Origin: Eledone cirrhosa
Lineage: Eukaryota
Assembly: GCA_964016885.1 (NCBI GenBank)
Contig: OZ024757.1
Span: 11,036,001 to 11,100,000 of the forward strand
DNA length: 64,000 nt
Direction of reading: 5' to 3'
Part shown: positions 1 to 64,000 of the stretch, one piece after another
How the letters are laid out: the number at the start of each line of letters is the position of its first letter
How positions within the stretch are numbered: the stretch's first letter is position 1
Notes under the pieces: model-generated
What the model saw: only the letters and a program-made list of their open reading frames with translations
Databases searched by the model: none
What the model was told of the DNA's origin: nothing
Made by a program: the position numbers and the translations under genes

Positions 1-3000
1 TAAAGGATGCAGTGTCCCGACAGCTAACAACTGATGGAGGGAGTTTGTTCCATGGAGGTTTTAAAGGATGCAGTGTCCCGACAGCTAACAACTGATGCAG
101 GTAGTTTGTTCCATGGAGGTTTTAAAGGATGCAGTGTCTCGACAGCTAACAACTGATGCAGGTAGTTTGTTCCATGGAGGTTTTAAAGGATGCAGTGTCC
201 CGACAGCTAACAACTGATGCAGGTAGTTTGTTCCATGGAGGTTTTAAAGGATCCAGTGTCTCGACAGCTAAAAACTGATGCAGGTAGTTTGTTCCATGGA
301 GGTTTTAAAAGATGCAGCATCTCAACAGCTAACTACTGATGCAGGTAATTTGTTCCATGGAGGTTTTAAAGGATGCAGCGTCCCGACAGCTAAAAACTGA
401 TGCAGGTAGTTTGTTCCATGGATGTTTTAAAGGATGCAGTGTCTTGACAGCTAACAACTGATGCAGGTAGTTTGTTCCATGGAGGTTTTAAAGGATGCAG
501 TGTCTTGACAGCTAACAACTGATGCAGGGAGTTTGTTACATGGAGGTTTTAAAGGATGCAGTGTCCCGACAGCTAACAACTGATGCAGGTAGTTTGTTCC
601 ATGGAGGTTTTAAAGGATGCAGTGTCTCGACAGCTAACAACTGATGCAGGTAGTTTGTTCCATGGAGGTTTTAAAGGATGCAGTGTCTCGACAGCTAACA
701 ACTGATGCTGGTAGGGTAGTTTGTTCCATGGAGGTTTTAAAGGATGTAGTGTCTCGACAGCTAAAAACTGATGCAGGTAGGCTTGTTCTGTTCCATGGAG
801 GTTTTAAAGGATGCAGTGTCTCGACAGCTAACAACTGATGCAGGTAGTTTGTTCCATGGAGATTTTAAAGGATGCAGTGTCTCGAGAGCTAACAACTGAT
901 GCAGGTAGTTTGTTCCATGGAGGTTTTAAAGGATGCAGTGTCTTGACAGCTAACAACTGATGCAGGTAGTTTGTTCCATGGAGGTTTTAAAGGATGCAGT
1001 GTCTTGACAGCTAACAAATGATGCAGGTAGTTTGTTCCATGGAGATTTTAAAGGATGCAGTGTCCCAAAAGCTAACAACTGATGCAGGGAGTTTGTTCCA
1101 TGGAGGTTATAAAGGATGCAGTGTCCCGACAGCTAACAACTGATGCAGGTAGTTTGTTCCATGGAGGTTATAAAGGATGCAGTGTCTCGACAGCTAACAA
1201 CTGATGCAGGTAATTTGTCCCATGGAGGTTTTAAAGGATGCAGTGTCCCGACAGCTAACAACTGATGCAGGTAGTTTGTTCCATGGAGGTTTTAAAGGAT
1301 GCAGCATCTCAACAGCTAACTACTGATGCAGGTAATTTGTTCCATGGAGGTTTTAAAGGATGCAGCGTCCCGACAGCTAACAACTGATGCAGGTAGTTTG
1401 TTCCATGGAGGTTTTAAAGGATGCAGTGTCTCGACAGCTAACAACTGATGCAGGTAGTTTGTTCCATGGAGGTTTTAAAGGATGCAGTGTCCCGACAGCT
1501 AACAACTGATGCAGTTAGTTTGTTCCATGGAGGGTTTAAAGGATCCAGTGTCTCGACAGCTAAAAGCTGATGCAGGGAGTTTGTTCCATGGAGGTTTTAA
1601 AGGATGCAGTGTCCCGACAGCTAACAACTGTTGGAGGGAGTTTGTTCCATGGAGGTTTTAAAGGATGCAGTGTCCCGACAGCTAACAACTGATGCAGGTA
1701 GTTTGTTCCATGGAGGTTTTAAAGGATGCAGTGTCTCGACAGCTAACAACTGATGCAGGTAGTTTGTTCCATTGAGGTTTTAAAGGATGCAGTGTCCCGA
1801 CAGCTAACAACCGATGCAGGTAGTTTGTTCCATGGAGGTTTTAAAGGATCCAGTGTCTCGACAGCTAAAAACTGATGCAGGTAGTTTGTTCCATGGAGGT
1901 TTTAAAAGATGCAGCCTCTCAACAGCTAACTACTGATGCAGGTAATTTGTTCCATGGAGGTTTTAAAGGATGCAGCGTCCTGACAGCTAACAACTGATGC
2001 AGGTAGTTTGTTCCATGGAGGTTTTAAAGGATGCAGTGTCCCGACAGCTAACAACTAATGCAGGGAGTTTGTTCCATGGAGGTTTTAAAGGATGCAGTGT
2101 CCCGACAGCTAACAACTGATGGAGGGAGTTTGTTCCATGGAGGTTTTAAAGGATGCAGTGTCCCGACAGCTAACAACTGATGCAGGTAGTTTGTTCCATG
2201 GAGGTTTTAAAAGATGCAGCATCTCAACAGCTAACTACTGATGCAGGTAATTTGTTCCATGGAGGTTTTAAAGGATGCAGCGTCCCGACAGCTAACAACT
2301 GATGCAGGTAGTTTGTTCCATGGATGTTTTAAAGGATGCAGTGTCTTGACAGCTAACAACTGATGCAGGTAGTTTGTTCCATGGAGGTTTTAAAGGATGC
2401 AGTGTCTTGACAGCTAACAACTGATGCAGGGAGTTTGTTCCATGGAGGTTTTAAAGGATGCAGTGTCCCGACAGCTAACAACTGATGCAGGTAGTTTGTT
2501 CCATGGAGGTTTTAAAGGATGCAGTGTCTCGACAGCTAACAACTGATGCAGGTAGTTTGTTCCATGGAGGTTTTAAAGGATGCAGTGTCTCGACAGCTAA
2601 CAACTGATGCTGGTAGGGTAGTTTGTTCCATGGAGGTTTTAAAGGATGTAGTGTCTCGACAGCTAAAAACTGATGCAGGTAGGCTTGTTCTGTTCCATGG
2701 AGGTTTTAAAGGATGCAGTGTCTCGACAGCTAACAACTGATGCAGGTAGTTTGTTCCATGGAGATTTTAAAGGATGCAGTGTCTCGAGAGCTAACAACTG
2801 ATGCAGGTAGTTTGTTCCATGGAGGTTTTAAAGGATGCAGTGTCTTGACAGCTAACAACTGATGCAGGTAGTTTGTTCCATGGAGGTTTTAAAGGATGCA
2901 GTGTCTTGACAGCTAACAAATGATGCAGGTAGTTTGTTCCATGGAGATTTTAAAGGATGCAGTGTCCCAAAAGCTAACAACTGATGCAGGGAGTTTGTTC

Positions 3001-6000
3001 CATGGAGGTTATAAAGGATGCAGTGTCCCGACAGCTAACAACTGATGCAGGTAGTTTGTTCCATGGAGGTTATAAAGGATGCAGTGTCTCGACAGCTAAC
3101 AACTGATGCAGGTAATTTGTCCCATGGAGGTTTTAAAGGATGCAGTGTCCCGACAGCTAACAACTGATGCAGGTAGTTTGTTCCATGGAGGTTTTAAAGG
3201 ATGCAGCATCTCAACAGCTAACTACTGATGCAGGTAATTTGTTCCATGGAGGTTTTAAAGGATGCAGCGTCCCGACAGCTAACAACTGATGCAGGTAGTT
3301 TGTTCCATGGATGTTTTAAAGGATGTAGTGTCTCGACAGCTAACAACTGATGCAGGGAGTTTGTTCCATGGAGGTTTTAAAGGATGCAGTGTCCCGACAG
3401 CTAACAACTGATGCAGGTAGTTTGTTCCATGGAGGTTTTAAAGGATGCAGTGTCCCGACAGCTAACAACTGATGCAGGTAGTTTGTCCCATGGAGGTTTT
3501 AAAGGATGCAGTGTCCCGACAGCTAACAACTGATGCAGTTAGTTTGTTCCATGGAGGGTTTAAAGGATCCAGTGTCTCGACAGCTAAAAGCTGATGCAGG
3601 TAGTTTGTTCCATGGAGGTTTTAAAAGATGCAGCATCTCAACAGCTAACTACTGATGCAGGTAGTTTGTTCCATGGAGGTTTTAAAGGATGCAGCGTCCC
3701 GACAGCTAACAACTGATGCAGGTAGTTTGTTCCATGGAGGTTTTAAAGGATGCAGTGTCCCGACAGCTAACAACTGATGCAGGGAGTTTGTTCCATGGAG
3801 GTTTTAAAGGATGCAGTGTCCCGACAGCTAACAACTGATGGAGGGAGTTTGTTCCATGGAGGTTTTAAAGGATGCAGTGTGCCGACAGCTAACAACTGAT
3901 GCAGGTAGTTTGTTCCATGGAGGTTTTAAAGGATGCAGTGTCTCGACAGCTAACAACTGATGCAGGTAGTTTGTTCCATGGAGGTTTTAAAGGATGCAGT
4001 GTCCCGACAGCTAACAACCGATGCAGGTAGTTTGTTCCATGGAGGTTTTAAAGGATCCAGTGTCTCGACAGCTAAAAACTGATGCAGGTAGTTTGTTCCA
4101 TGGAGGTTTTAAAGGATGCAGTGTCTTGACAGCTAACAAATGATGCAGGTAGTTTGTTCCATGGAGGTTTTAAAGGATGCAGTGTCTCGACAGCTAACAA
4201 CTGATGCAGGTAGTTTGTTCCATGTAGGTTTTAAAGGATGCAGTGTTTCGACAGCTAACACCTGATGCTGGTAGGGTAGTTTGTTCCATGGAGGTTTTAA
4301 AGGATGTAGTGTCTCGACAGCTAAAAACTGATTCAGGTAGGCTTGTTCTGTTCCATGGAGGTTTTAAAGGATGCAGTGTCTCGACACCTAACAAATGAAT
4401 CAGGTAGTTTGTTCCATGGAGGTTTTAAGGGATACAGTGTCTCGACAGCTAACAACTGATGCAGGTAATTTGTTCCATGGAGGTTTTATAGGATGCAGTG
4501 TCTCGAGAGCTAACAACTGATGCAGGTAGTTTGTTCCATGGAGGTTTTAAAGGATGCAGTGTCTTGACAGCTAACAAATGATGCAGGTAGTTTGTTCCAT
4601 GGAGATTTTAAAGGATGCAGTGTCCCAACAGCTAACAACTGATGCAGGGAGTTTGTTCAATGGAGGTTTTAAAGGATGCAGTGTCCCAACAGCTAACAAC
4701 TGATGCAGGTAGTTTGTTCCATGGAGGTTTTAAAGAATGCAGTGTCTCGACAGCTAACAACTGATGCAGGTAGTTTGTTCCATGGAGGTTTTAAAGGATG
4801 CAGTGTCCCGACAGCTAACAACTGATGCAGGTAGTTTGTTCCATGGAGGTTTTAAAGGATCCAGTGTCTCGACAGCTAAAAACTGATGCAGGTAGTTTGT
4901 TCCATGGAGGTTTTAAAAGATGCAGCATCTCAACAGCTAACTACTGATGCAGGTAATTTGTTCCATGGAGGTTTTAAAGGATGCAGCGTCCCGACAGCTA
5001 ACAACTGATGCAGGTAGTTTGTTCCATGGAGCTTTTAAAGGATGCAGTGTCTCGACAGCTAACAACTGAAGCAGGTAGTTTGTTCCATGGAGGTTTTAAA
5101 GGATGCAGTGTTCCAACAGCTAACAACTGATGCAGGTAGTTTGTTCCATGGAGGTTTTAAAGGATGCAGTGTCCCGACAGCTAACAACTGATGCGGGTAG
5201 TTTGTTCCATGGAGGTTTTACAGGATCCAGTGTCTCGACAGCTAAAAACTGATGCAGGTAGTTTGTTCCATGGAGGTTTTAAAACATGCAGCATCTGAAC
5301 AGCTAACTACTGATGCAGGTAATTTGTTCCATGGAGGTTTTAAAGGATGCAGCGTCCCGACAGCTAACAACTGATGCAGGTAGTTTGTTCCATGGAGGTT
5401 TTAAAGGATGCAGTATCCCGACAGCTAACAACTGATGCAGGGAGTTTGTTCCATGGAGGTTTTAAAGGATGCAGTGTCCCGACAGCTAACAACTGATGCA
5501 GGTAATTTGTTCCATGGTGCTTTTAAAGGATGCAGTGTCTCGACAGCTAACAACTGATGCAGGTAGTTTGTTCCATGGGTGTTTTAATGGATGCAGTGTC
5601 CCGACAGCTAACAACTGATGCAGGTAGTTTGTTCCATGGAGGTTTTAAGGGATCCAGTGTCTCGACAGCTAAAAACTGATGCAGGTAGTTTGTTCCATGG
5701 AGGTTTTAAAAGATGCAGCATCTCAACAGCTAACTCCTGATGCAGGTAGTTTGTTCCATGGAGGTTTTAAAGAATGCAGTGTCTTGACAGCTAACAAATG
5801 ATGCAGGTGGTTTGTTCCTTGGAGATTTTAAAGGATGCAGTGTCCCAACAGCTAACAACTGATGCAGGGAGTTTGTTCCATGGAGGTTTTAAAGGATGCA
5901 GTGTCCCAACAGCTAACAACTGATGCAGGTAGTTTGTTCCATGGAGGTTTTAAAGAATGCAGTGTCTCGACAGCTAACAACTGATGCAGGTAGTTTGTTC

Positions 6001-9000
6001 CATGGAGGTTTTAAAGGATGCAGTGTCCCGACAGCTAACAACTGATGCAGGTAGTTTGTTCCATGGAGGTTTTAAAGGATCCAGTGTCTCGACAGCTAAA
6101 AACTGATGCAGGTAGTTTGTTCCATGGAGGTTTTAAAAGATGCAGCATCTCAACAGCTAACTACTGATGCAGGTAATTTGTTCCATGGAGGTTTTAAAGG
6201 ATGCAGCGTCCCGACAGCTAACAACTGATGCAGGTAGTTTGTTCCATGGTGCTTTTAAAGGATGCAGTGTCTCGACAGCTAACAACTGAAGCAGGTAGTT
6301 TGTTCCATGGAGGTTTTAAAGGATGCAGTGTTCCGACAGCTAACAACTGATGCAGGTAGTTTGTTCCATGGAGGTTTTAAAGGATGCAGTGTCCCGACAG
6401 CTAACAACTGATGCGGGTAGTTTGTTCCATGGAGGTTTTAAAGGATCCAGTGTCTCGACAGCTAAAAACTGATGCAGGTAGTTTGTTCCATGGAGGTTTT
6501 AAAAGATGCAGCATCTCAACAGCTAACTACTGATGCAGGTAATTTGTTCCATGGAGGTTTTAAAGGATGCAGCGTCCCGACAGCTAACAACTGATGCAGG
6601 TAGTTTGTTCCATGGAGGTTTTAAAGGATGCAGTGTCCCGACAGCTAACAACTGATGCAGGGAGTTTGTTCCATGGAAGTTTTAAAGGATGCAGTGTCCC
6701 GACAGCTAACAACTGATGCAGGTAATTTGTTCCATGGAGCTTTTAAAGGATGCAGTGTCTCGACAGCTAACAACTGATGCAGGTAGTTTGTTCCATGGGT
6801 GTTTTAATGGATGCAGTGTCCCGACAGCTAACAACTGATGCAGGTAGTTTGTTCCATGGAGGTTTTAAGGGATCCAGTGTCTCGACAGCTAAAAACTGAT
6901 GCAGGTAGTTTGTTCCATGGAGGTTTTAAAAGATGCAGCATCTCAACAGCTAACTCCTGATGCAAGTAGTTTGTTCCATGGAGGTTTTAAAGGATGCAGT
7001 GTCTTGACAGATAACAAATGATGCAGGTGGTTTGTTCCTTGGAGATTTTAAAGGATGCAGTGTCCCAACAGCTAACAACTGATGCAGGGAGTTTGTTCCA
7101 TGGAGGTTTTAAAGGATGCAGTGTCCCGACAGCTAACAACTGATGCAGGGAGTTTGTTCCATGGAGGTTTTAAAGGATGCAGTGTCCCGACAGCTAACAA
7201 CTGATGCAGGTAGTTTGTTCCATGGAGGTTTTAAAGGATGCAGTGTCTCGACAGCTAACAACTGATGCAGGTAGTTTGTTCCATGGAGGTTTTAAAGGAT
7301 GCAGTGTCCCGACAGCTAACAACTGATGCAGTTAGTTTGTTCCATGGAGGGTTTAAAGGATCCAGTGTCTCGACAGCTAAAAGCTGATGCAGGGAGTTTG
7401 TTCCATGGAGGTTTTAAAGGATGCAGTGTCCCGACAGCTAACAACTGATGGAGGGAGTTTGTTCCATGGAGGTTTTAAAGGATGCAGTGTCCCGACAGCT
7501 AACAACTGATGCAGGTAGTTTGTTCCATGGAGGTTTTAAAGGATGCAGTGTCTCGACAGCTAACAACTGAAGCAGGTAGTTGGTTCCATGGAGGTTTTAA
7601 AGGATGCAGTGTCCCGACAGCTAACAACCGATGCAGGTAGTTTGTTCCATGGAGGTTTTAAAGGATCCAGTGTCTCGACAGCTAAAAACTGATGCAGGTA
7701 GTTTGTTCCATGGAGGTTTTAAAAGATGCAGCCTCTCAACAGCTAACTACTGATGCAGGTAATTTGTTCCATGGAGGTTTTAAAGGATGCAGCGTCCTGA
7801 CAGCTAACAACTGATGCAGGTAGTTTGTTCCATGGAGGTTTTAAAGGATGCAGTGTCCCGACAGCTAACAACTAATGCAGGGAGTTTGTTCCATGGAGGT
7901 TTTAAAGGATGCAGTGTCCCGACAGCTAACAACTGATGGAGGGAGTTTGTTCCATGGAGGTTTTAAAGGATGCAGTGTCCCGACAGCTAACAACTGATGC
8001 AGGTAGTTTGTTCCATGGAGGTTTTAAAAGATGCAGCATCTCAACAGCTAACTACTGATGCAGGTAATTTGTTCCATGGAGGTTTTAAAGGATGCAGCGT
8101 CCCGACAGCTAACAACTGATGCAGGTAGTTTGTTCCATGGATGTTTTAAAGGATGCAGTGTCTTGACAGCTAACAACTGATGCAGGTAGTTTGTTCCATG
8201 GAGGTTTTAAAGGATGCAGTGTCTTGATAGCTAACAACTGATGCAGGGAGTTTGTTCCATGGAGGTTTTAAAGGATGCAGTGTCCCGACAGCTAACAACT
8301 GATGCAGGTAGTTTGTTCCATGGAGGTTTTAAAGGATGCAGTGTCTCGACAGCTAACAACTGATGCAGGTAGTTTGTTCCATGGAGGTTTTAAAGGATGC
8401 AGTGTCTCGACAGCTAACAACTGATGCTGGTAGGGTAGTTTGTTCCATGGAGGTTTTAAAGGATGTAGTGTCTCGACAGCTAAAAACTGATGCAGGTAGG
8501 CTTGTTCTGTTCCATGGAGGTTTTAAAGGATGCAGTGTCTCGACAGCTAACAACTGATGCAGGTAGTTTGTTCCATGGAGATTTTAAAGGATGCAGTGTC
8601 TCGAGAGCTAACAACTGATGCAGGTAGTTTGTTCCATGGAGGTTTTAAAGGATGCAGTGTCTTGACAGCTAACAAATGATGCAGGTAGTTTGTTCCATGG
8701 AGATTTTAAAGGATGCAGTGTCCCAAAAGCTAACAACTGATGCAGGGAGTTTGTTCCATGGAGGTTATAAAGGATGCAGTGTCCCGACAGCTAACAACTG
8801 ATGCAGGTAGTTTGTTCCATGGAGGTTATAAAGGATGCAGTGTCTCGACAGCTAACAACTGATGCAGGTAATTTGTCCCATGGAGGTTTTAAAGGATGCA
8901 GTGTCCCGACAGCTAACAACTGATGCAGGTAGTTTGTTCCATGGAGGTTTTAAAGGATGCAGCATCTCAACAGCTAACTACTGATGCAGGTAATTTGTTC

Positions 9001-12000
9001 CATGGAGGTTTTAAAGGATGCAGCGTCCCGACAGCTAACAACTGATGCAGGTAGTTTGTTCCATGGAGGTTTTAAAGGATGCAGTGTCTCGACAGCTAAC
9101 AACTGATGCAGGTAGTTTGTTCCATGGAGGTTTTAAAGGATGCAGTGTCCCGACAGCTAACAACTGATGCAGTTAGTTTGTTCCATGGAGGGTTTAAAGG
9201 ATCCAGTGTCTCGACAGCTAAAAGCTGATGCAGGGAGTTTGTTCCATGGAGGTTTTAAAGGATGCAGTGTCCCGACAGCTAACAACTGTTGGAGGGAGTT
9301 TGTTCCATGGAGGTTTTAAAGGATGCAGTGTCCCGACAGCTAACAACTGATGCAGGTAGTTTGTTCCATGGAGGTTTTAAAGGATGCAGTGTCTCGACAG
9401 CTAACAACTGATGCAGGTAGTTTGTTCCATGGAGGTTTTAAAGGATGCAGTGTCCCGACAGCTAACAACCGATGCAGGTAGTTTGTTCCATGGAGGTTTT
9501 AAAGGATCCAGTGTCTCGACAGCTAAAAACTGATGCAGGTAGTTTGTTCCATGGAGGTTTTAAAAGATGCAGCCTCTCAACAGCTAACTACTGATGCAGG
9601 TAATTTGTTCCATGGAGGTTTTAAAGGATGCAGCGTCCTGACAGCTAACAACTGATGCAGGTAGTTTGTTCCATGGAGGTTTTAAAGGATGCAGTGTCCC
9701 GACAGCTAACAACTAATGCAGGGAGTTTGTTCCATGGAGGTTTTAAAGGATGCAGTGTCCCGACAGCTAACAACTGATGGAGGGAGTTTGTTCCATGGAG
9801 GTTTTAAAGGATGCAGTGTCCCGACAGCTAACAACTGATGCAGGTAGTTTGTTCCATGGAGGTTTTAAAAGATGCAGCATTTCAACAGCTAACTACTGAT
9901 GCAGGTAATTTGTTCCATGGAGGTTTTAAAGGATGCAGCGTCCCGACAGCTAACAACTGATGCAGGTAGTTTGTTCCATGGATGTTTTAAAGGATGCAGT
10001 GTCTTGACAGCTAACAACTGATGCAGGTAGTTTGTTCCATGGAGGTTTTAAAGGATGCAGTGTCTTGACAGCTAACAACTGATGCAGGGAGTTTGTTCCA
10101 TGGAGGTTTTAAAGGATGCAGTGTCCCGACAGCTAACAACTGATGCAGGTAGTTTGTTCCATGGAGGTTTTAAAGGATGCAGTGTCTCGACAGCTAACAA
10201 CTGATGCAGGTAGTTTGTTCCATGGAGGTTTTAAAGGATGCAGTGTCTCGACAGCTAACAACTGATGCTGGTAGGGTAGTTTGTTCCATGGAGGTTTTAA
10301 AGGATGTAGTGTCTCGACAGCTAAAAACTGATGCAGGTAGGCTTGTTCTGTTCCATGGAGGTTTTAAAGGATGCAGTGTCTCGACAGCTAACAACTGATG
10401 CAGGTAGTTTGTTCCATGGAGATTTTAAAGGATGCAGTGTCTCGAGAGCTAACAACTGATGCAGGTAGTTTGTTCCATGGAGGTTTTAAAGGATGCAGTG
10501 TCTTGACAGCTAACAACTGATGCAGGTAGTTTGTTCCATGGAGGTTTTAAAGGATGCAGTGTCTTGACAGCTAACAAATGATGCAGGTATTTTGTTCCAT
10601 GGAGATTTTAAAGGATGCAGTGTCCCAAAAGCTAACAACTGATGCAGGGAGTTTGTTCCATGGAGGTTATAAAGGATGCAGTGTCCCGACAGCTAACAAC
10701 TGATGCAGGTAGTTTGTTCCATGGAGGTTATAAAGGATGCAGTGTCTCGACAGCTAACAACTGATGCAGGTAATTTGTCCCATGGAGGTTTTAAAGGATG
10801 CAGTGTCCCGACAGCTAACAACTGATGCAGGTAGTTTGTTCCATGGAGGTTTTAAAGGATGCAGCATCTCAACAGCTAACTACTGATGCAGGTAATTTGT
10901 TCCATGGAGGTTTTAAAGGATGCAGCGTCCCGACAGCTAACAACTGATGCAGGTAGTTTGTTCCATGGATGTTTTAAAGGATGTAGTGTCTCGACAGCTA
11001 ACAACTGATGCAGGGAGTTTGTTCCATGGAGGTTTTAAATGATGCAGTGTCTCGACAGCTAACAACTGATGCAGGTAGTTTGTTCCATGGAGGTTTTAAA
11101 GGATGCAGTGTCCCGACAGCTAACAACTGATGCAGGTAGTTTGTTCCATGGAGGCTTTAAAGGATCCAGTGTCTCGACAGCTAAAAACTGATGCAGGTAG
11201 TTTGTTCCATGGAGGTTTTAAAGGATCCAGTGTCCCGACAGCTAACAACTGATGCAGGTAGTTTGTTCCATGGAGGTTTTAAAGGATGCAGTGTCTCGAC
11301 AGCAAACAACTGATGCAGGTAGTTTGTTCCATGGAGGTTTTAAAGGATGCGGTGTCCCGACAGCTAACAACTGATGCAGGTAGTTTGTTCCATGGAGGTT
11401 TTAAAGGATCCAGTGTCTCGACAGCTAAAAACTGATGCAGGTAGTTCGTTCCATGGAGGTTTTAAAAGATGCAGCATCTCAACAGCTAACTACTGATGCA
11501 GGTAATTTGTTCCATGGAGGTTTTAAAGGATGCAGCGTCCCGACAGCTAACAACTGATGCAGGTAGTTTGTTCCATGGAGGTTTTAAAGGATGCAGTGTC
11601 TTGACAGCTAACAACTGATGCAGGTAGTTTGTTCCATGGAGATTTTAAAGGATGCAGTGTCTTGACAGCTAACAACTGATGCAGGGAGTTTGTTCCATGG
11701 AGGTTTAAAAGGATGCAGTGTCCCGACAGCTAACAACTGATGCAGGTAGTTTGTTCCATGGAGGTTTTAAAGGATGCAGTGTCTCGACAGCTAACAACTG
11801 ATGCAGGTAGTTTGTTCCATGGAGGTTTTAAAGGATGCAGTGTCCCGACAGCTAACAACTAATGCAGGTAGTTTGTTCCATGGAGGTTTTAAAGGATCCA
11901 GTGACTCGACAGCTAAAAACTGATGCAGGTAGTTTGTTCCATGGAGGTTTTAAAAGATGCAGCATCTCAACAGCTAACTAGTGATGCAGGTAATTTGTTC

Positions 12001-15000
12001 CATGGAGGTTTTAAAGGATGCAGCGTCCCGACAGCTGACAACTGATGCAGGTAGTTTGTTCCATGGAGGTTTTAAAGGATGCAGTGTCTCGACAGCTAAC
12101 AACTGATGCTGGTAGGGTAGTTTGTTCCATGGAGGTTTTAAAGGATGCAGTGTCTCGACAGCTAAAAACTGATGCAGGTAGGCTTGTTCTGTTCAATGGA
12201 GGTTTTAAAGGATGCAGTGTCTCGACAGCTAACAACTGAATCGGGTGGTTTGTTCCATGGAGGTTTTAAGGGATACAGTGTCTCGACAGCTAACAACTGA
12301 TGCAGGTAATTTGTTCCATGGAGGTTTTAAAGGATGCAGCGTCCCGACAGCTAACAACTGATGCAGGTAGTTTGTTCCATGTAGGTTTTAAAGGATGCAG
12401 TGTCTCGACAGCTAACAACTGAATCAGGTAGTTTGTTCCATGGAGGTTTTAAGGGATACAGTGTCTCGACAGCTAACAACTGGTGCAGGGAGTTTGTTCC
12501 ATGGAGGTTTTAAAGGATGCAGTGTCCCGACAGCTAACAACTGATGCAGGTAGTTTGTTCCATGGAGGTTTTAAAGGATGCAGTGTCTCGACAGCTAACA
12601 ACTGATGCAGGTAGTTTGTTCCATGGAGGTTTTAAAGGATGCAGTATCTCGACAGCTAAAAACTGATGCAGGTAGTTTGTTCCATGGAGGTTTTAAAAGA
12701 TGCAGCATCTCAACAGCTAACTACTGATGCAGGTAATTTGTTCCATGGAGGTTTTAAAGGGTGCAGCGTCCCGACAGCTAACAACTGATGCAGGTAGTTT
12801 GTTCCATGGATGTTTTAAAGGATGCAGTGTCTCGACAGCTTACAACTGATGCAGGTAGTTTGTTCCATGGAGGTTTTAAAGGATGCAGTGTCCCGACAGC
12901 TAACAACTGATGCAGGGAGTTTGTTCCATGGAGGTTTTAAAGGATGCAGTGTCCCGACAGCTAACAACTGATGCAGGTAGTTTGTTCCATGGAGGTTTTA
13001 AAGGATGCAGTGTCTCGACAGCTAACAACTGATGCAGGTAGTTTGTTCCATGGAGGTTTTAAAGGATGCAGTGTCCCGACAGCTAACAACTGATGCAGGT
13101 AGTTTGTTCCATGGAGGTTTTAAAGGATGCATTGTCCCGACAGCTAACAACTGATGCAGGTAGTTTGTTCCATGGAGGTTTTAAAGGATGCAGCATCTCA
13201 ACAGCTAACTACTGATGCAGGTAATTTGTTCCATGGAGGTTTTAAAGGATGCAGCGTCCCGACAGCTAACAACTGATGCAGGTAGTTTGTTCCATGGATG
13301 TTTTAAAGGATGTAGTGTCTCGACAGCTAACAACTGATGCAGGGAGTTTGTTCCATGGAGGTTTTAAAGGATGCAGTGTCTCGACAGCTAACAACTGATG
13401 CAGGTAGTTTGTTCCATGGAGGTTTTAAAGGATGCAGTGTCTCAACAGCTAACAACTGATGCAGGTAGTTTGTTCCATGGAGGCTTTAAAGGATCCAGTG
13501 TCTCGACAGCTAAAAACTGATGCAGGGAGTTTCTTCCATGGAGGTTTTAAAGGATGCAGTGTCCCGACAGCTAACAACTGATGCAGGTAGTTTGTTCCAT
13601 GGAGGTTTTAAAGGATGCAGTGTCTCGACAGGAAACAACTGATGCAGGTAGTTTGTTCCATGGAGGTTTTAAAGGATGCGGTGTCCCGACAGCTAACAAC
13701 TGATGCAGGTAGTTTGTTCCATGGAGGTTTTAAAGGATCCAGTGTCTCGACAGCTAAAAACTGATGCAGGTAGTTCGTTCCATGGAGGTTTTAAAAGATG
13801 CAGCATCTCAACAGCTAACTACTGATGCAGGTAATTTGTTCCATGGAGGTTTTAAAGGATGCAGCGTCCCGACAGCTAAAAACTGATGCAGGTAGTTTGT
13901 TCCATGGAGGTTTTAAAGGATGCAGTGTCCCGACAGCTAAAAACTGATGCAGGTAGTTTGTTCCATGGAGGTTTTAAAGGATGCAGTGTCCCGACAGCTA
14001 ACAACTGATGCAGGTAGTTTGTTCCATGGAGGTTTTAAAGGATGCGGTGTCCCGACAGCTAACAACTGATGCAGGTAGTTTGTTCCATGGAGGTTTTAAA
14101 GGATCCAGTGTCTCGACAGCTAAAAACTGATGCAGGTAGTTCGTTCCATGGAGGTTTTAAAAGATGCAGCATCTCAACAGCTAACTACTGATGCAGGTAA
14201 TTTGTTCCATGGAGGTTTTAAAGGATGCAGTGTCCCGACAGCTAACAACTGATGCAGGTAGTTTGTTCCATGGAGGTTTTAAAGGATGCAGTGTCTCGAC
14301 AGCTAACAACTGATGCAGGTAGTTTGTTCCATGGAGGTTTTAAAGGATGCAGTGTCCCGACAGCTAACAACTAATGCAGGTAGTTTGTTCCATGGAGGTT
14401 TTAAAGGATCCAGTGACTCGACAGCTAAAAACTGATGCAGGTAGTTTGTTCCATGGAGGTTTTAAAAGATGCAGCATCTCAACAGCTAACTAGTGATGCA
14501 GGTAATTTGTTCCATGGAGGTTTTAAAGGATGCAGCGTCCCGACAGCTGACAACTGATGCAGGTAGTTTGTTCCATGGAGGTTTTAAAGGATGCAGTGTC
14601 TCGACAGCTAACAACTGATGCTGGTAGGGTAGTTTGTTCCATGGAGGTTTTAAAGGATGCAGTGTCTCGACAGCTAAAAACTGATGCAGGTAGGCTTGTT
14701 CTGTTCAATGGAGGTTTTAAAGGATGCAGTGTCTCGACAGCTAACAACTGAATCGGGTGGTTTGTTCCATGGAGGTTTTAAGGGATACAGTGTCTCGACA
14801 GCTAACAACTGATGCAGGTAATTTGTTCCATGGAGGTTTTAAAGGATGCAGCGTCCCGACAGCTAACAACTGATGCAGGTAGTTTGTTCCATGTAGGTTT
14901 TAAAGGATGCAGTGTCTCGACAGCTAACAACTGATGCAGGTAGTTTGTTCCATGGAGGTTTTAAGGGATACAGTGTCTCGACAGCTAACAACTGGTGCAG

Positions 15001-18000
15001 GGAGTTTGTTCCATGGAGGTTTTAAAGGATGCAGTGTCCCGACAGCTAACAACTGATGCAGGTAGTTTGTTCCATGGAGGTTTTAAAGGATGCAGTGTCT
15101 CGACAGCTAACAACTGATGCAGGTAGTTTGTTCCATGGAGGTTTTAAAGGATGCAGTATCTCGACAGCTAAAAACTGATGCAGGTAGTTTGTTCCATGGA
15201 GGTTTTAAAAGATGCAGCATCTCAACAGCTAACTACTGATGCAGGTAATTTGTTCCATGGAGGTTTTAAAGGGTGCAGCGTCCCGACAGCTAACAACTGA
15301 TGCAGGTAGTTTGTTCCATGGATGTTTTAAAGGATGCAGTGTCTCGACAGCTTACAACTGATGCAGGTAGTTTGTTCCATGGAGGTTTTAAAGGATGCAG
15401 TGTCCCGACAGCTAACAACTGATGCAGGGAGTTTGTTCCATGGAGGTTTTAAAGGATGCAGTGTCCCGACAGCTAACAACTGATGCAGGTAGTTTGTTCC
15501 ATGGAGGTTTTAAAGGATGCAGTGTCTCGACAGCTAACAACTGATGCAGGTAGTTTGTTCCATGGAGGTTTTAAAGGATGCAGTGTCCCGACAGCTAACA
15601 ACTGATGCAGGTAGTTTGTTCCATGGAGGTTTTAAAGGATGCATTGTCCCGACAGCTAACAACTGATGCAGGTAGTTTGTTCCATGGAGGTTTTAAAGGA
15701 TGCAGCATCTCAACAGCTAACTACTGATGCAGGTAATTTGTTCCATGGAGGTTTTAAAGGATGCAGCGTCCCGACAGCTAACAACTGATGCAGGTAGTTT
15801 GTTCCATGGATGTTTTAAAGGATGTAGTGTCTCGACAGCTAACAACTGATGCAGGGAGTTTGTTCCATGGAGGTTTTAAAGGATGCAGTGTCTCGACAGC
15901 TAACAACTGATGCAGGTAGTTTGTTCCATGGAGGTTTTAAAGGATGCAGTGTCCCGACAGCTAACAACTGATGCAGGTAGTTTGTTCCATGGAGGCTTTA
16001 AAGGATCCAGTGTCTCGACAGCTAAAAACTGATGCAGGGAGTTTCTTCCATGGAGGTTTTAAAGGATGCAGTGTCCCGACAGCTAACAACTGATGCAGGT
16101 AGTTTGTTCCATGGAGGTTTTAAAGGATGCAGTGTCTCGACAGGAAACAACTGATGCAGGTAGTTTGTTCCATGGAGGTTTTAAAGGATGCGGTGTCCCG
16201 ACAGCTAACAACTGATGCAGGTAGTTTGTTCCATGGAGGTTTTAAAGGATCCAGTGTCTCGACAGCTAAAAACTGATGCAGGTAGTTCGTTCCATGGAGG
16301 TTTTAAAAGATGCAGCATCTCAACAGCTAACTACTGATGCAGGTAATTTGTTCCATGGAGGTTTTAAAGGATGCAGCGTCCCGACAGCTAAAAACTGATG
16401 CAGGTAGTTTGTTCCATGGAGGTTTTAAAGGATGCAGTGTCCCGACAGCTAAAAACTGATGCAGGTAGTTTGTTCCATGGAGGTTTTAAAGGATGCAGTG
16501 TCCCGACAGCTAACAACTGATGCAGGTAGTTTGTTCCATGGAGGTTTTAAAGGATGCGGTGTCCCGACAGCTAACAACTGATGCAGGTAGTTTGTTCCAT
16601 GGAGGTTTTAAAGGATCCAGTGTCTCGACAGCTAAAAACTGATGCAGGTAGTTCGTTCCATGGAGGTTTTAAAAGATGCAGCATCTCAACAGCTAACTAC
16701 TGATGCAGGTAATTTGTTCCATGGAGGTTTTAAAGGATGCAGCGTCCCGACAGCTAACAACTGATGCAGGTAGTTTGTTCCATGGAGGTTTTAAAGGATG
16801 CAGTGTCTTGACAGCTAACAACTGATGCAGGTAGTTTGTTCCATGAAGATTTTAAAGGATGCAGTGTCTTGACAGCTAACAACTGATGCAGGGAGTTTGT
16901 TCCATGGAGGTTTAAAAGGATGCAGTGTCCCGACAGCTAACAACTGATGCAGGTAGTTTGTTCCATGGAGGTTTTAAAGGATGCAGTGTCTCGACAGCTA
17001 ACAACTGATGCAGGTAGTTTGTTCCATGGAGGTTTTAAAGGATGCAGTGTCCCGACAGCTAACAACTAATGCAGGTAGTTTGTTCCATGGAGGTTTTAAA
17101 GGATCCAGTGTCTCGACAGCTAAAAACTGATGCAGGTAGTTTGTTCCATGGAGGTTTTAAAAGATGCAGCATCTCAACAGCTAACTACTGATGCAGGTAA
17201 TTTGTTCCATGGAGGTTTTAAAGGATGCAGCATCCCGACAGCTGACAACTGATGCAGGTAGTTTGTTCCATGGAGGTTTTAAAGGATGCAGTGTCTCGAC
17301 AGCTAACAACTGATGCTGGTAGGGTAGTTTGTTCCATGGAGGTTTTAAAGGATGCAGTGTCTCGACAGCTAAAAACTGATGCAGGTAGGCTTGTTCTGTT
17401 CCATGGAGGTTTTAAAGGATGCAGTGTCTCGACAGCTAACAACTGATGCAGGTAATTTGTTCCATGGAGGTTTTAAAGGATGCAGCGTCCCGACAGCTAA
17501 CAACTGATGCAGGTAGTTTGTTCCATGTAGGTTTTAAAGGATGCAGTGTCTCGACAGCTAACAACTGATACAGGTAGTTTGTTCCATGGAGGTTTTAAGG
17601 GATACAGTGTCTCGACAGCTAACAACTGGTGCAGGGAGTTTGTTCCATGGAGGTTTTAAAGGATGCAGTGTCCCGACAGCTAACAACTGATGCAGGTAGT
17701 TTGTTCCATGGAGGTTTTAAAGGATGCAGTGTCTCGACAGCTAACAACTGATGCAGGTAGTTTGTTCCATGGAGGTTTTAAAGGATGCAGTATCTCGACA
17801 GCTAAAAACTGATGCAGGTAGTTTGTTCCATGGAGGTTTTAAAAGATGCAGCATCTCAACAGCTAACTACTGATGCAGGTAATTTGTTCCATGGAGGTTT
17901 TAAAGGGTGCAGCGTCCCGACAGCTGACAACTGATGCAGGTAGTTTGTTCCATGGATGTTTTAAAGGATGCAGTGTCTCGACAGCTTACAACTGATGCAG

Positions 18001-21000
18001 GTAGTTTGTTCCATGGAGGTTTTAAAGGATGCAGTGTCCCGACAGCTAACAACTGATGCAGGGAGTTTGTTCCATGGAGGTTTTAAAGGATGCAGTGTCC
18101 CGACAGCTAACAACTGATGCAGGTAGTTTGTTCCATGGAGGTTTTAAAGGATGCAGTGTCTCGACAGCTAACAACTGATGCAGGTAGTTTGTTCCATGGA
18201 TGTTTTAAAGGATGCAGTGTCTCGACAGCTTACAACTGATGCAGGTAGTTTGTTCCATGGAGGTTTTAAAGGATGCAGTGTCCCGACAGCTAACAACTGA
18301 TGCAGGGAGTTTGTTCCATGGAGGTTTTAAAGGATGCAGTGTCCCGACAGCTAACAACTGATGCAGGTAGTTTGTTCCATGGAGGTTTTAAAGGATGCAG
18401 TGTCTCGACAGCTAACAACTGATGCAGGTAGTGTGTTCCATGGAGGTTTTAAAGGATGCAGTGTCCCGACAGCTAACAACTGATGCAGGTAGTTTGTTCC
18501 ATGGAGGTTTTAAAGGATGCTTTGTCCCGACAGCTAACAACTGATGCAGGTAGTTTGTTCCATGGAGGTTTTAAAGGATGCAGCATCTCAACAGCTAACT
18601 ACTGATGCAGGTAATTTGTTCCATGGAGGTTTTAAAGGATGCAGCGTCCCGACAGCTAACAACTGATGCAGGTAGTTTGTTCCATGGATGTTTTAAAGGA
18701 TGTAGTGTCTCGACAGCTAACAACTGATGCAGGGAGTTTGTTCCATGGAGGTTTTAAAGGATGCAGTGTCTCGACAGCTAACAACTGATGCAGGTAGTTT
18801 GTTCCATGGAGGTTTTAAAGGATGCAGTGTCCCGACAGCTAACAACTGATGCAGGTAGTTTGTTCCATGGAGGCTTTAAAGGATCCAGTGTCTCTACAGC
18901 TAAAAACTGATGCAGGTAGTTTGTTCCATGGAGGTTTTACAGGATGCAGTGTCCCGACAGCTAACAACTGATGCAGGTAGTTTGTTCCATGGAGGTTTTA
19001 AAGGATGCAGTGTCTCGACAGCAAACAACTGATGCAGGTAGTTTGTTCCATGGAGGTTTTAAAGGATGCGGTGTCCCGACAGCTAACAACTGATGTAGGT
19101 AGTTTGTTCCATGGAGGTTTTAAAGGATCCAGTGTCTCGACAGCTAAAAACTGATGCAGGTAGTTCGTTCCATGGAGGTTTTAAAAGATGCAGCATCTCA
19201 ACAGCTAACTACTGATGCAGGTAATTTGTTCCATGGAGGTTTTAAAGGATGCAGCGTCCCGACAGCTAAAAACTGATGCAGGTAGTTTGTTCCATGGAGG
19301 TTTTAAAGGATGCAGTGTCCCGACAGCTAACAACTGATGCAGGTAGTTTGTTCCATGGAGGTTTTAAAGGATGCAGTGTCTCGACAGCAAACAACTGATG
19401 CAGGTAGTTTGTTCCATGGAGGTTTTAAAGGATGCGGTGTCCCGACAGCTAACAACTGATGCAGGTAGTTTGTTCCATGGAGGTTTTAAAGGATCCAGTG
19501 TCTCGACAGCTAAAAACTGATGCAGGTAGTTCGTTCCATGGAGGTTTTAAAAGATGCAGATATCAACAGCTAACTACTGATGCAGGTAATTTGTTCCATG
19601 GAGGTTTTAAAGGATGCAGCGTCCCGACAGCTAACAACTGATGCAGGTAGTTTGTTCCATGGAGGTTTTAAAGGATGCAGTGTCTTGACAGCTAACAACT
19701 GATGCAGGTAGTTTGTTCCATGGAGATTTTAAAGGATGCAGTGTCTTGACAGCTAACAACTGATGCAGGGAGTTTGTTCCATGGAGGTTTAAAAGGATGC
19801 AGTGTCCCGACAGCTAACAACTGATGCAGGTAGTTTGTTCCATGGAGGTTTTAAAGGATGCAGTGTCTCGACAGCTAACAACTGATGCAGGTAGTTTGTT
19901 CCATGGAGGTTTTAAAGGATGCAGTGTCCCGACAGCTAACAACTAATGCAGGTAGTTTGTTCCATGGAGGTTTTAAAGGATCCAGTGTCTCGACAGCTAA
20001 AAACTGATGCAGGTAGTTTGTTCCATGGAGGTTTTAAAAGATGCAGCATCTCAACAGCTAACTACTGATGCAGGTAATTTGTTCCATGGAGGTTTTAAAG
20101 GATGCAGCATCCCGACAGCTGACAACTGATGCAGGTAGTTTGTTCCATGGAGGTTTTAAAGGATGCAGTGTCTCGACAGCTAACAACTGATGCTGGTAGG
20201 GTAGTTTGTTCCATGGAGGTTTTAAAGGATGCAGTGTCTCGACAGCTAAAAACTGATGCATGTAGGCTTGTTCTGTTCCATGGAGGTTTTAAAGGATGCA
20301 GTGTCTCGACAGCTAACAACTGAATCGGGTAGTTTGTTCCATGGAGGTTTTAAGGGATACAGTGTCTCGACAGCTAACAACTGATGCAGGTAATTTGTTC
20401 CATGGAGGTTTTAAAGGATGCAGTGTCTCGACAGCTAACAACTGAATCAGGTAGTTTGTTCCATGGAGGTTTTAAGGGATACAGTGTCTCGACAGCTAAC
20501 AACTGGTGCAGGGAGTTTGTTCCATGGAGGTTTTAAAGGATGCAGTGTCCCGACAGCTAACAACTGATGCAGGTAGTTTGTTCCATGGAGGTTTTAAAGG
20601 ATGCAGTGTCTCGACAGCTAACAACTGATGCAGGTAGTTTGTTCCATGGAGGTTTTAAAGGATGCAGTATCTCGACAGCTAAAAACTGATGCAGGTAGTT
20701 TGTTCCATGGAGGTTTTAAAAGATGCAGCATCTCAACAGCTAACTACTGATGCAGGTAATTTGTTCCATGGAGGTTTTAAAGGGTGCAGCGTCCCGACAG
20801 CTAACAACTGATGCAGGTAGTTTGTTCCATGGATGTTTTAAAGGATGCAGTGTCTCGACAGCTTACAACTGATGCAGGTAGTTTGTTCCATGGAGGTTTT
20901 AAAGGATGCAGTGTCCCGACAGCTAACAACTGATGTAGGGAGTTTGTTCCATGGAGGTTTTAAAGGATGCAGTGTCCCGACAGCTAACAACTGATGCAGG

Positions 21001-24000
21001 TAGTTTGTTCCATGGAGGTTTTAAAGGATGCAGTGTCTCGACAGCTAACAACTGATGCAGGTAGTTTGTTCCATGGAGGTTTTAAAGGATGCAGTGTCCC
21101 GACAGCTAACAACTGATGCAGGTAGTTTGTTCCATGGAGGTTTTAAAGGATGCATTGTCCCGACAGCTAACAACTGATGCAGGTAGTTTGTTCCATGGAG
21201 GTTTTAAAGGATGCAGCATCTCAACAGCTAACTACTGATGCAGGTAATTTGTTCCATGGAGGTTTTCAAGGATGCAGCGTCCCGACAGCTAACAACTGAT
21301 GCAGGTAGTTTGTTCCATGGATGTTTTAAAGGATGTAGTGTCTCGACAGCTAACAACGGATGCAGGGAGTTTGTTCCATGGAGGTTTTAAAGGATGCAGT
21401 GTCTCGACAGCTAACAACTGATGCAGGTAGTTTGTTCCATGGAGGTTTTAAAGGATGCAGTCTCCCGACAGCTAACAACTGATGCAGGAAGTTTGTTCCA
21501 TGGAGGTTTTAAAGGATGCAGTGTCTCGACAGCAAACAACTGATGCAGGTAGTTTGTTCCATGGAGGTTTTAAAGGATGCGGTGTCCCGACAGCTAACAA
21601 CTGATGCAGGTAGTTTGTTCCATGGAGGTTTTAAAGGATCCAGTGTCTCGACAGCTAAAAACTGATGCAGGTAGTTCGTTCCATGGAGGTTTTAAAAGAT
21701 GCAGCATCTCAACAGCTAACTACTGATGCAGGTAATTTGTTCCATGGAGGTTTTAAAGGATGCAGCGTCCCGACAGCTAACAACTGATGCAGGTAGTTTG
21801 TTCCATGGAGGTTTTAAAGGATGCAGTGTCTTGACAGCTAACAACTGATGCAGGTAGTTTGTTCCATGGAGATTTTAAAGGATGCAGTGTCTTGACAGCT
21901 AACAACTGATGCAGGGAGTTTGTTCCATGGAGGTTTAAAAGGATGCAGTGTCCCGACAGCTAACAACTGATGCAGGTAGTTTGTTCCATGGAGGTTTTAA
22001 AGGATGCAGTGTCTCGACAGCTAACAACTGATGCAGGTAGTTTGTTCCATGGAGGTTTTAAAGGATGCAGTGTCCCGACAGCTAACAACTAATGCAGGTA
22101 GTTTGTTCCATGGAGGTTTTAAAGGATCCAGTGTCTCGACAGCTAAAAACTGATGCAGGTAGTTTGTTCCATGGAGGTTTTAAAAGATGCAGCATCTCAA
22201 CAGCTAACTACTGATGCAGGTAATTTGTTCCATGGAGGTTTTAAAGGATGCAGCGTCCCGACAGCTGACAACTGATGCAGGTAGTTTGTTCCATGGAGGT
22301 TTTAAAGGATGCAGTGTCTCGACAGCTAACAACTGATGCTGGTAGGGTAGTTTGTTCCATGGAGTTTTTAAAGGATGCAGTGTCTCGACAGCTAAAAACT
22401 GATGCAGGTAGGCTTGTTCTGTTCCATGGAGGTTTTAAAGGATGCAGTGTCTCGACAGCTAACAACAGAATCAGGTAGTTTGTTCCATGGAGGTTTTAAG
22501 GGATACAGTGTCTCGACAGCTAACAACTGATGCAGGTAATTTGTTCCATGGAGGTTTTAAAGGATGCAGCGTCCCGACAGCTAACAACTGATGCAGGTAG
22601 TTTGTTCCATGTAGGTTTTAAAGGATGCAGTGTCTCGACAGCTAACAACTGAATCAGGTAGTTTGTTCCATGGAGGTTTTAAGGGATACAGTGTCTCGAC
22701 AGCTAACAACTGGTGCAGGGAGTTTGTTCCATGGAGGTTTTAAAGGATGCAGTGTCCCGACAGCTAACAACTGATGCAGGTAGTTTGTTCCATGGAGGTT
22801 TTAAAGGATGCAGTGTCTCGACAGCTAACAACTGATGCAGGTAGTTTGTTCCATGGAGGTTTTAAAGGATGCAGTATCTCGACAGCTAAAAACTGATGCA
22901 GGTAGTTTGTTCCATGGAGGTTTTAAAAGATGCAGCATCTCAACAGCTAACTACTGATGCAGGTAATTTGTTCCATGGAGGTTTTAAAGGGTGCAGCGTC
23001 CCGACAGCTAACAACTGATGCAGGTAGTTTGTTCCATGGATGTTTTAAAGGATGCAGTGTCTCGACAGCTTACAACTGATGCAGGTAGTTTGTTCCATGG
23101 AGGTTTTAAAGGATGCAGTGTCCCGACAGCTCACAACTGATGCAGGGAGTTTGTTCCATGGAGGTTTTAAAGGATGCAGTGTCCCGACAGCTAACAACTG
23201 ATGCAGGTAGTTTGTTCCATGGAGGTTTTAAAGGATGCAGTGTCTCGACAGCTAACAACTGATTCAGGTAGTTTGTTCCATGGAGGTTTTAAAGGATGCA
23301 GTGTCCCGACAGCTAACAACTGATGCAGGTAGTTTGTTCCATGGAGGTTTTAAGGGATCCAGTGTCTCGACAGCTAAAAACTGATGCAGGTAGTTTGTTC
23401 CATGGAGGTTTTAAAAGATGCAGCATCTCAACAGCTAACTACTGATGCAGGTAATTTGTTCCATGGAGGTTTTAAAGGATGCAGCGTCCCGACAGCTAAC
23501 AACTGATGCAGGTAGTTTGTTCCATGTAGGTTTTTAAGGATGCAGTGTCTCGAGAGCTAACAACTGATGCAGGTAGTTTGTTCCATGGAGGTTTTAAAGG
23601 ATGCAGTGTCTCGACAGCTAACAACTGATGCAGGTAGTTTGTTCCATGGAGGTTTTAAAGGATGCAGTGTCTTGACAGCTAACAAATGATGCAGGTAGTT
23701 TGTTCCATGGAGATTTTAAAGGACGCAGTGTCCCAACAGCTAACAACTGATGCAGGGAGTTTGTTCAATGGAGGTTTTAAAGGATGCAGTGTCCCGACAG
23801 CTAACAACTGATGCAGGTAGTTTGTTCCATGGAGGTTTTAAAGAATGCAGTGTCTCGACAGCTAACAACTGATGCAGGTAGTTTGTTCCATGGAGGTTTT
23901 AAAGGATGCAGTGTCCCGACAGCTAACAACTGATGCAGGTAGTTTGTTCCATGGAGGTTTTAAAGGATCCAGTGTCTCGACAGCTAAAAACTGATGCAGG

Positions 24001-27000
24001 TAGTTTGTTCCATGGAGGTTTTAAAAGATGCAGCATCCCAACAGCTAACTACTGATGCAGGTAATTTGTTCCATGGAGGTTTTAAAGGATGCAGCGTCCC
24101 GACAGCTAACAACTGATGCAGGTAGTTTGTTCCATGGAGGTTTTAAAGGATGCAGTGTCTCGACAGCTAACAACTGAAGCAGGTAGTTTGTTCCATGGAG
24201 ATTTTAAAGGATGCAGTCTCTTGACAGCTAACAAATGATGCAGGTAGTTTGTTCCATGGAGGTTTTAAAAGATGCAGCATCTCAACAGCTAACTACTGAT
24301 GCAGGTAATTTGTTCCATGGAGGTTTTAAAGGATGCAGCATCCCGACAGCTAACAACTGATGCAGGTAGTTTGTTCCATGGAGGTTTTAAAGGATGCAGC
24401 GTCCCGACAGCTAACAACTGATGCAGGTAGTTTGTTCCATGGAGGTTTGGAAGGATGCAGCCTCCCGACAGCTAACAACTGATGCAGGTAGTTTGTACCA
24501 TGGAGGTTTTAAAGGATGCAGTGTCTTGACAGCTAACAAATGATGCAGGTAGTTTGTTCCATGGAGATTTTAAAGGATGCAGTGTCTTGACAGCTAACAG
24601 CTGATGCAGGGAGTTTGTTCCATGGAGGTTTTAAAGGATGCAGTGTCCCGACAGCTAACAACTGATGCAGGTAATTTGTTCCATGGAGGTTTTAAAGGAT
24701 GCAGTGTCTCGAGAGCTAACAACTGATGCAGGTAGTTTGTTCCATGGAGGTTTTAAAGGATGCAGTGTCTCGAGAGCTAACAACTGATGCAGGTAGTTTG
24801 TTCCATGGAGGTTTTAAAGGATGCAGTGTCTCGACAGCTAACAACTGATGCAGGTAGTTTGTTCCATGGAGATTTTAAAGGATGCAGTGTCTCGAGAGCT
24901 AACAACTGATGCAGGTAGTTTGTTCCATGGAGGTTTTAAAGGATGCAGTGTCTTGACAGCTAACAACTGATGCAGGTAGTTTGTTCCATGGAGGTTTTAA
25001 AGGATGCAGTGTCCCGACAGCTAACAAATGATGCAGGTAGTTTGTTCCATGGAGATTTTAAAGGATGCAGTGTCCCAACAGCTAACAACTGATGCAGGGA
25101 GTTTCTTCCATGGAGGTTTTAAAGGATGCAGTGTCCCGACAGCTAACAACTGATGCAGGTAGTTTGTTCCATGGAGGTTTTAAAGGATGCAGTGTCTCGA
25201 CAGCTAACAACTGATGCAGGTAGTTTGTTCCATGGTGGTTTTAAAGGATGCAGTGTCCCGACAGCTAACAACTAATGCAGGTAGTTTGTTCCATGGAGGT
25301 TTTAAAGGATCCAGTGTCTCGACAGCTAAAAACTGATGCAGGTAGTTTGTTCCATGGAGGTTTTAAAAGATGCAGCATCTCAACAGCTAACTACTGATGC
25401 AGGTAATTTGTTCCATGGATGTTTTAAAGGATGCAGTGTCTCGACAGCTAACAACTGAAGCAGGTAGTGTGTTGCATGGAGATTTTAAAGGATGCAGTGT
25501 CTTGACAGCTAACAAATGATGCAGGTAGTTTGTTCCATGGAGGTTTTAAAGGATGCAGCGTCCCGACAGCTAACAACTGAAGCAGGTAGTTTGTTCCATG
25601 GAGGTTTTAAAGGAGCCAGTGTCTCGACAGCTAACAACTGATGCAGGTAGTTTGTTCCATGGAGGTTTTAAAGAATACAGTGTCTTGACAGCTAACAAAT
25701 GATGCAGGTAGTTTGTTCCATGGAGATTTTAAAGGATGCAGTGTCTCGAGAGCTAACAACTGATGCAGGTAGTTTGTTCCATGGAGGTTTTAAAGGATGC
25801 AGTGTCTCGACAGCTAACAACTGATGCAGGTAGTTTGTTCCATGGAGGTTTTAAAGGATGCAGTGTCCCGACAGCTAACAACTAATGCAGGTAGTTTGTT
25901 CCATGGAGGTTTTAAAGGATCCAGTGTCTCGACAGCTAAAAACTGATGCAGGTAGTTTGTTCCATGGAAGTTTTAAAAGATGCAGCATCTCAACAGCTAA
26001 CTACTGATGCAGGTAATTTGTTCCATGGAGGTTTTAAAGGATGCAGCGTCCCGACAGCTAACAACTGATGCAGGTAGTTTGTTCCATGGAGGTTTTAAAG
26101 GATGCAGTGTCTCGACAGCTAACAACTGATGCTGGTAGGGTAGTTTGTTTCATGGATTTTTTAAAGGATGCAGTGTCTCGACAGCTAAAAACTGATGCAG
26201 GTAGGCTTGTTCTGTTCCATGGAGGTTTTAAAGGATGCAGTGTCTCGACAGCTAACCACTGAATCAGGTAGTTTGTTCCATGGAGGTTTTAAGGGATACA
26301 GTGTCTCGACAGCTAACAACTGATGCAGGTATTTTGTTCCATGGAGGTTTTAAAGGATGCAGCGTCCCGACAGCTAACAACTGATGCAGGTAGTTTGTTC
26401 CATGTAGGTTTTAATGGATGCAGTGTCTCGAGAGCTAACAACTGATGCAGGTAGTTTGTTCCATGGAGGTTTTAAAGGATGCAGTGTCTCGACAGCTAAC
26501 AACTGATGCAGGTAGTTTGTTCCATGGAGATTTTAAAGGATGCAGTGTCTCGAGAGCTAACAACTGATGCAGGTAGTTTGTTCCATGGAGGTTTTAAAGG
26601 ATGCAGTGTCCCAACAGCTAACAACTGATGCAGGGAGTTTGTTCCATGGAGGTTTTAAAGGATGCAGTGTCTTGACAGCTAACAAATGATGCAGGTAGTT
26701 TGTTCCATGGAGATTTGAAAGGATGCAGTGTCCCAACAGCTAACAACTGATGCAGGGAGTTTGTTCCATGGAGGTTTTAAAGGATGCAGTGTCCCGACAG
26801 CTAACATCTGATGCTGGTAGGGTAGTTTGTTTCATGGAGGTTTTAAAGGATGCAGTGTCTCGACAGCTAAAAACTGATGCAGGTAGGCTTGTTCTGTTCC
26901 ATGGAGGTTTTAAAGGATGCAGTGTCTCGACAGCTAACCACTGAATCAGGTAGTTTGTTCCATGGAGGTTTTAAGGGATACAGTGTCTCGACAGCTAACA

Positions 27001-30000
27001 ACTGATGCAGGTAATTTGTTCCATGGAGGTTTTAAAGGATGCAGCGTCCCGACAGCTAACAACTGATGCAGGTAGTTTGTTCCATGTAGGTTTTAATGGA
27101 TGCAGTGTCTCGAGAGCTAACAACTGATGCAGGTAGTTTGTTCCATGGAGGTTTTAAAGGATGCAGTGTCTCGACAGCTAACAACTGATGCAGGTAGTTT
27201 GTTCCATGGAGATTTTAAAGGATGCAGTGTCTCGAGAGCTAACAACTGATGCAGGTAATTTGTTCCATGGAGGTTTTAAAGGATGCAGCGTCCCGACAGC
27301 TAACAACTGATGCAGGTAGTTTGTTCCATGGAGGTTTTAAAGGATGCAGTGTCTCGACAGCTAACAACTGATGCTGGTAGGGTAGTTTGTTCCATGGAGG
27401 TTTTAAAGGATGCAGTGTCTCGACAGCTAAAAACTGATGCAGGTAGGCTTGTTCTGTTCCATGGAGGTTTTAAAGGATGCAGTGTCTCGACAGCTAACCA
27501 CTGAATCAGGTAGTTTGTTCCATGGAGGTTTTAAGGGATACAGTGTCTCGACAGCTAACAACTGATGCAGGTAATTTGTTCCATGGAGGTTTTAAAGGAT
27601 GCAGCGTCCCGACAGCTAACAACTGATGCAGGTAGTTTGTTCCATGTAGGTTTTAATGGATGCAGTGTCTCGAGAGCTAACAACTGATGCAGGTAGTTTG
27701 TTCCATGGAGGTTTTAAAGGATGCAGTGTCTCGACAGCTAACAACTGATGCAGGTAGTTTGTTCCATGGAGATTTTAAAGGATGCAGTGTCTCGAGAGCT
27801 AACAACTGATGCAGGTAGTTTGTTCCATGGAGGTTTTAAAGGATGCAGTGTCCCAACAGCTAACAACTGATGCAGGGAGTTTGTTCCATGGAGGTTTTAA
27901 AGGATGCAGTGTCTTGACAGCTAACAAATGATGCAGGTAGTTTGTTCCATGGAGATTTGAAAGGATTCAGTGTCCCAACAGCTAACAACTGATGCAGGGA
28001 GTTTGTTCCATGGAGGTTTTAAAGGATGCAGTGTCCCGACAGCTAACAACTGATGCAGGTAGTTTGTTCCATGGAGGTTTTAAAGGATGCAGTGTCTCGA
28101 CAGCTAACAACTGATGCAGGTAGTTTGTTCCATGGAGGTTTTAAAGGATGCAGTGTCCCGACAGCTAACAACTGATGCAGGTAGTTTGTTCCATGGAGGT
28201 TTTAAAGGATCCAGTGTCTCGACAGCTAAAAACTGATGCAGTTAGTTTGTTCCATGGAGGTTTTAAAAGGTGCAGCATCTCAACAGCTAACTACTGATGC
28301 AGGTAATTTGTTCCATGGAGGTTTTAAAGGATGCAGTGTCTCAACAGCTAACAACTGATGCAGGTAGTTTGTTCCATGGAGGGTTTAAAGGATGCAGTGT
28401 CTCGACAGCTAACAACTGATGCAGGTAGTTTGTTCCATGGAGGTTTTAAAGGATGCATTGTCCTGACAGCTAACAACTGATGCAGGTAGTTTGTTCCATG
28501 GAGGTTTTAAAGGATCCAGTGTCTCGACAGTTAAAAACTGATGCAGGTAGTTTGTTCCATGGAGGTTTTAAAGGATGCAGCGTCCCGACAGCTAACAACT
28601 GATGCAGGTAGGCTTGTTCCATGGAGGTTTTAAAAGATGCAGCATCTCAACAGCTAACTACTAATGCAGGTAATTTGTTCCATGAAGGTTTTAAAGGATG
28701 CAGCGTCCCGACAGCTAACAACTGATGCAGGTAGTTTGTTCCATGGAGGTTTTAAAGGATGCAGTGTCTCGACAGCTAACAACTGAAGCAGGTAGTTTGT
28801 TCCATGGAGATTTTAAAGGATGCAGTGTCTTGACAGCTAACAAATGATGCAGGTAGTTTGTTCCATGGAGGTTTTAAAGGATGCAGTGTCCCGACAGCTA
28901 ACAACTAATGCAGGTAGTTTGTTCCATGGAGGTTTTAAAGGATCCAGTGTCTCGACAGCTAAAAACTGATGCAGGTAGTTTGTTCCATGGAAGTTTTAAA
29001 AGATGCAGCATCTCAACAGCTAACTACTGATGCAGGTAATTTGTTCCATGGAGGTTTTAAAGGATGCAGTGTCTCGACAGCTAACAACTGAAGCAGGTAG
29101 TTTGTTCCATGGAGATTTTAAAGGATGCAGTGTCTTGACAGCTAACAAATGATGCAGGTAGTTTGTTCCATGGAGATTTTAAAGGATGCAGTGTCTCGAG
29201 AGCTAACAACTGATGGAGGTAGTTTGTTCCATGGAGGTTTTAAAGGATGCAGTGTCTCGACAGCTAACAACTGATGCAGGTAGTTTGTTCCATGGAGGTT
29301 TTAAAGGATGCAGTGTCCCGACAGCTAACAACTAATGCAGGTAGTTTGTTCCATGGAGGTTTTAAAGGATCCAGTGTCTCGACAGCTAAAAACTGATGCA
29401 GGTAGTTTGTTCCATGGAAGTTTTAAAAGATGCAGCATCTCAACAGCTAACTACTGATGCAGGTAATTTGTTCCATGGAGGTTTTAAAGGATGCAGCGTC
29501 CCGACAGCTAACAACTGATGCAGGTAGTTTGTTCCATGGAGGTTTTAAAGGATGCAGTGTCTCGACAGCTAACAACTGATGCTGGTAGGGTAGTTTGTTT
29601 CATGGAGGTTTTAAAGGATGCAGTGTCTCGACAGCTAAAAACTGATGCAGGTAGGCTTGTTCTGTTCCATGGAGGTTTTAAAGGATGCAGTGTCTCGACA
29701 GCTAACCACTGAATCAGGTAGTTTGTTCCATGGAGGTTTTAAGGGATACAGTGTCTCGACAGCTAACAACTGATGCAGGTATTTTGTTCCATGGAGGTTT
29801 TAAAGGATGCAGCGTCCCGACAGCTAACAACTGATGCAGGTAGTTTGTTCCATGTAGGTTTTAATGGATGCAGTGTCTCGAGAGCTAACAACTGATGCAG
29901 GTAGTTTGTTCCATGGAGGTTTTAAAGGATGCAGTGTCTCGACAGCTAACAACTGATGCAGGTAGTTTGTTCCATGGAGATTTTAAAGGATGCAGTGTCT

Positions 30001-33000
30001 CGAGAGCTAACAACTGATGCAGGTAGTTTGTTCCATGGAGGTTTTAAAGGATGCAGTGTCCCAACAGCTAACAACTGATGCAGGGAGTTTGTTCCATGGA
30101 GGTTTTAAAGGATGCAGTGTCTCGACAGCTAACAACTGATGCAGGTAGTTTGTTCCATGCAGATTTTAAAGGATGCAGTGTCTCGAGAGCTAACAACTGA
30201 TGCAGGTAGTTTGTTCCATGGAGGTTTTAAAGGATGCAGTGTCCCAACAGCTAACAACTGATGCAGGGAGTTTGTTCCATGGAGGTTTTAAAGGATGCAG
30301 TGTCTTGACAGCTAACAAATGATGCAGGTAGTTTGTTCCATGGAGATTTGAAAGGATTCAGTGTCCCAACAGCTAACAACTGATGCAGGGAGTTTGTTCC
30401 ATGGAGGTTTTAAAGGATGCAGTGTCCCGACAGCTAACAACTGATGCAGGTAGTTTGTTCCATGGAGGTTTTAAAGGATGCAGTGTCTCGACAGCTAACA
30501 ACTGATGCAGGTAGTTTGTTCCATGGAGGTTTTAAAGGATGCAGTGTCCCGACAGCTAACATCTGATGCAGGTAGTTTGTTCCATGGAGGTTTTAAAGGA
30601 TCCAGTGTCTCGACAGCTAAAAACTGATGCAGTTAGTTTGTTCCATGGAGGTTTTAAAAGATGCAGCATCTCAACAGCTAACTACTGATGCAGGTAATTT
30701 GTTCCATGGAGGTTTTAAAGGATGCAGTGTCTCAACAGCTAACAACTGATGCAGGTAGTTTGTTCCATGGAGGGTTTAAAGGATGCAGTGTCTCGACAGC
30801 TAACAACTGATGCAGGTAGTTTGTTCCATGGAGGTTTTAAAGGATGCAGCGTCCCGACAGCTAACAACTGATGCAGGTAGTTTGTTCCATGGAGGTTTTA
30901 AAAGATGCAGCATCTCAACAGCTAACTACTAATGCAGGTAATTTGTTCCATGGAGGTTTTAAAGGATGCAGCGTCCCGACAGCTAACAACTGATGCAGGT
31001 AGTTTGTTCCATGGAGGTTTTAAAGGATGCAGTGTCTCGACAGCTAACAACTGAAGCAGGTAGTTTGTTCCATGGAGATTTTAAAGGATGCAGTGTCCTG
31101 ACAGCTAACAACTGATGCAGGTAGTTTGTTCCATGGAGGTTTTAAAGGATGCAGCGTCCCGACAGCTAACAACTGATGCAGGTAGTTTGTTCCATGGAGA
31201 TTTTAAAGGATGCAGTGTCTCGAGAGCTAACAACTGATGCAGGTAGTTTGTTCCATGGAGGTTTTAAGGGATACAGTGTCTCGACAACTAACAACTGATG
31301 CAGGTAATTTGTTCCATGGAGGTTTTAAAAGATGCAGCATCTCAACAGCTAACTACTGATGCAGGTAATTTGTTCCATGGAGGTTTTAAAGGATGCAGCG
31401 TCCCGACAGCTAAAACAACTGATGCAGATATGGTAGTTTGTTCCATGGAGGTTTTAAAGGATGCAGTGTCTCGACAGCTAACAACTGATGCAGGTAGGCT
31501 TGTTCTGTTCCATGGAGGTTTTAAAGGATGCAGTGTCTCGACAGCTAACAACTGATGCAGGCAGTTTGTTCCATGGAGGTTTTAAGGGATACAGTGTCTC
31601 GACAGCTAACAACTGATGCAGGTAGTTTGTTCCATGGAGGTTTTAAAGGATGCAGTGTCTCAACAGCTAACAACTGATGCAGGTAGTTTGTTCCATGGAG
31701 GTTTTAAAGGATGCAGTGTCTCGACAGCTAACAACTGATGCAGGTAGTTTGTTCCATGGAGGTTTTAAAGGATGCAGTGTCTCGACAGCTAACAACTGAT
31801 GCAGGCAATTTGTTCCATGGAGGTTTTAAAGGATGCAGTGTCTCAACAGCTAACAACTGATGCAGGTAGTTTGTTCCATGGAGGTTTTAAAGGATGCAGT
31901 GTCCTGACAGCTAACAAATGATGCAGGTAGTTTGTTCCATGGAGATTTTAAAGGATGCAGTGTCCCAACAGCTAACAACTGATGCAGGGAGTTTCTTCCA
32001 TGGAGGTTTTAAAGGATGCAGTGTCCCGACAGCTAACAACTGATGCAGGTAGTTTGTTCCATGGAGGTTTTAAAGGATGCAGTGTCTCGACAGCTAACAA
32101 CTGATGCAGGTAGTTTGTTCCATGGTGGTTTTAAAGGATGCAGTGTCCCGACAGCTAACAACTAATGCAGGTAGTTTGTTCCATGGAGGTTTTAAAGGAT
32201 CCAGTGTCTCGACAGCTAAAAACTGATGCAGGTAGTTTGTTCCATGGAGGTTTTAAAAGATGCAGCATCTCAACAGCTAACTACTGATGCAGGTAATTTG
32301 TTCCATGGAGGTTTTAAAGGATGCAGTGTCCCAACAGCTAACAACTGATGCAGGGAGTTTCTTCCATGGAGGTTTTAAAGGATGCAGTGTCCCGACAGCT
32401 AACAACTGATGCAGGTAGTTTGTTCCATGGAGGTTTTAAAGGATGCAGTGTCCCGACAGCTAACAACTGATGCAGGTAGTTTGTTCCATGGAGGTTTTAA
32501 AGGATCCAGTGTCTCGACAGCTAAAAACTGATGCAGTTAGTTTGTTCCATGGAGGTTTTAAAAGATGCAGCATCTCAACAGCTAACTACTGATGCAGGTA
32601 ATTTGTTCCATGGAGGTTTTAAAGGATGCAGTGTCCCAACAGCTAACAACTGATGCAGGTAGTTTGTTCCATGGAGGTTTTAAAGGATGCAGCGTCCCGA
32701 CAGCTAACAACTGAAGCAGGTAGTTTGTTCCATGGAGGTTTTAAAGGATGCAGTGTCTCGACAGCTAACAACTGATGCAGGTAGTTTGTTCCATGGAGGT
32801 TTTAAAGGATGCAGTGTCTTGACAGCTAACAAATGATGCAGGTAGTTTGTTCCATGGAGATTTTAAAGGATGCAGTGTCTCGAGAGCTAACAACTGTTGC
32901 AGGTAGTTTGTTCCATGGAGGTTTTAAAGGATGCAGTGTCTCGACAGCTAATAACTGATGCAGGTAGTTTGTTCCATGGAGGTTTTAAAGGATGCAGTGT

Positions 33001-36000
33001 CCCGACAGCTAACAACTAATGCAGGTAGTTTGTTCCATGGAGGTTTTAAAGGATCCAGTGTCTCGACAGCTAAAAACTGATGCAGGTAGTTTGTTCCATG
33101 GAGGTTTTAAAAGATGCAGCATCTCAACAGCTAACTACTGATGCAGGTAATTTGTTCCATGGAGGTTTTAAAGGATGCAGCGTCCCGACAGCTAACAACT
33201 GATGCAGGTAGTTTGTTCCATGGAGGTTTTAAAGGATGCAGTGTCTCGACAGCTAACAACTGATGCTGGTAGGGTAGTTTGTTCCATGGAGGTTTTAAAG
33301 GATGCAGTGTCTCGACAGCTAAAAACTGATGCAGGTAGGCTTGTTCTGTTCCATGGAGGTTTTAAAGGATGCAGTGTCTCGACAGCTAACCACTGAATCA
33401 GGTAGTTTGTTCCATGGAGGTTTTAAGGGATACAGTGTCTCGACAGCTAACAACTGATGCAGGTAATTTGTTCCATGGAGGTTTTAAAGGATGCAGCGTC
33501 CCGACAGCTAACAACTGATGCAGGTAGTTTGTTCCATGTAGGTTTTAATGGATGCAGTGTCTCGAGAGCTAACAACTGATGCAGGGAGTTTGTTCCATGG
33601 AGATTTGAAAGGATGCAGTGTCCCAACAGCTAACAACTGATGCAGGGAGTTTGTTCCATGGAGGTTTTAAAGGATGCAGTGTCCCGACAGCTAACAACTG
33701 ATGCAGGTAGTTTGTTCCATGGAGGTTTTAAAGGATGCAGTGTCTCGACAGCTAACAACTGATGCAGGTAGTTTGTTCCATGGAGGTTTTAAAGGATGCA
33801 GTGTCCCAACAGCTAACAACTGATGCAGGTAGTTTGTTCCATGGAGGTTTTAAAGGATCCAGTGTCTCGACAGCTAAAAACTGATGCAGTTAGTTTGTTC
33901 CATGGAGGTTTTAAAAGATGCAGCATCTCAACAGCTAACTACTGATGCAGGTAATTTGTTCCATGGAGGTTTTAAAGGATGCAGTGTCTCAACAGCTAAC
34001 AACTGATACAGGTAGTTTGTTCCATGGAGGGTTTAAAGGATGCAGTGTCTCGACAGCTAACAACTGATGCAGGTAGTTTGTTCCATGGAGGTTTTAAAGG
34101 ATGCATTGTCCTGACAGCTAACAACTGATGCAGGTAGTTTGTTCCATGGAGGTTTTAAAGGATCCAGTGTCTCGACAGCTAAAAACTGATGCAGGTAGTT
34201 TGTTCCATGGAGGTTTTAAAGGATGCAGCATCCCGACAGCTAACAACTGATGCAGGTAGTTTGTTCCATGGAGGTTTTAAAAGATGCAGCATCTCAACAG
34301 CTAACTACTGATGCAGGTAATTTGTTCCATGGAGGTTTTAAAGGATGCAGCGTCCCGACAGCTAACAACTGATGCAGGTAGTTTGTTCCATGGAGGTTTT
34401 AAAGGATGCAGCGTCCCGACAGCTAACAACTGATGCAGGTAGTTTGTTCCATGGAGGTTTTAAAGGATGCAGCGTCCCGACAGCTAACAACTGATGCAGG
34501 TAGTTTGTTCCATGTAGGTTTTAATGGATGCAGTGTCTCGAGAGCTAACAACTGATGCAGGTAGTTTGTTCCATGGAGGTTTTAAAGGATGCAGTGTCTC
34601 GACAGCTAACAACTGATGCAGGTAGTTTGTTCCATGGAGATTTTAAAGGATGCAGTGTCTCGAGAGCTAACAACTGATGCAGGTAGTTTGTTCCATGGAG
34701 GTTTTAAAGGATGCAGTGTCCCAACAGCTAACAACTGATGCAGGGAGTTTGTTCCATGGAGGTTTTAAAGGATGCAGTGTCTTGACAGCTAACAAATGAT
34801 GCAGGTAGTTTGTTCCATGGAGGTTTTAAAGGATGCAGTGTCTCGACAGCTAACAACTGATGCAGGTAGTTTGTTCCATGGAGGTTTTAAAGGATGCAGT
34901 GTCCCGACAGCTAACAACTGATGCAGGTAGTTTGTTCCATGGAGGTTTTAAAGGATCCAGTGTCTCGACAGCTAAAAACTGATGCAGTTAGTTTGTTCCA
35001 TGGAGGTTTTAAAAGATGCAGCATCTCAACAGCTAACTACTGATGCAGGTAATTTGTTCCATGGAGGTTTTAAAGGATGCAGTGTCTCAACAGCTAACAA
35101 CTGATGCAGGTAGTTTGTTCCATGGAGGGTTTAAAGGATGCAGTGTCTCGACAGCTAACAACTGATGCAGGTAGTTTGTTCCATGGAGGTTTTAAAGGAT
35201 GCATTGTCCTGACAGCTAACAACTGATGCAGGTAGTTTGTTCCATGGAGGTTTTAAAGGATCCAGTGTCTCGACAGTTAAAAACTGATGCAGGTAGTTTG
35301 TTCCATGGAGGTTTTAAAGGATGCAGCGTCCCGACAGCTAACAACTGATGCAGGTAGTTTGTTCCATGGAGGTTTTAAAAGATGCAGCATCTCAACAGCT
35401 AACTACTAATGCAGGTAATTTGTTCCATGGAGGTTTTAAAGGATGCAGCGTCCCGACAGCTAACAACTGAAGCAGGTAGTTTGTTCCATGGAGATTTTAA
35501 AGGATGCAGTGTCCTGACAGCTAACAACTGATGCAGGTAGTTTGTTCCATGGAGGTTTTAAAGGATGCAGCGTCCCGACAGCTAACAACTGATGCAGGTA
35601 GTTTGTTCCATGGAGGTTTTAAAGGATGCAGTGTCTCGAGAGCTAACAACTGATGCAGGTAGTTTGTTCCATGGAGGTTTTAAGGGATACAGTGTCTCGA
35701 CAACTAACATCTGATGCAGGTAATTTGTTCCATGGAGGTTTTAAAAGATGCAGCATCTCAACAGCTAACTACTGATGCAGGTAATTTGTTCCATGGAGGT
35801 TTTAAAGGATGCAGCGTCCCGACAGCTAAAACAACTGATGCAGGTATGGTAGTTTGTTCCATGGAGGTTTTAAAGGATGCAGTGTCTCGACAGCTAACAA
35901 CTGATGCAGGTAGGCTTGTTCTGTTCCATGGAGGTTTTAAAGGATGCAGTGTCTCGACAGCTAACAACTGATGCAGGCAGTTTGTTCCATGGAGGTTTTA

Positions 36001-39000
36001 AGGGATACAGTGTCTCGACAGCTAACAACTGATGCAGGTAGTTTGTTCCATGGAGGTTTTAAAGGATGCAGTGTCTCAACAGCTAACAACTGATGCAGGT
36101 AGTTTGTTCCATGGAGGTTTTAAAGGATGCAGTGTCTCGACAGCTAACAACTGATGCAGGTAGTTTGTTCCATGGAGGTTTTAAAGGATGCAGTGTCTCG
36201 ACAGCTAACAACTGATGCAGGCAATTTGTTCCATGGAGGTTTTAAAGGATGCAGTGTCTCAACAGCTAACAACTGATGCAGGTAGTTTGTTCCATGGAGG
36301 TTTTAAAGGATGCAGTGTCCCGACAGCTAACAAATGATGCAGGTAGTTTGTTCCATGGAGATTTTAAAGGATGCAGTGTCCCAACAGCTAACAACTGATG
36401 CAGGGAGTTTCTTCCATGGAGGTTTTAAAGGATGCAGTGTCCCGACAGCTAACAACTGATGCAGGTAGTTTGTTCCATGGAGGTTTTAAAGGATGCAGTG
36501 TCTCGACAGCTAACAACTGATGCAGGTAGTTTGTTCCATGGTGGTTTTAAAGGATGCAGTGTCCCGACAGCTAACAACTAATGCAGGTAGTTTGTTCCAT
36601 GGAGGTTTTAAAGGATCCAGTGTCTCGACAGCTAAAAACTGATGCAGGTAGTTTGTTCCATGGAGGTTTTAAAAGATGCAGCATCTCAACAGCTAACTAC
36701 TGATGCAGGTAATTTGTTCCATGGAGGTTTTAAAGGATGCAGTGTCCCAACAGCTAACAACTGATGCAGGGAGTTTCTTCCATGGAGGTTTTAAAGGATG
36801 CAGTGTCCCGACAGCTAACAACTGATGCAGGTAGTTTGTTCCATGGAGGTTTTAAAGGATGCAGTGTCTCGACAGCTAACAACTGATGCAGGTAGTTTGT
36901 TCCATGGTGGTTTTAAAGGATGCAGTGTCCCGACAGCTAACAACTAATGCAGGTAGTTTGTTCCATGGAGGTTTTAAAGGATCCAGTGTCTCGACAGCTA
37001 AAAACTGATGCAGGTAGTTTGTTCCATGGAGGTTTTAAAGGATGCAGCGTCCCGACAGCTAACAACTGAAGCAGGTAATTTGTTCCATGGAGGTTTTAAA
37101 GGATGCAGCGTCCCGACAGCTAACAACTGATGCAGGTAGTTTGTTCCATGGAGGTTTTAAAGGATGCAGTGTCTCGACAGCTAACAACTGATGCTGGTAG
37201 GGTAGTTTGTTCCATGGAGGTTTTAAAGGATGCAGTGTCTCGACAGCTAAAAACTGATGCAGGTAGGCTTGTTCTGTTCCATGGAGGTTTTAAAGGATGC
37301 AGTGTCTCGACAGCTAACCACTGAATCAGGTAGTTTGTTCCATGGAGGTTTTAAGGGATACAGCGTCTCGACAGCTAACAACTGATGCAGGTAATTTGTT
37401 CCATGGAGGTTTTAAAGGATGCAGCGTCCCGACAGCTAACAACTGATGCAGGTAGTTTGTTCCATGTAGGTTTTAATGGATGCAGTGTCTCGAGAGCTAA
37501 CAACTGATGCAGGGAGTTTGTTCCATGGAGATTTGAAAGGATGCAGTGTCCCAACAGCTAACAACTGATGCAGGGAGTTTGTTCCATGGAGGTTTTAAAG
37601 GATGCAGTGTCCCGACAGCTAACAACTGATGCAGGTAGTTTGTTCCATGGAGGTTTTAAAGGATGCAGTGTCTCGACAGCTAACAACTGATGCAGGTAGT
37701 TTGTTCCATGGAGGTTTTAAAGGATGCAGTGTCCCAACAGCTAACAACTGATGCAGGTAGTTTGTTCCATGGAGGTTTTAAAGGATCCAGTGTCTCGACA
37801 GCTAAAAACTGATGCAGTTAGTTTGTTCCATGGAGGTTTTAAAAGATGCAGCATCTCAACAGCTAACTACTGATGCAGGTAATTTGTTCCATGGAGGTTT
37901 TAAAGGATGCAGTGTCTCAACAGCTAACAACTGATACAGGTAGTTTGTTCCATGGAGGGTTTAAAGGATGCAGTGTCTCGACAGCTAACAACTGATGCAG
38001 GTAGTTTGTTCCATGGAGGTTTTAAAGGATGCATTGTCCTGACAGCTAACAACTGATGCAGGTAGTTTGTTCCATGGAGGTTTTAAAGGATCCAGTGTCT
38101 CGACAGCTAAAAACTGATGCAGGTAGTTTGTTCCATGGAGGTTTTAAAGGATGCAGCATCCCGACAGCTAACAACTGATGCAGGTAGTTTGTTCCATGGA
38201 GGTTTTAAAAGATGCAGCATCTCAACAGCTAACTACTGATGCAGGTAATTTGTTCCATGGAGGTTTTAAAGGATGCAGCGTCCCGACAGCTAACAACTGA
38301 TGCAGGTAGTTTGTTCCATGGAGGTTTTAAAGGATGCAGCGTCCCGACAGCTAACAACTGATGCAGGTAGTTTGTTCCATGGAGGTTTTAAAGGATGCAG
38401 CGTCCCGACAGCTAACAACTGATGCAGGTAGTTTGTTCCATGTAGGTTTTAATGGATGCAGTGTCTCGAGAGCTAACAACTGATGCAGGTAGTTTGTTCC
38501 ATGGAGGTTTTAAAGGATGCAGTGTCTCGACAGCTAACAACTGATGCAGGTAGTTTGTTCCATGGAGATTTTAAAGGATGCAGTGTCTCGAGAGCTAACA
38601 ACTGATGCAGGTAGTTTGTTCCATGGAGGTTTTAAAGGATGCAGTGTCCCAACAGCTAACAACTGATGCAGGGAGTTTGTTCCATGGAGGTTTTAAAGGA
38701 TGCAGTGTCTTGACAGCTAACAAATGATGCAGGTAGTTTGTTCCATGGAGGTTTTAAAGGATGCAGTGTCTCGACAGCTAACAACTGATGCAGGTAGTTT
38801 GTTCCATGGAGGTTTTAAAGGATGCAGTGTCCCGACAGCTAACAACTGATGCAGGTAGTTTGTTCCATGGAGGTTTTAAAGGATCCAGTGTCTCGACAGC
38901 TAAAAACTGATGCAGTTAGTTTGTTCCATGGAGGTTTTAAAAGATGCAGCATCTCAACAGCTAACTACTGATGCAGGTAATTTGTTCCATGGAGGTTTTA

Positions 39001-42000
39001 AAGGATGCAGTGTCTCAACAGCTAACAACTGATGCAGGTAGTTTGTTCCATGGAGGGTTTAAAGGATGCAGTGTCTCGACAGCTAACAACTGATGCAGGT
39101 AGTTTGTTCCATGGAGGTTTTAAAGGATGCATTGTCCTGACAGCTAACAACTGATGCAGGTAGTTTGTTCTATGGAGGTTTTAAAGGATCCAGTGTCTCG
39201 ACAGTTAAAAACTGATGCAGGTAGTTTGTTCCATGGAGGTTTTAAAGGATGCAGCGTCCCGACAGCTAACAACTGATGCAGGTAGTTTGTTCCATGGAGG
39301 TTTTAAAAGATGCAGCATCTCAACAGCTAACTACTAATGCAGGTAATTTGTTCCATGGAGGTTTTAAAGGATGCAGCGTCCCGACAGCTAACAACTGAAG
39401 CAGGTAGTTTGTTCCATGGAGATTTTAAAGGATGCAGTGTCCTGACAGCTAACAACTGATGCAGGTAGTTTGTTCCATGGAGGTTTTAAAGGATGCAGCG
39501 TCCCGACAGCTAACAACTGATGCAGGTAGTTTGTTCCATGGAGGTTTTAAAGGATGCAGTGTCTCGAGAGCTAACAACTGATGCAGGTAGTTTGTTCCAT
39601 GGAGGTTTTAAGGGATACAGTGTCTCGACAACTAACAACTGATGCAGGTAATTTGTTCCATGGAGGTTTTAAAAGATGCAGCATCTCAACAGCTAACTAC
39701 TGATGCAGGTAATTTGTTCCATGGAGGTTTTAAAGGATGCAGCGTCCTGACAGCTAAAACAACTGATGCAGGTATGGTAGTTTGTTCCATGGAGGTTTTA
39801 AAGGATGCAGTGTCTCGACAGCTAACAACTGATGCAGGTAGGCTTGTTCTGTTCCATGGAGGTTTTAAAGGATGCAGTGTCTCGACAGCTAACAACTGAT
39901 GCAGGCAGTTTGTTCCATGGAGGTTTTAAGGGATACAGTGTCTCGACAGCTAACAACTGATGCAGGTAGTTTGTTCCATGGAGGTTTTAAAGGATGCAGT
40001 GTCTCAACAGCTAACAACTGATGCAGGTAGTTTGTTCCATGGAGGTTTTAAAGGATGCAGTGTCTCGACAGCTAACAACTGATGCAGGTAGTTTGTTCCA
40101 TGGAGGTTTTAAAGGATGCAGTGTCTCGACAGCTAACAACTGATGCAGGCAATTTGTTCCATGGAGGTTTTAAAGGATGCAGTGTCTCAACAGCTAACAA
40201 CTGATGCAGGTAGTTTGTTCCATGGAGGTTTTAAAGGATGCAGTGTCCCGACAGCTAACAAATGATGCAGGTAGTTTGTTCCATGGAGATTTTAAAGGAT
40301 GCAGTGTCCCAACAGCTAACAACTGATGCAGGGAGTTTCTTCCATGGAGGTTTTAAAGGATGCAGTGTCCCGACAGCTAACAACTGATGCAGGTAGTTTG
40401 TTCCATGGAGGTTTTAAAGGATGCAGTGTCTCGACAGCTAACAACTGATGCAGGTAGTTTGTTCCATGGTGGTTTTAAAGGATGCAGTGTCCCGACAGCT
40501 AACAACTAATGCAGGTAGTTTGTTCCATGGAGGTTTTAAAGGATCCAGTGTCTCGACAGCTAAAAACTGATGCAGGTAGTTTGTTCCATGGAGGTTTTAA
40601 AAGATGCAGCATCTCAACAGCTAACTACTGATGCAGGTAATTTGTTCCATGGAGGTTTTAAAGGATGCAGTGTCCCAACAGCTAACAACTGATGCAGGGA
40701 GTTTCTTCCATGGAGGTTTTAAAGGATGCAGTGTCCCGACAGCTAACAACTGATGCAGGTAGTTTGTTCCATGGAGGTTTTAAAGGATGCAGTGTCTCGA
40801 CAGCTAACAACTGATGCAGGTAGTTTGTTCCATGGTGGTTTTAAAGGATGCAGTGTCCCGACAGCTAACAACTAATGCAGGTAGTTTGTTCCATGGAGGT
40901 TTTAAAGGATCCAGTGTCTCGACAGCTAAAAACTGATGCAGGTAGTTTGTTCCATGGAGGTTTTAAAGGATGCAGCGTCCCGACAGCTAACAACTGAAGC
41001 AGGTAATTTGTTCCATGGAGGTTTTAAAGGATGCAGCGTCCCGACAGCTAACAACTGATGCAGGTAGTTTGTTCCATGGAGGTTTTAAAGGATGCAGTGT
41101 CTCGACAGCTAACAACTGATGCTGGTAGGGTAGTTTGTTCCATGGAGGTTTTAAAGGATGCAGTGTCTCGACAGCTAAAAACTGATGCAGGTAGGCTTGT
41201 TCTGTTCCATGGAGGTTTTAAAGGATGCAGTGTCTCGACAGCTAACCACTGAATCAGGTAGTTTGTTCCATGGAGGTTTTAAGGGATACAGTGTCTCGAC
41301 AGCTAACAACTGATGCAGGTAATTTGTTCCATGGAGGTTTTAAAGGATGCAGCGTCCCGACAGCTAACAACTGATGCAGGTAGTTTGTTCCATGTAGGTT
41401 TTAATGGATGCAGTGTCTCGAGAGCTAACAACTGATGCAGGGAGTTTGTTCCATGGAGATTTGAAAGGATGCAGTGTCCCAACAGCTAACAACTGATGCA
41501 GGGAGTTTGTTCCATGGAGGTTTTAAAGGATGCAGTGTCCCGACAGCTAACAACTGATGCAGGTAGTTTGTTCCATGGAGGTTTTAAAGGATGCAGTGTC
41601 TCGACAGCTAACAACTGATGCAGGTAGTTTGTTCCATGGAGGTTTTAAAGGATGCAGTGTCCCAACAGCTAACAACTGATGCAGGTAGTTTGTTCCATGG
41701 AGGTTTTAAAGGATCCAGTGTCTCGACAGCTAAAAACTGATGCAGTTAGTTTGTTCCATGGAGGTTTTAAAAGATGCAGCATCTCAACAGCTAACTACTG
41801 ATGCAGGTAATTTGTTCCATGGAGGTTTTAAAGGATGCAGTGTCTCAACAGCTAACAACTGATACAGGTAGTTTGTTCCATGGAGGGTTTAAAGGATGCA
41901 GTGTCTCGACAGCTAACAACTGATGCAGGTAGTTTGTTCCATGGAGGTTTTAAAGGATGCATTGTCCTGACAGCTAACAACTGATGCAGGTAGTTTGTTC

Positions 42001-45000
42001 CATGGAGGTTTTAAAGGATCCAGTGTCTCGACAGCTAAAAACTGATGCAGGTAGTTTGTTCCATGGAGGTTTTAAAGGATGCAGCATCCCGACAGCTAAC
42101 AACTGATGCAGGTAGTTTGTTCCATGGAGGTTTTAAAAGATGCAGCATCTCAACAGCTAACTACTGATGCAGGTAATTTGTTCCATGGAGGTTTTAAAGG
42201 ATGCAGCGTCCCGACAGCTAACAACTGATGCAGGTAGTTTGTTCCATGGAGGTTTTAAAGGATGCAGCGTCCCGACAGCTAACAACTGATGCAGGTAGTT
42301 TGTTCCATGGAGGTTTTAAAGGATGCAGCGTCCCGACAGCTAACAACTGATGCAGGTAGTTTGTTCCATGTAGGTTTTAATGGATGCAGTGTCTCGAGAG
42401 CTAACAACTGATGCAGGTAGTTTGTTCCATGGAGGTTTTAAAGGATGCAGTGTCTCGACAGCTAACAACTGATGCAGGTAGTTTGTTCCATGGAGATTTT
42501 AAAGGATGCAGTGTCTCGAGAGCTAACAACTGATGCAGGTAGTTTGTTCCATGGAGGTTTTAAAGGATGCAGTGTCCCAACAGCTAACAACTGATGCAGG
42601 GAGTTTGTTCCATGGAGGTTTTAAAGGATGCAGTGTCTTGACAGCTAACAAATGATGCAGGTAGTTTGTTCCATGGAGGTTTTAAAGGATGCAGTGTCTC
42701 GACAGCTAACAACTGATGCAGGTAGTTTGTTCCATGGAGGTTTTAAAGGATGCAGTGTCCCGACAGCTAACAACTGATGCAGGTAGTTTGTTCCATGGAG
42801 GTTTTAAAGGATCCAGTGTCTCGACAGCTAAAAACTGATGCAGTTAGTTTGTTCCATGGAGGTTTTAAAAGATGCAGCATCTCAACAGCTAACTACTGAT
42901 GCAGGTAATTTGTTCCATGGAGGTTTTAAAGGATGCAGTGTCTCAACAGCTAACAACTGATGCAGGTAGTTTGTTCCATGGAGGGTTTAAAGGATGCAGT
43001 GTCTCGACAGCTAACAACTGATGCAGGTAGTTTGTTCCATGGAGGTTTTAAAGGATGCATTGTCCTGACAGCTAACAACTGATGCAGGTAGTTTGTTCTA
43101 TGGAGGTTTTAAAGGATCCAGTGTCTCGACAGTTAAAAACTGATGCAGGTAGTTTGTTCCATGGAGGTTTTAAAGGATGCAGCGTCCCGACAGCTAACAA
43201 CTGATGCAGGTAGTTTGTTCCATGGAGGTTTTAAAAGATGCAGCATCTCAACAGCTAACTACTAATGCAGGTAATTTGTTCCATGGAGGTTTTAAAGGAT
43301 GCAGCGTCCCGACAGCTAACAACTGAAGCAGGTAGTTTGTTCCATGGAGATTTTAAAGGATGCAGTGTCCTGACAGCTAACAACTGATGCAGGTAGTTTG
43401 TTCCATGGAGGTTTTAAAGGATGCAGCGTCCCGACAGCTAACAACTGATGCAGGTAGTTTGTTCCATGGAGGTTTTAAAGGATGCAGTGTCTCGAGAGCT
43501 AACAACTGATGCAGGTAGTTTGTTCCATGGAGGTTTTAAGGGATACAGTGTCTCGACAACTAACAACTGATGCAGGTAATTTGTTCCATGGAGGTTTTAA
43601 AAGATGCAGCATCTCAACAGCTAACTACTGATGCAGGTAATTTGTTCCATGGAGGTTTTAAAGGATGCAGCGTCCTGACAGCTAAAACAACTGATGCAGG
43701 TATGGTAGTTTGTTCCATGGAGGTTTTAAAGGATGCAGTGTCTCGACAGCTAACAACTGATGCAGGTAGGCTTGTTCTGTTCCATGGAGGTTTTAAAGGA
43801 TGCAGTGTCTCGACAGCTAACAACTGATGCAGGCAGTTTGTTCCATGGAGGTTTTAAGGGATACAGTGTCTCGACAGCTAACAACTGATGCAGGTAGTTT
43901 GTTCCATGGAGGTTTTAAAGGATGCAGTGTCTCAACAGCTAACAACTGATGCAGGTAGTTTGTTCCATGGAGGTTTTAAAGGATGCAGTGTCTCGACAGC
44001 TAACAACTGATGCAGGTAGTTTGTTCCATGGAGGTTTTAAAGGATGCAGTGTCTCGACAGCTAACAACTGATGCAGGCAATTTGTTCCATGGAGGTTTTA
44101 AAGGATGCAGTGTCTCAACAGCTAACAACTGATGCAGGTAGTTTGTTCCATGGAGGTTTTAAAGGATGCAGTGTCCCGACAGCTAACAAATGATGCAGGT
44201 AGTTTGTTCCATGGAGATTTTAAAGGATGCAGTGTCCCAACAGCTAACAACTGATGCAGGGAGTTTCTTCCATGGAGGTTTTAAAGGATGCAGTGTCCCG
44301 ACAGCTAACAACTGATGCAGGTAGTTTGTTCCATGGAGGTTTTAAAGGATGCAGTGTCTCGACAGCTAACAACTGATGCAGGTAGTTTGTTCCATGGTGG
44401 TTTTAAAGGATGCAGTGTCCCGACAGCTAACAACTAATGCAGGTAGTTTGTTCCATGGAGGTTTTAAAGGATCCAGTGTCTCGACAGCTAAAAACTGATG
44501 CAGGTAGTTTGTTCCATGGAGGTTTTAAAAGATGCAGCATCTCAACAGCTAACTACTGATGCAGGTAATTTGTTCCATGGAGGTTTTAAAGGATGCAGTG
44601 TCCCAACAGCTAACAACTGATGCAGGGAGTTTCTTCCATGGAGGTTTTAAAGGATGCAGTGTCCCGACAGCTAACAACTGATGCAGGTAGTTTGTTCCAT
44701 GGAGGTTTTAAAGGATGCAGTGTCTCGACAGCTAACAACTGATGCAGGTAGTTTGTTCCATGGTGGTTTTAAAGGATGCAGTGTCCCGACAGCTAACAAC
44801 TAATGCAGGTAGTTTGTTCCATGGAGGTTTTAAAGGATCCAGTGTCTCGACAGCTAAAAACTGATGCAGGTAGTTTGTTCCATGGAGGTTTTAAAGGATG
44901 CAGCGTCCCGACAGCTAACAACTGAAGCAGGTAATTTGTTCCATGGAGGTTTTAAAGGATGCAGCGTCCCGACAGCTAACAACTGATGCAGGTAGTTTGT

Positions 45001-48000
45001 TCCATGGAGGTTTTAAAGGATGCAGTGTCTCGACAGCTAACAACTGATGCTGGTAGGGTAGTTTGTTCCATGGAGGTTTTAAAGGATGCAGTGTCTCGAC
45101 AGCTAAAAACTGATGCAGGTAGGCTTGTTCTGTTCCATGGAGGTTTTAAAGGATGCAGTGTCTCGACAGCTAACCACTGAATCAGGTAGTTTGTTCCATG
45201 GAGGTTTTAAGGGATACAGTGTCTCGACAGCTAACAACTGATGCAGGTAATTTGTTCCATGGAGGTTTTAAAGGATGCAGCGTCCCGACAGCTAACAACT
45301 GATGCAGGTAGTTTGTTCCATGTAGGTTTTAATGGATGCAGTGTCTCGAGAGCTAACAACTGATGCAGGGAGTTTGTTCCATGGAGATTTGAAAGGATGC
45401 AGTGTCCCAACAGCTAACAACTGATGCAGGGAGTTTGTTCCATGGAGGTTTTAAAGGATGCAGTGTCCCGACAGCTAACAACTGATGCAGGTAGTTTGTT
45501 CCATGGAGGTTTTAAAGGATGCAGTGTCTCGACAGCTAACAACTGATGCAGGTAGTTTGTTCCATGGAGGTTTTAAAGGATGCAGTGTCCCAACAGCTAA
45601 CAACTGATGCAGGTAGTTTGTTCCATGGAGGTTTTAAAGGATCCAGTGTCTCGACAGCTAAAAACTGATGCAGTTAGTTTGTTCCATGGAGGTTTTAAAA
45701 GATGCAGCATCTCAACAGCTAACTACTGATGCAGGTAATTTGTTCCATGGAGGTTTTAAAGGATGCAGTGTCTCAACAGCTAACAACTGATACAGGTAGT
45801 TTGTTCCATGGAGGGTTTAAAGGATGCAGTGTCTCGACAGCTAACAACTGATGCAGGTAGTTTGTTCCATGGAGGTTTTAAAGGATGCATTGTCCTGACA
45901 GCTAACAACTGATGCAGGTAGTTTGTTCCATGGAGGTTTTAAAGGATCCAGTGTCTCGACAGCTAAAAACTGATGCAGGTAGTTTGTTCCATGGAGGTTT
46001 TAAAGGATGCAGCATCCCAACAGCTAACAACTGATGCAGGTAGTTTGTTCCATGGAGGTTTTAAAAGATGCAGCATCTCAACAGCTAACTACTGATGCAG
46101 GTAATTTGTTCCATGGAGGTTTTAAAGGATGCAGCGTCCCGACAGCTAACAACTGATGCAGGTAGTTTGTTCCATGGAGGTTTTAAAGGATGCAGCGTCC
46201 CGACAGCTAACAACTGATGCAGGTAGTTTGTTCCATGGAGGTTTTAAAGGATGCAGCGTCCCGACAGCTAACAACTGATGCAGGTAGTTTGTTCCATGTA
46301 GGTTTTAATGGATGCAGTGTCTCGAGAGCTAACAACTGATGCAGGTAGTTTGTTCCATGGAGGTTTTAAAGGATGCAGTGTCTCGACAGCTAACAACTGA
46401 TGCAGGTAGTTTGTTCCATGGAGATTTTAAAGGATGCAGTGTCTCGAGAGCTAACAACTGATGCAGGTAGTTTGTTCCATGGAGGTTTTAAAGGATGCAG
46501 TGTCCCAACAGCTAACAACTGATGCAGGGAGTTTGTTCCATGGAGGTTTTAAAGGATGCAGTGTCTTGACAGCTAACAAATGATGCAGGTAGTTTGTTCC
46601 ATGGAGGTTTTAAAGGATGCAGTGTCTCGACAGCTAACAACTGATGCAGGTAGTTTGTTCCATGGAGGTTTTAAAGGATGCAGTGTCCCGACAGCTAACA
46701 ACTGATGCAGGTAGTTTGTTCCATGGAGGTTTTAAAGGATCCAGTGTCTCGACAGCTAAAAACTGATGCAGTTAGTTTGTTCCATGGAGGTTTTAAAAGA
46801 TGCAGCATCTCAACAGCTAACTACTGATGCAGGTAATTTGTTCCATGGAGGTTTTAAAGGATGCAGTGTCTCAACAGCTAACAACTGATGCAGGTAGTTT
46901 GTTCCATGGAGGGTTTAAAGGATGCAGTGTCTCGACAGCTAACAACTGATGCAGGTAGTTTGTTCCATGGAGGTTTTAAAGGATGCATTGTCCTGACAGC
47001 TAACAACTGATGCAGGTAGTTTGTTCTATGGAGGTTTTAAAGGATCCAGTGTCTCGACAGTTAAAAACTGATGCAGGTAGTTTGTTCCATGGAGGTTTTA
47101 AAGGATGCAGCGTCCCGACAGCTAACAACTGATGCAGGTAGTTTGTTCCATGGAGGTTTTAAAAGATGCAGCATCTCAACAGCTAACTACTAATGCAGGT
47201 AATTTGTTCCATGGAGGTTTTAAAGGATGCAGCGTCCCGACAGCTAACAACTGAAGCAGGTAGTTTGTTCCATGGAGATTTTAAAGGATGCAGTGTCCTG
47301 ACAGCTAACAACTGATGCAGGTAGTTTGTTCCATGGAGGTTTTAAAGGATGCAGCGTCCCGACAGCTAACAACTGATGCAGGTAGTTTGTTCCATGGAGG
47401 TTTTAAAGGATGCAGTGTCTCGAGAGCTAACAACTGATGCAGGTAGTTTGTTCCATGGAGGTTTTAAGGGATACAGTGTCTCGACAACTAACAACTGATG
47501 CAGGTAATTTGTTCCATGGAGGTTTTAAAAGATGCAGCATCTCAACAGCTAACTACTGATGCAGGTAATTTGTTCCATGGAGGTTTTAAAGGATGCAGCG
47601 TCCTGACAGCTAAAACAACTGATGCAGGTATGGTAGTTTGTTCCATGGAGGTTTTAAAGGATGCAGTGTCTCGACAGCTAACAACTGATGCAGGTAGGCT
47701 TGTTCTGTTCCATGGAGGTTTTAAAGGATGCAGTGTCTCGACAGCTAACAACTGATGCAGGCAGTTTGTTCCATGGAGGTTTTAAGGGATACAGTGTCTC
47801 GACAGCTAACAACTGATGCAGGTAGTTTGTTCCATGGAGGTTTTAAAGGATGCAGTGTCTCAACAGCTAACAACTGATGCAGGTAGTTTGTTCCATGGAG
47901 GTTTTAAAGGATGCAGTGTCTCGACAGCTAACAACTGATGCAGGTAGTTTGTTCCATGGAGGTTTTAAAGGATGCAGTGTCTCGACAGCTAACAACTGAT

Positions 48001-51000
48001 GCAGGCAATTTGTTCCATGGAGGTTTTAAAGGATGCAGTGTCTCAACAGCTAACAACTGATGCAGGTAGTTTGTTCCATGGAGGTTTTAAAGGATGCAGT
48101 GTCCCGACAGCTAACAAATGATGCAGGTAGTTTGTTCCATGGAGATTTTAAAGGATGCAGTGTCCCAACAGCTAACAACTGATGCAGGGAGTTTCTTCCA
48201 TGGAGGTTTTAAAGGATGCAGTGTCCCGACAGCTAACAACTGATGCAGGTAGTTTGTTCCATGGAGGTTTTAAAGGATGCAGTGTCTCGACAGCTAACAA
48301 CTGATGCAGGTAGTTTGTTCCATGGTGGTTTTAAAGGATGCAGTGTCCCGACAGCTAACAACTAATGCAGGTAGTTTGTTCCATGGAGGTTTTAAAGGAT
48401 CCAGTGTCTCGACAGCTAAAAACTGATGCAGGTAGTTTGTTCCATGGAGGTTTTAAAAGATGCAGCATCTCAACAGCTAACTACTGATGCAGGTAATTTG
48501 TTCCATGGAGGTTTTAAAGGATGCAGTGTCCCAACAGCTAACAACTGATGCAGGGAGTTTCTTCCATGGAGGTTTTAAAGGATGCAGTGTCCCGACAGCT
48601 AACAACTGATGCAGGTAGTTTGTTCCATGGAGGTTTTAAAGGATGCAGTGTCTCGACAGCTAACAACTGATGCAGGTAGTTTGTTCCATGGTGGTTTTAA
48701 AGGATGCAGTGTCCCGACAGCTAACAACTAATGCAGGTAGTTTGTTCCATGGAGGTTTTAAAGGATCCAGTGTCTCGACAGCTAAAAACTGATGCAGGTA
48801 GTTTGTTCCATGGAGGTTTTAAAGGATGCAGCGTCCCGACAGCTAACAACTGAAGCAGGTAGTTTGTTCCATGGAGGTTTTAAAGGATGCAGTGTCTCGA
48901 CAGCTAACAACTGATGCAGGTAGTTTGTTCCATGGGGGTTTTAAAGGATGCAGTGTCTTGACAGGTAACAAATGATGCAGGTAGTTTGTTCCATGGAGAT
49001 TTTAAAGGATGCAGTGTCTCGAGAGCTAACAACTGATGCAGGTAGTTTGTTCCATGGAGGTTTTAAAGGATGCAGTGTCTCGACAGCTAACAACTGATGC
49101 AGGTAGTTTGTTCCATGGAGGTTTTAAAGGATGCAGTGTCCCGACAGCTAACAACTAATGCAGGTAGTTTGTTCCATGGAGGTTTTAAAGGATCCAGTGT
49201 CTCGACAGCTAAAAACTGATGCAGGTAGTTTGTTCCATGGAGGTTTTAAAAGATGCAGCATCTCAACAGCTAACTACTGATGCAGGTAATTTGTTCCATG
49301 GAGGTTTTAAAGGATGCAGCGTCCCGACAGCTAACAACTGATGCAGGTAGTTTGTTCCATGGAGGTTTTAAAGGATGCAGTGTCTCGACAGCTAACAACT
49401 GATGCTGGTAGGGTAGTTTGTTCCATGGAGGTTTTAAAGGATGCAGTGTCTCGACAGCTAAAAACTGATGCAGGTAGGCTTGTTCTGTTCCATGGAGGTT
49501 TTAAAGGATGCAGTGTCTCGACAGCTAACCACTGAATCAGGTAGTTTGTTCCATGGAGGTTTTAAGGGATACAGTGTCTCGACAGCTAACAACTGATGCA
49601 GGTAATTTGTTCCATGGAGGTTTTAAAGGATGCAGCGTCCCGACAGCTAACAACTGATGCAGGTAGTTTGTTCCATGTAGGTTTTAATGGATGCAGTGTC
49701 TCGAGAGCTAACAACTGATGCAGGTAGTTTGTTCCATGGAGGTTTTAAAGGATGCAGTGTCTCGACAGCTAACAACTGATGCAGGTAGTTTGTTCCATGG
49801 AGATTTTAACGGATGCAGTGTCTCGAGAGCTAACAACTGATGCAGGTAGTTTGTTCCATGGAGGTTTTAAAGGATGCAGTGTCCCAACAGCTAACAACTG
49901 ATGCAGGGAGTTTGTTCCATGGAGGTTTTAAAGGATGCAGTGTCTTGACAGCTAACAAATGATGCAGGTAGTTTGTTCCATGGAGATTTGAAAGGATGCA
50001 GTGTCCCAACAGCTAACAACTGATGCAGGGAGTTTGTTCCATGGAGGTTTTAAAGGATGCAGTGTCCCGACAGCTAACAACTGATGCAGGTAGTTTGTTC
50101 CATGGAGGTTTTAAAGGATGCAGTGTCTCGACAGCTAACAACTGATGCAGGTAGTTTGTTCCATGGAGGTTTTAAAGGATGCAGTGTCCCGACAGCTAAC
50201 AACTGATGCAGGTAGTTTGTTCCATGGAGGTTTTAAAGGATCCAGTGTCTCGACAGCTAAAAACTGATGCAGTTAGTTTGTTCCATGGAGGTTTTAAAAG
50301 ATGCAGCATCTCAACAGCTAACTACTGATGCAGGTAATTTGTTCCATGGAGGTTTTAAAGGATGCAGTGTCTCAACAGCTAACAACTGATACAGGTAGTT
50401 TGTTCCATGGAGGGTTTAAAGGATGCAGTGTCTCGACAGCTAACAACTGATGCAGGTAGTTTGTTCCATGGAGGTTTTAAAGGATGCATTGTCCTGACAG
50501 CTAACAACTGATGCAGGTAGTTTGTTCCATGGAGGTTTTAAAGGATCCAGTGTCTCGACAGCTAAAAACTGATGCAGGTAGTTTGTTCCATGGAGGTTTT
50601 AAAGGATGCAGCGTCCCGACAGCTAACAACTGATGCAGGTAGTTTGTTCCATGGAGGTTTTAAAAGATGCAGCATCTCAACAGCTAACTACTGATGCAGG
50701 TAATTTGTTCCATGGAGGTTTTAAAGGATGCAGCGTCCCGACAGCTAACAACTGATGCAGGTAGTTTGTTCCATGGAGGTTTTAAAGGATGCAGTGTCTC
50801 GACAGCTAACAACTGAAGCAGGTAGTTTGTTCCATGGAGGTTTTAAAGGATGCAGTGTCCTGACAGCTAACAACTGATGCAGGTAGTTTGTTCCATGGAG
50901 GTTTTAAAGGATGCAGCGTCCCGACAGCTAACAACTGATGCAGGTTGTTTGTTCCATGGAGATTTTAAAGGATGCAGTGTCTCGAGAGCTAACAACTGAT

Positions 51001-53858
51001 GCAGGTAGTTTGTTCCATGGAGGTTTTAAGGGATACAGTGTCTCGACAACTAACAACTGATGCAGGTAATTTGTTCCATGGAGGTTTTAAAGGATGCAGT
51101 GTCTCGACAGCTAACAACTGATGCAGGTAGTTTGTTCAATGGAGGTTTTAAAGGATCCAGTGTCTCGACAGCTAAAAACTGATGCAGGTAGTTTGTTCCA
51201 TGGAGGTTTTAAAAGATGCAGCATCTCAACAGATAACTACTGATGCATGTAATTTGTTCCATGGAGGTTTTAAAGGATGCAGCGTCCCGACAGCTAACAA
51301 CTGATGCAGGTATGGTAGTTTGTTCCATGGAGGTTTTAAAGGATGCAGTGTCTCGACAGCTAACAACTGATGCAGGTAGGCTTGTTCTGTTCCATGGAGG
51401 TTTTAAAGGATGCAGTGTCTCGACAGCTAACAACTGATGCAGGCAGTTTGTTCCATGGAGGTTTTAAGGGATACAGTGTCTCGACAGCTAACAACTGATG
51501 CAGGTAGTTTGTTCCATGGAGGTTTTAAAGGATGCAGTGTCTCAACAGCTAACAACTAATGCAGGTAGTTTGTTCCATGGAGGTTTTAAAGGATGCAGTG
51601 TCTCGACAGCTAACAACTGATGCAGGTAGTTTGTTCCATGGAGGTTTTAAAGGATGCAGTGTCTCGACAGCTAACAACTGATGCAGGCAATTTGTTCCAT
51701 GGAGGTTTTAAAGGATGCAGTGTCTCAACAGCTAACAACTGATGCAGGTAGTTTGTTCCATGGAGGTTTTAAAGGATGCAGTGTCTCGACAGCTAACAAC
51801 TGATGCAGGTAGTTTGTTCCATGGAGGTTTTAAAGGATGCAGTGTCCTGACAGCTAACAACTGATGCAGGTAATTTGTTCCATGGAGGTTTTAAAGGATG
51901 CAGTGTCTCGACAGCTAACAACTGATGCAGGTAGTTTGTTCCATGGAGGTTTTAAAGGATGCAGTGTCTCGACAGCAAACAACTGATGCAGGTAGTTTGT
52001 TCCATGGAGGTTTTAAAGGATGCATTGTCCTGACAGCTAACAACTGATGCAGGTTGTTTGTTCCATGGAGGTTTTAAAAGATGCAGCATCTCAACAGCTA
52101 ATTACTGATGCAGGTAATTTGTTCCATGGAGATTTTAAAGGATGCAGCGTCCCGACAGCTAACAACTGATGCAGGTAGGGTAGTTTGTTCCATGGAGGTT
52201 TTAAAGGATGCAGTGTCTCGACAGCTAACAACTGATGCAGGTAGGCTTGTTCTGTTCCATGGAGGTTTTAAAGGATGCAGTGTCCCGACAGCTAACAACT
52301 GATGCAGGCAGTTTGTTCCATGGAGGTTTTAAGGGATACAGTGTCTCGACAGCTAACAACTGATGCAGGTAATTTGTTCCATGGAGGTTTTAAAGGATGC
52401 AGTGTCTCGACAGCTAACAACTGATGCAGGCAGTTTGTTCCATGGAGGTTTTAAGGGATACAGTGTCTCGACAGCTAACAACTGATGCAGGTAGTTTGTT
52501 CCATGGAGGTTTTAAAGGATGCAGTGTCTCAACAGCTAACAACTGATGCAGGTAGTTTGTTCCATGGAGGTTTTAAAGGATGCAGTGTCTCGACAGCTAA
52601 CAACTGATGCAGGTAGTTTGTTCCATGGAGGTTTTAAAGGATGCAGTGTCACGACAGCTAACAACTGATGCAGGCAATTTGTTCCATGGAGGTTTTAAAG
52701 GATGCAGTGTCTCAACAGCTAACAACTGATGCAGGTAGTTTGTTCCAAGGAGGTTTTAAAGGATGCAGTGTCTCGACAGCTAACAACTGATGCAGGTAGT
52801 TTGTTCCATGGAGGTTTTAAAGGATGCAGTGTCCTGACAGCTAACAACTGATGCAGGTAATTTGTTCCATGGAGGTTTTAAAGGATGCAGTGTCTCGACA
52901 GCTAACAACTGATGCAGGTAGTTTGTTCCATGGAGGTTTTAATGGATGCAGTGTCTCGACAGCTAACAACTGATGCAGGTAGTTTGTTCCATGGAGGTTT
53001 TAAAGGATGCATTGTCCTGACAGCTAACAACTGATGCAGGTAGTTTGTTCCATGGAGGTTTTAAAGGATCCAGTGTCTCGACAGCTAAAAACTGATGCAG
53101 GTAGTTTGTTCCATGGAGGTTTTAAAAGATGCAGCATCTCAACAGCTAACTACTGATGCAGGTAATTTGTTCCATGGAGGTTTTAAAGGATGCAGCGTCC
53201 CGACAGCTAACAACTGATGCAGGTAGGGTAGTTTGTTCCATGGAGGTTTTAAAGGATGCAGTGTCTCGACAGCTATCAACTGATGCAGGTAGGCTTGTTC
53301 TGTTCCATGGAGGTTTTAAAGGATGCACTGTCTCGACAGCTAACAACTGATGCAGGCAGTTTGTTCCATGGAGGTTTTAAGGGATACAGTGTCTCGACAG
53401 CTAACAACTGATGCAGGTAATTTGTTCCATGGAGGTTTTAAAGGATGCAGTGTCTCAACAGCTAACAACTGCTGCAGATAGTTTGTTCCATGGAGGTTTT
53501 AAAGGATGCAGTGTCTCGACAGCTAACAACTGATGCAGGCAGTTTGTTCCATGGAGGTTTTAAGGGATACAGTGTCTCGACAGCTAACAACTGATGCAGG
53601 TAATTTGTTCCATGGAGGTTTTAAAGGATGCAGTGTCTCAACAGCTAACAACTGATGCAGGTAGTTTGTTCCATGGAGGTTTTAAAGGATGCAGTGTCCC
53701 GACAGCTAACAACTGATGCAGGTAATTTGTTCCATGGAGGTTTTAAAGGATGCAGTGTCTCGACAGCTAGCAACTGATGCAGGTAGTTTGTTCCATGGAG
53801 GTTTTAAAGGATGCAGCGTCCCGACACCTAACAACTGATGCAGGTAGTTTGTTCCATG
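1..53858. repeat. 61-bp tandem satellite array (about 880 monomers), continues past left edge
   Basis: Consensus AACTGATGCAGGTAGTTTGTTCCATGGAGGTTTTAAAGGATGCAGTGTCTCGACAGCTAAC repeated head-to-tail in one orientation, no unique spacers; last GTTCCATG ends at 53858. Copy number estimated as length/61. Confidence 0.99.
33145..48860. repeat. Higher-order repeat: 4 x 3928 bp (64 monomers + 24 bp of insertions)
   Basis: Marker ORFs recur every 3928 bp (33202/37130/41058/44986 and 35714/39642/43570/47498); 64x61+11+13=3928. Boundaries approximate. Confidence 0.93.
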
Positions 53859-54066
53859 CTTCAGCAACTCTGAGCGTGAAACAATGTTTCCGAAAGTCAT
53901 GGGAATTGTTCCGTTTTCTGACTTTGTAAATATGTCTACGGGTGTTAGACAGATGGTATTCAAAAAGGTGTTCAGGGTTGTTGTTGGCAAGATGGTTAAT
54001 AATCTTATGGGTGTCTACCAAGTCAGCTGCCAGATGTCGGAGCTTCAATGTATCCATGCCTAGGGA
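53794..54066 (-). mobile_element. 3' end of CR1/L2-like LINE ORF2 (5'-truncated remnant); probable satellite source
   Basis: Translation MDTLKLRHLAADLVDTHKII...LFEYHLSNTRRHIYKVRK...RKHCFTLRVAEAWNKLPASVVRCRDAASFKTSM fits the CR1-clade ORF2 C-terminal pattern L..RR...DL...YKI...TRGH..K...R..FF..RV...WN.LP..VV....FK. Confidence 0.85.
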
Positions 54067-54252
54067 AGAATGGATGTTTTAAAGGATGCACTGTCCCGAC
54101 ATCTAACAACTGATGCATATTTTTTTTTTTCATGCTTCAGCAACTCTGAGCGTGAAAACATGTTTCCGAAAGACATGGGAGCTGTGCTGTTTTCTGATTT
54201 TGTTGGCATGCCCACGGGTGTTAGACATGAAATTCAAAAAGGTGCTCAGAGT
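54064..54252 (-). mobile_element. Second, more decayed copy of the same LINE ORF2 3' segment
   Basis: Homologous to about 53798-53975; minus strand reads SEHLFEFH/SNTRGHANKIRKQHSSHVFRKHVFTLRVAEA...ASVVRCRDSASFKTSILP with a 2-bp frameshift and a poly(T) tract replacing the WNKL codons. Confidence 0.85.
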
Positions 54253-54509
54253 ATATTCTCTTCCTGACATTAAGAAAAAAGAAGGAAAAAAACCATAGAA
54301 GCAAGGAAATAGTTTTTAGAAGATAGAGTTTATGGTACAAGCACAATTTTCTCTCCTTTTCAATTAATAATAACAAATTATGAAGAAATTTAATCAAAAT
54401 TTAATAAAAAATTTATTTGGAAAAAATAAATGTAAAAATGAAAATAAAGCCTATGATAAAAGTAAAAATCAATTGAAAATAACAGACAATTGAATTTTGA
54501 TATTTTTGT

Positions 54510-54578
54510 GAATGAGATGAGGTAGAGTGTTGAATGAGATGAGGGGTGGTGTTGAATGAGATGAGGGTGGTGTTGGTA
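54510..54578. repeat. 22-bp tandem repeat, about 3 copies
   Basis: GAATGAGATGAGG at 54510, 54532 and 54554. Confidence 0.7.
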
Positions 54579-54716
54579 GAGGGTAAGGAAACTTTATTAA
54601 GATCCTTATTATAATTATCAACATCTATTTTTCTATAGCATTGTGTTGGACAATAATGTTGCTTTCCTTTGGTCAAGGTTGACACTGACAGTTGAATCTC
54701 CAGAATATTATAACTT

Positions 54717-54802
54717 CACAGGGATATCACAGACTGTTGAATATCACAGGGATATCACAGTCTATTGGATATCACAGGGATATCTGTGGCAGACTGTTGG
54801 AA
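54717..54802. repeat. 28-bp tandem repeat, about 3 copies
   Basis: CACAGGGATATC at 54717, 54745 and 54773. Confidence 0.75.
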
Positions 54803-54804
54803 GA

Positions 54805-54944
54805 TTAACCCTTTAGCATTTAAACCAGCCATATCCAGCCAGAATTCCCTCACCTCTTTCTCTTCAAACTGGATGTAACCGACTGCTTATACATATATTA
54901 AGGTATTGTTATCAAAATAAATAATATCAAAATCTCATAGATTT
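54805..54944. mobile_element. Possible end fragment of a non-autonomous TTAA-targeting (piggyBac-like) element
   Basis: Begins TTAA-CCCTTTAGCATTTAAACC; TTAA followed by CCC is the piggyBac terminal signature. No convincing partner TIR seen. Confidence 0.35.
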
Positions 54945-55079
54945 GATATTATGTGAGGTATGTGAGGTAAAGCCTTTACCATGAATATACAATAGTATAT
55001 ATAGAGTAATGTAAATGTTATGTGAGATATTATGTGAGGTAAAGCCTTTACTGTGAAAATACAATAGTATATATAGAGT
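54945..55079. repeat. 72-bp minisatellite, left part (about 2 units)
   Basis: Unit GATATTATGTGAGGTAAAGCCTTTACTGTGAAAATACAATAGTATATATAGAGTAATGTAAATGTTATGTGA; AAAGCC at 54969 and 55041. Confidence 0.9.
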
Positions 55080-55085
55080 GGTTTC

Positions 55086-55091
55086 TTTATT
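55086..55091 (-). terminator. Polyadenylation signal AATAAA at element 3' end
   Basis: TTTATT on + strand, about 6 bp from the junction with the 72-bp repeat. Confidence 0.65.
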
Positions 55092-55316
55092 TGCCACTAG
55101 GGCACAAAAGGTAGGGACAGATACAAGGGGGGAAGTTTACATATAATTAACGAGTACAAAAATATAACAATGAAATAACAACAACAAACGAAGTCCTCAA
55201 TAGGGAGGGGGCATTAACATGGGTCGCACACACCCCGGAAAAAATGTGCAACCCTTCTCCTCAGGAGCACAAAGAGTAGGTGCTTCCCTCGTCTCCTCTT
55301 TTTCCTCTTCTTTCAC

Positions 55317-55690
55317 CTACAGGCTGATATAGAGAGAAGACACATTCACTCTGGCCATTCTCCCTACTTTCACCCACCTTTCATAAAGCTTGCTGGGGTA
55401 GAGCACCTCTCTCTCCATTCTGATCCTTCTTTTAAAATGGTATTTGAAAAAGGGGACCAGTTGTTGGCCGGAGAGAAAGGTGTCTGACCTCAGCCCTTTC
55501 AGCCTCGTCCACCATACAACTTCTTTAGCCATGGCTATCACACAGAGAAAAACCGCCTGTCCTTCGTTTTATAAAGGGGGAGGCGGTTTGATCGTGACAA
55601 TGGACTCGATGGTCAACCGGATTGGTCCCACCCTCGACAGTAGTCGTTCCACATAGCCCCACAGGTCAGCAATGCCTGGGCAGTGTACGA
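55317..55690 (-). pseudogene. ORF2 C-terminal segment (after the zinc-finger/zf-RVT-like region), frameshifted
   Basis: Reads FVHCPGIADLWGYVERLLSRVGPIRLTIESIVTIKPP.../AVFLCVIAMAKEVVWWTRLKGL...LYISL*; C-P...W and W..R patterns are typical of L1/Tx1 ORF2 tails. Confidence 0.75.
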
Positions 55691-57451
55691 ATCCAAGTTG
55701 ATCAGGGCCCCACCAAAGCCGGGTTCATTCCCTACCCTCTCTATGATGTATCGCATAAGGTGGAGATTGTCGTGAATGGACCTGGACGGGATTGCGCATG
55801 TCTGCGCTTCTCCCACCAGGTTTCCGACGACAAGCGCCAACCTCTTCGCTAACACCTTGGCCAAAATCTTTAACTCTGTATTTAGCAGAGTTATGGGCCT
55901 GAAGTTACTTATGTCATCCCCCTTGTTCTCATCCTTCCTCACCAGCGTAACTACGCCCTTGGTCACAGAACTGGGAATTCTCCCGTTCTGCTGCCAGTTG
56001 CAGTAGACCGCTTCGAGGATATCGGAGAACAAGTCCGGCATCGCTACATATAGCTCGTATGGTAGACCATCGAGACCCGGGGATTTGCGTTTGCCGCATT
56101 GGCTCAGCGCCGCCCCTATCTCAGCAGCTGAAATCGTCCTTTCGCAGGACTTCGCCTCCGCATCCGAGAGGCGCGGCAGACCGTCGAGGTATGGATTGAA
56201 ATCCATAGTCTCACCCGGCACGCCGCCCTTCTCGAACAGTCGTGCAAAGTGCCGCTGAAAGGCCGCACACATCTGCCCAGGTTCAAGGATCACACGCCCA
56301 TCCTGGTCCTTCAAAGAATGAATCGTGGACTTGTTCCCACTTTTTGCCTCTGTCACTCGGGCCCAGCTCACAGCTTTGGCTCCCTCATTACCCAGAGCAC
56401 TTATTTTACTCCTGACAACGCAGCCTTCATGCTTCACCTCAAAGAAATGGTCTAAGGCCATTCTTGATGCCAGCACGCCGGCTACATTGCCACTCCTAAT
56501 CGCCTCTTCTACTCTATCTACTAATTCCCTTTCCGTCTTGTTCCTATCCCTTGCTAATTCCTGACTAAAACCTATCGATTCTATTCTAATTGCTCTCTTA
56601 AGAGAGCTCCACCACCTGTTGTTGACAATTGCCCCTGTCAAACTCTGCTTAACTAACGTGCTAATCCGTTTACTGTAAGCTTTGCTTGTCGGTAAGGACA
56701 AGTTCAGCTTCCAGTAACCGGGTCCCTGTCTATGGGTTCTATCAAGGTTGGCTATGCAGGTCACTAACTTGTGTTCCGAATAGTCAACCATGAACATTTT
56801 TGGACAGCTAAATGTGTCCCTATCCTTCTCTCTAACTAGGACCCTATCTAGGTACGACCTAGATGTTCCACTGCGATTGGTCCACGTCCATAGTGGTACA
56901 GTCGGAAAATCTAGTCGATATCTATCGGCCAGGTCAAATCGGCCGATTAACCTTTTGAGGCTTTTACACCCCCCTCTATTGGCACATGCCCCTACATAGT
57001 CCCAACGTGCATCCAGGATACCATTCCAGTCCCCCACTAAAAGCAAGGAGCGGGACGTTCCCAGAAAAGTTTCCAGACGTTGAAAGTATTCCGGCCGCGC
57101 TGCCCAAAAAGGGGCGTACACAGCTATTAGTCTAAGGGCTCCACTTTCACTACTGCCGACGTCTAAAACCACCAGTCGACCCTCCGGGTCCAGGTGCACC
57201 TTCTGTATGGCGAGGCCCAGGTGTTTTCGCAGCAGAACGACAACTCCACCCCCACCCCCCGGTTGACAGAGAGATACGAAGATCTCAAAGTCGTCGAAGA
57301 GGGGCGCCAGTTGGTGCTCGCTGCTGATCCTGGACTCGCAAATAGCCATTACATCCATTCTATGCGACCTGAGATCGTTTAAAAGTTTGCCTTGTTTCCA
57401 AGACAGTCCCAGGCCACGTACATTCAGACACCCAACTCTTATATCAGCCAT
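55691..57451 (-). pseudogene. ORF2 N-terminal part: APE-like endonuclease and truncated reverse transcriptase
   Basis: Open frame 57451->55613 with motifs LNVRGL, CESR, VYAP, GDWN, SYLDRV, SEH, GPGYWKLN, KSPGLDGLPYELY, NFRPITLLNTELKILAK, AQTC, LINLD; RT homology stops at 55691, no YADD motif. Confidence 0.92.
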
Positions 57452-57472
57452 GTTGGTTAAAAGAGGAAGGAC

Positions 57473-59212
57473 CTACCTGTTCGGCTCCTGAGGAGCAGGT
57501 TGCACAATATCCATGGGCGTATTGGAGGGGTTGTTTGGTGGGGTGTTGTTCTGTGGTGGAGTGGGGGTGTTTGGTGAGGTGTGGGTGGGGAAACGTTTCA
57601 AGAGGACGCGGTTATAGGGTCGAGTACATGTTTTCCCCACGTTCTCAGGAAAGTTCTCTCTTAGTTTTGCATAGGTGTCCATTGGGAGTCTTATCATTTT
57701 TAAATGCGGTTTGTTGGCCGCGATTGCAAAAATTGCCCTTCAGTTTCCACCGAAGGGTCTTTGTGTATTGTTTTTACTAGTTCTTTGTTATTTGTGTTAA
57801 TGTATGTATACTGTTTTATTTGTGTTGTGTTTGTTTGTTGTTCTTGTGTGTGCTTACGTTTTGTTGTATGTGTTATGTTTTAGAGTGGGGCGGATTTTGT
57901 TTGTTCTGTTTGTTTTGTTTTTGTTGGTGGTTGTGTGTTTGTTTCGTTTATGTTCGAGTGGTGCTTTCTTTTTTTCCTTTTTACAGGTTGAAAGGGTCCC
58001 CCCTCTTCGTCACTAGGTGCCGTTTCAGCTGGGTCCTCGTCCGTGCTGTCGGGTAGTGGTGTATTTTGGGGTTTTGTTGTGTTTGTGTGTGTTTTGGGAG
58101 TTGTTTTGGGTGGGGCCGTGTCTTGTCTTATTTTTCCGTGTTGTTTTTGTTGTTGTTGTGGTGGTGGTGGTGGAGGTGGTGGTGGCGGTGGTGGTGTGTG
58201 GGGTGTAGGCAAAAGAGCCTTTTTTTTGTCAATTGAGGACAGGCAGCCCCTAGATGACCCCTGCTTGAGCTTGAACAGTAGTAACATATGGGCCTCCTAC
58301 CCTCGGCTGAAATGTATATAAATGTTTCTCCACCGAGGGACACCCTCTGTGGTATTCTAGCTATTCGTTCTGGTCTCATTTGGACCAGAACCTCCACGCT
58401 CAAACCGCCGAAAACGTCTGTGGTGACTTCTCTTCTCCTGCTGAGAGGATTCCGTCCTCGTCTTCTAAAAATCCTGTTAGTACCCAGGAAATGCATGCAT
58501 TTGGCCGGATTCCGGAGACCCTTATTTTCTGCGTTCTTTTCCCTAAATATGTGGGGGAAAATGTGTGTAGCTTGGAAACAATTGGCGCCACAGAGTATTT
58601 CCTGGCCGTCAATTGATCCTTCATTAGCACCGTTATATTCCCATAGTGTGGCCCTTTTTGTATGAACGATATATCACTCCACACATTTTTTAGGACCAGT
58701 TCAATTTCTTTTTGGGATAATTGAGTTGGTTTCCTTGTTATGTTGGAAATTGTTCTGAAAGATATCGTTCTTAGTGTCGTGTCTCTTTTGATTTCTTGTG
58801 GGGAGGTGATTGTGAAGTCTCCTCCTTCTTTGAAAGTTACATACTGTTTTGCTTCCTTCATCTTTTCTCTCAGAGTTGTAATGTCCAGTTGCTTGCAGGT
58901 CTGTGTTTTCCGGACCGCCTGTGCAAAGGAGGCACCAGTAGTGGGTTCGCTTTGTTTGGTGTTATCGTTATTTTTTCCTTGGTTGGTGTTGTGACTATTG
59001 CTGTTATTGTCATTGTTGTTTTTGTCTGCGTTTATGTGACTTTCTGGGTTTTCACCCATTTTTACAAATTTTTCTTTTAATTCCGTGTTCCATGTTTCTT
59101 TTGCAGAAGTGAGGAGGGAAGACTTAGAGCCTTGTGCTTCTAGCTTCCCTGTATCACCTTTCTTAGGGGGCGTGGCTTTCTTGTTAGAATGAGATGTGAA
59201 AATTCCGTCCAT
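57473..59212 (-). pseudogene. ORF1 (gag-like nucleic-acid-binding protein), broken into several frames
   Basis: Probable ATG at 59212 (MDGIFTSH); pieces 58400-59305, 58128-58496, 57880-58287 and 57473-57697 can be joined by frameshifts (about 58445 and the T-run at about 58220); CCHC knuckle and Pro/Thr/Lys-rich tail; stops 21 bp before the ORF2 ATG. Confidence 0.8.
58138..58198. repeat. (TGT)n/(GGT)n microsatellite encoding poly-Pro/poly-Gln within ORF1
   Basis: GTTGTTGTTGTGGTGGTGGTGGTGGAGGTGGTGGTGGCGGTGGTGGT on the + strand. Confidence 0.8.
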
Positions 59213-59422
59213 TTCTATTAGTTTGCCGTAATAAATTTTAAATTGGAAAATTCGCCCCAAAAAGGGCCGAAAATAAATAAACTCAAAGTTTGACCAACAA
59301 GGCAAGGGGTTAATGTATATTACAGTATAAAAAAATTAATCAAAACTCACTTTTGAGTAAGTAAATCCAACTCGGTAGCCGAGCTTGTTCACACACGTCA
59401 ATACACGTCTCTCGTATACGAG

Positions 59423-59892
59423 ATGTTATGTGAGATATTATGTGAGGTAAAGCCTTTACTGTGAAAATACAATAATATATATAGAGGAATGTAAATGTTA
59501 TGTGAGATATTATGTGAGGTAAAGCCTTTACTGTTAATATATAAAAGTATATGTAGAGTAATGTAAATATTATGTGAGGTAACGCCTTTACCATGAATTT
59601 ACAATAGTATATATAGAGTAATGTAAATGTTATGTGAGATATCATGTGAGGTAAAGTTTTACTGTGAAAATACACTAGTAATGTAAATGTTATGTGAGAT
59701 ATTATGTGAGGTAAACCTTTACCATGAAAATACAATAGTATATATAGAGTAATATAAATGTTATGTGAGATATTATGTGAGGTAAAGCCTTTACTGTGAA
59801 AATACAATAGTAATGTAAATGTTATGTGAGGAATTATGTGAGGTAAAGCCTTTAGCGTGAAAATACAATAGTATATATAGAGTAATGTAAAT
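59423..59892. repeat. 72-bp minisatellite, right part (about 7 units, some with internal deletions)
   Basis: Same unit and orientation as 54945-55079. Confidence 0.92.
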
Positions 59893-60018
59893 ACTAAAGG
59901 GTAAAACCAGAAGTTCTCTACTTTTTTGGACCATTGCCCCTCTGATGGCCACAAAATACCCTCAGCTTTCCCCAGTGCTATTTCTAGGCAGACCTACCTA
60001 CATGCAAATAATATACAT

Positions 60019-63000
60019 AGTATAGGTCAAATGGGAAATTATAACACAACCCTTTCAGTGAATCCCTTTAGTATAGTTCAAATGGGAAATTATAACACAA
60101 CCATATCAGTGAAGCCCTTTAGTATAGGTCAACTGGGAAATTGTAACATATATAACCCTATCAGTGAAGCCCTTTAGTATAGGTCAACTGGGGAATTATA
60201 ACATTTACAACCCTATCAGTGTAGCACTTTAGTATAGGTCAACTGGAGAATTATAACACAACCCTTTCAGTGAAACCCTTTAGTATAGGTCAAATGGGAA
60301 ATTATAACACAACCCTTTCAGTGCAGCCCTTTAGTATAGGTCAACTGGGGAATTATAACATATATAACCCTATCAGTGAAGCCCTTTAGTATAGGTCAAC
60401 TGGTGAATTATAACACATATAACCCTATCAGTGAAGCCCTTTAGTATAGGTCAACTGGGGAATTATAACATATGTAACCCTATCAGTAAAGCCCTTTAGT
60501 ATAGGTCAACAGGGGAATTGTAACATATATAACCCTATCAGTGAAGCCCTTTAGTATAGGTCAACTGGGAAAATATAACATATATAACCCTATCAGTGAA
60601 GCCCCTTAATATAGGTCAACTGGGGTATTATAACATATAACCCTATCATTGAAGCCCTTTAGGATAGGTCAACTTTGAAATATGTAAGCCTATCAGTAAA
60701 GCCCTTTAGTATAGGTCAACTGGGGAATTGTAACATATATAACCCTATCAGTGAAGCCCTTTAGTATAGGTCAACTGGGAAATTATAACACATATAACCC
60801 TATCAGTGAAGCCCTTTAGTAGAGGTCAACAGGGGAATTATAACATATAACCCTATCAGTGAAGCCCTTTAGGATAGGTCAACTGTAAAATTATACACAT
60901 ATAACCCTATCAGTGAAGCACTTTAATATAGGTAAAATGGGGTATTATAACATATAACCCTATCAGTGAAGCCCTTTAGTATAGGTCAACTGGTGAATTA
61001 TAACATATAACCCTATTAGTGAAGCCCTTTAGTATAGGTCAACTAGGGGATTATAACATATAACCCTATCAGTGAAGCCCTTTAGTATAGGTTAACTGGG
61101 GAATTATAACACAACCCTATCAGTGAAGCCCTTTAGTATAGGTCGATTGGGGAATTATAACACATAACCCTATCAGTGAAGCCCTTTAGTATAGGTCAAC
61201 TGGTAAATTATAACATATATAATCCTATCAGTGAAGCCCTTTAGTATAGGTCAACTGGGGAATTATAACAAATATAACCCTATCAGTGAAGCCCTTTAAT
61301 ATAGGTCAACTGGGGTATTATAACATATAACCCTATCAGTGAAGCCCTTCAGGATAGGTCAACTTGGAAATTATAACATATAAACCTATCAGTGATCCCT
61401 TTTATATAGGTCAACTGGGGAATTATGACATATACAACCTTATCAGTGAAGCCCTTTAGTATAGGTCAACTGGGAAATTATAACACACATAACCCTATCA
61501 GTAAAGCCCTTTAGTATAGGTCAACTGGGGAATTGTAACATATATAACCCTATCAGTGAAGCCCTTTAGTATAGGTCAACTGGTAAATTTTAACATATAA
61601 CCCTAGCAGTGAAGCTCTTTAATGTAGGTCAACTGGGAAGTTATAACATATAACCCTATCAGTGAAGCCTTTTAGTATAGGTCAACTGGGGAATTATAAC
61701 ATTTACAACCCTATCAGTGTAGCACTTTAGTATAGGTCAACTGGAGAATTATAACACAACCCTTTCAGTGAAACCCTTTAGTATAGGTCAAATGGGAAAT
61801 TATAACACAACCCTTTCAGTGCAGCCCTTTAGTATAGGTCAACTGGGGAATTATAACACACATAACCCTATCAGTAAAGCCCTTTAGTATAGGTCAACTG
61901 GGGAATTGTAACATATATAACCCTATCAGTGAAGCCCTTTAGTATAGGTCAACTGGTAAATATTAACATATAACCCTATCAGTGAAGCTCTTTAATGTAG
62001 GTCAACTGGGAAGTTATAACATATAACCCTAGCAGTGAAGCCTTTTAGTAGAGGTCAACTGGGGAATTATAACACATGTAACGCTATCAGTGAAGCCCTT
62101 TAGTATAGGTCAACTGGGGAATTATAACACATATAACCCTATCAGTGAAGCCCTTTAGTATAGGTCAACTGGGGAATTATAACAGACATAACCCTATCAG
62201 TGAAGTCCTTTAGTACAGGTCAACTGGGAAATTTTAACATATAACCCTATCAGTGAAGCTCTTTAATATAGGTCAACTGGGAAATTATAACGTATAACCC
62301 TAGCAGTGAAGCCTTTTAGTAGAGGTCAACTGGGGAATTATAACACATATAACCCTATCAGTGAAGCCCTTTAGTATAGGTCAACTGGGAAATTATAACA
62401 GTTAACCCTATCAGTGAAGCCCATTAATATAGTTCAACTGGGAAATTATAACATATATAACACTATCAGTGAAGCCCTTTAGTATAGGTCAACTGGGGAA
62501 TTATAACACAAACCTATCACTGAAGCCCTTTTGTATAGGTCAACAGGGGAATTATAACACAACCCTATCAGTGAAGCCCTTTAGTATAGGTCAAATGGGA
62601 AATTATAACACAACCCTATCAGTGAAGCCCTTTAGTATAGGTCAACTGGGAAATTGTAACATATATAACCCTATCATTGAAGCCCTCTAGTATAGGTCAA
62701 CTGGGGAATTATAACATATAACCCTATTAGTGAAGCCCTTTAGTATAGGTCAACTGGGGAATTGTAACACAACCCTATCAGTGAATCCCTTTAGTATAGG
62801 TCAACTGGGAAATTATAACATATATAACCCTATCAGTGAAGCCCCTTAATATAGGTCAACTGGGGTATTATAACATATAACCCTATCATTGAAGCCCTTT
62901 AGGATAGGTCAACTTGGAAATTATAACATATAAACCTATCAGTGATCCCTTTTATATAGGTCAACTGGGGAATTATCGCATATTCAACCATGTCAGTGAA

Positions 63001-64000
63001 GCCATTTAGTATAGGTCAACTGGGAAATTATATCATATATAACCCTATCAGTGAAGCCCTTTAGTATAGGTCAACTGGGGAATTATAACTCAACCCTATC
63101 AATGATGCCTTTTAGTATAGGTCAACTGGGAAATTATAACATATGACCCTATCAGTGAAGCCCTTTAGTATAGGTCAACTGGGGAATTGTAACATATATA
63201 ACCCTATCGCTGAAGCCGTTTAGTATAGGTCAACTGGGGAATTATAACATATAACCCTATCAGTGAAGCCCTTTAGGATAGGTCAACCGTAGAATTATAA
63301 CATATAACCCTATCAGTGAAGCCCTTTAGTATAGGTCAACTGGGTATTGTAACACAACCCTATCAGTGAATCCCTTTAGTATAGGTCAACTGGGGAATTA
63401 TAACATATAACCCTATCAGTGAAGCCCTTTAGTATAGGTCAACTAGGTCATTATAACATATAACCATATCAGTGAAGCCCTTTAGTATAGGTCAACTGGG
63501 GAATTATAACAAAACCCTATCAGTGAAGCCCTTTAGTATAGGTCAACTGGGGAATTATAACACATATAACCCTATCAGTGAAGCCCTTTAGTATAGGTCA
63601 ACTGGGGAATTATAAAATATAACCCTATCAGTGAAGCCCTTTAGTATAGGTCAACTGGGAAAGTATAACATATAACCCTATCAGTGAAGCTCTTTAATGT
63701 AGGTTAACTGGGAAGTTATAACATATAACCCTAGCAGTGAAGCCTTTTAGTATAGGTCAACTGGGGAATTATAACATTTACAACCCTATCAGTGTAGCAC
63801 TTTAGTATAGGTCAACTGGAGAATTATAACACAACCCTTTCAGTGAAACCCTTTAGTATAGGTCAAATGGGAAATTATAACACAACCCTTTCAGTGCAGC
63901 CCTTTAGTATAGGTCAACTGGGGAATTATAACATATATAACCCTATCAGTGAAACCCTTTAGTATAGGTCAACTGGGGAATTATAACATATATAACCCTA
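60019..64000. repeat. Second satellite, 51/53/55-bp monomers (about 75 copies), continues past right edge
   Basis: Consensus CCCTATCAGTGAAGCCCTTTAGTATAGGTCAACTGGGGAATTATAACA(TA/CA)nA; measured periods include 51 (60021-60072) and 53 (61021-61074). Confidence 0.97.

What the first reader, a model, noticed from the sequence alone, without database searches (positions are those of the whole stretch)
53700..54066. A satellite of more than 53 kb adjoining its probable source: the monomer is a 61-bp slice of a LINE ORF2 coding end
Seen: on the minus strand the LINE remnant reads in frame ...FTLRVAEA-WNKLPASVVRCRDAASFKTSM with no junction sequence, and that final 61 bp is then repeated about 880 times. 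Known: WN.LP..VV....FK is the conserved C-terminal motif of CR1/L2-type ORF2, and TE-derived satellites exist in general. Inference: the whole array grew in place by tandem amplification inside this one LINE copy, with the progenitor still attached to the array edge. Whether this satellite family is already described cannot be determined here.
Basis: partly seen in the sequence, partly recalled or inferred. Interest (0 to 1): 0.9.

Follow-up and report, generated by a model that had tools for sequence, protein, structure and literature searches.

The report
LINE hotspot repeatedly spawning satellite arrays
An 86,000-base satellite sits inside one broken copy of a jumping gene, and the same 61-base piece is repeated head to tail in about a fifth of that gene's copies, mostly near chromosome ends and on small chromosomes, so satellites here likely arose many times in place.

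Summary
The array is 86,349 bp (1,409 units, no gap). The LINE resumes in register at the far end with the rest of ORF2 and ~120 bp of 3' UTR. But it is not a one-off. Exact patterns find 759 LINE copies with two or more units against 2,698 with one (22%). All 13 arrays picked on the junction alone have LINE upstream, and 12 have it downstream. Sizes run from 2 to 64 units, plus a second giant of ~174 kb. Multi-unit copies are not one clade (p-AU 1e-6), and arrays carry private variants. The multi-unit share rises from 6% in large-chromosome interiors to 47% near their ends and 66% on small chromosomes. Best reading: recurrent in-place birth at one hotspot bounded by CATG, likely driven by recombination (inferred; no map). 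Some dimers appear to have spread as dimers. A flanking 10-bp inverted repeat is striking, but a test for its requirement was negative. TE-derived satellites are known; this replicated, position-dependent form inside LINE ORF2 was not found in 10 paper searches.

The parts
1..53858 (-). 61-bp tandem array in LINE-sense orientation; continues 32.5 kb left of the window to G000:C18:11,003,510 (86,349 bp, 1,409 units in all)
53798..53858 (-). First unit, in frame with ORF2 (WNKLPASVVRCRDAASFKTS); starts at the CATG that is directly repeated at the unit's other end in single-unit copies
53853..53862 (-). 5' arm of the perfect 10-bp inverted repeat that brackets the unit in single-unit copies; holds the palindromic CATG. 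The partner arm at this array's far end is degraded
53859..54068 (-). 5'-truncated LINE ORF2 remnant (host copy), 89.8% identical to another copy; at least 2,165 candidate relatives in the genome
54064..54252 (-). Second, more decayed fragment of the same LINE ORF2 end in tandem (85%), with a T-run in place of the unit start

Best explanation
The 86-kb array lies inside one LINE copy, and the same 61-bp slice is repeated in about a fifth of that family's copies; these arrays likely arose many times in place, by a first slip between the CATG repeats at the slice's ends followed by unequal exchange that is likely more frequent where recombination is high. Shown: unit boundaries at the CATG direct repeat; LINE sequence on both sides of arrays; a size range from 2 to ~2,850 units; many separate insertions; array-private variants; a steep positional gradient. 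Inferred: that the first dimer usually forms after insertion by microhomology-mediated slippage or repair; that growth is by unequal crossing-over or conversion, later in blocks of tens of units; and that the gradient reflects recombination rate. No function is proposed; neutral by-product is the default.
For: Both flanks in register in the window's array. 759 multi-unit vs 2,698 single-unit 5' edges and 565 3' edges. 13 of 13 junction-picked arrays have LINE upstream (one only ~17 bp) and 12 of 13 downstream. Hosts have different 5' truncation points. Tree of 101 3' flanks: the multi label needs 27 changes, at least 5 forced by well-supported branches, and one clade is rejected at p-AU 1.2e-6. 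Shared derived variants per unit pair are 0.59 within vs 0.10 between 40 arrays; 1 of 183 window haplotypes with 3+ differences recurs in small arrays, 0 in the C2 giant. Units carry host-subfamily alleles in L104, L110, L052, L066. Multi-unit hosts are more diverged upstream than singles (6.4% vs 4.9%, n 41 vs 44, p 0.001), as expected if arrays accrue with time. Two segmental duplicates on C5 hold 5 and 8 units. Multi-unit share: 10/159 in big-chromosome interiors, 28/60 within 30 Mb of their ends, 15/43 on mid-size and 39/59 on small chromosomes (p 4e-11, 3e-19). Central and distal singles are equally diverged (9 vs 25 copies, p 0.77).
Against: Array units are less diverged from the family's common letters than their host flanks (window 4.2% vs 11.4%; 15 arrays of 10+ units 2.5% vs 6.4%), and the window array has no fixed host-specific change. 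Simple neutral in-place growth does not predict this; it needs early onset plus preferential exchange between identical units, or influx from other copies. L054, L132 and L165 are a related lineage with 2, 2 and 3 units that share variants in both units, so some dimers spread as dimers. L048, L161 and L068 are mosaics of two subfamily alleles, and L121 has common-type units in a GG-type host, pointing to exchange between copies. The multi label is mildly clustered on the tree (8 of 500 shuffles as low), the tree is mostly unresolved, and losses could mimic gains. Target-site duplications could not tie the two flanks to one insertion. No recombination map; the 30-Mb cut-off was chosen.
Confidence: 0.72

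Rival explanations
1. Seeds are made at or before insertion. Source elements already carry 2-4 units (the duplication only replaces the last ~9 residues of ORF2), or reverse transcriptase jumps between the CATG repeats. Only later growth happens in place.
For: L058 has a 496-aa stop-free ORF2 stretch running into a dimer. The L054/L132/L165 lineage shares variants in both units and a 5' flank, with different 3' flanks. L052 and L066 both have 4 GG-type units. Array majority equals the family's common letters. A mutation in the inverted-repeat arm does not lower the multi-unit share (25/100 vs 26/98), as expected if seeding is early.
Against: Even dimers are nearly absent from large-chromosome interiors, where single copies of the same age and type are common (0 vs 70 on C1 33.6-102.6 Mb). 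One clade is rejected. Multi-unit hosts are older than singles.
Confidence: 0.17
2. Arrays are imported. Runs of units from existing arrays (by gene conversion or excised circles) integrate by homology into the single unit of another LINE copy, leaving seamless flanks that mimic in-place growth.
For: Units are less diverged than flanks. Mosaic arrays L048, L161, L068; mismatch of host and unit type in L121. A donor pool of roughly 31,000 units (scaled estimate).
Against: Diverged haplotypes are almost never shared between arrays (1 of 183 and 0). The window's 66-68-bp length variants appear in no other fetched locus. Host-subfamily alleles fill the arrays of L104, L110, L052, L066. Only ~60 small arrays and one other giant were sampled, so a donor could be missed.
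Confidence: 0.08
3. The length of the window's array is partly an assembly artefact.
For: Units ~82-270 hold about four near-identical copies of a 64-unit (3.9-kb) block, with 99% identical units at lag 64 in one bin and a longest identical run of 76 units. No contig spanned the junction region.
Against: The rest of the array is non-periodic, with 287 distinct 61-mers among 1,336, and has no N. The 61-bp back-joint is abundant in sequencing-run contigs of the best-holding organism (that run may be the assembly's source). At worst ~12 kb would be lost.
Confidence: 0.03

Closest known systems
Ogre LTR-retrotransposon-derived satellites of Lathyrus sativus (Vondrak et al., PMC7004042; passages read) and PisTR-A of pea (table rows in reviews)
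   Same: Most arrays are short and embedded in dispersed copies of the element; a few expand to more than 100 kb; expansion depends on chromosomal position.
   Different: There the tandem repeats are part of the 3' UTR of an LTR element and long arrays sit mainly in primary constrictions. Here the host is a non-LTR LINE, the unit is ORF2 coding sequence, 78% of copies hold one unit, and multi-unit copies concentrate at chromosome ends and on small chromosomes.
Alu-, B1- and MaLR-derived minisatellites and the Haber-Louis model (seen as passages in PMC6947457 and PMC3389668; originals not read)
   Same: The unit is a TE slice flanked by a short direct repeat; birth at or after insertion; TE-internal hotspots are reported for AluS and LTR12.
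   Different: The flanking repeat here is 4 bp (5-10 bp in the model as quoted) and is the core of a 10-bp inverted repeat. One site is hit in 22% of copies, arrays reach 86-174 kb, and a strong genomic gradient is seen, whereas PMC3389668 saw no obvious genomic hotspots.
LINE-ORF2-related satellites: chicken HinfI/SCR1 and Cen2/3/4/7/11 (CR1), PROsat and Pvc20 (L1 ORF2), cetacean common satellite (L1 3' end) (review passages and tables only)
   Same: Satellite monomer homologous to the 3' part of a LINE.
   Different: As summarised in the reviews, these are sequence similarities between a satellite and a LINE. Hundreds of arrays each still embedded in its own LINE copy, with intermediates from 2 units up, are not described there.

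Membership tests
non-LTR retrotransposon (LINE) | ORF2 with reverse-transcriptase domain | tested here: met
   RVT_1 E 2e-31 and 3e-31 in copies L058 and L092; best solved-structure hits are L1 ORF2p and R2; the window remnant is 89.8% identical to the family
non-LTR retrotransposon (LINE) | Variable 5' truncation, common 3' end with simple-repeat tail | tested here: met
   5' extents from under 60 bp to more than 1.5 kb; (ATT)n tail after a fixed 3' motif in most closed copies. The window copy has lost its tail
non-LTR retrotransposon (LINE) | Target-site duplications | tested here: inconclusive
   Shared flank words of 10+ bp in 2 of 46 multi and 6 of 42 single copies, several in simple repeats; null 1%
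CR1 clade (vs L2, Crack, Daphne, Kiri) | Placement of the RT domain with classified reference elements | not testable with these tools
   No Repbase/Dfam references. Homologues are unnamed or 'jockey-like'. The CR1-type C-terminal motifs are recalled, not from a call
CR1 clade | APE endonuclease and ORF1 upstream of RT | not tested
   No full-length copy was examined
satellite DNA | Long head-to-tail arrays (tens of kb or more) | tested here: met
   86 kb here; ~174 kb on C2 from both ends and 7 of 7 internal probes plus a 10-kb stretch. Most other arrays are of minisatellite size
satellite DNA | Heterochromatic or centromeric location | not testable with these tools
   No chromatin or cytological data
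Haber-Louis minisatellite birth | Unit flanked by a short direct repeat in the progenitor | tested here: met
   CATG at both ends in single-unit copies; 4 bp, shorter than the 5-10 bp quoted in PMC6947457
Ogre-type element-borne tandem repeat | The array is a normal part of the element and spreads with it | tested here: not met
   2,698 of 3,457 matching copies have one unit; only small lineages look propagated as dimers

The most novel reading that the evidence does not exclude
One site in a LINE's ORF2 is a built-in satellite factory. Its 61-bp slice has duplicated independently in hundreds of insertions, at a rate set by chromosomal position, giving a replicated series of the same monomer from 2 to ~2,850 units with the ancestral state known. 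The family is then both a natural experiment on satellite birth and growth and a fossil read-out of long-term recombination rate. The CR1-type ORF2 3' end may be a recurrent satellite source across animals.
Probability: 0.55. Interest if true: 0.75.

Novelty: new variant of a known kind. Interest (0 to 1): 0.62.

Why it matters
How the first tandem copy of a satellite arises, and why some arrays reach 100 kb, is usually argued from single cases whose progenitor is gone. Here the ancestral single-unit state (2,698 copies) and at least 759 multi-unit loci of the same monomer coexist in one genome, each tagged by its own insertion. Birth rate, growth and homogenisation can thus be modelled against age, subfamily and position. 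The gradient (6% to 66%) runs opposite to the low-recombination accumulation model cited in PMC7004042's introduction, at least for birth and early growth. The loci are also likely to be highly polymorphic length markers. No biological function is shown.

Tried and rejected
Inverted repeat as a required trigger: copies with a substitution in the 5' arm are multi-unit in 25 of 100 listed (108 found), against 26 of 98 with a control substitution outside the arm (p 0.87). A strict post-insertion requirement is not supported; the test is weak if duplication is early or one mismatch is tolerated. Unusual folding of the region: z +1.1 and +1.2 without the 3' arm, and -0.45 to -1.3 with both arms; not significant, although the stem is the minimum-energy fold. 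Segmental duplication as the source of the arrays: rejected in general, since 5' ends and flanks differ; it holds for at least two C5 copies. Inverted pair on C26 as the two ends of one array: they are separate arrays of 32 and 13 units. 65-bp repeat at the far end as a LINE derivative: no alignment to the LINE end in three other loci; it is its own dispersed family. Target-site duplications: inconclusive. Expression: no RNA holder listed. Organism F: no 61-bp back-joint among the joints shown, but 102 rows were not shown and contigs cannot show absence. Pfam on the 91-aa remnant: nothing significant. Papers: 10 searches listed no description of this repeat; term look-ups for satellite/tandem/CR1 in two cephalopod repeat papers (PMC13282606, PMC8967140; passages only) found none. 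Their repeat libraries and supplements were not examined and may hold the family.

Full report
OBSERVATION. The window's first 53,858 bases are one 61-bp array (period 61, 877.9 copies, 92% matches) with no interruption. On the minus strand, 53794-54066 reads stop-free into the first unit. The stretch is 89.8% identical to another genomic copy. It belongs to a family with at least 2,165 candidate relatives, whose longer copies encode RVT_1 (E 2e-31), are variably 5'-truncated and end in an (ATT)n tail. It is a LINE. The CR1 label rests on recalled motifs, and no classified reference was available. The closest named protein is from Octopus sinensis (75% identity over 58% of the query), so the host is probably an octopod. 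The genome is 3.0 Gb and the window is C18:11,036,001-11,100,000.

THE FAR END. Neighbouring stretches show the array continuing without N to C18:11,003,510, 86,349 bp and 1,409 units in all. There the LINE resumes in register: last unit, the final ORF2 codons, then ~120 bp of 3' UTR (81% over 178 bp).

NOT A ONE-OFF. Of the 19 other copies fetched as loci's 41 matches, four already had 2, 14 and at least 25 (twice) units. Exact patterns count 759 copies with LINE-unit-junction, 2,698 with LINE-unit-LINE, and 565 array 3' edges, so 22% of matching copies are multi-unit. These are lower bounds. The junction 33-mer occurs 12,803 times, 577 of them in this array, which scales to roughly 31,000 units or 1.9 Mb (rough). 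The first 13 array loci's list, chosen on the junction alone, all have LINE sequence upstream (one only ~17 bp) and 12 have it downstream. The first 30 loci all resume LINE sequence after the array. Sizes were 2-64 units, except one: C2:3.80-3.98 Mb is a ~174-kb array with over 1.5 kb of ORF2 on one side and the 3' UTR and tail on the other. All 7 internal probes and a 10-kb stretch were array.

INDEPENDENT, LOCAL GROWTH. A tree of 101 3' flanks (53 multi, 48 single; copies without a detectable tail, open arrays, three truncated copies and two duplicates left out) needs 27 changes of the label. At least 5 are forced by supported branches, and holding multi-unit copies together is rejected (p-AU 1.2e-6). 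The tree is short (172 columns) and mostly unresolved. Units share 0.59 derived variants per pair within arrays and 0.10 between (531 units, 40 arrays). The window and C2 giants have different variant spectra and share 0 haplotypes with 3+ differences. Host-subfamily alleles fill several arrays (L104, L110, L052, L066). Two paralogous C5 copies hold 5 and 8 units. Multi-unit hosts are older than singles. The window array reuses a limited pool of unit types evenly along its length and has one local four-fold 64-unit block. This fits growth in blocks, or local over-assembly of up to ~12 kb.

POSITION. In one search's list, multi-unit copies on C1 lie at 0.8-31 Mb and 397-434 Mb, with one at 332 Mb. 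Singles run at about one per Mb through 0.8-103 Mb (13 vs 30 before 33.5 Mb, 0 vs 70 after; p 1e-6). Three variant-tagged genome-wide samples (321 rows on chromosome-scale contigs; 9 rows on unplaced contigs and 8 unlisted rows left out) give multi-unit shares of 10/159 in interiors of chromosomes over 90 Mb, 28/60 within 30 Mb of their ends, 15/43 on 45-61-Mb chromosomes and 39/59 on chromosomes of 44 Mb or less. The cut-off is post hoc, the samples overlap in part, and four C5 rows are probably paralogous (two checked). Central and distal singles are equally diverged, so age alone does not explain it. That ends and small chromosomes recombine more per base is general knowledge, recalled and not measured here.

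WHY THIS SLICE. In single-unit copies the unit lies between two CATG words, the minimal condition of the Haber-Louis model (as quoted in PMC6947457 and PMC3389668). About 385 direct-repeat pairs of 4+ bp at 40-100-bp spacing exist in the last 1.7 kb of a copy. This pair is also the core of a perfect 10-bp inverted repeat, one of 2-3 of that length per copy (4 copies examined). That coincidence is unlikely by chance but post hoc, and the direct test was negative: 25/100 multi-unit with a broken arm vs 26/98 in controls. The trigger is therefore open. The duplication changes only the last ~9 residues of ORF2, so dimer-bearing elements could still move; L054, L132 and L165 look like such a lineage.

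AGAINST. Units in longer arrays are about 2.5 times less diverged than their host flanks, and this array has no fixed host-specific change despite an 11%-diverged flank. Neutral in-place growth does not predict that. Early onset with preferential exchange between identical units could explain it (inferred), as could influx from other copies. Mosaic arrays (L048, L161, L068, L121) show that some exchange between copies occurs. Target-site duplications were uninformative.

OTHER ORGANISMS. Contigs of three other coded organisms carry the LINE end. The 61-bp back-joint appears in organism A (15 contigs), B (1 contig, plus 24 loose ends of junction type) and C (1 shallow contig); none was shown for F. 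An O. sinensis protein ends with the single-unit C-terminus. This is weak evidence that the hotspot is shared by relatives.

KNOWN WORK. TE-derived satellites, including from CR1 and L1 ORF2, are listed in two reviews (PMC9659126, PMC6947457; passages and tables seen). The closest parallel is the Ogre case (PMC7004042; passages), where short element-borne arrays occasionally expand, but in a 3' UTR and mainly at primary constrictions. PMC3389668 (passages) reports TE-internal hotspots in human without genomic hotspots. 10.1101/2024.07.05.602039 (abstract) concerns an ERV-derived centromeric satellite and is more distant. Ten searches found no description of this repeat; subscription journals and repeat databases were not searchable.

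VERDICT. Real, and larger in scope than reported. The array did most likely grow in place, but as the extreme tail of a recurrent process at one LINE hotspot, not as the unique progenitor. New variant of a known kind; interest 0.62.

Noticed in passing
G000:C2:3,801,571-3,975,565 (L063, L127, L140-L148, L160): A ~174-kb array of the same 61-bp unit inside one LINE copy, with over 1.5 kb of ORF2 upstream and the 3' UTR and tail downstream; twice the window's array
   Followed up: partly
L024:4153-7404 (C18:11,000,153-11,003,404): A 65-bp, 50-copy tandem repeat abuts the LINE 3' UTR and replaces its end. It is a separate dispersed family (2,387 exact motif matches; arrays of about 1, 3 and 9 units at three other loci, with a similar flank at two)
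   Followed up: partly
window 60018-64000 and L040 (to at least C18:11,110,000): A third tandem array, unit 53-55 bp, at least 14 kb long, begins 6 kb to the right; three unrelated arrays lie within ~110 kb
   Followed up: no
window 55613-57472 (-) and 58400-59335 (-): A different LINE-like element: a 619-aa frame with Exo_endo_phos (E 3e-12) and a partial RVT_1, and an upstream 311-aa frame without Pfam hit. A 72/60-bp AT-rich repeat lies on both sides (about 54950-55075 and 59423-59892)
   Followed up: partly
array units ~82-270 counted from the LINE end (about window 37,000-49,000): About four near-identical copies of a 64-unit (3.9-kb) block: a very recent duplication or over-assembly
   Followed up: partly
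G000:C4:47-51 Mb and 70-81 Mb (listing): Interstitial clusters of multi-unit copies on a 379-Mb chromosome; they might mark former chromosome ends or fused small chromosomes (speculation)
   Followed up: no
listings: The GG-type subfamily is common among single-unit copies (about a third of the 87 tagged singles) but rare among multi-unit copies (1 of 45 tagged), in line with it being younger
   Followed up: partly
G000:C5:12.46-13.03 Mb (L163, L164): Four like copies spaced ~175-215 kb apart; the two fetched share over 4 kb of flank and hold 5 and 8 units
   Followed up: partly
L024:963-1162: A 200-N gap lies 6.3 kb beyond the array's far end, outside the array and the 65-bp repeat
   Followed up: yes

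Follow-up and report, generated by a model that had tools for sequence, protein, structure and literature searches.

The window analysed here, a stretch of 64,000 nucleotides from Eledone cirrhosa (contig OZ024757.1), holds a satellite array with a 61-bp unit (positions 1–53858, minus strand), for which TRF reports a period of 61, 877.9 copies and 92% matches. At position 1 the array leaves the window, and its length is accordingly at least 53.9 kb. It can be divided into 877 monomers, 821 of them exactly 61 bp long, with a mean divergence of 4.1% from the consensus; the 821 comprise 174 distinct sequences, and divergence follows no gradient along the array. A lag comparison brings out a higher-order repeat of 64 monomers, or 3928 bp, in about four near-identical copies (33001–48928, no strand assigned): at a lag of 64 monomers there is a run of 76 identical monomers, and at a lag of 3928 bp there are 15 mismatches over the 12 kb from 33001 to 45000. 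We infer from this block pattern a recent multi-kilobase duplication or unequal exchange, with an effect of the assembly on the near-identical blocks also possible. As a long head-to-tail array (877 monomers) with local homogenisation and a higher-order repeat, the sequence has two of the properties of satellite DNA.

Some smaller features of the array concern the junction, the point at which one monomer meets the next. In 55 monomers, of 62, 66, 67 and 68 bp (661–53305), the extra length comes from a short local duplication or insertion close to the junction. Monomers of 66 or 68 bp stand next to one of 67 bp as a pair 27 times over the whole array, and these pairs mark an old block. The 34-bp monomers implied by two period-34 rows in the TRF output (58% and 55% matches) are not real, judging from the monomer lengths. 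The 8-base windows starting at monomer positions 55–60 take ranks 1–6 of 61 for conservation; we do not read this as selection on the junction, as these windows hold no CpG and overlap the anchor used for splitting the array.

At its right-hand edge the array passes into copy B, a fragment of about 270 bp from the 3' end of ORF2 of a CR1-like LINE (53794–54063, minus strand). Copy B is a 90-codon open frame, and the frame continues into the array unbroken. The minus strand of the array is thus the sense strand of the LINE, and the monomer encodes approximately the last 20 codons of ORF2 that precede the residues S-M-L-P. Because these monomer-encoded residues match the ORF2 C-terminus of relatives and the monomer is continuous with copy B, the array is also a tandem repeat derived from a transposable element. 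The copy B peptide has seven matches among proteins of similar length and three among longer ones; the best is a predicted protein of Octopus vulgaris (81% identity, E 1e-40), and the four named matches are predicted proteins of O. vulgaris or O. sinensis. For P0010, a longer relative, the predicted structure matches RT and endonuclease-RT clusters (TM 0.93), and the record name of P0011 is RNA-directed DNA polymerase, jockey-like. Pfam returned nothing above the cut-off for the LINE peptides P0001 and P0009–P0011; the window contains only the last 90 codons of ORF2. Judged from these relatives, copy B appears to be the ORF2 C-terminus of a non-LTR retrotransposon. From its C-terminal motifs we take the element to be a CR1. 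A second basis for this label is that CR1 occurs in Octopus; the O. vulgaris annotation, as summarised in PMC13282606, holds 80 satellite families and 169 CR1 families. One predicted zinc-finger-like protein (P0015) ends in an antisense reading of the LINE 3' end, which is probably an artefact of gene prediction or an exonisation.

Copy B is followed by a second fragment of the LINE, copy A (54064–54254, minus strand), which is decayed, with frameshifts and poly-A decay, and has not been amplified. The two copies differ by 29 mismatches in 181 aligned bases (16%). Copy A has CATG at 54134–54131 and CATT at 54072–54069, with a spacing of 62 bp; at approximately 54116–54130 the bases just inside its upstream CATG have decayed to an A-run on the sense strand, with the one additional base that makes the spacing 62 bp. 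The preliminary description of this DNA took copy A to read TCC ATT CTT CCC and to show how the LINE originally went on at this point. It does read so, but the continuation of the LINE is not what is seen there: only the five bases CTTCC are true continuation, and copy B then follows directly. In the relatives the protein runs on as S-M-L-P-(E/V)-x-x-x-H-Y-T to its end. Low-complexity translations in P0013 and P0008 hint, at the protein level only, at a simple-repeat tail just past the stop.

The two copies therefore join at CTTCC (54064–54068, minus strand, from the sequence itself), where the right arm of the inverted repeat described below has its 3' foot. Copy B starts with codons for T-S-L, and P0002 and P0011 show T-S-L-G-M-D, matching this start. 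The join is compatible with a second microhomology, of 5 bp, with which the shared third codon base agrees. It may have been produced by a jump of the reverse transcriptase or by a deletion between two tandem insertions.

The remainder of the window holds further repeats. Two minor tandem repeats, of 22 and 28 bp, lie at 54509–54575 and 54716–54784, between the LINE relic and a second, unrelated LINE at approximately 55092–59422 on the minus strand. The latter is broken after the start of the RT and has ORF1-like frames upstream; its ORF at 55613–57472 matches the endonuclease PF03372 (E 3e-12) and, below the cut-off, the start of the RT PF00078 (E 6e-5). It is presumably of the Tx1/L1 type. 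An AT-rich tandem repeat of 60/72 bp flanks it at approximately 54916–55091 and at 59423–59892, the repeat being the same on both sides, which suggests that this LINE was inserted into the AT-rich repeat. From 60018 to 64000 there is a second satellite with a unit of 53–55 bp, a 106-bp dimer and about 75 copies, and it runs off the window.

The boundaries of the 61-bp monomer can be described from two occurrences of CATG at the edge of the array. The upstream CATG (53855–53858, minus strand, read directly) is the LINE's own and lies in the A-W codons, and the left arm of the inverted repeat is centred on it. The CATG of the first junction (53794–53797, minus strand, also read directly) joins the downstream site of the LINE (TC-CATG) to the upstream one (CATG-GA). 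The preliminary description had placed CATG at both positions, 61 bp apart, with the minus-strand codons GCA TGG (A-W) and TCC ATG (S-M), and both the positions and the codons are correct. It had also explained the CCATGG of nearly every monomer by fusion of the two sites, which is borne out: G-CATG-G and C-CATG-C give C-CATG-G, and CCATGG is found at 838 of the 877 junctions, CATG itself being kept at 865. Around the first junction (53792–53799) there is an 8-bp palindrome, an 8-mer with 817 occurrences in the array. A single type accounts for all 877 junctions, also where the monomer is one of the 56 that are not 61 bp long, and there was therefore one founding event. The 61-bp spacing of the two CATGs, on the other hand, is circular as evidence. 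The CATG at 53794 is itself the fusion junction, so that any word at the array edge recurs at the same spacing; the significance of the pair accordingly depends entirely on the parent element having had the downstream CATG.

Copy A has CATT at this downstream site, which at face value is the outcome (a consensus lacking the downstream CATG) that the preliminary description had set against its own proposal. The relatives give a fuller picture of the parent. There are 10 sense-strand relatives, seven of which read through the site in frame (P0006 and P0011 stop earlier, and P0008 is frameshifted). These seven have S-M-L-P at the site in six cases and S-L-L-P in one, and the spacing from W to M is 20 residues in all of them; the Ser codon is TCC in both window copies. 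When the shifted frame of P0008 is intersected with P0003, P0005, P0007 and P0009, a single nucleotide solution is left except for the last free base, and it gives TCC ATG CTT CC at the downstream site; 0 of 20,000 random peptides produced such a fit. The solution misfits P0002, P0004 and P0010 over the full eight residues, in which the neighbouring residues differ. A peptide search in the antisense frames gave three matches, two of them crossing the site, and these two antisense-frame relatives alone yield (C/T)TCCATGCTTCC there. Altogether, the downstream bases are fixed as TCCATGCTTCC by three relatives whose translation is in another frame, the two antisense ones having been placed in register by motif with the alignment as a guide. 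Both the S-M-L-P of six in-frame relatives in seven and the frame intersections support what the preliminary description had assumed, a parent LINE with CATG at both breakpoints. On these translations, which include six unnamed records placed in register by motif and stand beside copy A, with CATT, as the sole copy whose downstream site is readable as DNA, the downstream CATG is real at the level of the family, and copy A's Ile is a decayed Met.

A point missed in the earlier account is that the two sites form an inverted repeat. The upstream GAAG-CATG-GA (left arm, 53853–53862, minus strand, read directly) and the downstream TC-CATG-CTTC deduced from the relatives make an inverted repeat that is perfect over 10 bp and encloses a loop of 53 nt, and in copy A the decayed right arm (54065–54074, minus strand) matches the reverse complement of the left arm at 9 of 10 bases. 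Both arms are centred on the palindrome CATG; the CATG direct repeat is therefore a by-product of the inverted repeat, and the monomer extends from one axis to the other. Over 5.1 kb of unique DNA, none of 1,488 pairs with a microhomology of at least 4 bp has arms reaching 9 bp. In copy B the hairpin CATG pair is one of about 40 pairs of at least 4 bp (39 were counted), which puts the coincidence at about 2.5%, a post hoc value for a single event.

For folding, we used a model of the segment as it would have been before the duplication, joined from pieces of the window. Folded as RNA, this segment is predicted to form the stem with pair probabilities of 0.88–1.0 and an energy z of −2.2 (24 of 1,000 shuffles were as low); as DNA the predicted fold is weak, with a z of −1.8 (50 of 1,000 shuffles). 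The stem does not form when copy A is folded unaltered, and Rfam gave 0 matches over 53000–61000. Since the Met is followed by only nine residues in all seven in-frame relatives, the stem would end about 25 nt upstream of the stop. The left arm is compatible with the pairing in 7 of 12 relatives and altered in the other five (four with the same G-to-A change, one with CATA), and compensation is not visible. CR1 elements are described as having a 3' hairpin and a microsatellite, thought to be a recognition site of the RT (PMC8665684), and stem-loops are described as common in stringent LINEs (PMC3747384). A causal role of the hairpin in the first duplication is plausible.

The microhomology at the breakpoint comprises exactly 4 bp and is bounded by a mismatch at either end. 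At a random duplication, a microhomology of at least 4 bp has a probability of 0.016 in theory, 0.020 among 10,431 copy B junctions and 0.027 among 305,122 junctions in unique DNA; this chance of about 2% is fair support for a first step guided by homology. It does not follow that the 4-mer alone ‘defines’ the boundaries of the monomer, as had been proposed: the same 270 bp of copy B contain 33 longer direct repeats (at least 5 bp, five of them 7 bp) that were not used. One 7-bp direct repeat lies within the monomer, its copies 27 bp apart, and is intact in 608 of the 877 monomers; it has given rise to no monomer of 34 or 88 bp among the 877. The proposal of a single duplication from CATG to CATG does explain every junction, whereas the routes suggested for it (slippage, unequal exchange or RT template jumping) are indistinguishable from the window. 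The CATG accounts for the first duplication step only, and the later growth of the array does not require it.

The junction was also sought elsewhere. A peptide spanning two array junctions gave one candidate, and longer proteins yielded no match with E up to 1; a peptide of the junction plus its flank gave three matches among 1.84 billion representatives, none with the junction residues. Both are weak negatives, because gene prediction rarely picks up the frames across the junction. In bacterial and archaeal genomes a 19-nt motif had three matches, where about nine were expected, and none extended beyond 27 bases; we regard these as chance. Neither arm motif is present in the supplement of PMC13282606, which consists of summary tables; the 61-bp satellite may sit unnamed in the external repeat library of that study. 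A literature search that lay outside most subscription journals found neither a 61-bp octopus satellite nor a monomer bounded by the axis of a LINE hairpin.

The reading that we favour, with a probability of roughly 0.7, is a duplication between the paired CATGs in a 3' fragment of a CR1-like LINE, perhaps helped by a fold-back, and followed by growth driven by exchange. The starting point would be an integrated CR1-like LINE 3' fragment with two CATGs 61 bp apart, just before the ORF2 stop. In one misalignment at the DNA level, during DNA synthesis or repair, a strand ending in the downstream CATG would have re-annealed to the upstream CATG, and the 61 bp would have been copied a second time. 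In single-stranded DNA the inverted repeat may have folded back on itself, which would have brought the two CATGs together and favoured them over the longer direct repeats; for this part of the proposal we consider the odds even. The expected product is TC-CATG-GA at the junction, and this is the sequence seen there, in the one type to which all 877 belong. The 61-bp homology created in this way could then have led, by unequal exchange and duplication of multi-kilobase blocks, to an array that is at least 54 kb long and contains higher-order repeats, a pattern that is seen in the window and for which exchange is the proposed process.

The same junction would result if the CATG had guided the duplication, the inverted repeat had taken no part and the unit had simply happened to expand. 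A microhomology of 4 bp suffices for template switching, the arm is not strictly conserved, only one event is available, and the hairpin coincidence, given that there is a hairpin, is only about 1 in 40. The 33 direct repeats of at least 5 bp and the 7-bp repeat, which 608 of 877 monomers keep, have never served, however, and both junctions of the 460-bp relic lie on the right arm, with the weak point that in the case of the A/B junction anything near the 3' end of the element falls close to it; we hold this explanation possible, and would wager somewhat against it. Satellite families commonly spread between loci, and the junction could have been born at another locus, copy B having gained the array through recombination or conversion across the shared 61 bp. 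The terminal monomer, which differs from the consensus at 3 of 61 sites, with one variant that occurs in only 2 of 821 monomers, would suit such an origin; the frame of copy B, unbroken into the array, and the lack of a divergence gradient towards the array edge do not, and we think it improbable.

The position of the unit at the 3' end of the element, where reverse transcription starts, leads to a different proposal, namely that the LINE RT made the first duplication at insertion through a jump back to the downstream CATG, either within one RNA or onto a second, as it unwound the hairpin. The A/B junction also resembles a jump onto the foot of the hairpin. Template slippage at LINE 3' ends is described for UnaL2 (PMC3747384), and younger transposable elements are reported to yield more tandem repeats (PMC3389668). 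Against this, neither a target-site duplication nor the 3' end is visible in the window, the 16% difference between copies A and B fits two insertions later fused by deletion equally well, and an origin at the RNA level is inseparable there from one at the DNA level. We consider the RT jump unlikely. Geometry is the attraction of a further proposal, in which the palindromic CATG/CATG stem, by nicking or an exchange of strands across it, would release a circle that was amplified by rolling circle and re-inserted by homology: it yields a circle of exactly 61 nt and exactly the observed junction. Satellite routes by stem-loop and rolling circle have been proposed for MITEs and Helitrons (PMC12628747). 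Monomers that are 4% divergent and arranged in blocks reflect later exchange that would hide any first burst; we think this origin very unlikely.

To return to the favoured reading, duplication between the CATGs with possible help from the fold-back, its wider form would be that the 3' hairpin, used by this LINE family in reverse transcription and palindromic at its core, is a built-in site of satellite birth, with exact 61-bp duplications arising repeatedly at many octopus copies. This generalisation is doubtful. If it held, a recognition structure of a retrotransposon would set both the length and the boundaries of a new satellite monomer, and exchange at the CATG/CATG stem would also yield reciprocal deletions or circles. 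A multi-copy LINE is a natural experiment for deciding whether microhomology alone, or microhomology within a hairpin, chooses the unit.

How a large satellite begins can rarely be seen, as the parent sequence has usually gone; here the parent is still attached, in frame. The array is a genuine further case, resolved to the base, of a process already known, and what is new is that the CATG pair forms the palindromic centres of an inverted repeat and likely RNA hairpin. Of the human tandem repeats that stem from transposable elements, known models explained about 6% (PMC3389668), and further background is available in PMC4758252 and PMC8967140. The model of Haber and Louis and of Jurka and Gentles, as presented in PMC6947457 and PMC3389668, has a duplication arise between short flanking repeats of 5–10 bp within a retroelement. 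As in the Alu-derived minisatellites of Jurka and Gentles, a short-repeat duplication in a retroelement is followed here by exchange between longer homologies, and in the parent a direct repeat stands on either side of the unit; unlike in those cases, as these sources describe them, the repeat is 4 bp rather than 5–10 bp and forms the palindromic centre of an inverted repeat, and the product, instead of a minisatellite, is an array that spans at least 54 kb and has higher-order repeats. Chicken, cetaceans and rodents are known to have CR1- or L1-related satellites (PMC9659126, PMC6947457). Like the chicken HinfI satellite, the CR1-related chicken centromeric repeats, the cetacean common satellite (from the 3' part of L1) and PROsat (from L1 ORF2), the array consists of tandem LINE sequence, which in such cases is often from the 3' end or ORF2 (PMC9659126, PMC6947457); compared with these as summarised in the same sources, it is a cephalopod case with an all-coding 61-bp monomer, a parent attached in frame and base-resolved breakpoints. 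Maize CRM1TR and CRM4TR are likewise tandem repeats wholly from one parent retroelement with a defined junction, but the element is an LTR element, CRM4TR monomers are about 1,370 bp, and its authors report finding no single-step direct repeats at the junction (PMC3648361), whereas one is present here. The predicted stem-loop would lie shortly before a putative 3' simple-repeat tail, as the 3' hairpins of CR1 and the stringent LINEs do before theirs (PMC8665684, PMC3747384), and differs from those, as these sources present them, in lying inside the ORF2 coding sequence, in its 53-nt loop and in a stem that is not strictly conserved. Finally, the models for Xstir and the Angel MITE also propose inverted repeats of transposable elements as seeds of tandem repeats; there they are the terminal inverted repeats of DNA transposons, whereas here the candidate seed is an internal hairpin of a LINE (PMC12628747).
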